Part shown: positions 1-63,000 of the stretch, one piece after another
Position numbering within the stretch: position 1 is the stretch's first letter
How the letters are laid out: each line of letters starts with the position of its first letter
Source of the DNA: Squalus acanthias
Lineage: Eukaryota
Direction: 5' to 3'
Assembly: GCA_030390025.1 (NCBI GenBank)
Contig: JASTWF010001722.1
Location: 1 to 63,000 of the forward strand
Length of the DNA: 63,000 nucleotides
The notes under the pieces: generated by a model
The model's database searches: none
What the model was told of the DNA's origin: nothing
The model's input: the letters and a program-made list of their open reading frames with translations, nothing else
Position numbers and translations under genes: made by a program

Positions 1-384
1 GCTGAGGATATTAAATGGGATGGGGAGGAGTTTACGATGTTCGATGCATATATCGTAATTCACAAAGGGAGCCTGAAGCAAACAGGAGAGCAGTTCTGTT
101 ATTTGAAATAAATAATATCTTCACCAACTTCTTCGAAAAGCAGTGGTGCAATGTGAGAAGCCAAGAGTTTACTTTGCAATAAATCCTCAGATTTTCTGAT
201 AAAATTCCAAAACCACACACAGTTTTAGATGGCTGCCTTTATTAATGATTATTGTTTTTTATTCAATACACTGATGCTTTGCTTCCAAAATTGAAAAGAC
301 ATTTCTCTACATGACATCTCACAACACACATAAGAAAACATACAGACTGCGCAGTTAAGTGACAAGTGACCATTAACAGAGATG

Positions 385-3260
385 AACGCGAGGTGATGCA
401 CTTTGGTAGGAAAATATAACATCATGAGGGTAGTGCGGTTGATGTTGTGTTTGTGGACTTTCAAAAGGCGTTTGACAAAGTACCACATGACATAACTGTT
501 CATAAAATTGTAGTCCATGCGATTAATAGGACAGGGCAGCATGGATACCAAATTGGCTAAGGGTCAGAAAGCAGAGAGTCGTGGTGGCCGGTTGTTTTTC
601 AGTCTGGAGGGAATTATACAGAGGTGTTCCCCAGGGGTCGCTATTAGGACCAGTGCTCTCTTTGATATATTTTAATGACCTAGAGTTGGGTATAGAGGGC
701 ATCAAAACTCTGAAATGTAGCACACAATGAGGAGGATAGTAACAGACTTCAGGAGGACGTAGACTGACTGGTCAACAAGAGAACATAAGCAATAGGAGCA
801 GGAGTTGGCCATTCGGCCCTTCAAGCCTACTCCACCATTCAATACGCTCCTGGCTGACCTTCGGTTTCAAAGTCATTCATGCAACACCTTCTAACTGACC
901 CTCATTCCTGCATATAAACGTATCTCCTTACTCAGTTTACAGGCATATTTTCCATTTGCAGAATAAATTATAATTGGAGCCGAAATCAAGACACTAAATG
1001 CCAAGAACATTTGGCTGGGTCTTTACCCTTATAAACTGTTCCTCAGGCTGGAGGGATTGAGAGCTTCAGAGACGTCCCTGACATGATCCTACACTTCTCT
1101 GTGGCGTTTCTTTCGGAATCCAATCCCTTTGTTTACAGCATAACCCAAACTCTGATTCAATTAGGCAGACACTGGGCAGATTCTATTGAACACAGAGAAT
1201 TGTGAAGTGAAAAATGAGAAGAGGCAATGTGATCTCAATGGTGTAACTGTAAAGGGAGTGCAGGAACAGAGGGAGCTAGGCATGTATGTACACTAATCTT
1301 TGAATGCGGCCCGACAATTTGAGAAGTATGTTAATAAAGCATACGGGATCCTTCGCTTTATTAATAAGCAGTAGAGTACAAAAGCAATGAAGTTATGCAA
1401 AAACATTATAAAGCACTGATTAGGCTTCAGCTGGAGCATTGTGTCTAATTCTGGACACCACACTTTAGGAAAATGTCACGGCCTTGGAGCGTGTGCAGAA
1501 TAGATTTACTGGAATGGTACCAGGGACAAGGGACTTCAGTTATGTGGAGAGACTGGAGAAGCTGGGGTTGTTCTGATTAGAGCAGTGAAGGTTAAGAGGA
1601 GATTTGATAGAGGTGTTCTAAAGACTTCATAGATTTAATAGAGTAATTAAGGAGCAACTGTTTCCAGTGGCAGTGGGGTCGGTAACCAGATGACACAGAT
1701 TTAATGTGATTGGCAAAAGAACCCGAGACAACATGAGGAAGCTTTTGTTTTACACAGCGAATTGTTGTGATCTGGAATGCGCTGCCTGAAAGGGCGGTGG
1801 AAGCAGATTCAATAGTAACTTTCAAGGGGGATTTGGAAAAAATACTTGAGATAAAATAAAATACTGTGGAAAGAGCAGAGGAGTGGAATTAATTGGACAG
1901 CTCTACCAAAGAGCCGGCACAGGTCCGGTGGGCCGAATGGCCTCCATCTGCGCTGTATCATTCCATGATTCTATAATCACCGATACCTTAGAAAATAAGA
2001 AACTGAAAGTGGCAGAAGAGAAAAGGGCTATCGGGATAAAGGTGAACAAATAATTAAAAGCAGTATCACTGGACAGCAAAGCAATTAAAATGTTAACAAT
2101 GAATTGGGGTTTATTTCTAAGGCAACAGAATTCAAAAGAAGTGAAGTTGACCAGTGGTGGGAAGTGGTGTTTCACAAGGATCGGTGCTGGCAACACTTTT
2201 GTTCACCATTTACTTCAACAATTAGGACTCAGGAATCGGAAGTGCAATTTCAAACATTGTGGATGCCACCCAAATGGGGGTTTATAATTAATATAGAGGA
2301 GGACTGCGACAAAATACAGGAGGACGTTAATAAACTTGCAGAATGGGTGTGTAACTGGCAAATTAACCTCAATATAGAGAAATGCGAGGTAGTGCATTTT
2401 AATAGGAAGAATACGGAGGTCACAGACTCCTTGGAGAATAAGTTCTAAACGGGGTTGAGGGACAGAGCGATGTGAGGATACAGTTACATAAATCACTAAA
2501 AGTTGCAATGCAGGTTGATAAGGCCATAAAAACAAAGAAAGCACTGGGGTTCATTTCTGTTGGGATAGAATTGTGAAGAATAGAAGTTATGTTAAACCTG
2601 TATGGAACCTTGGTTAGACCACACTTGGTGTACTGTGAACATGGTCTCCATCTTATAAAAAGGATATAGAGGGACTGGCGAAAGTACAAACAGTATTTAC
2701 TGGAATGATAGCTGAACTGAGAGGTTATACCTGTCAGGAAAGACTGAACAGGCTGGGGCTCTTTCCTTTAGGAAAGTGAAGACCGAGGGATGATCAGATA
2801 GAGTTCTTTGAGATTATGAAAGGGTTTCATAGGGTAGATTAGAGAAGGTGTTTCCACTTTCGGAGAGACTAGAACTCGGGGCCATAGATTTAAAATAGTC
2901 ATTAATAAATCTAATAGGGAATTCAGGAGAAACCTTTTTACCAAATGAGTGGTCAGAATGTGGAACTCGTTACCACAAGGAGTAGTTGATACGAATAGCA
3001 CAGACACATTTAAAGGGGGAAAGGAATAGAATGATATTTTTACTGGGTTAGATGAAGGAGGGTGGGTGGAGGGTCGTGTGGAGCATGGACACCAACATGG
3101 ACATTTTGAGTCGAATGGCCTGTCTCTGTCCTGTAAATACTTTGCAAATTGTATTAAACATGTATAGGACCCGGGTCACGTCACACTTTGAGAACTGTGC
3201 AGAGTGATGGTCTCCATAATATAAAAAGGACATAGAAGAAGTGGAAAAAGTGCAAAAAAT
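385..3260 (+). mobile_element. Cluster of degenerate CR1-type LINE ORF2/3' fragments
   Basis: Motifs of the DFQKAFDKVPH, PQGSLLGP and VRPHLEYC types, plus CR1 3' tails (gggccgaatggcct); many stops and frameshifts; several pieces, including a short minus-strand tail at about 778-860. Confidence 0.85.
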
Positions 3261-3265
3261 ACTCA

Positions 3266-4050
3266 GAACAACAACTTGTATTTATATAGCGCCTTTAACA
3301 TAGTAAAATGACCCGAGCGATTCACGGGGGCGTTATTGAACAACACCTGACCCTGAGCCACATAAGGAGATATCTGGAAAGATGATCAAAAGCTCAGTCA
3401 AAGAGGTGAAGTTTTAAGCAGCATCTTAAAGGAGGAGGGAGATTTAGAGAAGCAGAGAGGTTTAGGGAGGGGATTCCTGAGCTTAGGGCCCAGGCAGCTG
3501 AAAGCACAGCCACCAATGGTGGAGGGTTACAATCGGGGATGTGTAAGAGGCCAGAATTAGAGGAGCACAAAGATCTCATCTCGTTAGTGTTGTGGAGCTG
3601 GTGGAGCTTGCAGAGGTAGGGAGGGCGAGGCCATGTAGGGATTTGAAAGCAAGGATGATCATTTTAAATGGGAGACATTGCCGGAACGGGAGTCACTGTA
3701 GGTCAGCGAGCACAGGGGTGGTGGTTTACCGGGATTTGGTGTGGGTTAGGTTACGGGCAGCGCAGCTTTGGATGAGCTCAAGTTATAGAGGGTGGGAGCT
3801 GGGAAGTCGGCCAGGAGAGAGTTGGTGTTATCAAGTCTAGAGCTACCAAAGGCATGGATGATGGTTTGAGGAGCAGATGAGCTGAGGCAGGGGCGAAGTT
3901 CGGCGATGTTACCGAGGTGGAAGTAAGCCGTCCTGGTGATGGAATGAATATATGGTCGGAAGATTACCCCGTGATCAAATACGACACCAATGTTGCAAAC
4001 AGTAAACTGGTGCTTATAACAGGGATGGAGTCGGTGGCTTGGCAACGGAG
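3266..4050 (-). mobile_element. L2-clade LINE 3' fragment
   Basis: ORF 3746-4045 reads NIGVVFD...ITRTAYFHLGNIAELRPCLS...IIHAFGSSRLDNTNSLL, typical of the L2 ORF2 C-terminus; ends in an L2-type tail (minus ggcgctatataaatacaagttgttgtt). Confidence 0.85.
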
Positions 4051-4099
4051 TTTGTGAAGGGGGCCAATAGCATCGGTCTTACAAATATTTAGTTGGATG

Positions 4100-4565
4100 G
4101 CACCAGAACTGAAAGATTGCAGCTATCGGGAAAGATTGAACAGGTTGGGCCTTTCTGCTATAGAAGAGAGAGGACTTAGATGAGGCCTGATAGAGATCTT
4201 GAATATTATGAATGGGTTGAACAGGTTAGATGTGGAGAGTATGTTTACACTTGTGGGAGAATGCAACTCTTGGTGTTATAAATTCAAGATAGTTAATAAT
4301 AAATTCAATAGGGAAATAAGAATGCAATTTCTTTACTCAGAGAGTGGTTAGAATGTTGACCTCACTACCACAGGAAGTGTTTGAGGAAAATAGTTTAGAT
4401 TCTTTCAGAATGAAACTAGACGAGTAAATGAGAGAAAGGGGAATAGAAAGATATTCTGAGAGGCTGAGATGAGGTAGATGCAATGAGAGGAGACTGGTGT
4501 GAAGCATAAACACCAGCACAGACTGATTGGGCCGAATGGCCTGTTTGTGTGCTGTATATTCCATG
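4100..4565 (+). mobile_element. CR1 LINE 3' fragment
   Basis: Decayed FFTQRVVRM-type coding sequence followed by a tail ending gggccgaatggcctgtttgtgtgctgta. Confidence 0.8.
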
Positions 4566-4906
4566 TAATATAATCCTCTGAACTGCAGCTCAGCTCTGTC
4601 TGCCTACCTACTGACGAGGCTCTCACTCTGGAAGCTGCGAATGAATTGCTGTCCTCAAAAGCTGAAGGGACTCTTTACAGAAGAGCTCAGAGTGAAAGCA
4701 GCAAACTAGTGGTCCTGTCCTGAAAGACAATGTGGGAAATGTCAGTCAGAAACAGTGCCGAGTCCTAAACACAGTGTTCGCCCCGCCGTTGGCTGTGTCT
4801 TCAGATCTCCAGCGATTGCTGGTGTAATTTAGTGGATGGCAGTCTGGGGCTGAATATTACATTCCTGGGCTGGAAACACTGGGAGCCGCCTCTGGGCTGC
4901 GCTCAG

Positions 4907-5814
4907 TTATTTCTGATTATTAATGAATTGAATCATTGAGGTAAGCGGATATTTCACCGCCCTCTTCACCTGCTCTCTGAACTTGGACTGGGTCACCCCA
5001 TAAATAAATGTGTTTGTGCAGCAAATTAAATTCCGCAGCATAAATCCGACTTTTTGAAAGATATATAAAGAATCAGTGTAATAAAGGGGATCTATTCCTA
5101 TAATGTTATAATATAAGAATTCTATAACATTCACCAGCCACAGCAGTATGAAGCTGCCGGATATGGTGAAGAGTAAAATCATAGACTTCCTTCTGCTCTC
5201 CATCTCTGGGTCTATGCCATTCTCTGCCTTGCTCTCACCCCTCAGTCCCTTACGGACTCGACTGGCCACTAAAATGTGTCTGACTGTCAGAGCGTTGAGC
5301 AAAATAATTAAAGCGAATGGGAGCATTGGGGTTGAAACTATAACAAGCCAAATATATCCCACCCACCCGGGCTCAGTATAATAGCCTGGGATTGCGACAC
5401 AGAACCACGGCACATTGTCGATTATCCACCTGGATTGATATGTAAAGTAGAACGGAACGTCTTTTAAACAGTGCAGAATGCCGCTTGTTGCTAGAACCAC
5501 AGCCGCAGTTTTCCCGGTGCAATATTTATTTTTCAGCTTCTGGCAACAAATGGCCACAAATCGGTCAAAGGTGAAAGTGACGGTGAACCAGACAGAACAG
5601 TCTGTGGCTGCACGGGCCAGGACAGCGATAACACTGCACACAGGGGTGATGTCCAGGAAAGACAATGGAAAATAATAGAAATTGATCTGCCTCAGTATGA
5701 CCTCAGTGACAATGGTCAGGAGATCCGCCGCTGCCATGGCCACCAGATAGCAAGTGGTGCAGGTGGAGAGCCCGCACTTTCCCCGGGAAAGGATCACAAT
5801 CGCCAGCAAATTCA
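4907..5814 (-). CDS. GPR139-like: GPR139/GPR142-like class A orphan GPCR, exon 2 (end of TM1 to stop; 302 codons)
   Basis: Open frame VNLLAIVILSRGKCGLS...YLVAMAAADL...FTFDRFVAIC...LPF...MESRRKS...NTFIY...KFREQ; acceptor ttttacAG at 5816-5815; TAA at 4909-4907. Confidence 0.93.
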
Positions 5815-5888
5815 CTGTAAAACACAGAAGGGACAAGAGACTGGAAATTACTGTTCACACATTCTCCGTGTCTGAGCCCAGACAGTAA

Positions 5889-7546
5889 GGGCTGGATTTT
5901 AACATCCCATTGGGGTCGGGTTAGAGGTGAAAATTGAACAATATCCTCCCGACCCCAACCCGCCTCCAACCCGCCCGCTTCCGAGTTTAACGGAGACGGG
6001 ACAGGGGGCGGGCAGCGAACCGCACCCAGGAGGCGGGTTCGCAAGTTAAAAATATTAATGATGCGAGGAGCCTCTGATTTAACCTGTTTTACAGGTTTAA
6101 CTACGGCTGGCCGGGCTCCCTGGGCCTCAGGAATGATTTCAACCCAACCCCCGAAGCTCTATCCTTCGCCCGAGCACCGCATGTATAGAAACCTGGGGAC
6201 GGGTTTGAACTTTTCCAAAACTGGGTATTGTACACACCCCCCAGGAACCGTCGAACCACCGGGAACGGTCAAACCCCCGTGTCTGGTCACAACCCCGGGA
6301 CAGGTCAAACACCCGGAACTGGTCAAATCCCCGGGACTGGTCAAAACCCCCGGACAGGTCAAACCCCCAGAACTGGTCAAACTCCCGGAACCGGTCAAAC
6401 CCACCGGGTCTCGTCAGAACCCCCGGACAGGTCAAACCCCCAGGACCGGTCAAAATCCCGGGACCGGTCACAACCCCGGGACAATTCAAACCCCCAGAAC
6501 CGGTCAAACCCCCGGGACCGGTCACAACCCCGGGACTGGTCAAACCCCCGGGACTGGTCAAACCCCCGGGTCTGGTCAGAACCCCGAGACTGGTCAAACC
6601 CCTGGGACCGGTCAAACCCCCGGGACTGGTCAAACCCCCGGGACTGGTCAAACCCCTGGGATCGGTCAAACCCCCGGGACCAGTCAAACCCCCCGGGACT
6701 GGTCACACTCCCGCGACTGGCCAAACCCCCGGGACCGGTCAAACCCCTGGGACCGGTCAAACCCCTGGGACTGGTCAAATCCGCGGGACCAGTCAATCCT
6801 CTGGAACCGATCAAACCCCCGGGATTGGTAAAACCGCCGGAACTGATCAAACCCCCGGGACCGGTCAAACCCCCGGGACTGGTCAATCCTCCGGGACCGG
6901 TCAAACCCCCGGGACTGGTCAAACCCCCGGGAGCGGTCAAACCCCCGGGACCGGTCAAACTCCCGGTACCGGTCAAACCCCTGGGACAGGTCAAACCCCC
7001 GCCACCGGTCAGACCCCGAGGACTGGTCAACCACTGAGACCGGTCAAACTCCCGGGACTGGTCACACCCCCATGACCGGTCAAACCCTCGGGACCGGTCA
7101 CACCCCCGGGACTGGTCAAATACTCGGGACCGCTGAAACCCCCGGGACCGGTCAAACCCCTGGGACTGTTCCCACCCCCGGGACCGGTCACACCCCAGGA
7201 CTGATCAAACCCCCAGGACTGGTCAAACCTCCGGGACCGGACAAATCCCCTGGTCCATGATCGGACACACCGCTAGATCAGAAGCCCCATCGGACCCAGT
7301 TTCATCTATCGAACCTACCTGGTCCAGCCCCGGAGTCCCCCCACCCCGTCCGACTGGAAGCCCGACTGTCAATCAGGCTGACTTCCGGGATGGGGAAGCA
7401 GTCAAGGACAAAGGACATACGCTGTGGAGTTAAGACACACCAACGTCCGGGAATACCTGGACTTACAGGTATCCTGTCTGATATTCCGCATCCACCCCGC
7501 TCCCTCCGGCCATCGTACATAACCCGCCTCTCTTAATATCCAGGCG
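5889..7546. mobile_element. Putative non-autonomous DNA transposon (Harbinger-like ends) with internal minisatellite
   Basis: Left end TAA|GGGCTGGATTTTAA; degenerate inverted copy TTAATATCCAGGC at about 7533-7545; GC-rich non-coding interior. Confidence 0.5.
6238..7258. repeat. 18-bp GC-rich minisatellite (CCCCGGGACCGGTCAAAC)n, about 55 copies
   Basis: Visible directly; explains the PGTGQT/PPGPVK ORFs. Confidence 0.95.
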
Positions 7547-10392
7547 GACATATATGAGAAAATGCAAAATACTGAGACTGCTGTAAAACTGATAAGAACA
7601 TAAGAACATAAGAAATAGGAGCAGCAGTCGGCCCTTCGGACCTTCGAGCCTGCTCCGCCATTCAATGAAATCATGGCTGATCTTCTGCCTCAATTCCATT
7701 CACCGGCACTATCGACATATCCCTTGATGCCCTTACTAGTCAGGAATCTATCGACTTCTGTTTTGAATATACATAAGAAATAGGAGCAGCAGTAGGCCCT
7801 TCGGACCTTCGAGCCTGCTCCGCCATTCAATGAAATCATGGCTGATCTTCTGCCTCAATTCCATTCACCGGCCCTATCGACATATCCCTTGATGCCCTTA
7901 CTAGTCAGGAATCTATCGACTTCTGTTTTGAATATAACCAATGACTGAGCCTCCACAGCCCTCTGGGGTATAGAATTCAAAAGATTCGCCACCATCCTTG
8001 TAAAGAAATTTCTTCGCATCTCAGTCCTGAATGGCCTACCCTTTATCTTGAGTCTGTGGCCCCTGGTTCTAGACTCCCCAGCCAAGGGAAACATTCTCCC
8101 AGCATCCACCCTATCAATCCAGTAATAATTGTGTACGCTTGAATGAGATCCCCTCTCATTCTTCTGAATTCAAGAGAATACATGCCTAGTTTACTCAATC
8201 TCTTCTCATACGGCAGTCCCGCCATCCCAGGAATCAATCTCGTGAGCCTTCGTTGCACTCCCTCTAAGGCCAGTATATCCTTCCTTTTGTAAGGAGACCA
8301 CAATTGTGCACAGTACTCCAGGTGTGGTGTCACCAAGGCCCGATATAATTGGAGAAAGACTTCTTTACTCCTGTACTCAAATCCTCTTGTAATGAAGGCC
8401 AGCATACCATTTGCCTTCCTAATGGCTTGCTGCACCTGCACATTCACTTTCAGTGACTCATGTACAAGGACACCCAGGTACCTTTGAGCATCTGCATTCC
8501 CCAATCTTTCACCATTTAGGAAATACGCTGCCTTTCTGTTTTTTCTACCAAAGTGGATAACTTCACATTTATCCACATTATAATTCATCTGCCATGTTCT
8601 CGCTCATTCACTGAGACTGTCGAGATCCTTTTGAAGCCTCTTCACATCCTCTTCGCAACTGACACTGCCCCCTAGTTTTGTATCATCAGCAAATTTGGAA
8701 ATGTTACATGTAGTCCCCTCATCCATATCATTGATATAGATTGTGAATAGCTGGGGCCCAAGCACCGATCCTTGCGGTACCGCACTAGTCACAGCTTGCC
8801 AAACTGAAAAAGCCTCGTTTATACCTACTCTTTGTTTTCTGTCTGTTAACCAATTCTCAATCCATGGTAGTATATTACCCCCCATTCCATGTGCCCTAAT
8901 TTTGTTCACCAACCTTTTGTGTGGGACCTAGAGTCATAAAGTCTCGATTTTTACAGCACAGAAAGAGGCCCTTCGGCCCATCGTGTCCGCCCCGGCAATC
9001 AAGCCCTGTCCATTCTAATCCCATTTTCCAGCACTTGGTCCGTAGCCTTGTATGCTATGTCGTTTCAAGTGCTCATCTAAATGCTTCGTGAATGTTGTGA
9101 GGTTTTCTGCCACTACCATACATTCAGACAGTGAGTTCCAGATTCCAACCACACTCTGGGTGAAAAAGTTTTTTCTGAAAGTCCCTCTAAACCTCCTGCC
9201 CCTTACCTTGAAACTATGTCCACTGGTTTTATGAACCCTCTACTGATGGGAAAAGGTCCTTTCTATCTACCCTATCTGAGCCCCTCATAATTTTGTACAC
9301 CTCAATCAGGTCCCCCCTCAGTCTTCTCTGCTCTAAGGAAAACAACCCCAGCCTGTCCAGTCTCTTTTCATAGCTGAAGCGCTCCAGCCCAGGTAACATC
9401 CTGGTGATTCTCCTCTGCACCCTCACCAATGCAATCACATTCTTCCTATAGTTTGGCGACCAGAACTGCACACAGTATTCCAGCTGTGGCCTAACTAGCG
9501 TTTTGTACAACTCCATCATACCCTCCCTTCTCTTATATTCTATGCCTCGGCTAATGAAGGCAAGTATCCCATATGCCTTTTTAATCAACTTATCTAGCTG
9601 TCCTGCTGCCTTCAGAGATCTATGTACATGCACGTCCATCTGATCCTCTGTACTCCCTAGGATCCTACCATTCATTGTGTATTCCCTTGCTTTTTTAGAT
9701 CTCCAAAAATGCCTCATCTCACACTTTTCATGGTTAAATTCCATTTGCCACTGTTCTGCCCATCTGACCAACCCGTCTATATCGTCCTGTAGCCTGAGGC
9801 TTCCCTCCTCGCTATTTATCACTCCACCAATTTTCTTGTCATCTGCGAACTTACAGATAATACCTCCTACATTCATATCTAAATCATTAATGTAAACAAG
9901 AAACAGCAAAGGACCCAGCACCGATCCCTGCGATACATCACTGGACACAGGCTTCCAGTCACAAAAATAACCTTCGACCATCATACTCTGCCTCCTGCCA
10001 CTCAGCCAATTTTGGATCAAATGTGCCAAATTGCCCTGGATCCCATGGGCTCTAAATTTCTTGACCAGTCTCCCATGCGCGACTTTGTCAAAAGCCTTAC
10101 TAAAGTCCATGTAGACTACATCAACAACACTACTCTCATCCACACACCTAGTCACCCCCTCGAAAAATTCAATCACATTGGTTAGACATGATCACCCCCT
10201 GGCAAAGCCATGCTGACTATCCTTGATTAATCCTTGCCACTCTGAGTGGAGACTAATTCTGTCCCTAAGAACGTTTTGCAATAATTTCCCTACCACTGAT
10301 GTTAGGCTCAATGTCCTGTAATTCCCTGGTTTATCCCTACTACCATTCTTGAATAATGGTACTACGTTAGCTGTCCTCCAGTACTCTGGCAC

Positions 10393-10740
10393 AAATGTTA
10401 AAGCTTTTCGTTTTACATACAGACGGCAGCTTTTGACACGTTAGAACCCCTGCGACTACACCTCATTGTCTCAGTTGTATCTTGCTATGTCTTTGATGTG
10501 GTACCTTCCTGGCTGACTTAATTAACTTTATCACACCTCGGCAGATAGTCAGGATGATTTAATTTATTGGTCTGCAATTGTAAAGTACACATTCTTTGTT
10601 TTCCATCTATATATGCTTTGGAGATTCTGTATCTAATTTACTTCACCTGAGGAAGGAGCAAATCGATAGCTCCGAAAGCTTGTGATTTCAAATAAAACTG
10701 TTGGACTATAACCTGGTGTTGTGCGACCTCTCAATTTTGA
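10393..10740 (+). mobile_element. Penelope-like element terminal-repeat fragment
   Basis: Interrupts the CR1; contains a minimal hammerhead motif followed by AATAAA and ctgttggactataacctggtgttgtg, a PLE-type end. Confidence 0.65.
10643..10685 (+). ncRNA. Minimal type I hammerhead ribozyme motif (PLE type)
   Basis: tcac-CTGAGGA-A-GGAGC(aaatcgata)GCTCC-GAAA-GCTT-gtga: core intact, stems I and II perfectly paired, palindromic AAGCTT at stem III. Confidence 0.75.
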
Positions 10741-11732
10741 CCTCCCCTGTTGCCAGAGAGGTTCTGAAAATTTGTGTCACACCCCCTGCAATCTCTTCCC
10801 TTGCCTCATACAGCAGCCTGGGATACATCTCCTCTGGGCCTGGGGATTTAACCACTTTTTAGCCCGCTAAAGGCCTTATCGAAGGCCTTCTGAAAATCTA
10901 AATACACCACTTCTACCGGTTCCCCTTTGTCTACTTCACAAGTGACATGCTCAAAGAACTCCAATAGGTTTGTGAAACAGTCCTTCCCTTTTATAAATCC
11001 ATGTTGACTCTGCCCAATCTTACTATTAGTTTCAGAGTGCCCAGTTATTGCATCCTTTATAATAGGTTCCAGCATTTTCCCAACTACTGATGTGAGACTA
11101 GCAGGTCTGTAGATCCCCGTTTTCTCTCTCCCTCCTTTCTTAAATAGCGGGGTTACATTTGCTATCCTCCAATCTGCAGGAACCGTTCCAGAAGCTATAG
11201 AATTTTGGACGATGACAACCAATGCGACCACTATCCCAATGACCACCTCTTTCAAAACCCTAGGATGTAGGTCACCAGTCCTTGAGATTTATCGATTTTT
11301 AGTCCAATTAATTTTGCTCGTACTGTTTTTTTACTGATAATAATTTCTTTAAGTTCTTCATTCTCGCCACAACCTTGGTATTATCGTATTTCTGGGACGT
11401 TTTTTGTGTCTTCCTCCGTGAAGACAGAAACTAAGTATTTATTTAATTTCTCAACCATTTCCCCATTCCTCATTATAAATTCTCCCGTTTCTGACTGTAA
11501 AGGACTTACATTTACCTTCGCCAGTCTTTTCCTTTTCACATACCTATGGAAGTTTTACAATCCGTTTTTATATATTTCGCTAGTTTCTGCTCATATTCCA
11601 TTTTCCCTTTCTTTATCAATGTCTTGGTTCCCCCTTTGCTGATTTCGAAAAAAGATCCCAATCCTCAAGCTGACCGCTTTTTCTGGCAACGTTATAAGCT
11701 TCCTCCTTTGACTTAATACAGGCTTTAATTTA

Positions 11733-13170
11733 GTAAAAAAGACAATGCTGAAAACACTCAGCCGGTCAGGCAGCATCTGTGCAGAGAGAAACAGAGTTAA
11801 CATTTCAGGTCCATGATCTTTCATCAGAACTGGAATATAACAGAGATTAACAGCATTAAAGCAATGATAGAGTCAGAGAAAAGTGCGGTTGCATAAGGAA
11901 AGAACAAAGTCTGTGATTGGCTGGAGGGCAGGAGGTATTCAATGACAAAAGGGATGATGGTGCAAGGCGAATGGGGCAATTAAAGAAACAGAAGATGGGT
12001 CTAGAGGAGGTGTAAATGGTTACTGCAGAATAACAAGGGGGAGGGGCAGTAGGGCATATCTGGCAGAGAAAGTTGGGTAGACCCCAGGTGTTTGGACCAG
12101 CCCGCTGACCGTGTATCGGGATCGCCCCCACAAAGCCCCAGCCCACACCTCCTCCACTCCCAGTGGCTCTGATCGAGCCATCCTCCATTACCAGCACATG
12201 TCGTCCGAGAAAACGGGAGCGGAGGTTATGATCTGAAGTTTTTAAACTTGGTGTTGAATCCGGCAGGCAATAAAATGCCGAATCTAAAAATAAGGTGCTG
12301 TTCCTTATTGAGTTTAAAATGGGAACAGTGCAGAAGGCCGGGAACAGAGAGTTCAGAGTGGGAGTGGGATGTAGAATGAAAGGGGGAAGTGAGCTGAAGC
12401 TCTTGATCACACTTGCGGACTGAATGGAGGCGTTCAGCAAATCAATCACCCAATCTGTGCTTAGTCCACCCAATGTACAGGAGACTGGGTCGTGGACAGC
12501 GAATGTGACATACTAAATTGGAAGAAGTACAAGTAAGTTTGTCTTTCACGTGGATTGAATGTTTGGGGCCCTAGCTGTTGGGATGGAAAGATGGGAAAGG
12601 GTAGCTGTTGCATCTCCTGCGCTTGCATATGAAGGTGCCGGGGAAGGGGAGCAGATGTTAGGGGAGACGGAAGAGTGGACCAGGGTGTTGCGAGGGCCGG
12701 GGGGATGGGAGGGCAGGGGAAGATATGTGTGTTGATGACCTTAGCTGGACATGACGGAAATGGCAGAGGATGATCCATTGAATGTGAAGACTGGTGCAGT
12801 GGAAGCTAAGGACAAGGAAAACTCTATCTGTGTTCTAGCAGGGAGGGCACGGGGTGAAGGGATCAATGCAGGATTGAACTGGTCGAGGGCCCTGTCAATC
12901 ATAAAGGAGATGAGTACTCGGCTGAGGAAATATGAAGACATTTCGGAAGCACTGGTGTGGAATGTGGCATCGTCAGAACATATGCAACGATGGCGAAGAA
13001 TCTGTGAGAATACAATAGAGCCCTTCCAGGAAGCCGGGTTGGGAGGAAGTCTACTCAAGATTCCTGAGGGAGTTGGTGGGATTATAGTTGATATTTGTGG
13101 ACGGCCTAACCCCTGAAATGAAGATCGAGAAGTCGAGGAAGGGAAGCGAAGACCACTGTGGTTCACCATT
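11733..13170 (-). mobile_element. Penelope-like retroelement 3' portion (RT C-terminus/GIY-YIG region, degenerate)
   Basis: SQILRHRCICSDDATFH motif of PLE RTs in ORF 12741-13169; terminal sequence carries a hammerhead motif. Confidence 0.8.
11795..11831 (-). ncRNA. Degenerate minimal hammerhead ribozyme motif
   Basis: Minus strand agtt-CTGATGA-A-agatc(atg)gacct-GAAA-tgtt-aact; one stem II mismatch and non-palindromic stem III. Confidence 0.6.
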
Positions 13171-13796
13171 TACATGTTATTCCTGTATATAAAATGGATG
13201 ATAGAACAATTCCAAGGATTTACGACCAGTTAGCATAACGTCGATGGGAGGAAAGATAATGGAATCCTTACACAAAGATGTTACAGGAAAACATCTAGAA
13301 ACACAAAATAGAATAACGAGTAGTCAGCAGGTATTCCAAAAGGGAATCATAGAATGGTTACAGCAGAGGCTGAGGCCATTCGGCCTGTCGAGCCCGTGCT
13401 CATTCTCTGCACATGCAATGCAGCAAATCCCAATCCACCGCACTTTCGCCATAGCCCTGCAATTCTATTCCTTCAGGTACTTATCCCATTACCTTTTCAA
13501 AGCTACGATTGAATCCGCCTCCACCACACTTTCACTCACTGCCTTAAAAATGTTTTCCTCATGTCACCTTTGCATCTTCAGCACATCACCTAAAACCTCT
13601 GCCCTCTGGTTGTCGGCCTTCCACCAATGGGAATAGCTTCTCTCTATCTACTCTCTACTCTGTCTGGACCCCTCATGATTTTGATCACCTCAATCATATC
13701 TCCTCTCAATCTTCTCTGCTCTAACGAGAACAACCTCAGCTTCTCTAGTATATCTGCATAACTGAAGTCCCTCATCCCTGTAACCATTGTTATACA

Positions 13797-16700
13797 TTCA
13801 TAGAATCATAGAAGATAGGAGCAGGGGTAGGCCATTGGACCCCTCTAGCCTGCTCCACCATTCAATGCGATCATGGCTGATCATCCAAATTCAGTACCCT
13901 GTCCTTGCTTTCTCCCCATATCCCTTGATCCCTTTAGCCTTAAGAAATATAGCCAACTCCTTCTTGAATCTATTTAATGAATTGGCCTCTACTGCCTTCT
14001 GTGGCAGAGAATTCCACAGGTTTACCACTCTCTGGGTGAAGATATTCCTCCTCATTTCAGTCCTAAATGGCTTACCCCATATCCTTAGACTGTGACCCCT
14101 GGTTCTGGATTCCCCGACCATCTGGAACATCCTTCCTGCATCTAGTTTGTCCTGCCCTGTCAGAATTTTATAAGTTTCAATGAGATACCCTCTCATTCTT
14201 CTAAACTCCAGCGAGTATGAGCCCAATCGACCCAATCTCTCTTCATACGTCATTCCTGCCATCCCAGTTATCAGCCTTGTGAATCTTCGCTGAACTCCTT
14301 CCATGGCAAGAACATCCTTCCTCAGATATGGCGATCAAAACTGCACACAGTACTCAAGGTGTGGTCTCACCAAGGCCCTGTACAACTGCAGCAAGACATC
14401 CTTGTCCCTGGACTCAAACCCTCTCGCTATGAAGGCCAATATACCATTTGCCTTCTTAACCGCCTGCTGCACCTGCATGCTTACCTTCAGCGACTGGTGC
14501 ACAAGAACACCCAGGTCTCGTTGCACTTCCCCTTCTCCAAATCTATTGCCATTCAGATAATAATCTGCCTTTCTGTTTTTGACACCAAAGTGGATAACCT
14601 CGCATTTATCCACGTTAAATTGCATCTGCCACGCTTCTGCCCAATCACTCAACCTGTCCAAAACATCCTGGAGGTTCTCGGCATCCTCCTCGCTGCACAC
14701 ACGCCCACCCAGTTTTGTGTCGTCAGTGAACTTGGAGATATTACATCTAGTTCCCTTGTCTAGATCATGAATCTATATTGTGAATGGCTGGGGTCCAAGG
14801 ACCGATCCCTGCGGTACCCCACTAGTCACTGCCTGCCACACGGAAAAAGAATCGTTTATTACCACTCTTTGCTCTCTGTCCGCCAACCAGTTCTCTATCC
14901 AAGTCAATACCTTGCCCCCAATCCCATGTGCCTGAACTTTGCACGCTAATCTCTTATGCGGGACCCTATCAAAAGCCTTTTGGAAGTCCAAATACACACC
15001 ATCCACTGGTTCTCCCTCATCTATTTTACCAGTTACATTCTCAAAAAATGCCAGTAGATTAGTCAAGCATGATTTACATTTTGTAATTCCATGTTGACTT
15101 TGTCCGATCCTGTCACTGCTTTCCAAATGCTCAGCTATTACATCTTTTATAATGGATTCTAGCATTTTCACCACTACCGATGTCAGGCTTACCGGTCTGT
15201 AATTCCCCGTTTTCTCTCTACCACATTTTTTTGAATAGTGGGGTTAAATTATCTAACTTCCAATCCATGGGTACTGTTCCAGAATCCATCGAATGTTGGA
15301 AGATGATCAGCATTGCATCTACTATTTCTAGGGCTACTTCCTTAAGTACCCTAGGATGTAGATTATCAGGCCCTGGGGATTTATCGGCGTTCAATCCCTT
15401 TAATTTCCCTCACAGCATTTCCCTACAAATACTGATTTCATTCAGTTCCTCCTTTTCATCAGACCGTATGTTCCTCAACATCTCTGTGAGGTTATTTTTG
15501 TCCTCCTTTGTGAAGACAGAACCAAAATATGTATTTAGTTGGCCTGACATTTCGTTGTTCCCCATTATAAGTTCCCCTGATTCTGACCTATGCTTGATTT
15601 CACTAATCTTTTTCTCTTCACATATCTATACATGCTTTTACAGTCATTTTTTATGTTCCCAGTTAGCTTACACTCGTATTCTATTTTTCCCTTCTTAATT
15701 AATCCCTTTGTCCTCCTTTGTTCAATCTTAAAATGCTCCCAATCCTCAGGGTTACTTCTTTTTCTGGCCAATTTGTATGCCCTCTACTTGAATATTATGC
15801 TATCCCTAATCTCCCTTGTTAGCCACGGTTGAGTCACCCTTTTTGTTTTATTCTTATGCCAAACTGGGATGAAAAAATTCTGTAGTTCGTCCATGCGGTC
15901 TTTGAATGTTTGCCATTGCCTATCCACCGACAACCCTTTGAGTGACATTCCCCAATCAATCCTACCCAACTCGCACCTCATACCATCGTAGATTCCTTTA
16001 TTTAAATTCAGGACGCTAGTCTCTGAGTCAACTACTTCACTCTCCATCCTAATGAAGAATTCTATCATATTATGATCGCTCCGACCCAAGCGGCCTCGCA
16101 CAACAAGATTGCTAATTAATCCTTTCCCATTGCATAATACCCAGTCTAAGATGGCCTGATCTCAGGTTGGTTCCTCAACATATTGGTCCAGGAAACCATC
16201 CCGTAAACACTGCAGAAATTCCTCCTCCATAGTATTTTTACTAATTTGGTTAGCCCAATCTATATGTAGATTAAAGTCACCCATGATGACTGCTGTGCCC
16301 TTATTGCACGCTTCTCTAATTTCCATTTCAATGCCATCCCCAATCTTCGCATTACTGTTTGGAGGTCTATATATCACTCCCACTAACGTTTTCTGCCCCT
16401 TGTTATTTCTCAGTTCAACCCATACAGATTCCACATCATCAGATCTAATATCCTTCCTTTCAATTGTGTTATCCCCTCTTTAAACAGCAATGCTACCCCA
16501 CCTCCCTTTCCTTTTTGCCTATATTACCTGAATATTGAGTATCCCTGGATGTTGAATTCCCAGCATTGGCCACCCTGGAGCCATGTTTCGGTAATCCCAA
16601 TCAAATCATATTCGTTTACCTCTATTTGCGCAGCTAATTCATCCACCTTGTTCCGAATGCTCCTTGCAATAAGACACAACGCCTCCAGACTTGTTTTTTT

Positions 16701-18440
16701 TAACGCTCTTAGACCTATTAGAATTAGTAGTTACTGTGGCCATGTTTGATTTAAGCCGTTGTTTTCTCTGACTGCCACTTTTGTTTTTCTGCTTCCTATC
16801 TTTTGATTTATCCTTTTTTCCTTTCCTCTGTCTCCCTGCTCAGGTTCCCAACCCTCTGCCATTTTAGTATAAACCCTCCCCCAGAGCACTAGCAAACACT
16901 CCCCCTAGGACATCGGTCCTGGCCCTGCCCAGGTGTAGACCGTCCGGTTTGTACTGGTCCCACCTCCCCCAGAACCGGTTCCAATGCCCCAGGAATTTGA
17001 ATCCCCCCCTCTTGCACCATTCCTCTAGCTACGTATTCATTTGAAATATCCTCCTATTTCTACTCTGACTAGAACGTGGCACTGGTAGCAATCCTGAGAT
17101 TACTACTTTTGAGGTCCTATATTTTAATTTAGCTCCTAACTCCCTATATTCTGCTTTTAGGACCTCATCCCGTTTTTTACCTATATCGTTGGTACCTATA
17201 TGCACCACGACAACTGGCTGTTCACCCTCCCCTTCAAAAATGCTCTGTAGCCTCTCTGAGACATCCTTGGCCCTTGCACCAGGGAGGCTACATAAAATCC
17301 TTGAGCTCGTTTGCAGCCGCAGAAACGGCTATCTATTCCCCTTACAATAGAATCATAGAATCCCCTATCACTATAGCTCTCCCACTCTTTCTCTTCACAA
17401 CCTGTGCAGCAGAACCACCTATGGTGCTAGGAAGTTGGCTGCTGCTGTCTTCCCCTGATAAGCCATCTCCCTCAACAATATCCAAAGCGGTATATCTGTT
17501 TGAGAGGGGGTTGGCCACAGGGGACACCTGCACTACCTGCCTCCGCCTATTACTCCGCCTGGTGCTCACCCATTCCCTTCCTTCCTGTACACCCTTTACC
17601 TGTGGTGTGACCAACTCCCTAAACGTGCTATCCACGATGTCCTCAGCATCGCGAATGCTCCAGTATGCATCCATCCGCAGCTCCAGTGACGCAATGCGGT
17701 CTGTCAGTAGCTGCAGCTGGATACATCTCCCGCACACATGGTTGTCAGGGACACAGGAAGTGTCCCTGATTTCCCACATAGTGCAGGAAGAGCATTTCAC
17801 AGCTCCAAGCTGTACTGCCATGATTTAAACTTTAATTAATTAATTAATTAAACATAAATTAAAATGAAATGCATCCCACCAATTGCACTGGAATTAAGTG
17901 ATATACTCAAGAGCCCTTGCTTAACAGTAGTGCCCGCTACACAAAGAGACCATAGAAAACACAAAATTTAAGTTAAGAAAAATTGAGAAAGAATACACTC
18001 ACCAACCAATCAATTACCTGCTTTTTGGTGACGTCACACTACTAATCCTTTTTGCATCCCTCCCCGGCAACCTGGATATGTAAGCCGCCTCGGGGTTCAC
18101 TTTAAGTACCGCCGCTCGCCGCCTCTGTTCCCTCGCCGCTCTCGGCCTCGCTGCCGCCTCGGGGTTCACTTTAAGTACCGCCGCTCGCCGCCTCTGTTCC
18201 CTCGCCGCTCTGGGCCTCGCTGCCGCCTCGGGGTTCACTTTAAGTACCGCCGCTCGCCGCCTCTGTTCCCTCGCCGCTCTCGGCCTCGCTGCCGCCTCGG
18301 GGTTCACTTTAAGTACCGCCGCTCGCCGCCTCTGTTCCCTCGCCGCTCTCGGCCTCGCTGCCGCCTCGGGGTTCACTTTCAGTACCGCCGCTCGCCGCCT
18401 CTTATCCCTCGCAGGTCCGCCGCCTCCCCAGCCTCGCCGC
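13797..18440 (-). mobile_element. Near full-length CR1 LINE (about 4.6 kb): 5' UTR with tandem monomers, ORF1 (Zn finger + SGNH esterase-like), ORF2 (APE + RT), short-repeat tail; disrupted; inserted into an older CR1 (about 13345-13790 and 18445-18705)
   Basis: ORF1 MAVQLGAVKCSSCTMWE...VCGRC...AIVIGDS (17821); endonuclease motifs VGVIYRPP, MGDFN, SDHN; RT motifs; (ttctatga)n tail. Confidence 0.92.
18084..18400 (-). repeat. 69-bp CpG-rich tandem monomers (about 4.6 copies) in the CR1 5' UTR
   Basis: Near-identical unit gccgcctcggggttcactttaagtaccgccgctcgccgcctctgttccctcgccgctctcggcctcgct. Confidence 0.95.
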
Positions 18441-18709
18441 TCTTGTTGTAATTTTTTTCTGCACCCTATCTAAAGCCTTCATGCCCTTCCTAAAGTGCCC
18501 AGAATTGCACACAATACTCCAGTTGTGGCCGGAACAATGTTTTATAAATCTTTATCATAACTTCCTTCCTTTTGTACTCTATGCCTCTATTTATAAATCT
18601 CAGATTCCCGGAAACATTTTTAACCACTTTCTCAACCTGCCCTGCCACCTTCAATGATTTTTGTACTTGTACCCCAGGTTCCTCTGTTCCTGCACCATCT
18701 TTAGAATGT

Positions 18710-19925
18710 CTTGCTTGAGTAACCTTAGTTAATTATTTGAATAAGTATCAGAAAGAGTAGATAAGGGTAATGCAGAATATGTAATATGCTTTGATTTTAT
18801 AAAGCCATTCGATAAGGTACCACATAACAGACTGAATCACAGAGCAAGTGAAGTTAGGAGACAAGCAGCAGAATGGATAGCAAGATGGCTGCAAGAACAG
18901 AAAATAGGGAGTAGTGGATAAAGCTATTTATTCAGACAGGTGGATGGTGAGAAGTGATGTTCCACAAGGATCGGTGTTGGGATCCCTTTTCACCATTTAC
19001 ATAAACGATATTGTTTCCGGAAGCAGAAGCACAAATTCAAAATTTGCAGATGAATCCAAATTGGGAATAGAGTTAATACAGAGGAAGAATCCAACACAAT
19101 ATCTGAAGACATTAATACACTTGCAGAAAGGGCGTTTAAATGGAAAATTTATTTCTATATAGCTAAGTGAGAGGTACTGCATTTTGCTAGGAAGAATAAG
19201 GTTCCCAAATACTCCTTGGAAAATCAGAGAGGGAATGGGGTAGAGCGGTACCGATTAACAAATCATTTAAAGTAGCAAAACATATTAAGAAGACCATAAA
19301 CATGGAAACAAAGCACTGGGGTTCATTTCTAGACGAATAGAATCGTAAAGCAATGAGGTTAGTTTAAACTTATATCGAACCTTGGTTATACCACACTGAG
19401 CGGACTGTGTGCAGTTCTGATCTCCATATTACATAAAGGATATTAAGGCTCTGGAGAAAGTGTAATTTTCTTAGAAGGCTGACACCAGAACGGAGACATT
19501 ATAACCATCAGGAAATATTGAACAGGCTGGAGCTCCTTTCTTTACAAAAGAGAAGGCCGAGGGGTGTTCTAATAGAAGCCATTAAAATTTTGATGGGGTA
19601 ACATAGGGTAGATGTTTATACTTGTGACGTGAGTGCAAAATTAGAGATTATCGATAAAAGATAGTTAATAATAAATCCAATACGGAATTGAGGAGAAATT
19701 TCTTTACTCAGAGAGTGGTTAGAATGTGGAACTCGCTACAACTTGGAGTGCTTGAGCCGAATGGCAGAGATGCATTTAAGGGGAAGCGAGAGAAGTACAC
19801 GCGGTAGAAAGCAGTAGAAGGTTATGTTGATAGGGTTTGATGAAGAGGGGTGGGAGGAGGCTCCTGTGGAGCATAAACACTGGCATAACCTAGTAGGGCC
19901 GAATGGCCTGTTTTGTGCTGTAAAT
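18710..19925 (+). mobile_element. Old CR1 ORF2 3' fragment
   Basis: VPQGSVLG and KFADES motifs, CR1 tail; heavily decayed. Confidence 0.8.
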
Positions 19926-20202
19926 TCTAAGGAGTTCTCCGTAACTTGAGTACAAATTAATCACATTCAACCGTTCATTTAATCATCGCGGATATTGAAG
20001 TGTGTTATTTGTTGAAGCATTCCAATATTTATTTCAATATTATCAATTTATTAATTTGGAAGAATAAGTCATTATACAGAGGATCTGAATACTGTTCCAC
20101 TGCTGTCCTGCTGTTTAACTGTTAGTAATTAGTTAACATCTGTTTCTGTTGGTGCAGTTCAATACAAAACAAAACATTATCAATATATTTCACCTTATAT
20201 AT

Positions 20203-20700
20203 GAACATAAGAACATAAGCAATAGAAACAGGAGTAGGCCATACGGCCCCTCGAGCCTGCTCTGCCATTCAATAAGATCATGGCTGTTCATCGACCTCAA
20301 TAGCCCGTTCCTGCCCGATCTCCATATCCCTTGATTCCCCTAGTGTCCAAAAATCCATCTATCTCAGTCTTGAATATACTCAAACACTCAGCATTCACAG
20401 CATTCTGGGGCAGAGAATTCCAAAGATTCACAAACCTCTGCGTGAAGAATATCCTTCTCATCACAGTCTTAAATGGCCTTCCCCTTATCCTGAGACCTGA
20501 GTTCTAGGCACTCCAGCCAGGGGAAACAGCCTCTCAGCATCTAACCCTGGCAATCCACTTCAGAATCTTGAATGTTTCAATGAGATCACCTCCCATTCTT
20601 CTAAACTGCAGAGAGTATCGGCCCATTCTACACAATCTCTCATCATAGTACAGCCCTCTCATCCCAGGAATCAATCTCGTGAACCTTCGTTGCAGCGCCT
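20203..20700 (-). mobile_element. CR1 3' fragment
   Basis: gaacataagaacataag tail followed by the typical CR1 3' sequence. Confidence 0.85.
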
Positions 20701-20876
20701 CATATGCTTATAACCAAACTTCGTCAACCAACATAAAAAATCCACCCCTTTGCCATTGATTACATTCAGAAAACACGAATGCAGCTCAATGAAGGGGGGG
20801 GGGGGCGGGGTGGTGGTGCTGGGGGGAGGAGATCAGTCATCTGAAACAATAATGTCAAATTCGAACCGATTTGTTC

Positions 20877-21422
20877 AACTCCGGTTAGTGATCCACACTC
20901 AGTACAATTCTACAGTGACAGACACTCCCAGTAATACATGGCCAATAGGGTCAGGTGTTCCACTCCGGTTAGTGACCCAAATTAACTGCAATTCTACAAT
21001 GAGAGATACTCCCAGTAATACATGGCCACTGGGGTCAGATGTTCCACTCCGGTTAGTGATCCACACTCAGTACTGTTCTACACTGACAGATACACACAGT
21101 AATACATGGCCACTGGGGTCAGGTGTTCCACTGCGGTTAGTGACCCACACTCAGTACAGTTCTACAGTGACAGATACTCCCAGTAATACATGGCCACTGG
21201 GGTCAGGTGTTTAACTCCAGTTAGTGAACCACACTCAGTACAGTTCTACAGTGACAGATACTCCCAGTAATATATGGCCACTGGGGTCAGGACCTCCACT
21301 CCTGTTAGTGACCCGCACTCAGGACAGTTCTACAGTGACAGATACTCCCAGTAATACATGGTTAAAGGGGTCATGTGCTCCACTCCAGTTAGTGACCCAC
21401 ACTCAGTAGTTCTACAGTGACA
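20877..21422. repeat. 84-bp tandem repeat (about 6.5 copies) near the 5' end of the GPCR intron
   Basis: cactccggttagtga at 20961 recurs at 21045; 28-aa periodicity in the ORF track. Confidence 0.92.
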
Positions 21423-21741
21423 GGCCCTTCCACTAATGCCTTCTCTCACAGAGTTGCTACACTGAGGTCTGATTCAACAGTACACAATATTACAATAAAG
21501 GCAATAACTTCATAACACAGCGAGCCCGTGAGTTACAAACAGAGTTTTACTTTCAGTTGAGGCAATGGAATAAAACCTCAGCAGTAATTCAGGACATTTG
21601 ACTAAACGAAATGCTATCACTGATCGGGTGTCTCTATAATGGGGATCACTAGACCTGCATGTAACATTGTCAGTCACAGAGCAAAACCAGAGACCAGCTC
21701 ACACACAGCTTTACACAACTTCAATGGTTATTGTCACTTAC

Positions 21742-21808
21742 CAGGAACACCAATGACGGCAATGATCATGTAGCATATTTTCAGGATACCGTCAAATGGC
21801 AGATGCAT
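21742..21808 (-). CDS. GPR139-like: GPR139-like GPCR exon 1 (MHLPFDGILKICYMIIAVIGVP + 1 nt)
   Basis: ATG at 21808; 67 nt ending G|GTAAGT; the phase-1 join to exon 2 (G+TG = Val) completes TM1 as IIAVIGVPVNLLAIVIL; total 324 aa. Confidence 0.88.
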
Positions 21809-22324
21809 TTTCTGTGTGAAGCGATGTGTCCCTTCGTGCTACAGGCAATCTCTGAATTAAACTCTGAGGCGGGATATTCCAAGAGCCTTTCATTTATTAC
21901 CTGCGGTATCTCCACGGGGACACTGAGGTTGCAACATCGCTGAAAATACCATTGAAAAAACATTTGAACAAACAGATGACGACAGCCGAGTTATCTCCCT
22001 GTTGTGATGAAATATATTTCGTGCTGAGATTGAAATTGAAAACCCCAAAGACCGGAGAATTCTGATCACATGAATTAACTAATGAAAATTGCCAGCTCTA
22101 TTCTCCCAGCAATAGGTTTGTTGTTGCAAAGACCACCAGGCCCATCTCTAGAGCACATATTGTTTCGGTGATGTCCTTGACTCTTCTGTGGCCATTCAGT
22201 AATTAAATTTCAAATGTAAGAATGTCCTCTCAGGGCTGCTCTACTGCACTATGGGATGGGACTGTCCGCCTTAACTGTGGCCATTTAGTTAAACAATTAA
22301 AATGGTGAATTTGTGTCGATGGAT

Positions 22325-23270
22325 CCTCAAACTAATACAGTCCCTCAAACTGATACAGCTCCTCAAACTAATACAGCTCCTCAAAATAATAGAGTACCTC
22401 AAACTAATGCAGTACCTCAAACTAATGCAGTATCTGAATTAATACAGCCCCTCAACTAATACAGTCCCTCAAACTAATACAGCCCCTCAAACTAATACAT
22501 CCCCTCAAACTAATACAGCCCCTAAAACTAATAGAGCCTCTCAATCTAATACAACCCCTCAAACTAGTACAGCTCCTCAAACTAGTATAGCCCCTCATAG
22601 ATTCATAGAATCATAGAAGATAGGAGCAGGAGTAGGCCATTCGGCCCCTCCAGCCTGCTCCGCCATTCAATGCGATCATGGCTTCTCATCCAAATTCAGT
22701 ACCCTGTCCCTGCTTTCTCCCCATATCCCTTGATCCCTTTAGCCTTAAGAAATATATCCAAATCCTTCTTGAATCTATTTAATGAATTGGCCTCTGCTGC
22801 CTTCTGTGGCAGAGAATTCCACAGGTTCACCACTCTCTGGGTGAAGAAATTCCACCTCATTTCAGTCCTAAATGGCTTACCCCTTATCCTTAGACTGTGA
22901 CCCCTGGTTCTGGACTGCCCGACCATCGGGAACATCCTTCCTGCATCTAGTTTATCCTGTCCTGTCAGAATTTTATAAGTTTCAATGAGATCCCCTCTCA
23001 TTCTTCTAAACTCCAGCGAGTATAAGCCCAATCGACCCAATCTCTCTTCATACGTCATTCCTGCCATCCCAGGTATCAGCCTCAAACTAATACAGCCCCT
23101 GAATCTAATAGAGCCCCTCAAACTAATGCACCCCCTCAAACTAATACAGCCCCTCAAACTAATACAGATCCTCAAACTAATACACCCCATCAAACTAATA
23201 CACACCCTCAAACTAATACAGCCCCTCAAACTAATAAAGCACCTCTAACTAAAACAACACCTCAAACTAG
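22325..23270. repeat. 18-bp minisatellite (CCTCAAACTAATACAGCC)n split by a CR1 insertion
   Basis: Arrays at 22325-22596 and 23080-23270. Confidence 0.92.
22597..23080 (-). mobile_element. Young 5'-truncated CR1, same subfamily as 13797-18440
   Basis: Intact RLIPGMAGMTYEERLGRLGLYSLEFRRMRGDL...GYGEKAGTGY frame and tail; very similar to 13800-14275. Confidence 0.92.
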
Positions 23271-23499
23271 TAGCCAGGCCCGCCCACCACCTCTCTGGTA
23301 CAAAGTTCTGTAATCTCGTGTTCCCACGAACTCACAGTGCATGAGATTTCTCTTGTCAGACACCATGAGTTCGTTACCAGGTTAACAAGAAATGATTGTA
23401 CAGTTTATTTGAAGAGTTTAACAATGCGAATTCTACATACATTTTTAAAAGTCTTCAGTTTATTTCTGTTAAGTTAGTAATGGTCTTTTAAATAAAGGC

Positions 23500-24663
23500 A
23501 TGGCAGGGCACCTCATTCCCTTGGAATGCACATCTTGTGCCATGTCTGAACTCCATACGCTTCCCGTGTCCTGGACAACCACATGTGCAGGAGGTGTCGT
23601 CAGCTGGAGGAGCTCGAACTCCGGGTTCAGGAGTTTGAGCAGCAACTGGCGTCACTGCGGTGCATCCGTGAGGCTGACAGCTACTTCGATAGCACGTTTC
23701 AGGAGGTGGTCACACAGCAGCTTAAGAGTGTGCAGGCAGAGAGGGGATGGGTGACTGCCAGACAGATAAGGAGGAATAGGCAGGTCGTTCATCTCACTCT
23801 CTAACCGGTATTCAGTTCTAAATACTGGAGAGGGCAATGGTTCATCTGGCGAGTACAGCCAGAGCCAAGTCCAGAACTAGTCCAGTGGCTCAGCTGTACA
23901 GTGGGGGGCGGGGGAGAAAGACCAGGAAAGCAGTAGTGATAGGGGATTCAATAGTTAAGGGAACATACATGCGTTTCTGCGGCCGCAGGCGTGAATCCAG
24001 GATGATATGTTGCCTCCCTCGTGCCAGGGTCATGGATGTCACTGAGCAGCTGAAGAACATTCTGAGAGGGGAGTTTGAACAGCCAGAGGTCATTGTCCCT
24101 ATCGGTACCAATGACATAATTAGAAAGAGGGATGAGGATCTGTAGGCAGATTTTTGGGAGCTAGGAAAGAGATTAAAATCAGGACTTCAAAGGTAGTAAT
24201 CTTCGGATTACTCCCAGTGCCTTTGCTGTTGAGTATAGTAATAGGAGGATAGAGCAGATGAATGCGTGGTTGGAGAGATGGTGCAGGAGGGAGTGCCTTA
24301 GAATCCGGGGACATTGGGACCGGTTCTCGGGGAGGTGGGACCTGTACAGGCCAGACAGGTTGCACCACAACAGGACCGCAACCAATGGCCTCGACGGGGA
24401 GGGGGCTGGGTTGCTCGTAGTGTTGGGGAGGTTTTAAACTAATTTAGGCAGTGGGTGGGCACCAGGCTGTAGGATTAGAAAGGAGAAACAAGGTGCACAA
24501 AGGATTGGGAGAGACGGATAGTGCAAGAGTAACAAAGAATAAGTTCCTATGTGGGGTCAGACGAAGAGAATACAAGACAGGTTTACAGTGCACGAGTGTA
24601 AATGCATGAAGTGTGGTTAATAAGGTTGGTGAGCTGCAGGCGCAAATAGCCACATGGAAATAA
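23500..24663 (+). mobile_element. CR1 ORF1 (Zn finger + SGNH-like) and start of ORF2, frameshifted, cut off by a MITE
   Basis: CTSCAM, CRRC, AVVIGDSIV, IGTND motifs. Confidence 0.85.
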
Positions 24664-24664
24664 T

Positions 24665-25407
24665 GGGCCAAAAATTCATCCCGCGACGCGAGAGTACGCA
24701 CTGCGTACTCTTGCATAAATCCCACTCCAATTGCCGGTTTTCTGCATGCCCTGCGCATGCGCTGAAAACCGGCAATTGGTCTTTTGAAAAGGGGGCGGTT
24801 CCTCGGTGCATCGCGTGCGCGCTACAGGCTGCGCGCACGCTGTGCACTTCATGCTTTGGATGCGCAGGTAAGTACGGAAGATTTTAGAAATGGAAAAAGG
24901 AGGAGTAAGACCCACTTTTAACAAGGTAAGTAGTGAATTAAGTATTTTTTTGAATTTTTTTTAACAGGTATATCTTTTTTAGAGACTTTAAAGACAGGTA
25001 AGTTCATTTTTATAACTTTTTAAAAGATTATAAATTTTTTCAAAAATTTAATTTTTTATTTAAAATGGTTAATTTATTTAACTATACTTATTTTATTAAT
25101 GTGATGGTTTTTTTTTAAATTTAATTGAGGTTTAGCTGTTATTTTGGGGGGGTGTAAGATTCATAGATTTCACAGCACGTAAGTGAAACTTATGAATGGA
25201 AGATGGTGTGCTGCCATTGGCTCTAACTGAGTCACGTGATCCCACAGCTCAACGAATTCACTACGCCGGTGGGATACGCAAGCACTGCCCAGCTGATGTC
25301 TGGAACATCAAGTTCGTGCGAGCTGGATCTGAAAAAGCACAAGCGGAGTGAGAGATCGCGGGGAAGCCTTACACCTGCGGGAACAGAGCGAGATCAATTT
25401 CTGGGCC
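24665..25407 (+). mobile_element. Harbinger-associated MITE, copy 1
   Basis: Ends GGGCCAAAAATT ... AATTTCTGGGCC; collinear with copies 2 and 3. Confidence 0.8.
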
Positions 25408-25410
25408 CAT

Positions 25411-26151
25411 GGCCCAAAAATTAGTCTCAGTACGCGAGAGTACGCACTGTGTGCTCTCGCGTATTCGTCTCCAATTGCCGGTTTTCTGCATGCACTGCGC
25501 ATGCGCTGAAAACCGGCACTTGGTGATTTCAAAAGGGGCGGTTCCAAGGTGAACCACGTGCGCGCTACAGGCTGCGCTCACGCAGTGCACTTAGTGCTTT
25601 GAACACGCAGGTAAGCATGGAAGATTTTGCACATAAAGAAAGGAGGCGTAAGATCTTCTTTTAACAAGGTAAGTAGTTAATTAAGTATTATTTTAAATTT
25701 TTTTCAACAGGTATATCTTTTTTAGAGACTTTAAAGAAAGGTAAGTTTATTTTTATAAATTTTTAAAAGATTTTAAATTTTTTCAAAAATTTAATTTTTT
25801 GTTTAAAGTTGTTAATTTATTTAACTATACTTATTTTATTAATGTGATGGTTTTAAAAAAAAATTAATTGAGGTTTAGCTGTTCTTTTGGGGGGGTATAG
25901 ATTCATGGCTTTGACAGCCCTTGCTGTCAAAACTATGAATGAAAGATGGTGTGCTGCCATTGGCTCTAACTGAATCACGTGATCCCACAGCTCGCACGAA
26001 TTAACTGCGTCTGTGGGATACGCACACACTGCACAGCTGCAGCCTTGAAACTAAAGTTCGTGTGAGCTCGGAAGGAAAAGGCAGGTGCGCAGTGAGATAT
26101 CGCGGGGAAGCCTTGCCCCCGCAGGAAGGCTCCGTCTTTAATTTCTGGGCC
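25411..26151 (+). mobile_element. Harbinger-associated MITE, copy 2 (tandem with copy 1, 3-bp spacer CAT)
   Basis: Ends GGCCCAAAAATT ... AATTTCTGGGCC. Confidence 0.82.
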
Positions 26152-26587
26152 ATTGTTTTGTGTTCTTAGCACTTCTGTCGCTTTACTTTGTTTCTTACAG
26201 TACTCATCACTCTTTGAGCGCAATAAAATACTGCATAGGCGAGTAGCCTAGTCGCCTTATGACTTTTAACCTTCTTTAGATCTACACAATCCTGAATAAA
26301 GTTTATCACTTCTTCAAAGGGGACTCGGTCTCCTTTGCTTAAACATTCCGTCAATAATACCTGTACTTCCTCCTCACAGGCACCTCTGTCTAATTTACTC
26401 TTGTACGCGTTAACAAAACTTTTGCAGTTATTTTGTAGTTTTCTTAACGGAACTCCAAAATCTATAACTATCGGCACGCAATTCACAGGCACTCCCCACG
26501 AAGGGTTATCCCTCCCCAAGAGAAGCAGCTGATCAGGAGTCTACTCTCGAGGTCTGGTCTATTCCACAATACCAGCCGCTTTATCTT
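26152..26587 (-). pseudogene. Leader and putative gag-like 5' remnant of an LTR retroelement
   Basis: 117-codon stop-free frame (26166-26519, no ATG) starting about 70 nt after the PBS and truncated at the MITE; identity inferred from position only. Confidence 0.5.
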
Positions 26588-26605
26588 GTCCCAACTGGGG
26601 TGCCA
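26588..26605 (-). other. Primer binding site, tRNA-Arg(CCU)-like
   Basis: Minus strand ...CTCACA|AC|TGGCACCCCAGTTGGGAC; matches the vertebrate tRNA-Arg(CCU) 3' end at 17/18 positions (tRNA sequence recalled, not looked up). Confidence 0.78.
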
Positions 26606-26607
26606 GT

Positions 26608-27447
26608 TGTGAGTCAGTCAAGTGACCTCTCAGAGTTCTTGGACAAGACACAAATAGGCAGCAGCCAGTATGTTTGAGCAATGGATCAACATTTATTAAG
26701 CTTACAGCGTAATTAATACTTAACATGAGGCGATGGTAAAACGAATCGCTCGCAGCACTTGGTCTCTGGAGCCCTTCGGACACAGACAACGTCGTCGTAA
26801 GTCTGTTCCTTTTCTACGCAGCAAATCTTTGTGGGAATTTGTTCTTTGAATATCGAGGTTTTAACCCATTCCTTAGCAACAGTTCGTTTGGCCAGTGTCC
26901 ATATATGGTCTTTAAAAAAGTCAGTTTGCTTAACTGGTTCTAATGGTCAAAATGCCATTGTCTCTCAGGTTTAGGCTGGTAACCTGGTCCCTCCTTTTCC
27001 AGTACATTTCCACTAACTCTGCTGCACTGTCGTGTTAAATTGTTTATAGCCTTTCACCAAATTGGAATTTACCATGTCTCTTTCATTTCATAGCCTCCCC
27101 GGTACAAGGCATTTATACCAAGGGCCCATATCAGCGCTGTTTCACTTGTCTTGAGGTATCCAGACTATCTCACTTTAATCTACCAGATAAATTCCTTAAC
27201 ATCCATGATCTCTCTCATTTTATGCCCTTATTCTAATTAGCCTTTAAATATTGTTGCAATTAGTTTTGTTAAGCGAATTCTAAGTTTTATTCAGCATCAT
27301 AATATGTGATTTAAAAATTTGACCTTCATTTGCAGCCTGTAGCTACACCTTATCAAAGCTTAGTCAAAACTGCATTTGGCTGTCGCCGCAGTGCATTCTG
27401 AACAAGTCTTAGCTTTTTAGTTACCCAGGATAATTATGGGTAATATT
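26608..27447 (-). mobile_element. 5' LTR of an LTR retroelement/ERV (upstream boundary uncertain)
   Basis: Ends in CA two nt before the PBS; AATAAA at 26697-26692; TATAAA candidates at 27048 and 27117; perfect CArG box at 26899-26908. Confidence 0.7.
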
Positions 27448-28342
27448 GGCCCAGAAATTAAACATGCATGGTTCCCGCGGGGGTAAGGATTCCCCGCGTT
27501 TTGGCACTCCGCACCTACCTTTTTGCTCCGGGCCCACACGAACTTTAGTTTCAAAGGCTCTCTCTGTTGGAACAGTGCAGTGCTTGCGTGACCCAGAGGC
27601 GCAATTAATTTGTGCGAGCTCTGGGATCACGTGATTCAGTTAGAGCCAATGGCAGCACACCATCTTTTATTCATAGTTTTGACGGCAAGAGCTTTCAAAG
27701 CTATGAATACTACACACCCCCAAAAGAACAGCGAAACCTCAATTAAATTTAAAAAAAGCCATCACATTAATAAAATAAGTATAGTTAAATAAATTAACCA
27801 CTTTAAATAAAATATTAAATTTTTGAAAAAATTTAAAATCTTTTTAAAAGTTATAAAAATAAACTTACCTTTCTTTAAAGTCTCTAAAAAAGATAAACCT
27901 GTTGAAAAAAAATTAAAATAATACTTAATTAACGACTTACCTTATTAAAAGGTAATCTTTTCTGTGATAGATAGTAGATTGGCGGCTAGGATCAGATCAG
28001 CCATGATCTTATTGAATGGCGGAGCAGGCTCGAGGGGCCGATTGGCCTACTCCTGCTCCTACTTCTTATGTTCTTATGTTAAAAGGGGGTCCTACGCCTA
28101 CTTTCTTTGTGTGTAAGATCTTCACCAACTTACCTGCGCGTTCAAAGCTGAAAAAAACTAAGTGCACTGCGTGCGCACAGCCTGGAGTGAGCACGCGGTT
28201 CACTTAGGAACCGCCCCCTTTGCAATACACAAAGTGCCGATTTCCCGCGCATGCGCAGTGCATGCAGGAAACCGGCAAATCGGGATCTAATACGCAAGAG
28301 TACACATTGCGTACTCTCGCGTATTAGGTTTAATTTTCGGGT
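27448..28342 (-). mobile_element. Harbinger-associated MITE, copy 3 (inverted), carrying a CR1-tail insertion at 27953-28078
   Basis: Reverse complement of copy 2; the insertion is flanked by the 8-bp duplication TTAAAAGG. Confidence 0.82.
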
Positions 28343-28424
28343 AAATATATGGTCAATGGCTACACTTAAAGTTATTCATATACGATTCTCATCTGCTAAA
28401 TATATTTAAATATCAGCCTTTCCT

Positions 28425-29640
28425 ACAACACAGTCTCCTCAAGCAGCTCCCTTGCACATGGCCCTGATAGTTAGGGACAGTGTCTAAACACACACACTCC
28501 TCAATCAGCTCCATTACACATGTACCTGATAGTAAGGGACTGTCCCTAAACACACACTCTCCTCACACAGTTTCCTTACACATGTATCTGATAGTTAAGG
28601 ACAGTCCATAACACAACACACTCTCCTCCATCTCCTCCCTTACAAATATACATGATAGTTAGGGACCGTCCCTAAACACACGCACTCCTCAATCAGCTCC
28701 CTTATACATGAACCTGATAGTTAGGGACCGTCCCTAAACACACACTCTCCTCAATTGACTCCCTTACACATGTACCTGGTAGTTCGGTACAGTTCCTAAA
28801 CACACACTCGCCTCAATCAGCTCTATTACACATGTACCTGATAGTTATCGATCGTCCCTGAACTCAACACACTCGCCGCAATCAGCTCCCTTATACTGTA
28901 CCTGATAGACAGGGAACGACCCTAAATTCAGCACACTCTCCTCATTCACCTCCCTTATACAATTACCTGATAGTTAGGGACATAACCTAAACACACACTT
29001 TCCTCAATCCGCTCCCTTACATGTGTACCTGATAGTTAGGGACTGTCGCTAAACACACACACTCCCCAATCATCTTTCTTTCACATGTATCTGCTAGTTA
29101 GGGACAGTCCCTAAAGACAACATAATCTCCTCAATCAGCTACCTTACACGTGCAACTGATAGTTAGTGACGATCCCTAAACACAACACACTCTCCTAAAT
29201 CAGCTCCCTTACGCATGATCTTGACAGTTAGGGACTGTCCCTAAGCACAACACACTCTCCTCAATCAGCTTCCTTACACATGAACCTGATAGTTAGTGAC
29301 TGTTCATAAACATACACTCTCTCCTCAGTCAGCTCCCTTTCACATTTACCTGATATTTAGGCACAGTCCCTAAACCCACACTCCCTCAATAATAAGCACC
29401 CAAACCTCCGCATACATTTTGGTTAGATAGTGGCCGTCCCAAAGCACAAACTCCCTTGTCCTGTTGTCTGATGGCTATCAGGTGCCGTCCTTAACCTCAC
29501 ACACTCTCTGCTCAAACATATTCCTCACTCCTCCCACCCCATTTACCTGGATAGTTAGGGTCTGTCCCTGAACAACCTCTTTCCTTAATCATCTGCCTCA
29601 TCCCCATGTGCCTGAACAATAGTGAGGGACCGTTCCTAAA
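28425..29640. repeat. Tandem repeat of about 60 bp with internal palindrome TAGGGAC-n-GTCCCTA
   Basis: Unit cctgatagttagggacngtccctaaacacacactctcctcaatcagctcccttacacatgta; decays toward the right. Confidence 0.9.
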
Positions 29641-29666
29641 TGTTTTATTAATTTGTTGTGTTGCAG

Positions 29667-29875
29667 ATGTAAAGCGGGTAACTCAGCCTATCGGCATTGC
29701 AATATGGACAGAAACACAGCCAACACCTCTACCTACATCACCAGGGACGAGATGTTGGCCTATTTTAACTTCACCCTCCCGATCTGGTCCAACTTCGTCA
29801 TTCTCCTCCCATTTAGGGTGGCCTTTCGTCTCGCCTGCTAGCTCGAGCTCAGATTCTTCAGGAAGCCAGAAAAAA
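29667..29875 (+). pseudogene. ABCG-family half-transporter terminal exon relic
   Basis: Acceptor ttgcAG; CKAGNSAYRHC...TYITRDEMLAYFNFTLPIWSNFVILLPFRVAFRLAC*LELRFFRKP fits the ABCG C-terminal pattern (W.N..IL....FR..aY..LR); TAG replaces the Tyr. Confidence 0.7.
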
Positions 29876-29994
29876 AAACAACCGTCCGCAATTTACGCTT
29901 TCATCCTTGGGGACTGGGGTGGGATCAGGGGGTCAGACTCTGGACTTTCACCGTCTGGGAACTGGGGTCAACTCCAGCCCCAGAAGGTGTGTGG

Positions 29995-30350
29995 ATAACC
30001 CGTGCTGTACCTGCACTGGGAGCACTCGATGCTGACACTGGGTATAAAGTGGGGGACATACTGTCAGGGAAATGTAAGGGGAGATCCAAATTGTATCGAA
30101 CGCGTGCTGTACCTGTTCTGGGAGCGCTCGATGCTGACACTGGGTATAACGTGGGCGACACACTGTCAGGGAAATGTATAGAGAGCTCCACACTGTATCT
30201 AAACCGTGCAGTATCTGCCCTGGGAGCGATCGAGGCAGACAATGGGTATGAATTGGGTGTCACATAATCAGGATAATGTAGAGGGAGCTCTACTCTGTAT
30301 CTAACCCGAGCTAAACCTGCCCGTGGAGCGATCGATGCTAACTCTGTCTG
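29995..30350 (-). repeat. Diverged inverted copies of the 67-bp repeat family at 52790-53890
   Basis: aacccgtgctgtacctgc and ctgtatctaacccg motifs. Confidence 0.75.
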
Positions 30351-30354
30351 TGAA

Positions 30355-30649
30355 AATGACTCTTGATCTGCTCCACGTGATCGTTGGATGTAACAATCAA
30401 AATCAAGTATCTCCCTCCCGATGTTTCAGCGGGCTCGTCTCTGGCCTCGGAAGAAGAGCAGGACAGAAGATGGGCCCACTTGTGTTCGACACAGTACAGC
30501 ACTATTACAGCCCGCAACTTCAAAAAATGGCGAGAAATCAACCTGCCTTTGTTCAAATCATCCAGAGCATAACCATGGACATCGTCCCCGGGGACATTTT
30601 TTGGCAAATCCCTAAGGTGGACGAACAGATCGAGGCTCGATCGGGAATG
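30355..30649 (+). pseudogene. ABCG-family internal exon relic (linker + first TM helix of the membrane domain), frameshifted
   Basis: RRWAHLCSTQYSTITARNFKK, then in another frame FVQIIQSITMDIVPGDIFWQIPKVDEQIEARSGM|GT; fits the ABCG pattern W..Q...L..RNF....Q......G.IFWQ......I..R.G. Confidence 0.62.
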
Positions 30650-30694
30650 GTTCGTTCATCCCATAATCCCTATCGTTTCCGATGAAACTATTCA

Positions 30695-33600
30695 GGCAGC
30701 CGAGGGGCAGAACTGAGGGAGCGCTTCACTGTCGGAGGGGCCGTACTGAGAATGCGCTGAAGAGTCAGAATGGCAGGACTGAGGGAACGCCGCACTGTCG
30801 CAAGAGCAGTACTGAGCGAGCGCTGCACTGTGGGAGGGTCCTTACGGATAGAATGCTGCACTCTCAGAGGGGCAGTACTGAGGGAGCGCCGCACTGTCAG
30901 AGGGGTGTTGCTGAGGAAACGCCGCACTGTCGCATGGGCAGTACTGAGTGGGCGCTGCACTGTTGCAGGGTACTTACTGATAGATCGCTGCGCTCTCAGA
31001 GGTGCAGTACCAAGGGAGCGCCGCACTGTCACAGGGGTGTTGCTGAGGGAACGCCGCACTGTGGGATTGGCCGTACAGACGGAGCGCTGCACTGTCGGAG
31101 GGGCTGTACTGAGCGATCGCTGCACTTTCAGACGGGAAGGACTGAGGGAGCGTGGCACTGTCGGTGGGGCAGTACTGAGGGAGCGCTGCACTGTCGGAAG
31201 CTCCCTACTGAGGGAGCGCTGCACTGTCGAAGGGACAGTACTGAGGGAGTGCCGCACTGTGGGATGGGATGTACTGAGGGAGCGCCGCACTATCGTAGGG
31301 GCGGTGCTGAGGGGAAGCCGCACTATCGGAGGGGCAGTACTGATAGAGCGCTGCACATTTGGATTGGTAGTATTGAGCAAGCGATGAACTGTCGAAGGAG
31401 CAGCACTGAGGGAGTGCCACACTGTGGGAGGGGCATTACTGATAAATCGCTGCACTGTCAGAGGGGCAGGACTGAGGGAGCACTGCACTGTCGGAGGGGC
31501 TGTACTGAGGGAGCGCTGCACTATTGGATTGACATCACGGAGAGAGCGCTGCTCCATCAGAAGGGCAGGACTGAGGGAGGGCGGCACTTTCGGAGGAGCA
31601 GTACTGAGGGAGTGTCGCACTGTCGGATTGGCAGTACTGTGGAAGCGCTGCACTGTCAGAGGGGCAGCACTGAGGGAACGCGGCTCTGTCGGAGTGTCCG
31701 TAATGAGGGAACGCTGCTCTGTCGGAGGGGCAGTACTGAGGGAGTACCGCACGGTTTAAGGGTAAGTAATGAGGGACCACCGCATTGACGGAAGGGCGGT
31801 ACTGATGGAACGCGGCACTGTGGGAGGGGCTGTACTAAGGTAATGCTGCACCATCGGAGGGGCGGTACTGAGGGATGGGCAGTATTGATGGAGCGCCTCA
31901 TTGTCAGAGGGGCATTACTGAGGGAAGACTGCACTAACAGAGGGGCAGTAATAATGAGGGTGCGCTGCAGTGTCAGGGGTTCAGTACTGAGGGAGCGCTG
32001 CACTGTCGGAGGGGCAGTATTGATTGAGCGCTTCATTGTCAGCGAGGCAGTAATGAGGGAACACTGCACTGACAGAGGGGCAGTACTGAGGGTGCGCTGC
32101 AGTGTTGGAGGGTCAGTATTGAGGGAGCGCTGCAATGTTTGAATGGCTGTACTGAGTGAGCACTGCACTGTCGGGGGCTCAGGAATGAGGGACCGCTGAA
32201 CTGTCGGAGGGATAGTACTTATGGGACGCTGCACTGTCTGAGTGGACAGTACAGAGGGAACGCTGCACTGTCCTAGGGGCAGCACTGAGAGAGCTCTGCA
32301 CTGTTGGAGAGAGAGTAATGAGGGAGCGCCGCACACAGCCAGACGGACAGTATTACTGGAGCGATGCACTGTCGGATTGCCAGGAAAGAGTGAGCGCCGG
32401 TCTGCCGGAGGGACAGTACTGAGGGAGCGCTGCACTGTCGGAATTGCAGTTCAGAGGAAGTGCTGCACTTAGACTGGCAGGTAAGAGGGAACGTGGCACT
32501 GTCGGAGTCGCAGTATAAATGGGGTGCCTAATGGTCAGAGGTGCAGTACTGAGGGAGCACTGCATTGTCTGAGCGGACAGTACTAAGGGAGCGCTGCACT
32601 GTCGGACGGAGAGATTTGCGGGAACACCGCTGAGCCGGAGATACATTATCGACAGAGCGCTGCACTGTCGGATGGGCAGGACTGAGGGAGCGCTGCACTG
32701 TTGGAGGTGCAGTACAAAGGGAACGCTGCACTGTCGGAGGCGAATTACTGACGGAATGCCGCACTGAGGGACGTTCTGTACTGAAGGAATGCTGCACTGT
32801 TCGAGGGAAAGTACTGAGGGAGTGCCGCAATCCCGGAAGGGTAGTACTGAGGGAGCGCAGCATTGTCGGAGGGGTGATACTGAGGGAGTGCGGCCCTGTC
32901 GGAGGGCCAGCACTGAGGGAGCGCTGAACTGTCAGAGGTGAAGTTCTGAGGGAGTGCTGCTATGTCGGAGTGTCAGTATTGAAGGAGCGCCTGATTGTCA
33001 GAGGGGAATTAATGAGGCATCACTGCATTGTTGGATTGGACAGTACTGAATGAGTGCTGCACAGTCGGATCAGCAGTACTGGACAGAGCTGCACTGTCAG
33101 AGGGGTAGGAATGAAGGAGGGCGTCATTGTCGGAGGAGCAGTACTGAGGGAGTGCCGCACATTCGGAGGGGCAGTATTGAGCCAATGCCGCACATTCAGA
33201 GTGGTAGAACTGAGGGGGCGCGGCATTGTCGGTGGTGCAGTACTGTCGGAGCGCTGCAATTTCGGAGGGTCTGTACTGAGGGAGCGCTGCAATGTCGGAG
33301 GGGCAGTACTGAGGGACTGCCACACTGTCGGTGGGGCAGTACTGAGGGAGCGTCGCACTGTCGGGGGGGCAGTACTGAGGGAGCGCCGCACTGTCGGATT
33401 TTCGGTGCTGATGGAACGCCGCACTGTCCGAAGTTCAGCAATGAGGGAACCTGCACCGTCGGAGATGTGGTACTGAGGGAGCGCTGTCCTGTCTTCGGGA
33501 TAGTACTGAGGGAGCGCTGCACTGTCAGAGGGGCAGTATTGATGGAGCGCGGCACTGTCCGTGGGGCAGTATTGAATGAGTGCTGCATTGTCGGAGGGGC

Positions 33601-36600
33601 AGTATTGAGGGATCGTGGCACTGTCGGAGCGGCTGTACTGAGTGCGCGATGCACCGTCGGAGGGACAGTACTGCCCGAGCGCTGCACTGTGTGCATAGAC
33701 AGTACAGAGCGTGCGCTGCACTGTCGGAGGGGCAGTACTGTTGGAGCGCCGCAGAGCCGGAGGGACAGTACTGAGGGAGCGCTGCACTGTCGGATTTGCA
33801 GTTCACAGGAAGTGCTGCACTGTTAGAGTGGCAGGAATGTGGGAGCGCGGCACTGTCGGAGTCGCGGTAGTAATGAATTGCCTCATAGTCAGAGGTGCAG
33901 TACTGAGGGAGCACTGCATTGTTTGAGTGGACAGTACTGAGGGAGCGCTGCACTGTCGTAGGGGCAGTGCTGAGAGAGCGCTGCAGTGTCGGACGGAGAG
34001 TTTTGCGGGAGCACCGCACAGCCGGAGATACATTACCGACAGAGCGCAGCACTGTCGGATGGGCAGGACTGAGGGAGCGCTGCACTGTTGGAGGTGCGGT
34101 ACAGAGGGATCGCTGCACTGTCGGAGGCGAATTACTGATGGAATGCCGCACTGAGGGACGTTCTGTACTGAGGGAATGCTACACTGTTGGAGGGGAAGTA
34201 CTGAGGGAGTGCCGCACTCTCGGAGGGGCAGTACTGAGGGAGCGCAGCATTGTCAGAGGTGAAGTAGTGAGGGAGTGCTGCTATGTCGGAGAGTCTATAT
34301 TGAAGGAGCGCCTGATTGTCAGAGGGGAAGTAATGAGGCATCAATGCATTGTCGGAGTGGACAGTACTGAGTGAGTGCTGCACTGTCGGATTAGCAGTAC
34401 TGGAAAGAGCTGCACTGTCAGAATTGCAGGAATGAAGGAGGGCGTCATTGTCAGAGGCGCAGTACTGAGGGAGTGCCGCACAGTCGGAGGGGCAGTATTG
34501 AGGCAAGCCGCACTTTCGGAGCGGTAGTACTGAGGAAGCGCAGAACTTGCAGAGGGCAGGAGTGAGGAAGCGCGTCCCTGTCGGTGGGGCAGTACTGAGC
34601 AAGAGCTGCACTGTCAGAGGGTCTGTACTGAGAGAGCATTAACTGACGGATGGACCGTACTGAGGGAGCATTGCACTGTCGGACGGGCGTTACTGAGGGA
34701 ACGCGGCACTGTCGGAGGGTCAGTACTGAGGGAGCGCTGCACTTCGGAGGGGTAATAGTGATGGAGCGCCTCATTGTCAGAGGGCAGCACAGAGGGAGCA
34801 CTGCACTATCGAATTGGCAGTACTGAGGATGCGCTGCACTCTCAGAGGGGCAGGACTGACCGAGCGCGGCACTGTCAGTGGGGCAGTACTGAGGGAGTGC
34901 CGCACTTTCGGAGGGGCAGTACTGAGGGTGCGCTGCCCTGTCTGAGGGACAGTATTGATGAAGTGCCTCATTTTCAGAGGGGCACTACTGAGGTAGCGTT
35001 GCACTTTTGGAGGGGCAGTACTGAGAGAGCGCTGCACTGTCGGAGGGAGAGTACAGAGGGAGCATCGCACAGCCTGAGGGACATTACCGACGGAGCACTG
35101 AACTGTCGGAGGTGCAGTACTGACGGAGGGCCGCGCTGTTGGAGGGGCAACACAAAGGGAGCGCGGCACTTCTGTGATGCAGTAATGAGGGAGCGCGGCA
35201 CTGTCGGAGGGTCCGTACTGAGGGAGCGCTGCACTGACAGAGGGGCAATATTCAGTGAGTGTCTCACTGTCGGAGGGGCAGCAATGCGGGAGTGCAGCAC
35301 TGTCAGAGAAGCAGTACTGAGGGAGAGCAGCACTGTCGTAGCGGAAATTCTGAGGGAACACCGCACTGTCGGATTGGCAGAACTGAGGAAGCACTGCATT
35401 GACAGAGGGACAGGACTGAGTGTGCGGGGCACTGTCGGTGGGGCAGTACTGATGGAGCACTGCATTGTTCAGAGGGTCCGTACTGAGGGAGCGTTACACT
35501 GTCGGAGCAGCAGTACTGAGGGAGTGCCGCAATGTCGGAGGGGCAGTATTTAGGGAAAGCTGCACCGTCGGTTGTGCGTTACTCAGGGAGCGCTGCACTG
35601 ACCGAGGGGCAGTATTGATGGAGCGCCTCATTGTCAGAGGTGCAGTATTGAGGGAGCAATGCACAGTCAGATTGGCAGTACTGAGGAAGGGCTGCACTCT
35701 CACAGGGGCAGGACTGAGGGAACGCGGCACTGTCGGTGTGGCAGTACTGAGCGAGAACTGCACTGTTGAAGGGGCAGTACTGAGATAGCGCTGCATTGTC
35801 GGATGGGTAGTACTGAGGGATCGCTGCACTTTCAGAGTGGCTGTATTGAGTGAGCGCTGAACTGTCGGAGGGACAGTACTGAGGGAGCACTGTACTGTCG
35901 GATTACATTTACTGTTGGAGCGCCGCATAGCCAGAGGAGCAGTACTGAGCGAGTGCCGCACTTTCGGAGGGGCAATACTGAGGGAACGCCATATTGTCGG
36001 ATTGGCAGTACTGAGGAAGCGCTGCACTGTCAGAGGGACAGGACTGAGGGAGCGTTGCACTGTAAGAGTGTCCGTTCTGAGGGAGCGTTGACCTGTCGTT
36101 TTTAGGAGTACTGAGGGATCCACACTGTTGGAGGAGCAGTATTGTTGAAGCATCTCATTGTCAGAGTGGCAGTACTGTGGGAGAACTGCACTGTCGGATG
36201 GGCAGCATTGAGGTAGCGCTGCAGTATCGGAGAGCAGTACTGAGGGATCGCTGCACTGTAGGAAGGAGAGTACTGTCCGAGCGCTGCACTAAATGCGTAG
36301 ACAGTACAGAGAGAGAGCTGCACTGTCGGATGTGCTTTACTGATGGAGCGCCGGAATGTCAAGGGGCAGTACTGAGGGGACGCTGCACTGTCGGAGTGGC
36401 GGTAGTGAGGTAGCGCTGCGCTGTATGAGGGGCAGTACTGAGGGTGCGCTGCCCTGTCGGAGGGCAGTAATGAGGGAGCGCTGCACTGTCTGAGGGGCCT
36501 GTATTGATGGAGCGCCTCATGGTCAGAGGGGCAGTACTGAGGGAGCACTGCACTGTAGGAGTGGCAGCACTGAGGAGGCGCTGCACTGTAGGAGGGGCAG

Positions 36601-38828
36601 TACTAAGGGAGCGCTGCACTGTCGGAGGGTCGGTACTGAGGGAGCGCTGCACTGTCTGAGGGGCTGTATTGAAGGAGCGCCTCATGGTCAGAGGGGCAGT
36701 ACTGAGGGAGCACTCCACTGTTTGTGTGGCGCTACTGAGGGATCGCTGCACTTTCAGAGTGGCTGTACTGAGTGAGCGCTGAACTGTCGGAAGGACAGTA
36801 CTGAGGGAGCATTGTACTGTCGTATTAGTTTTACTCATGGAGCGCCGCACAGCAAGAGGAACAGTACTGAGGGGGTTCAGCACATTCGCAGGGGCAATAC
36901 TGAGGGAACGCCATACTGTCGGATTGGCAGTACTGAGGAAGTGCTGCACTGTCAGAGGGACAGGACTGAGGGAGCGTTGCACTGTAAGAGTGTCCGTACT
37001 GAGGGAGCGCTAACCTGTCGTTGGAGGAGTACTGAGTGATCCCGCATTGTCGGAGGAGCAGCATTGATGAAGCACCTCATTGTCAGAGTGGCAGTACTGT
37101 GGGAGAACTGCATTGTCGGATGGGCAGTATTGAGGTAGCGCTGCAGTATCGGAGAGCAGTACTGAGGGATCGCTGCACTGTAGGAAGGGGAGTACTGTCC
37201 GAGCGCTGCACTAAATGCGTAGACAGTACAGAGGGAGAGCTGCACTGTCGGATGTGCTTTACTGATGGAGCGCCGCAATGTCAAGGGGCAGTACTGAGGG
37301 GATGCTGCACTATCGGAGTGGCGGTTGTGATGTAGCGCTGCACTGTATGAGGGGCAGTACTGAGGGAGTACTGCACTTTCGGAGGGGCAGTAATGAGGGA
37401 GCACTGCACTTTCGGAGCTTCGGTACTGAGGGAGCGCTGCCCTGTTGGAGGGGCAGTAATGAGGAAGCGCTGCACTGTCTGAGGGGCCTGTATTGATGGA
37501 GCGCCTCATGGTCGGAGGGGCAGTACTGAGGGAGCACTGCACCGAAGGAGGGGCAGTACTGAGTGAGCGCTGCACTGTAGGAGGGGCATTACTAAGGGAG
37601 CGCTGCACATTCGGAGGGTCGGTACTGATGAAGGAGCGCCTCATGGTCAGAGGTGCGTAACTGAGGGAGCACTGCACTGTTGGTGTGGCTCTACTGATGG
37701 AGCGCTGCACTGTCTGACTGGACAGTACAGAGGGAGCGCTGCACTGCCGGGGGGAGAGTACTGAGGCAGCACCGCACAGCCGGAGTGACATTACCGACGG
37801 AGCTCTGCACTGTCGGAGGGGCAGGTCTGATGGAGCGCTGCACTGTCAGAGGGGCAGTACTGAGGGATTGCTGCACTGTCGGATGAGCAGTACGGAGGGA
37901 GCACTGAACTGTCAGAGGTGCGGAACTGATGGAGCGCTACAATGTCGGAGGGTCAGTATTGAGTGAGCGCCTCATCGTCAGAGGGGAAGTAATGAGGCAG
38001 CACTGCACTTTCGGACTGGACATTACTGTGTGAGTACCGCAATGTCGGAGGGGCAGAATTGAGGGAAAGCCGCACTGTCGGAGGGGTAGTACTGCGGGAG
38101 CGTTGAACTGTCGAACTGGCAGTACTGAGGAAGCGCTGCACAGCTAGAGGGGCAGGACTGAGGGAGCGCGTCACTGTCGGTGTGGCAATACTGAGGGATC
38201 CCTGGACTGTCAGAGGGTCCGTACTGAGGGAGCGTTGCACTGTCGTTGGAGCAGTACTGAGGGATTCCGCACTGTTGGAAGGGCAGTACTGAGGGAACGC
38301 CGCAATGTCGGACTGGCAGTACTGAGGCAACGCTGCACCGTCGGATGATCGAAACTGAGGGAGCGCTGCTCTATCAGATTGTCAGTACTGAGTGAGCGCT
38401 ATCTTTCAGAGAGTCAATACTGAGGGAGCGCTGCTCTGTCGGAATGTTAGTATTGATGGAGTGCCTCATTGTCAGAGTGGCAGTACTGAGGGAGCAATGC
38501 ACTGTGGGATTGGCAATAGTGAGGAAGCGCTGAATTCTCAGAGGGGCAGAACTGAGGGAGCAATGCACTGTCGGAATGGCAGTACTGAGGAAGCGCTGCA
38601 CACTCAGATGGGCAGGAATGAGGGAGCGTGGCACTGTCGGTGTGGCAATACTGAGGGAGCACTGCACTGTCGGAGGATCTTTACTGAGGAAGAAGTGCAC
38701 TGTCGGAGGGCTGGTCTGAGGGTGCGCTGCACTGTCGAATGGGCATTACAGAACGAGAGCCGCACAGCCGGAGGAACAGTACTGAGGGAGCTCTTCACTG
38801 TCGGAGGGGCAGTACTGAGACAGCGCTA
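30695..38828. repeat. 8.1-kb satellite of a 33-bp unit (GCAGTACTGAGGGAGCGCTGCACTGTCGGAGGG)n, about 245 diverged units
   Basis: Visible directly; source of dozens of spurious 11-aa periodic ORFs; short outlier at about 42255-42350. Confidence 0.97.
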
Positions 38829-39359
38829 GCTGTTCCAAGTTTAACACATAAACAATGTGATGGCTGGTGCATCTAATTGATGCCATCTTACGAAGGACTT
38901 CTGTTTGTATCTTTTTACGACGTGTAAATTAAAAGCACCTCAACCGGGTGCACCATTGACTTCTTAGCTACCTCAACTGGTTGCATTAAGAATTATGTTT
39001 CCTTTCTTTCATTTGATGCCATTTTTACGAAGGCATATCTTTCTTTAGTTTTCTGCATTTCATTTGAAAGTGTTGGTCTAAGGCACCTTAAGAGGGTATA
39101 TAAATGTGTTCTTTCCAAGTTTGCAGACTTTCAGGAAACTCCAAACTACTGTTTCAAAAAGGCTATTGTTTCAGTGTCAACAACTTATCTTATCTCGATA
39201 TCCAGTATGCTGTTCACAGCTTTTCAATTGTTGAGGATTTAAGATTTTCAAGCTCACTTTGATATTTTACAAAGACCAGAATAAGTCATAGTATGGTTTA
39301 TTTTTCTGAACATTTCGTATTCCTTCGCACTATCAGGACCACTGTTCAATAGAATCTTC

Positions 39360-40413
39360 CTGTTAGGGACACCTATTAAAGAGGGAGTCTCACCATCATG
39401 GACCCCATTTAAAAAGGGAGACTGGCCAAAAGGGACCCGTTTTAAAGAGGGTTTTTCAGCATCAGGGATTCCTTTCAAAGAGAAAATCTCAACATCAGGG
39501 GACTTTTTAAAGAGGGAGTTTCCCCATCAGGGGCCCCTTTTGATGAGAGGGTCTCTCCATCAGGGACCTCTTTTAAAGAGGGAGTCTCAACATCAGGGAC
39601 ACTTTTTAAAGAGGGAGTTTCAGCATCAGGGACCGCTTTGAACGCGATAATCTCTCCATCAGGGACCACATTTAATGAGAGTCTCACCATCAGGAAACCT
39701 TTAAAAGAGGGATTATCACCATCAGGGACACCTTTAAAAGAGCGTGTCTCACCATCAGGGAACCATTTTAAAGATGTCGTCTCACCATAAGGGAGCCCTT
39801 TTAAAGAGAGAGTCTCATCATCAGGGTCCCCATATAAGAGAGAGTTTCACCATCAGCAACGCCTTTTAAAGATATAGTCAGCGATCCCTAATAAAGAGGG
39901 AGTCTAACACTCGGGGACACTTTTTAAAGAAAGTGGCTCGCCATCAAGGACCCCTTTTAAAGAGGGCGTCTCAACATCAGGGACCCGTTTTAAAGAGAGA
40001 GTCGCACCATCAGGGAGCCCTTTTTAAGGGGAAGTCTTTCTATCAAGGATGCCTTTTAAAGATAATCTTCCTGTTAGGGATACCTTTTAAAGAGAGAGTC
40101 TCACCATCAGGGACAACTTTTAAAGAGGGTGTATCCCCATCAGGGACCCCTTTTACAGAGGGAGTCTTACCATCAGGGGCTCCTTTTAATGAGAGAGTCT
40201 CACCATCACGGATCCCTTTTAAAGAGGGAGTGCCTCCATCAGAGACACCATTTAGTGATGGAGTCTCCCCATCTGGGGTCGGTCTTAAAGAGGGAGTCTC
40301 ACCTTCAGGGAACCATTTTAAAGAGGGTGTCTTTCTATCAGGAACCCCTTTTAAAGAGAGATTCTACCCATTAGGGACTCCTTTTTAAGAGAGAGTCTCA
40401 CCATCAGGGACAC
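39360..40413. repeat. Tandem repeat of about 33 bp (CCATCAGGGACCCCTTTTAAAGAGGGAGTCTCA)n
   Basis: Visible directly; sequence unrelated to the preceding satellite. Confidence 0.92.
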
Positions 40414-42030
40414 CTGGAATTTACTCAATCTCTTCTCAGACGACAATCTCGTCATCCCTGGAAACAATCTCGAGAACCTTTGTTGCAATCCCTCTATGGC
40501 AAGTATATCCTTCCTTAGGTAAGGTGACCAAAATTGTATACAGTGCTCACGGTGTGGTCTCACCAAGGCCCGATATAATTGGATTAAGGCTTCTTTACTC
40601 CTGCACTCAAATACTCTTGCAATGAAGGACAGCACAACCATTTGCCTTCCTAATGGCTTGCTGCACCTGCTCATTCACTTTCAGTGACTCATGTATAAGG
40701 ACACCCAGCACCCTTTGAGCATCTGCATTTCCCAATCTTTCACCATTTCGGAAATATACTGACTTTGTTTTTTCTACCAAAGTGGATAACTTCACAGTTA
40801 TCCACGTTAAATTATATCTGCCATGATCTCCCACACTGACTGAGCCTGTCGAGATCCCCTTGTAGCCCCTTCACATCCTGTTCACAACTGACACGACCAC
40901 CTAGCTTGTTTCAGCAGCAAATTTGGAAATATTACATTTAGTCCTCTCATCCAAATCATTGATATAGATTGTGAATAGCTGGGGCCCAAGCACCGATCCT
41001 TGCGGTACCCCACTCGTCACAGCCTGACATCCTGAAAAAGGCCCGTTTATCCCTACACTTTGTTTTCTGTCTGTTAACCAATTTTCAATCCATGCTAGAA
41101 TATTACCCCCAATTCCATGTGCCCTAATTTTGTTCACCAAACGCTTGTGTGTGACCTTATCGAAGGCCTTCTGAATATCCAAATACACCACATCTACCGG
41201 TTCCCCTTTGTCTATTCCAGTAGATACATCCTCAAAGAAATCCAATAGGTTTGTTAAACAGGATTCCCCTTTCATAAATCCATGTTGACTCTGCCCAATC
41301 TTACTATTAGATTCTAATTGCCCAGGTATTGCATTGTTTATTATAGATTCCAGCATTTTCCGAACTACTGATATAAAGCTAACAGGTCTGTAGTTCCCCG
41401 TTTTCTCTCTCGCTCCGTTCTTAAATAGCGGGGTTACATTTGCTATCCTCCAAACTGTAGAAAGCGTTCCAGACTCTATAGAATTTTGGAAGACTACAAC
41501 AAATGTGTCCACTATCCCAATGGCCACCTCTTTCAAAAACCCTAGGATGCAGGTCATCCAGTCCTTGGGATTTCTCGAATTTTATCCCATTAATTTGGTT
41601 AGAATTTTTTTTTACTAATAATAATTTATTTAAGTTCCTCATTCTCCCCACACCCTTGGATTTCTCGTATTTCTACAAGGTTTTATGTGTCTTCCTCCGT
41701 GAAGACAGAAACAAAGTTTTTATTTATTTTCTCAGCCATTTAATCATTCCCCATTTTAAATTCTCCAGTCTCTTACTGTAAAGGACCTACATTTACCTTC
41801 GCCAGTCTTTTGATTTTCACATACCTATAGAAGCTTTTACAATCCGTTTTTATATTTTTCGCTAGTTTGTGCTCATATTCCATTTTCACTTTCTTTATCA
41901 ATTTCTTGGTCCACCTTTGCTGATTTCTAAAACGATCCCAATCCTCAAGCTCACCGCTTTTTCTGGCAACTCTATAAGCTTCCTCCTTTGACTTAATTCT
42001 ACCTCTAATTTCTTTTGTTAGCCATGTTTG
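40414..42030 (-). mobile_element. CR1 ORF2 fragment (similar to the 7593-11727 subfamily)
   Basis: 218-aa RT ORF 40901-41557 and flanking frames. Confidence 0.9.
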
Positions 42031-42647
42031 GATCACTTACAGAGCCTGCCTCTGAATCCGAGAATTGCTTTGCCACTTTCAGCGAATCTATCATCTCATT
42101 TGAAAGTTCAATTTTTATACTCTTTCTCAGTGGTATTTCCTTTGAAGTTTTCTGCTGATGTAAGCTATTTATTTATAGTCATTTTGCTGTTGACCACTGC
42201 TATTGTTACATCAGTTCAGCTGGTAGCAAGCAGACTTGTGTCCCCTAGCTGGTGAGTACTGAAGGAGTTCTGCACTGTCGGAGGGGCAGTACTTAGGGAG
42301 CGCTGCACTGTCTGAGTGGCAGAATTGTTGGAGCGCCTCATTGTCAGAGATATGCTACTGGGGTTAGATGAAGTAAGGTGGGTAGAGTCTCCTGTGGAGC
42401 ATAAACACCGGCACAGAGCTGTTGGGCCGAATGGCCTGTTTCTGTGATGTAAATTTAACTCTTCAAGCTCTCAGAGAGAAGGATTGCATACCCCTCAGCT
42501 GCGGGCTGGAAACCGGACAGGGCCCAGAGGGGAAAAAGAGAATCCTTTAAAACTCAGCATAACGCCCATTTCTCTCACATCTAACCAGCGGTTTCATTGT
42601 CTCTGGAATTCTTCAGTTTATTGTACTTTATTGTAATTGCCCTGCAG

Positions 42648-43038
42648 CTAAAGATCCGCGGCAACCGTCCGTGTCTGTCCTCCTGCCCTCGGCAGAAGAA
42701 GTCTTCGCTTAGAGGTCCGTCGCCCTCACCTGCTTAGTGAGAGGTTTCTACCCTCGAGAGATCTTCGTCAAGTGGACCGTCAATGATAAGCCGGTGAATT
42801 CCAGCAACTACAGGAACACCGAGGTGTTGGCGGAGAACGGCAGCAGTTCCATCTTCATCTACAGCCTGTTATCCATTGCAGCAGAAGAGTGGGCCAGCGG
42901 CGCTTCTTACTCCTGTGTGGTGGGACATGAAACGATCCCCTTGAAGATCATCACCAGAACGGTCAATAAATCCAGCGGTAAACAATGTTTGTGAACATTT
43001 CCTTTGTACTGATGGACTCCGTCAATTCTTATCAATGA
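42648..43038 (+). pseudogene. IGHM: IgM heavy chain last constant exon (Cmu4) + secretory tail, inactivated
   Basis: Acceptor ctgcAG; PSVSVLLPSAEE...[17 protein letters not shown]...[32 protein letters not shown]; in-frame TAG at 42710-42712; tailpiece [15 protein letters not shown] out of frame; internal donor G|GTAAA at 42977/42978. Confidence 0.9.
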
Positions 43039-43065
43039 GAAACTCTCTATTACATTTAATTCTGA

Positions 43066-43081
43066 AATAAAAATCAATAAA
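43066..43081 (+). terminator. Tandem poly(A) signals for the secreted IgM form
   Basis: AATAAA at 43066 and 43076, just after the tailpiece stop. Confidence 0.75.
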
Positions 43082-43243
43082 AGCCTTTTCTTCTAATCGT
43101 GAGTTAAACGCCCAGCCGCTCAATTAATTTTGTTTCCCATTTTTGCCAAGGGGCGAGCTGTTTATCTTAAGTAGGGTGTTTGCGGATCTAGGGCCAAAGG
43201 CTTGTAACGCCAGCGCTCCCAGCTCAGATTTCATCACGGGTTA

Positions 43244-46020
43244 GAACATAAGAACATAAGAAATAGGAGCAGGAGTAGGCCATTTGGAGCTTCGAGCCTG
43301 CTCCGCCATTCAATAAGATCATGGCTGATCTTCTACCTCATCTCCACTTTCCTGCACTATCCCCATATCCCTTGATTCCCTTAATATTCAAAAATCTATA
43401 GATCTCTGTCTTGAATATACTCAACGACTGAGCCTCCACAGCCCTCTGGGGTAGAGAATTCCAAAGATTCACCACCCTCTGAGTGAAGAAATTTCTCCTC
43501 ATCTCAGTCCTAAATGGCCGACCCCTTATTCTGAGACTGACCCCTGGTTCTAGACTCCCCAGCTAGGGGAAACATCCTCCCTGCATCTACCCTGTCAAGA
43601 CCTGTAAGAATTTTGTATGTTTCAATAAGATCACCTCTCATTTTTCTAAACTCTGGAGAATATAGGCCTAGTCTACTCAATCTGTCCCCATCGGACAATC
43701 CCCCATCCCACGAACTAGTCTGGTGAAACTTCGTTGCACTCCCTCTATGGTAAGTATATCCTTCCTTATGTAAGGAGACCAAAACTGTACACAATACCCC
43801 AGGCGTGGTCTCACCAGGGCACGATACAATTGGAGTAAGACGTCTTTACTCTTACTCAAATCCTCTTGTAATAAATCCAAAATACAATTTGCTTTACTAA
43901 TTGCTTGCTGTACATGAATATTAGCTTTCAGTGATTCGTGTACAAGGACACCCAGATCCCTTTGAACACCAACATTTCCCAATCTCTCTCCATTTAAAAA
44001 ATACTCTGCTTTTCTGTTTTTCCTACCAAAGGGGATAACCCTTACATTTCTCCACATTATATTCCATTTGCCATGTTCTTGCCCACTCACTTAGCCTGTC
44101 TATATCCCCTTGAAGCCTCCTTGCATCCTCCTCACAACTTACATTCCCACCCAGCTTTGTATCATCAGCAAACTTGGATATATTACATTTGGTCCCCTCA
44201 TCCAAATCATTGATGTAGATTGTGAATAGCTAAGTTCCAAGCACTGATCCTTGAGGCAACCCAGTAGTTACAGCGTGCCAACCTGAAAATGACCAGTTTA
44301 TTCCTACTCTCTGTTTTCTGTTGGTTAACCAATCCTCAATCAATGCTAGCATATTACCCCCAATCCCATGACCCATGATTGTGTTTAATAACCTGTTATG
44401 TGGCACGTTATCGAATGCCTTCTGAAAATCCAAATATACCACATCCACTGGTTCCCCCTTATCTAATCTGCTAGTTGCAACCTCAAAAAACTCTAACAGA
44501 TTTGTCAAACAAGATTTCTCTTTCATAAATCCGTGTTCACTCTGTCCAATCCCATGACCCATAATTTTGTTTAATAACCTGTCGTGTGTCACCTTATCGA
44601 ATGCCTTCTGAAAATCCAAATATACACATCCACTGGTTCCCCTTTCTCTATTCTGTTAGTTACAACCTCAGAAAACTCTAACAGATTTATCAAACACGAT
44701 TTCTCTTTCATAAATCTGTGTTGACTCTGTCCAATCCTATTATTATTTTCTAAGTGCCTTGTTAGCACGTCCTTAATAGATTCTAGCATTTTCCCTCCTA
44801 CTGATGTCGGGCTAACTGGTCTGTGGTTCCCCGTTTTACCTCCAGCTCCTTTCTTAAATAGCGGTCTTACATTTGCTACCTTCCAATCCGCAGGAACCGT
44901 TCTGGAATCTATGGAATTTTGGATAATGACAACCACTATCTCTATAGCAAATTCTTTCAAAACCCGCGGATGTAGGCTATCAGGTCCAGGGGATTTATCG
45001 GCTTTCAGTCCCATTAATTTCTCCAGTACTACTTTTTACCAATACTAATATCTTTAGCTCCGTATTCTCCACTATTTCCAGGAAGTTTTTTGCGTCTTCT
45101 TCCGTGAAGACAGACAAAAAGTATTTGTTTAATTTCTCTGCCATTTCCTTATTCCCGATTATAATTTCTCCGTTCTCAGCCTGTAAGGGACCCACATTTA
45201 CTTTCGCTAATATTTTCCTTTTAACATACCTATAGAAGCTTTACAATCTGTTTTTATGTCTCTCCCCATAGTGTACTCTTATATTCCATTTTCCCTTTCC
45301 TTTTCAATTTCTTGGTCCACTTTCGCTGAACACTCATACCCTCCCAATCCCGTGTCTTACTACTCTTTTTGGCAGAATTATAACACGGTGGCATAGTGGT
45401 TAGCACTGGTGCCTCACAGCACCAGAGACCCGGGTTCGAATCTGACCTCGGGTGACTGTCTGTGTGGAGTTTGCACATTCTCCCCGTGTCTGCGTGGGTT
45501 TCCTCCGGGTGCTCCGGTTTCCTCCCACAGTCCAAAAATGTGCGGGTTAGGTTGATTTGGCTATGATAAATTGACCCTTAGTGTTAGGGGGGGATTAAAT
45601 ATGTGGGGTTATGGGGATAGGATGGGATATGTTAGGGGGAATTAAATACGTGGGGTTACGGGGGTAGGGTGGGATATGTATACTGTGGGGATTAAAGCAG
45701 GGACAGGGTACTGGATTTGGATGATCAGCCATGATCGTATTGAATGGTGGAGCAGGCTCGAATGGCCTACTCCTAGATTCTATGTTTCTATAAGCCTCTT
45801 CCTTTGAGCTAATGCCATCTTTAACTTCTCTTGTTTGCCATGGTAGGACCACTTTTCCTGTGGGGTTTCTGTGCCTCAAAGGAATGTATATTTGTTGTAA
45901 ATTATGTATTAATTCTTTAAATGCAATCCATTGCTGGTCCACTGTCATACCTTTTAATGTAGTTTCCCAATCCAGCTTAGTCAACTCGCCCATCACACTT
46001 ATGTCGTTTGCTTTGTTAGA
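43244..46020 (-). mobile_element. CR1 ORF2 copy with an internal duplication of about 180 bp and a SINE insertion
   Basis: RT ORFs 43510-45195; DFQKAFD...MGHGIG occurs twice in ORF 44230-44619. Confidence 0.9.
45384..45788 (+). mobile_element. HE1-type tRNA-derived V-SINE with CR1-derived tail
   Basis: A box ggtggcatagtgg, B box gggttcgaatc, V domain tgtgtggagtttgcacattctccccgtgtctgcgtgggtttcctccggg, CR1 tail, TATAA target duplication. Confidence 0.9.
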
Positions 46021-46249
46021 GACAGAGTGAAGCTCTCTCACGACAGAATTCCTCAAAGTGACTTCAGCAAATTTCCTCCTGCTGGGGGAATCTGAAAAAT
46101 CCCATTTCAACAAACCAACGCTGCACATTTACATCTCGGTTTCCCTGTTTCTCCTGTTGTCCATTCCTTCAGAATTGGGGACAGTTTTAAGTTGCAGCAT
46201 CGCAAACACTGAAGAGAGGGCAACACAGGAACACGAACTGTATCTCGCA

Positions 46250-49200
46250 ATTCCCCGCCAGAGAGAGGGGAAAATGCAATTGTTAACCCACCGTACCGCC
46301 GACTCTCCCACCAGAGAGAGGATAAGGAGCAAATGAATACCCACTGTACCTCGCAATCCTCCACCAGAGAGAGGGGAAAGGGCAATTGTTAACCCTCTGT
46401 ACCCTACAATCTCCCAGCAGAGAGAGGGGAAAGGGCAATTGTTAACCCGCTGTACCCCACAATCTCCCAGCAGAGAGAGGGGAAAGGGCAATTGTTAACC
46501 CACTGTACCCCACAAGCTCCCACCAGAGAGAGGGGAAAGGGCAACTGTTAACCCACTGTACCCCACAATCTCCCAGCAGAGAGAGGGGAAAGGGCAATTG
46601 TTAACCCACTGTACCCCACAATCACCCACCAGAGAGAGAAGAAAGGGCAATTGTTAACCCACTGTACCCCACAATCTCCCACCAGAGAGAGGGGAAAGGG
46701 CAACTGTTAACCTACTGTACCCCACAATCACCCACCAGAGAGAGAAGAACGGGCAATTGTTAACCGACTGTACCCCCAGTCCCCCACCAGAGAGAGGGGA
46801 AAGGGCAATTGTTAACCGACTGTACCCCCAGTCCCCCACCAGAGAGAGGGGAAAGGGCAATTGTTAACCCACTGTACCAGCCCTCACCCACCAGAGAGAG
46901 GGGAAAGGGCAATTGTTAACCCACTGTACCTCCCACTCCCCCACCAGAGAGAGGGGAAAGGGCAATTGTTAACCCACTGTACCCCCACTCCCCCAACAGA
47001 GAGAGGGGGAAGGGCAATTGTTAACCCACTGGACCCCCACTCCCCCACCAGAGAGAGGGGAAAGGGCAATTGTTAACCCACTGTACCTCCCACTCCCCCA
47101 CCAGATAGAGGGGAAAGGGCAATTGTTAACCCATTGTACCCCCACTCCCCCACCAGAGAGAGGGGGAAGGGCAATTGTTAACCCACTAGACACCCACTCC
47201 CCCACCAGAGAGAGGGGAAAGGGCAATTGTTAACCCACTGTACCTCCCACTCCCCCACCAGAGAGAGGGGAAAGGGCAATTGTTAACTCACTGTACCCGC
47301 ACTCCCCACCAGAGAGAGGGGAAAGGGAAATTGTTAACCCACTAGACCCCCACTCCCCCACCAGAGAGAGGGGAAAGGGCAATTGTTAACCCACTGTACC
47401 CCCACTCCCCCACCAGAGAGAGGGGGAAGGGCAATTGTTAACCCACTAGACCCCCACTCCCCCACCAGAGAGAGGGGAAAGGGCAATTGTTAACTCACTG
47501 TACCCGCACTCCCCACCAGAGAGAGGGGAAAGGGCAATTGTTAACCCACTGTACCCCACAATCTCCCAGAAGAGAGAGGGGAAAGGGCAATTGTTAACCC
47601 ACTGTACCCCACAATCTCCCACCAGAGAGAGGGGAAAGGGCAACTGTTAACCCACTGTACCCCACAATCTCCCAGCAGAGAGAGGGGAAAGGGCAATTGT
47701 TAACCCACTGTACCCCACAATCACCCACCAGAGAGAGAAGAAAGGGCAATTGTTAACCCACTGTACCCCACAATCTCCCACCAGAGAGAGGGGAAAGGGC
47801 AACTGTTAACCTACTGTACCCCACAATCACCCACCAGAGAGAGAAGAAAGGGCAATTGTTAACCGACTGTACCCCGAGTCCCCCACCAGAGAGAGGGGAA
47901 AGGGCAATTGTTAACCGACTGTACCCCAGTCCCCCACCAGAGAGAGGGGAAAGGGCAATTGTTAACCCACTGTACCCGCCCTCACCCACCAGAGAGAGGG
48001 GAAAGGGCAATTGTTAACCCACTGTACCTCCCACTCCCCCACCAGAGAGAGGGGAAAGGGCAATTGTTAATCCACTGTAGCCCCACTCCCCCACCAGAGA
48101 GAGGGGGAAGGGCAATTGTAAACCCACTAGACCCCCACTCCCCCACCAGAGAGAGGGGAAAGGGCAATTGTTAACCCACTGTACCTCCCACTCCCCCACC
48201 AGATAGAGGGGAAAGGGCAATTGTTAACCCACTGTACCCCCACTCCCCCACCAGAGAGAGGGGGAAGGGCAATTGTTAACCCACTAGACACCCACTCCCC
48301 CACCAGAGAGTGGGGAAAGGGCAATTGTTAACCCACTGTACCTCCCACTCCCCCACCAGAGAGAGGGGAAAGGGCAATTGTTAACTCACTGTACCCGCAC
48401 TCCCCACCAGAGAGAGGGGAAAGGGCAATTGTTAACCCACTAGACCTCCACTCCCCCACCAGAGAGAGTGGAAAGGGCAATTGTTAACCCACTAGACCCC
48501 CACTCCCCACCAGAGAGAGGGGAAACGGCAATTGTTAACACCCTGTACCCCCACTCCCCACCAGAGAGAGGGGAAAGGGCAATTGTTAACCCACTAGACC
48601 CCCACTCCCCCACCAGAGAGAGGGGAAAGGGCAATTGTTAACCCACTGTACCCCCACTCCCCCACCAGAGAGAGGGGGAAGGGCAATTGTTAACCCACTA
48701 GAACCCCACTCCCCCACCAGAGAGAGGGGAAAGGGCAATTGTTAACCCACTGTACCTCCCACTCCCCCACCAGATAGAGGGGAAAGGGCAATTGTTAACC
48801 CACTGTACCCCCACTCCCCCACCAGAGAGAGGGGAAAGGGCAATTGTTAACCCACTAGACACCCACTCCCCCACCAGAGAGAGGGGAAAGGGCAATTGTT
48901 AACCCACTGTACCTCCCACTCCCCCACCAGAGAGAGGGGAAAGGGCAATTGTTAACTCACTGTACCCGCACTCCCCACCAGAGAGAGGGGAAAGGGCAAT
49001 TGTTAACCCACTAGATCCCCACTCCCCCACCAGAGAGAGTGGAAAGGGCAATTGTTAACCCACTAGACCCCCACTCCCCCACCAGAGAGAGGGGAAAGGG
49101 CAATTGTTAACACCCTGTACCCCCACTCCCCACCAGAGAGAGGGGAAAGGGCAATTGTTAACCCACTAGACCCCCACTCCCCCACCAGAGAGAGGGGAAA

Positions 49201-50600
49201 GGGCAATTGTTAACCCACTAGACCCACACTCCCCCACCAGAGAGAGGGGAAAGGGCAATTGTTAACCCACTAGACCCACACTCCCCCACTAGAGAGAGGG
49301 GAAAGGGCAATTGTTAACCCAGTAGACCCGCACTCCCCCACCAGAGAGAGGGGAAAGGGCAATTGTTAACCCACTAGACCCGCACTCCCCCACCAGGGAG
49401 AGGGGAAAGGGCAATTGTTAACCCACTAGACCCACACTCCCCCACCAGGGAGAGGGGAAAGGGCAATTGTTAACCCAATAGATCCACACTCCCCCACTAG
49501 AGAGAGGGGAAAGGGCAATTGTTAACCCACTAGACCCGCACTCCCCCACCAGAGAGAGGGGAAAGGGCAATTGTTAACCCAATAGATCCACACTCCCCCA
49601 CTAGAGAGAGGGGAAAGGGCAATTGTTAACCCACTAGACCCGCACTCCCCCACCAGAGAGAGGAAAGGACAATTGTTAACCCACTAGACCCGCACTCCCC
49701 CACCAGAGAGAGGAAAGGGCAATTGTTAACCCTCTGTACCCCCACTCCCCCACCAGAGAGAGGGGAAAGGGCAATTGTTAACCCACTAGATCCCCACTCC
49801 CCCACCAGAGAGAGTGGAAAGGGCAATTGTTAACCCACTAGACCCCCACTCCCCCACCAGAGAGAGGGGAAAGGGCAATTGTTAACACCCTGTACCCCCA
49901 CTCCCCACCAGAGAGAGGGGAAAGGGCAATTGTTAACCCACTAGACCCCCACTCCCCCACCAGAGAGAGGGGAAAGGGCAATTGTTAACCCACTAGACCC
50001 ACACTCCCCCACCAGAGAGAGGGGAAAGGGCAATTGTTAACCCACTAGACCCACACTCCCCCACTAGAGAGAGGGGAAAGGGCAATTGTTAACCCAGTAG
50101 ACCCGCACTCCCCCACCAGAGAGAGGGGAAAGGGCAATTGTTAACCCACTAGACCCGCACTCCCCCACCAGGGAGAGGGGAAAGGGCAATTGTTAACCCA
50201 CTAGACCCACACTCCCCCACCAGAGAGAGGGGAAAGGGCAATTGTTAACCCAATAGATCCACACTCCCCCACTAGAGAGAGGGGAAAGGGCAATTGTTAA
50301 CCCACTAGACCCGCACTCCCCCACCAGAGAGAGGAAAGGACAATTGTTAACCCACTAGACCCGCACTCCCCCACCAGAGAGAGGAAAGGGCAATTGTTAA
50401 CCCTCTGTACCCCCACTCCCCCACCAGAGAGAGGGGAAAGAGCAATTGTTAATCCACCGTACCGCCACTCCATCACCATTGACCTTGGGGGAAAGGCCAA
50501 TTATGAAGCCACTGTACCCTCCACTCCCCCATTAGAGAGCTGGGGAAAGGGCAATTGTTAATCCGCTGTACCTCCCATTTCCCCACCCGAGAGAGAGGGG
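46250..50600. repeat. 4.3-kb minisatellite, 52-53-bp unit (CCCACCAGAGAGAGGGGAAAGGGCAATTGTTAACCCACTGTACCCCCACTCC)n, in the IgM Cmu4-TM1 intron
   Basis: About 80 homogeneous units. Confidence 0.97.
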
Positions 50601-51684
50601 GGGGCGAGTAAACCAATCTGTATTATATAAAGTCAGTTGTTATTAGTAAAAGTCAGCTTCTAACTCACTGTCCGAAAATGTTAAAATTGCCCCATGGAAA
50701 TCATATTGTAAAATAAATATTTTTTCATCGTATTATCTTTAAATAGGTTTTGGGGTAAATATGTCCCTTTTATTCGTAAACTAACAGGTTGTATTCTAAC
50801 AGTCCAGATCTAAACTGGTGATTGAATCCTCTCCTGGTTTCTCCCGGTTTTGTTTCTGATGGAGCTGAGGCCCATTGGTTGAAATGTTGCATTCCACCCG
50901 CTCTGTGCACACTTACACATAAACACACACAGACTTACACACAAACACACATTAACACACTGACACAGAATATTACACATACCCAGATTAAAATACACTC
51001 AACACAGAAACATAAACTAAAGCAAAACAAGTGATAGTCATACATACATCGGCAAACACTAAAGCGCACAGAAACATCAGGCTATAGAAGAATGTAGAGT
51101 TAAAGTGCACTTTTTGAACAATCTCCAACGATTGTACTGAATAAATAATTCCTGATAACAATACATCTCAAATTTTTCTATTCCGGTCCTACACATACAC
51201 TGAATCAAAGTTCCTAGTTGGAAACTGAGACAATTTAATTATGTTCAGAGCATTGCCATAACTAATAAAAATAAATAAGCTTATAGCTCACATCTGATCT
51301 CTTACCCTGTCACCTTGACACTCTCCAAATAAGTAGCTATCTAAACCTATCGTTAAAATAATCGATATCAATCAGTAAACCTGCCTCGATATTTCATCAT
51401 ATTAGTCCCGAACGATAGATCGTAAGAAATTGATGGAAAATCACGTTTAATAATATCACGTTTTCCAACACGGACTACATGAGGATCGTAAAGGAAGAGC
51501 GACTGTGGAGTTAGGAACAGAGATAGATGCTGAGAGTTATTCACTTCACACAAGATATATATTGAAAATAAAATTAGAGAAAAAACTAAGACCTTAAGGA
51601 AAGGAAAAGAGAATACATAATAATAAAATGATATCCTGGATTAATAGACGATCTGAATATATTTCCTCCTCTACATCCCCGTAG

Positions 51685-51812
51685 ATTCCTCAGAACACAT
51701 CTGGATTGAAGACTTTGAGGACGAGAGCGAAAACATCAGGACAATCGCTTCCACATTCATCATCCTGTTCTTCCTCAGCATGTCCTACAGCGCTGCCGTC
51801 ACTCTGGTGAAG
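51685..51812 (+). pseudogene. IGHM: IgM transmembrane exon TM1
   Basis: cgtAG|(D)SSEHIWIEDFEDESENIRTIASTFIILFFLSMSYSAAVTLVK|GTGAG; CART-type motif; phase matches the Cmu4 donor at 42977. Confidence 0.9.
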
Positions 51813-51952
51813 GTGAGAAGATTCAATCCACTCACACTTCGAACTGACTGAAGCGGTTTGACAAATCTCTAAAAGTTTCATTGATAAAAACCCTGAGCTA
51901 AATGTCCCAGACCACTAAAACTCTGCTACATTCTTTTATCCCTCTTTTACAG

Positions 51953-52414
51953 GCCAGGAGATGGTTGAATTTTGGACGCCGTGGATTTTCCTCATCTTTT
52001 TATTAACGTCGCTGTGTTCTGAATATAAAATATGTCCTCTTGGTGAATCTCAAAGTAAAATGCCCCCAGTTAAAAGATCCGAATCTATAGCTGAGAAAAA
52101 TACAAACGGGATTTCCGTCTTTCTGTTTGAAATGTGTGAGTTAATCGTGGCTATAATGTAAATGTATCTTAGAGTTGTTTGAATATTTCACGTGTAAATA
52201 AGTCACTTTTCTCATTCCTAATTCACAATTGTTCCCTACCCTTTATGCGGAGCCCCTGTTTTCTCTCTCTGGTGTCTGTTGCAGATGTACAGATAGCTGG
52301 CAGCTCAGACCGACTGTGTTCAGTTCTCAATGTGACGCTCAGTTATTATATTCACTTTGTGTTACCTTATTAAACCGTTCTCTGTAAATCCTACTCTGTG
52401 AAATTGTTAATAAA
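51953..52414 (+). pseudogene. IGHM: IgM TM2 exon and 3' UTR
   Basis: Polypyrimidine tract + ttacAG 140 nt after TM1; reads ARRWLNFGRRGFSSSFY*; AATAAA at 52409. Confidence 0.6.
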
Positions 52415-52789
52415 TCTGGAATGACAAATTGACTAACTTAGACTTTGCTGATTTCCTTTCTCCGAGGTCCTCCACACCACTCTATTTTCCCTCTCGCACT
52501 TTCTTTATTTCCCCGACAGGTATCTTTCATCCTTCCTGTCTGGGTTGTCATTGAACTCAAGTCTCTTCGGTTAAGGAGCCGCTGCGTCACCCAGTGTCCC
52601 ATCAGAGAAAATACACCTTTACCCAGACATTTTTATGTCAAGCCCGAAAGGTGCAATGACTGCACAGTGACCAAGTAGTCTCCTCTAATATTATGATCTG
52701 TAGAGTCACATGTCAGGTTCTATTAACGAGCAGGTCGCTGCTCCATCACAGCCTGATACAGTGCAGTACATGGCACAGTAAATCTCCCA

Positions 52790-53890
52790 CTAAACGCCCC
52801 ATCAAACACTCCCAGGGCAGGTAGAGCACGGGTCAGATACAGAGTAAAGCTCGTCAACACTGGCCCATCAAACACTCCCAGGGCAGGTACAGCACGGTTA
52901 GATACAGAGTAAAGCTCCCTCTAGACTGTCCCATCACACATTCCCAGGGCAGGTCCAGCACGGTTAGATACGGAGTAAAGCTCCCTCTACACTGTCCCAT
53001 CTCACATTTCCAGGGCAGGTGCAGCACGGGTTAGATACAGAGTAAATCTCCCTCTACACTGTCCCATCAAACACTCCCAGGGCAGGTACAGCACGGTTAG
53101 ATACAGAGTAAAGCTCCCTCTACACTGTCCCATCTCACATTTCCAGGGCAGGTACAGCAAGGGTTAGATACAGGGTAAATCTCCCTCTACACTGTACCAT
53201 CAAACACTCCCAGGGCAAGTACAGCACGGTTTAGATATAAAGTAAGTCTCCCTCTACACTGCCCATCAAACACTCCCAGGGCAGGTGCAGCACGGGTCAG
53301 ATACAGAGTAAAGCTCCCTCTACACTGTCCAATCAAACACTCCCAGGGCAGGTACAGCACGGGTTAGATACAGAGTAAACCTCCATCTACACTGTCCCAT
53401 CAAACACTCACAGGGCAGGTGCAGCACGGGTTTGATACAGAGTAAAGTTCCCTCTACACTGTCCCATCAAACACTCCCAGGGCAGATACAGCACGGGTTA
53501 GATACAGAGTAAAGCTCCCTCTACACCGTGCAATCAAACACTCCCAGGGCAGGTACAGCACGGGTTAGATACAGAGTAAAGTTCCCTCTACACTGTCCCA
53601 TCAAACACTCCCAGGGCAGATACAGCACGGGTTAGATACAGAGTAAAACTCCCTCTACAGTGTCCCATCAAACACTCCCAGGGCAGGTACAGCATGGGTT
53701 AGATACAGAGTAAAGCTCCCTCTACAATGTCCCATCAAACACTCCCAGGGCAGGTACAGCACTGGTTAAATACAGAGTAAAGTTCACTCTACACTGTCCC
53801 CATCAAACACTTCCAGGGCAGGTACAGCACGGGTTAGATACAGAGTAAAGCTCCCTCTACACTTTCCCATCAAACAGTCCCAGGCCAGGT
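52790..53890. repeat. 67-bp tandem repeat (about 16 copies)
   Basis: Unit ccatcaaacactcccagggcaggtacagcacgggttagatacagagtaaagctccctctacactgtc. Confidence 0.95.
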
Positions 53891-54384
53891 ATAGTACGGT
53901 TCGATATCTGACACAGACACGCCTGGGAGCTCAACACCTGGGAGTGATTCTCAGAGCCTTGTGCCAATCAGACACACAAGCACTACCTCGACCGTTTTCT
54001 GTTATACACATAGACACTCCATTTTTCAGTAGTACACACAAAGTGTCTCCCGCTTTTAGACCGTATTTGAGACAGATGAGAGGAGGGATCACATCGTGTC
54101 CGCGGGTATTTTTGTGTCTTCTGGGCAAATGGGATATAGGTTGTGTGATAGACGGGCAAAATGCAATTCTGTTTCAATATAATTTTAGTTTTGTTCAGGC
54201 CACATTTGCGAGTGGAACCCTCCTCACGGGCCGGGCTCTATAGAATGTATTTTTTATTGGAATAACCTCTTTAAAGGAGTCGCGAGTCCAAATGTTTTAC
54301 AAAGACCACGGAGAAGAGTAATCACTTCCAAAACTTCTCCAATCTCAGCAACACCCATTAACCCTGACCCTCTGTCTCCTGATT

Positions 54385-55602
54385 CCTGATTACCTTTCTC
54401 CCTTATCTCCTCCATTCCCTCTGACACCATCTACCTGATCTCATTGAACCTCACCCCAGGGATCCTTTCTCCCTGCTCTCCTCCAGTCCTTCTGATACCA
54501 TCGACCTGATCTCATTGAACATCACCCCAGGGATTCTTTCTCCCTGCTCTCCTCCATTACCTCTGATACCATCTACCTGAACTCATTGATCATCACCCCA
54601 GGGATTCTTCCTCCCTGCTCTCCTGCAGTCCCTCTGATACCATCTACCGGAACTCATTGATCATCACTCCAGGGATCCTTTCTCCCTGCTCACCTCCATT
54701 CCCACTTGTACCATCTCCCTCACCTCATTGAATATCACCCCAGAAATCCTTTCTCCCTGCTCTGTACCATGCCCCCTGATATCATCTCCCTGAACTCACT
54801 GATCATCTCCCCAGGGATACTTTCTCTCGGCTCTCCTCCATTCCCACTGACACCATCTACCAGAACTCACTGATCATCACCCCAGAGATCCTTTCTCCCT
54901 GATCTCCTCTATTCCCTCTGATACCATCTATCGGAACTCACTGATCATCACCCCAGGTATTATTTCTCCCTGCTCTCCTCCATTCCCTCTGATACCAAAT
55001 ACCTGAACTCACGGATCATCACCCCAGGAATCCTTTCTCCCTGATCTCCTCTATTCCCTCTGATACCATCTACCTGAACTCACTGAACATCACCCCAGGG
55101 ATCCTTTCTCCCTGCTCTCCTCCATTCCCTCTCATACCATCTACCTGAACTCATTGATCATCACCCCAGGGATCCTTTCTCCCTGCTCTCCTCCATTCCC
55201 ACTTGTACCATCTCCCTCAACTCACTGAATATCACCCCATGGATCCTTTATCCCTGCTCTGTACCATGCCCCCTGATACCATCTCCCTGAACTCACTGGT
55301 CATCACCCCAGGGATCCTTTCTCCCTGATCTCCTCTATTCCCTCTGATACCATCTACCTGAACTCACTGAACATCACCCCAGGGATCCTTTCTCCCTGCT
55401 CTCCTCCATTCCCTCTCATACCATCTACCTGAACTCATTGATCATCACCCCAGGGATCCTTTCTCCCTGCTCTCCTCCATTCCGTCTGATACCATCTACC
55501 TGAACTCAGTTAACATCACCCCAGAGATCCTTTCCCTCTGCTTTCCTCCATTCCCACTGACACTATCGACCTGAACTAACTGAACATCACCCCAGGGATC
55601 CA
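54385..55602. repeat. 71-bp pyrimidine-rich tandem repeat (about 17 copies)
   Basis: catcacccc at 55088 recurs at 55159. Confidence 0.95.
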
Positions 55603-55640
55603 TTCTGACTTTCGCTCCCTTTTCCCCTGAAGTGTGAAAC

Positions 55641-56155
55641 CTTGCCCCTCGCTGTCTCATCTTTTTTTCGGAGCCTCCCGACCACGGGAAGATCTCCAGA
55701 GATTCCTGGTTAGACCCGAGAATCTTCCGCCAGTTTCCTTCTGATGTGGCGATGCTTTTCCTCTAAACTCATGGGGCCCAGGCGTGAGGTCTCCTGTAGT
55801 ATAAAAGCACAACGAGCTGCGGGAGGGAAAATCAACGGATATACTGAAGGGGCTTGGAAGTAAGTTTGGGAATGGATGGATTTTGTGATTAAACTCTGTC
55901 TCTGCCCAAACTAACTCCCGCCCCTCTAAGCTACGATTACCCTTAGCCATCGCTGTTTCTCCCCGTCTCTCTGTTCTGTCTGCAGGCTCGGCTTTTCTCA
56001 GGAGGTGCAGGGCTTCTTTAAGAGGCTGCACAAACTGGGGCTCTTTATCGCTGGACGAAGGCTGGAGACGGCCCGTGACACCCTGACCCTGAATCAGTCG
56101 GAGAATCTGCCAATCAGGGTACTCCGACGGACTGAAACGATTGTGGCGTCATGCA
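55641..56155 (-). pseudogene. Unidentified spliced coding relic (candidate exons 56155-55941 and 55816-55641)
   Basis: AG/GT-bounded segments joined in phase 1; one stop in each exon; no family recognised. Confidence 0.35.
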
Positions 56156-57874
56156 CTGCAGGGCAAACCAGCGGCTATGTTTGTCTTTCGTTACCTTGAT
56201 GATCTTTGTGTGACGTGCTGTCGGCCATGAATGCCTGACGTTACCGGCCAGGTTTGTGTAACGTGCTGTCGGCCATGTTTTTGTGACGTAACACGCTGCG
56301 CATATCTGCCGTTAATTTAATTAAAATAGCTCGATTAAAAGGAGAATAACTTCAATTTCCTTCAAATTAAAGCAGTTCGATCTTGATCGATATAAGTAAA
56401 AGTTTGGCAGGTGAGAGAATGAAAGAGCAGTCGTTAATGCGGTTGGTGAGGTACGCACGTGCGAACAGTTCTCCCAGAATGCAACGCGGCCCGTGTCACA
56501 ATGAGGCGTTTCACTGCCGCTGTGAATTGTGGGAGCCGCAGCCCTCCAGGGCCGAGTCATTAACTGAGTGAATCCAAACCCAACCTCCTTCAGCTGGGAG
56601 CTGCCCGGGTTGTTGATCCCAACCGACTGCGTGTTTCCTATTGAGCCGAGAGAATCTCTGAGCAGATTAAACGTCTAATGCAGGAATTGCATTAAAACAT
56701 AGCTAAGTGGCCTACTCCTGTTCCTATGTTCCTGTAAATTAAAGGAGGTGTCGACCGCTCAGCAACTCAATTGGTGAATGACGGATTCAACCGAAGAAAG
56801 GGAAAGAAGAAACTTTACTGGTCCTTGTGGAAACAGGCGGACAATCAATTTAAGCCTTAGGGTGAAATATCAAAACGGCAAAAGATACAATTTTACGCTA
56901 GGAATGCATTTTCACACTTCTCACCAGATCATCTTAAACCTGACTTTTAATTTGCAGAAGTGACCAAGGGACCATCGAGTGAGACGGAGACAGGCTGGAG
57001 AAGCTATTCCTCTGAGGACAGGTGAACTCACCAATTTAACTCGAGTGAATTCTGCGAGGACAAAACGATTTTAAATCACTTAGTTGCTGGTGGGTGACCT
57101 TATTTCCAGTAACGTTAGTTCAGTGGTAAATGGCCGACTCTGTGTGTGAACTCCTGTATAACACGTGCCGAGATCGACGGCCGGGTGATTCCATGGGATT
57201 TGCTGCCATCGAGTGGAAATAATTAGACTTACTCCCCGGAATTTTGCCTTCAATTCGGTGAAGATAATTCAATGTTACCCTTGTCAGACATTCAGAAGGA
57301 GATTTTGCCAAAACGGTTGTGACAATTAAATAGTTTTATTAACTACAAGACAAAGCACAGTTAATAAGTCAGATTACTAACAATCTTATCAGCTAAGGCC
57401 ACAGATACAATAGAAGTGATATTACCCGTTCCTAATGTGAGCAGCGTCGACATCTTGCTCCTTGACTGCCTCAAGCTCGTATCTTTCAGGTTTTTTGATC
57501 TTGTTTGTGCTGTGCCTGTTCTAATCTTAGCAACGTCTTGTTAACGTGATGGAAACATGTCAACAACTTCTGCTCATTTTTAATTAATACTTAACACGCT
57601 AACCCATTTAATCATCATGTAAATTATATCATTATCTTTAGTGTTTCTGCGCGACGTTATCTAGTCTTTGTGCATTGTTCTTTACACGGTTTGCACCTCA
57701 CCATCTCAACTTTTCTGATACAGTCTCTATTAGGCTTGTTTTCAGTCGGTCTTCTGACTATCTGGCCGGTGCCCAGAGCACACAATGTCTGTCCTTGCAG
57801 ATTATTAGTCCATTAATGTTTGTTCATCGGCTTCTAATCTTGTCCTCAATGTGACCTCCCGGACCGGCTTAAAA

Positions 57875-58474
57875 TACAGATTACATAGTATTACACAGGA
57901 TATACGGCACCGAAGCAGGCCATTCGGCCTAACCAGTCCATGCCGGCGTTTATGCTCCACTCGAGCCTCCTCTCATCTTTCCTCATCTAACTCTATCAGC
58001 ATAACCCTCTGTTCCCTTCCCCCTCATATGCTTGTCTAGCCTCCCCTTAAATGTATCTATACTATTCGCTTCAACCACTCCCTGTGGTATCGAGTTCCAC
58101 ATTCTCACCACTCTCTGGGTAAAGAAGTTTCTCCTGAATTCCCTATTGGATTTCTTGGTGACTATCTTATATTGATGGCCTCTAGTTATGCTCTTCCCCA
58201 CAAGTGGAAACACTCCCTCTGTATCTACTCCATCAAAACAATTCATAATTTTAAAGACCTCTATTAGGTCACCCCTCAGCCTTCTTTTTTCAAGAGAAAA
58301 GTGACAAAACCTGTTCATCCTTCCCTGACAGGTATACCCTCACATTTCTGGTATCATCCTTGTAAATCTTCTCTGCACCCTCTCCAGTGCCTGAATAAAT
58401 GTTTTATAATATGACGAACAGACCTGTACAAAGTGCTCCAAGTGTGGTCTAACCAAGGTCCGATGCAAATTTAG
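57875..58474 (-). mobile_element. CR1 3' fragment
   Basis: FSLEKRRLRGDLIEVFKI...FFTQRVVRMWN; cut off by the Harbinger end. Confidence 0.88.
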
Positions 58475-59686
58475 AACCCGAAAATTAGACCTAATACGCG
58501 AGAGTACGCACTGTGCACTCTCGCGTATTAGGTCTCGAATTGCCGGTTTCCTGCATGCACTGCGCATGCGCGGGAAACCGGCATTTCGTGTGGCTTCACC
58601 TGAAGGGATCTCCGTGGAATCGCGTGCGCAGGAGATTCTGCGCGTGCGTCAAGAACTTGGATATTTTACTGAATGGTGGTAGTGTGTGTAAGCTCCTAGC
58701 AATTACACATGTAAAAAGCAGGAGTAAGCCGTTTTCGATGGCTCCGGAGACAGCAGGAGGAATACATATTTTAGCAGTGGGATTACTTAAGTGAGCTTTT
58801 GTAAATCGGAAAGCCAGCAAAGTCTTAGGTAAGTTTGCAATTTTAAAAAAAGTTTAAAAACGGGTTTTGACCATTTGGAGTAGTATAGCAACTGTGGGTG
58901 TGTACAAGGCATATTGATTAAGGTTTCTATCATAAATGTGAAAATGAATGTTTAAAAATGAACTATTTACATTTCAAAAAGTTTTAAAGATGAAAATGAT
59001 CATCAATTATATTCCTCTAAGTAAGTATGTATGTATGTATGTATGTATGTATGCATTAATTTATGAAAATGTTACAGTTCTGGAAAATCATCTCGGGCCA
59101 TGAGGCGGGTAGACGTGTTCCCAATCCGATAGTGCACGTTTCCCACCATAGCCAGACCTGATTTTACAGCCACTCACTTTACTAAAGTTACTTTAACAAC
59201 TATTCCCATTTTTTCATTGCAACTTTCTGTTTAAAGAGGAAGCCTGTGAGGGAGAAAGCTGCCCTTTCACAATCAATTCCTGTTCCTCTGTGGGATTTTG
59301 TATCAGAGAATTTTAGACGCCAGGCGACAAAACAGACGGAGGAACCAAGCCCGTTTCCTCGTGAGAAGGAGAAACTACTACCCACCAAATAGAGTGTACA
59401 GGGAGAGGCTGTCATTTGAGATGCTGTCGGAGGAGTTGTGTGTGAGGAGGCTGCGCTTCAGTAAAGAGTCAATGGCCGAATCTGTGACATGTTAAAGGAT
59501 CACCTTCAAACACGCTCGAAGAGCCGCACTGCATTATCAGTGAGCATGAAGGTAACCACAGCACTGAACTTCTTTGCAAGTGGGACTTTTCAGGCAAGCA
59601 CCGGTGACATTTTCAACATATCCAAGAATGCTGCGAGGGCCAGCATTCACCAGGTCACAGAAGCCATTTTCCGTAGGGCTTCAGAG
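58475..59686 (+). mobile_element. Truncated PIF/Harbinger transposon: left end + 5' part of a HARBI1-like transposase
   Basis: Left end matches the MITEs; RVYRERLSFEMLSEELCVRRLRFSKE / TALSVSMKVTTALNFFASGTFQASTGDIFNISK...IHQVTEAIFRRA is a Harbinger transposase N-terminus; one frameshift near 59490; DDE core absent. Confidence 0.85.
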
Positions 59687-60141
59687 ATCGTATTTGAATG
59701 GATTCACCACATTTTAACTCCGTGTCTCCCATTCATTCTGATTTTGCTGTTCAATGCTCTGACCGTCAGACACATTCTAGCGGCCAGCAGAGCCCGCAGG
59801 AGACTCCGGGCCCACAGCAATGGGGAGAATCAGAGTGACCCAGAGATGGAGAGCCGGAGAAAGTCCATCGTCTTACTCTTCTGTATCTCGGGCAATTTCA
59901 TCCTGTTACATGTGTTATTACTGAGAACTTTCCTCGCTGTCCAGATTGCGAAAGTTACTTATTTCACATGTTCGATTTCAATGAATCAAATTTTATTCTG
60001 GAGGAAAGCGGATATATGCTACAGTTTTTGAGTTCCTGCATCAACCCGTTTATTTATGCAGGGACCCAGAGTAAATTCAGAGAGGAGTTAAAGAATGGGG
60101 TGAAATATCCACTGAGTCTCATTGTTAAATTATTGAAATGA
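59687..60141 (+). pseudogene. GPR139-like GPCR 3' fragment (TM5-TM7), frameshifted
   Basis: WIHHILTPCLPFILILLFNALTVRHIL...DPEMESRRKSIVLLF; after a frameshift near 59970, SGYMLQFLSSCINPFIYAGTQSKFREELKNGVKYPLSLIVKLLK*. Confidence 0.9.
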
Positions 60142-61305
60142 TGAAAATAGTAAAGTATATCATGAATTGTTACTTATATTCCATGTTGTGTCTTCTTGTC
60201 CCTGTCAGACATGGCCTCCCCTCCCAGCTACACAGCCATTCACTCTAAGATCCTTACCCAATGTGAATTTAATAATGTATGAGGAACACTGCATCAGCGC
60301 ACAATTCAGTGTTGTAATCTGTTCTCAGTTAGTTTCCAGTTCTCTTGTCGGTGCTGACTCGGGCCTCGTACATTCCCACCAGCCCCGAGAGCCCTAGAGT
60401 ATCTCTACATTCATGTGGATTCCGACCTCTGATCGGTGATTGGATATCAAGTTTAACTGTTTAATGAAGGGACCCAATGTCCCTCCTGGGAATTGTTTGG
60501 ATCTTGAGGCTCGGACACGCTCTGAAATGGGAGCACGCGCTGTCCCCACGCATTGTTCTCCGCTCACTCGGCACCGCCCCACAGCCGCACTCCTGTGTCC
60601 AGAAACACAGGAACAGAGGAATTGCTGGAGTATTAAGACACTTTCTGCTCTTTTTATTGGACAATTTGGACGACACCCACAGTGTCATTAAACAAACTAA
60701 AATTAATCTAACGAACTTTATAAAGGGTCACAAACAATTATCATAAAAATCATACAAATAGGAATCTGATCAAAGTAAATGAGAATATTATCTTCGCAAT
60801 CTTTTATACACCCAAGTCTAGTTCGCTTTCTACCATCCTGGTAGTCCCCCGATACAATGATAATAATGTTGACTAATCACAGCGATCAATCTCTATCGAT
60901 TAGTCTACAACAGGCCCAGATATGAGGTGAGGAAAACCCCAGTGGTGGAGAGCTTTAGGAAACATTGGACCACAGTCACCTGTTCCTCCCAAGTACACTG
61001 CACTTACCACATGTCATGTCTCTAATTACTCACATACTGTGTCCCCAAGTGGTATTCCAGGAATGATATCCAATTAATTTGTATTTGAATGAATCAACAC
61101 TAACTGCTTCCACCGTCTCCCTAGGCAGCCTGTCCATAGATTGACCACTCACTCACTGAAATACTGTTTCAGCAGATTGGGTTTGAATTGACCTCCTTCA
61201 AGCCCAGGCCGCGTCCTCTGGTTCTACTGTCTGGACAAGGTGAAATAACTTGTCGTGCTCTACATTATCTGCTCCATTTAGAATTCTAAAAACAGCAATC
61301 ATATT

Positions 61306-62481
61306 ACATAGAAACACAGAAACACAGAAGATAGGAGCAGGAGTAGGCCATTCGGCCCCTCGAGCCTGCTCCGCCATTTAATGAGATCATGGCTGATCAT
61401 CCAAATTCAGTACCCTGTCCCTGCTTTCTCCCCATATCCCTTGATCTCTTTAGCCTTACGAACTATATCTAACTCCTTCTTGAATATATTTAATGAATTG
61501 GCCTCAACTGCCTTCTGTGGCAGATAATTCTACAGGTTCACCACTCTCTGGGTGAAGAAATTCCTCCTCATCTCAGTCCCAAATGGCTTACCCCTTATCC
61601 TTAGACTGTGACCCCTGGTTCTGGACTTACCCGCCATCGGAAACATGCTTCCTGCATCTAGTCTGTCTAGTCCTGTTAGAATTTTACAAGTTTCAATGAG
61701 ATCCCCTCTCATTCTTCTAAACGCGAGCGAATAAAAGTCTAACCGACCCAATCCCTCTTCATACGTCATCCCTGCCATCCCGGGTATCAGTCTGGTGAAT
61801 CTTCGCCGCAGTCCCTCCATTGGCAAGAACATCCTTCCCCAGATAAGGCGACCAAAACTGCACACAATATTCAAGGTGTGGTCTCACCAAGGCCCTGTAA
61901 ACCTGCAGCAAAACATCCTTGTTCCTGTACTCAAACCCTCTCGCTATGAAGGCGAAAACACCATTTGCCTTCTTAACCGCCTGCTGCACATGCATGCTTA
62001 CCTTCAGCGATTGGTGCACAAGGACAAACAGGTCTCGTTGCACCGCCCCTTTTCCCAATCTATTGCCGTTCAGATAATAATCTGCCTTCCTATTTTTGCC
62101 AACGAAGTGGATAACCTTACATTTATCCACATTATGCTGCATCTGCCATGCATTTGCCCACTCACCCAACCTGTCCAAATCATACTGGAGTTTCTCTGCA
62201 TCCTCCTCACAACGCACACGCCCACCCAGCTTTGTGTCGTCTGCAAACTTGGAGATATTACATCTAGTTCCCTCGTCTAAATCATTAATATATATTGTGA
62301 ATAGCTGGGGTCCTAGCACCGATCCCTGCGGTAACCCACTAGTCACTGCCTGCCACTCAGAAAAAAGACCCGTTTATTTCAACTATTTTCTTCCTGTCTG
62401 CCAACCAGTTCTCTATTCAAGTCAGTACCTTACCCCCAATCCCATGTGCTTTAACTTTGCATGCTAATCTCTTATGCGGGA
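61306..62481 (-). mobile_element. CR1 ORF2 3' fragment
   Basis: ORFs 61530-62346 with RT motifs; tail at about 61310. Confidence 0.92.
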
Positions 62482-63000
62482 GATAGAAACATAGAAACAT
62501 AGAAAATAGGTACAGGAGTAGACCAATCGGTCCTTCGAGCCTGCACCGCCATTGAATGCGTTCATGGCTGAAAATGCTACCTCAGTACCCCATTCCTGCT
62601 TTCTCGCCATACCCCTTGATCCCCCTAGTTGTGAGTGTTATATCTAACTCCCTTTTGAATATATTTAGCGAACTGGCCTCAACAACCTTCTGTGGAAGAG
62701 AATTCCATAGATTCACCACTCTCTGGGTGAAGAAGTTCCTCCTCAGCTCAGTCTTAAATGGCTTCCCCTTAATCCTTAGACTGTGACCCCTGGTTCTAGT
62801 TTTCCCTAACATTGGGAACATTCTGCCCGCATCTAATTTGTCTAAACCAGTCAGGATTTTAAATGTCTCCATAAGATCCCCCCTCATTCTTCTGAACTCC
62901 AGAGGATACAAGTTCAGTTGACCCAATCTTTCTTGATATGTCAGACCGGCCTTCCCAGGAATCAATCTAGTGAACCTTCGCTGCACTCCCTCAATAGCAA
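62482..63000 (-). mobile_element. CR1 3' end, nested in or abutting the previous copy; runs off the window
   Basis: ORF 62582-62986; (tagaaaca)n tail. Confidence 0.9.

Follow-up and report, generated by a model that had tools for sequence, protein, structure and literature searches.

PIF/Harbinger two-gene transposons combine short TIRs with a DDE_Tnp_4 transposase and a Myb/SANT gene on the opposite strand, Harbinger3_DR being one example. In Pack-TIRs, as described by Tan et al. (2021), both halves of one element surround a filler of 100-5,000 bp, the breakpoints show microhomology of 1-36 bp (median 2 bp), and segmental duplications are excluded (PMC8277862). The host-transposase fusion genes of Cosby et al. 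are reported to arise by splicing, have RNA support and are under purifying selection (bioRxiv 10.1101/2020.05.07.082677).

The stretch of DNA that we analysed (the window, 63 kb) is the entire contig C826 of a 3.7-Gb assembly, and at its position 59686/59687 a two-gene Harbinger of 4.6 kb, of which the left 1.2 kb are present, passes into TM5-TM7 of a GPR139-like receptor gene. The parent element has the gene and TIR organization outlined above, whereas only its left quarter is present in the window. Like the Pack-TIRs of animals, this chimera has its breakpoint inside a TIR transposon, shows what may be short microhomology, and was likely made by transposition-independent repair to host sequence; unlike them, it lacks the right half of the element over at least 39 kb, its receptor part keeps its own flank, and its copies are segmental duplicates. 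It would work like the transposition-independent joins of the single-copy Pack-TIRs (PMC8277862), while falling outside the group itself: the host sequence is not enclosed by both element ends with a filler below 5 kb, as in Pack-TIRs and Pack-MULEs, and the extra copies do not have new flanks with target-site duplications, the flanks being common to all three. With the host-transposase fusion genes it shares transposase and host codons in one frame, but, in contrast to them, it was joined at the DNA level, both of its sides are frameshifted, and no sign of selection is seen; an intact in-frame fusion from the start codon is not found in any of the three copies. No report of this junction or of the capture of a receptor by Harbinger appeared in literature listings on GPR139 in sharks and cartilaginous fish, Harbinger chimeras and animal Pack-TIRs, as judged at the level of the listings.

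We regard the locus, with a probability of about 88%, as a dead chimeric pseudogene composed of a Harbinger fragment and the 3' half of a GPR139-like gene; a single transposition-independent repair event was likely its origin, and segmental duplication brought it to three copies. The features of the window that bear on this reading are as follows (positions, strand, description):

4910-5854, minus: intact GPR139-like exon with a 315-aa open frame (Pfam 7tm_1, E 5e-17)
24663-25407, plus: self-contained 745-bp Harbinger-family MITE
25409-26151, plus: self-contained 745-bp Harbinger-family MITE
27447-28341, minus: self-contained 745-bp Harbinger-family MITE with an 87-bp SINE-like insert
42349-63000, plus: segmental duplication common with contig C988 (two copies), ~99% identical to both outside tandem repeats
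57881-58476, minus: 3' fragment of a retro-element, presumably CR1-like, with the Harbinger inserted into its end (frame 58340-58648 on the minus strand; empty sites in paralogues)
58477-59686, plus: left 1.2 kb of a young Harbinger of the autonomous type, with the left TIR lacking its first two bases and no visible target-site duplication (ends compared with full-length copies and empty sites)
58487-58535, no strand: subterminal 24-bp hairpin typical of the left end of this Harbinger family (inverted repeat I4/I2 in full-length copies; self-match 58474-58535)
59259-59495, plus: N-terminus of the transposase, in which 71 codons are homologous and the frame is then lost, with a stop after 78 aa
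59474-59686, plus: second transposase piece, 71 codons
59686-59687, plus: junction with one shared base and three exact matches in the genome
59687-59972, plus: receptor TM5, ICL3 and TM6, continuing the frame of the second transposase piece (tblastn to residues 159-267 of the intact exon)
59977-60141, plus: TM7 and helix 8 of the receptor, frameshifted by the loss of 1 bp near 59973
60142-63000, plus: native 3' flank of the receptor; in the C988 copy it is collinear over at least 12 kb with the paralogue on C3351 (blocks of 93.6-94.0% identity)

An earlier note on this DNA, made from the letters of the window, had claimed that a Harbinger left end and transposase are joined here to TM5-TM6 of a GPR139-like receptor. 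This join is real, according to the alignments and to the frame 59465-60031, which is open across the junction (...EAIFRRASE, followed beyond the join by IVFEWIHHILTPCLPF...). The further claim, that the N-terminus of the transposase runs unbroken into the receptor, holds for this frame but not from the transposase start, as the first 71 codons are in another frame. The parents overlap by one exact shared base (G at 59686) and by an imperfect 4-base overlap, a length of 1 bp being at chance level. As had been noticed before, the DDE core (residues 177-329 of the 385-aa parent frame) and TM1-4 of the receptor are both absent from the chimera; the join falls about 30 residues ahead of where the DDE domain would start, and a Pfam search found no DDE_Tnp_4 domain in the Harbinger fragment. 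The junction fragment gives a 45-50% alignment to residues 159-311 of the intact paralogue, and the receptor half is up to 95.7% identical to its closest paralogues.

Positions 58477-59689 correspond to nt 1-1225 of full-length Harbinger copies, with 91-95% identity to the closest ones. These copies are about 4.55-4.58 kb long and have 15-bp TIRs. Two of them, L039 and L048, contain 385-aa transposase frames recognized as DDE_Tnp_4 (E 2e-42 and 1e-41, respectively) and have each of their ends marked by the 15-bp TIR and flanked by the same 3 bases, both ends being intact in two of the six copies viewed; the second gene of the parent is a Myb/SANT frame on the opposite strand (minus strand of L039, PF13873, E 6e-12). 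With its DDE_Tnp_4 transposase, Myb/SANT gene, short TIRs and what looks like a 3-bp target duplication, the parent element is a member of PIF/Harbinger. The family is young and abundant: the 26-base left end has 2,213 exact matches in the genome (0 for the reversed control), and its density on C1, 0.57 per Mb (first 100 matches in 174.7 Mb), lies close to the genome mean of 0.60 per Mb, which lends weak support to the lack of enrichment described below. Another young copy (L043/L076, C636:745816-749287), which has lost 1.1 kb of its transposase (nt 828-1941) and abuts the end of an older related MITE, sits 3.3 kb downstream of a receptor gene. We considered this place as a pre-deletion array and rejected it, since the Harbinger lies downstream of the receptor, its internal deletion has a breakpoint different from the junction in the window, and the match to the window begins at the left end of the element, with no common flank.

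The left flank of the chimera belongs to a different duplicated block. Among eight of its paralogues, chosen from the top 12 matches, seven extend as far as the insertion point and lack a Harbinger at it, six of them continuing as empty sites and one carrying another insert. Within 20-30 kb downstream of these paralogues, a receptor is found on the opposite strand in three cases and on the same strand in one, and none is found in the remaining four; the same-strand receptor, which belongs to the same subfamily, lies 10.5 kb downstream of the paralogue at C3:208.4 Mb. Because seven of the eight have no same-strand receptor within this distance, a simple local deletion is not demonstrated, and the placement of the receptors implies that the join either deleted about 10 kb or more or resulted from a rearrangement that was not collinear. 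We found no allele from before the rearrangement, neither a Harbinger of full length at this site nor the exact donor receptor, and deletion and ectopic joining both stand. The one-off deletion after insertion that the earlier note had offered as one explanation is supported in the form of a one-off rearrangement, now dead, whose scar is present in three copies. At another locus (L116, on C2561 near 160.3 kb), a different retro-element is inserted at the same base as the Harbinger of the window, and this base is possibly an insertion hot spot.

On the right side, the receptor half is followed by its own 3' flank as in the paralogue on C3351, which has a receptor with its 5' half and no junction. 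Element nt 1226-4500 were not found in the 39 kb downstream of either junction copy on C988; the right TIR is missing, as had been stated, and the suggested search for a downstream right TIR yielded no right end of the chimera's own element over this distance. The only right-end match, 12 kb downstream, is part of an older MITE of 750 bp, which has two ends of its own, is separate from the Harbinger of the chimera and occurs also at the collinear place in C3351. Since the receptor half keeps its own flank and no right part of the element follows within 39 kb, it is the receptor locus that lost its 5' part, and no fragment was packed into the element. A search by exact pattern for the reciprocal junction (the 5' half of the receptor with the remainder of the Harbinger) gave 0 matches, which is a weak negative.

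The junction-spanning genome search that the earlier note had proposed shows that the junction is not single-copy. It has exactly three exact matches, in the window and at two places on C988 that are 266 kb apart, all of them inside segmental duplicates (blocks of more than 20 kb, ~99% identical). The left edge of the duplicated unit, at 42349, lies 16 kb to the left of the TIR, the edges of the duplication are not TIRs, and on either side of the chimera the three copies have the flank in common, including these 16 kb on the left. As the unit begins so far outside the TIR, the copies are segmental duplicates and were not transposed. The two C988 copies are 99.3-100% identical to each other outside tandem repeats (70 kb fetched) and 99.85% identical around the junction, and this pair could be a false duplicate of the assembly. 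A 2.1-kb segment (56084-58212) is present in the window and in one of the C988 copies and is missing from the other. Positions 110-10392 of the window are 98-99% identical to C29:16.06-16.07 Mb, whereas 42349-63000 match C988; the contig is a patchwork of duplicated blocks, or else it represents an alternative haplotype.

Both halves are frameshifted, as had been claimed, and the copy is probably dead. In the transposase, one base is deleted near 59473, and a frame begun at the native start (CTG in the window, ATG in both C988 copies) consequently ends after 78 residues, short of the junction, in all three copies; this frameshift occurs in none of 23 other distinct copies of the family. The receptor frame is broken ahead of TM7 by another loss of one base, near 59973, which is likewise common to the three. 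The close paralogue on C3351 also lacks one base a few positions from 59973; the local alignment favours an independent loss, and if the loss were a common one, the receptor would already have been broken at the time of the fusion. In the lineage of the chimera we counted 7 non-synonymous to 1 synonymous changes in the transposase half (P 0.69 against neutrality) and 11 to 4 in the receptor half (P 0.75), both comparisons being of low power, and the five closest receptor paralogues have ratios similar to that of the chimera. The changes in both halves are compatible with neutrality, as far as such counts can tell. The in-frame join is a coincidence: one in three random joins of two same-strand reading frames is in frame.

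We propose the following order of events. A young Harbinger was inserted into a duplicated block whose paralogues lack one at the corresponding site. The transposase gene would then have been broken internally and, in a repair by end joining or template switching, connected to a receptor locus with an overlap of 1 bp, so that the DDE core, the Myb gene, the right TIR and the 5' half of the receptor would have been lost, either through the deletion of at least ~10 kb or through the non-collinear rearrangement considered above. The two frameshifts, found in every copy, arose before the duplication, with their order relative to the fusion left free. Finally, the region was copied at ~1% divergence and again at ~0.15% divergence.

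The other explanation offered by the earlier note was a Pack-type capture or co-duplication unit that helps to spread the receptor family, together with the proposal to test whether the TIR family is enriched near GPR139-like loci. In 10-kb windows around a small sample of 40 receptor loci (20 of 126 and 20 of 40 top matches, not all independent of each other, L144 and L145 being near-identical), sequence of the Harbinger family, either the young element or a related MITE, is found near 5 of 40, compared with 7 of 40 evenly spaced chromosome controls (P 0.76) and 3 of 20 controls on C29 (P 1.0), i.e. there is no enrichment. Transposase remnants occur in 0 of 40 receptor windows and in 7 of 40 chromosome controls, and 0 of 40 receptor genes are enclosed by a pair of TIRs. 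An apparent enrichment in the first pass (33 of 40 receptor loci versus 22 of 40 controls, P 0.015) was an artefact of the 87-bp SINE-like insert in one MITE query and disappeared with clean queries. One locus with family matches on both sides of the receptor (L159) was rejected as an enclosing pair, as its upstream match is a 58-bp motif in a dispersed repeat and its downstream match is a self-contained MITE. The repeat in question (L159:3873-4120, about 250 bp) shares this palindromic motif with the subterminal region of Harbinger; it occurs upstream of several receptors of the same subfamily and also in random regions. Three related MITEs are indeed present upstream of the intact GPCR of the window, as had been noticed, but at 19-22 kb from its exon and all on one side. 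Two of them (24663-26151) stand head to tail, the second starting 2 bases past the end of the first, which fits insertion beside existing element ends.

A functional chimera, in which the Harbinger promoter would drive a transcript that either encodes a transposase-TM5-TM6 peptide of 180 aa or acts as a regulatory RNA on the many paralogues, seems to us very unlikely. The 5' region of the element is kept, and a frame of 180 aa that begins at an internal ATG (59489) spans the junction in all three copies; however, this frame includes neither the transposase start nor the receptor TM7, the low-powered counts give no sign of purifying selection, and the known host-transposase fusions are reportedly spliced, supported by RNA and under purifying selection (bioRxiv 10.1101/2020.05.07.082677). 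A Pfam search of the chimeric frames found no domain. In presumed-RNA contigs (runs X17 and X20 of one study, the RNA type being guessed), the transposase part is covered, with loose ends at 59686 that continue into normal transposase, and 59758-60700 are uncovered, which says nothing firm on expression.

An assembly chimera of two high-copy repeats is slightly more improbable still. Both halves are high-copy, every copy of the junction is on an unplaced contig, and the pair on C988 is nearly identical around it; yet the copy in the window differs by ~1% from this pair, the substitutions falling to the left and to the right of a junction that is itself identical, and private frameshifts are common to all. 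A junction at the same base in diverged copies argues against an assembly artefact. Among the matches listed, no contig piece from four DNA runs bridges the junction; these runs may come from another individual or species, and the best-matching ones contain fewer than half of the sampled words.

The weakest reading, that a Harbinger took up a receptor fragment and that the resulting TIR-bounded unit moved or duplicated and helped to spread the receptor family, is by now largely refuted and the least probable of all: it could draw on the internal breakpoint with 1-bp microhomology, as in many Pack-TIRs (PMC8277862), on the multi-copy junction and on the abundance of left ends, but the left TIR is damaged, no right part lies within a distance far above the Pack-TIR fillers of less than 5 kb given there, the copies extend in common well outside the TIR and were thus not transposed, and receptor loci show neither enrichment nor enclosure by TIRs.

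The receptor family itself is very large in this genome, with at least 126 loci, all at 80% identity or more (scored matches among 4,700 first-look candidates); those listed are mostly on C29 and on unplaced contigs. The only solved-structure matches of the intact paralogue are GPR139 chimeras (PDB 7vug and 9m42, E 1.5e-9), and with its 7tm_1 domain and GPR139 as the nearest solved relative it may be classified as a GPR139-like class A GPCR. It belongs to the same 7tm_1 family as human GPR139; however, the two are distant (41 bits), and the shark gene is one of a large family of paralogues. For another block of the window (51000-52500), 42 matches at 84-100% were obtained (of 86 candidates, 40 were scored), many of them at C29:6-9.7 Mb, and this block is possibly a second multigene family; a hydrophobic leader-like exon can be recognized by eye at about 51961-52054.

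It is tempting to imagine that the Harbinger promoter might transcribe the chimera into a truncated TM5-TM6 peptide or an RNA that would modulate the very large receptor family of the shark, and that Harbinger insertions might be recurrent break sites reshuffling the receptor clusters, but we consider this combination very unlikely. The chimera is a real, ordinary, dead pseudogene and not a vehicle for spreading receptor genes; it documents, as a dated case, the death of one gene in a large birth-and-death cluster of receptors, and matters little alone. Its analysis removes Pack-type spread by Harbinger as a candidate mechanism for the expansion of the receptors and points to segmental duplication instead, and this expansion is a more interesting object than the chimera.
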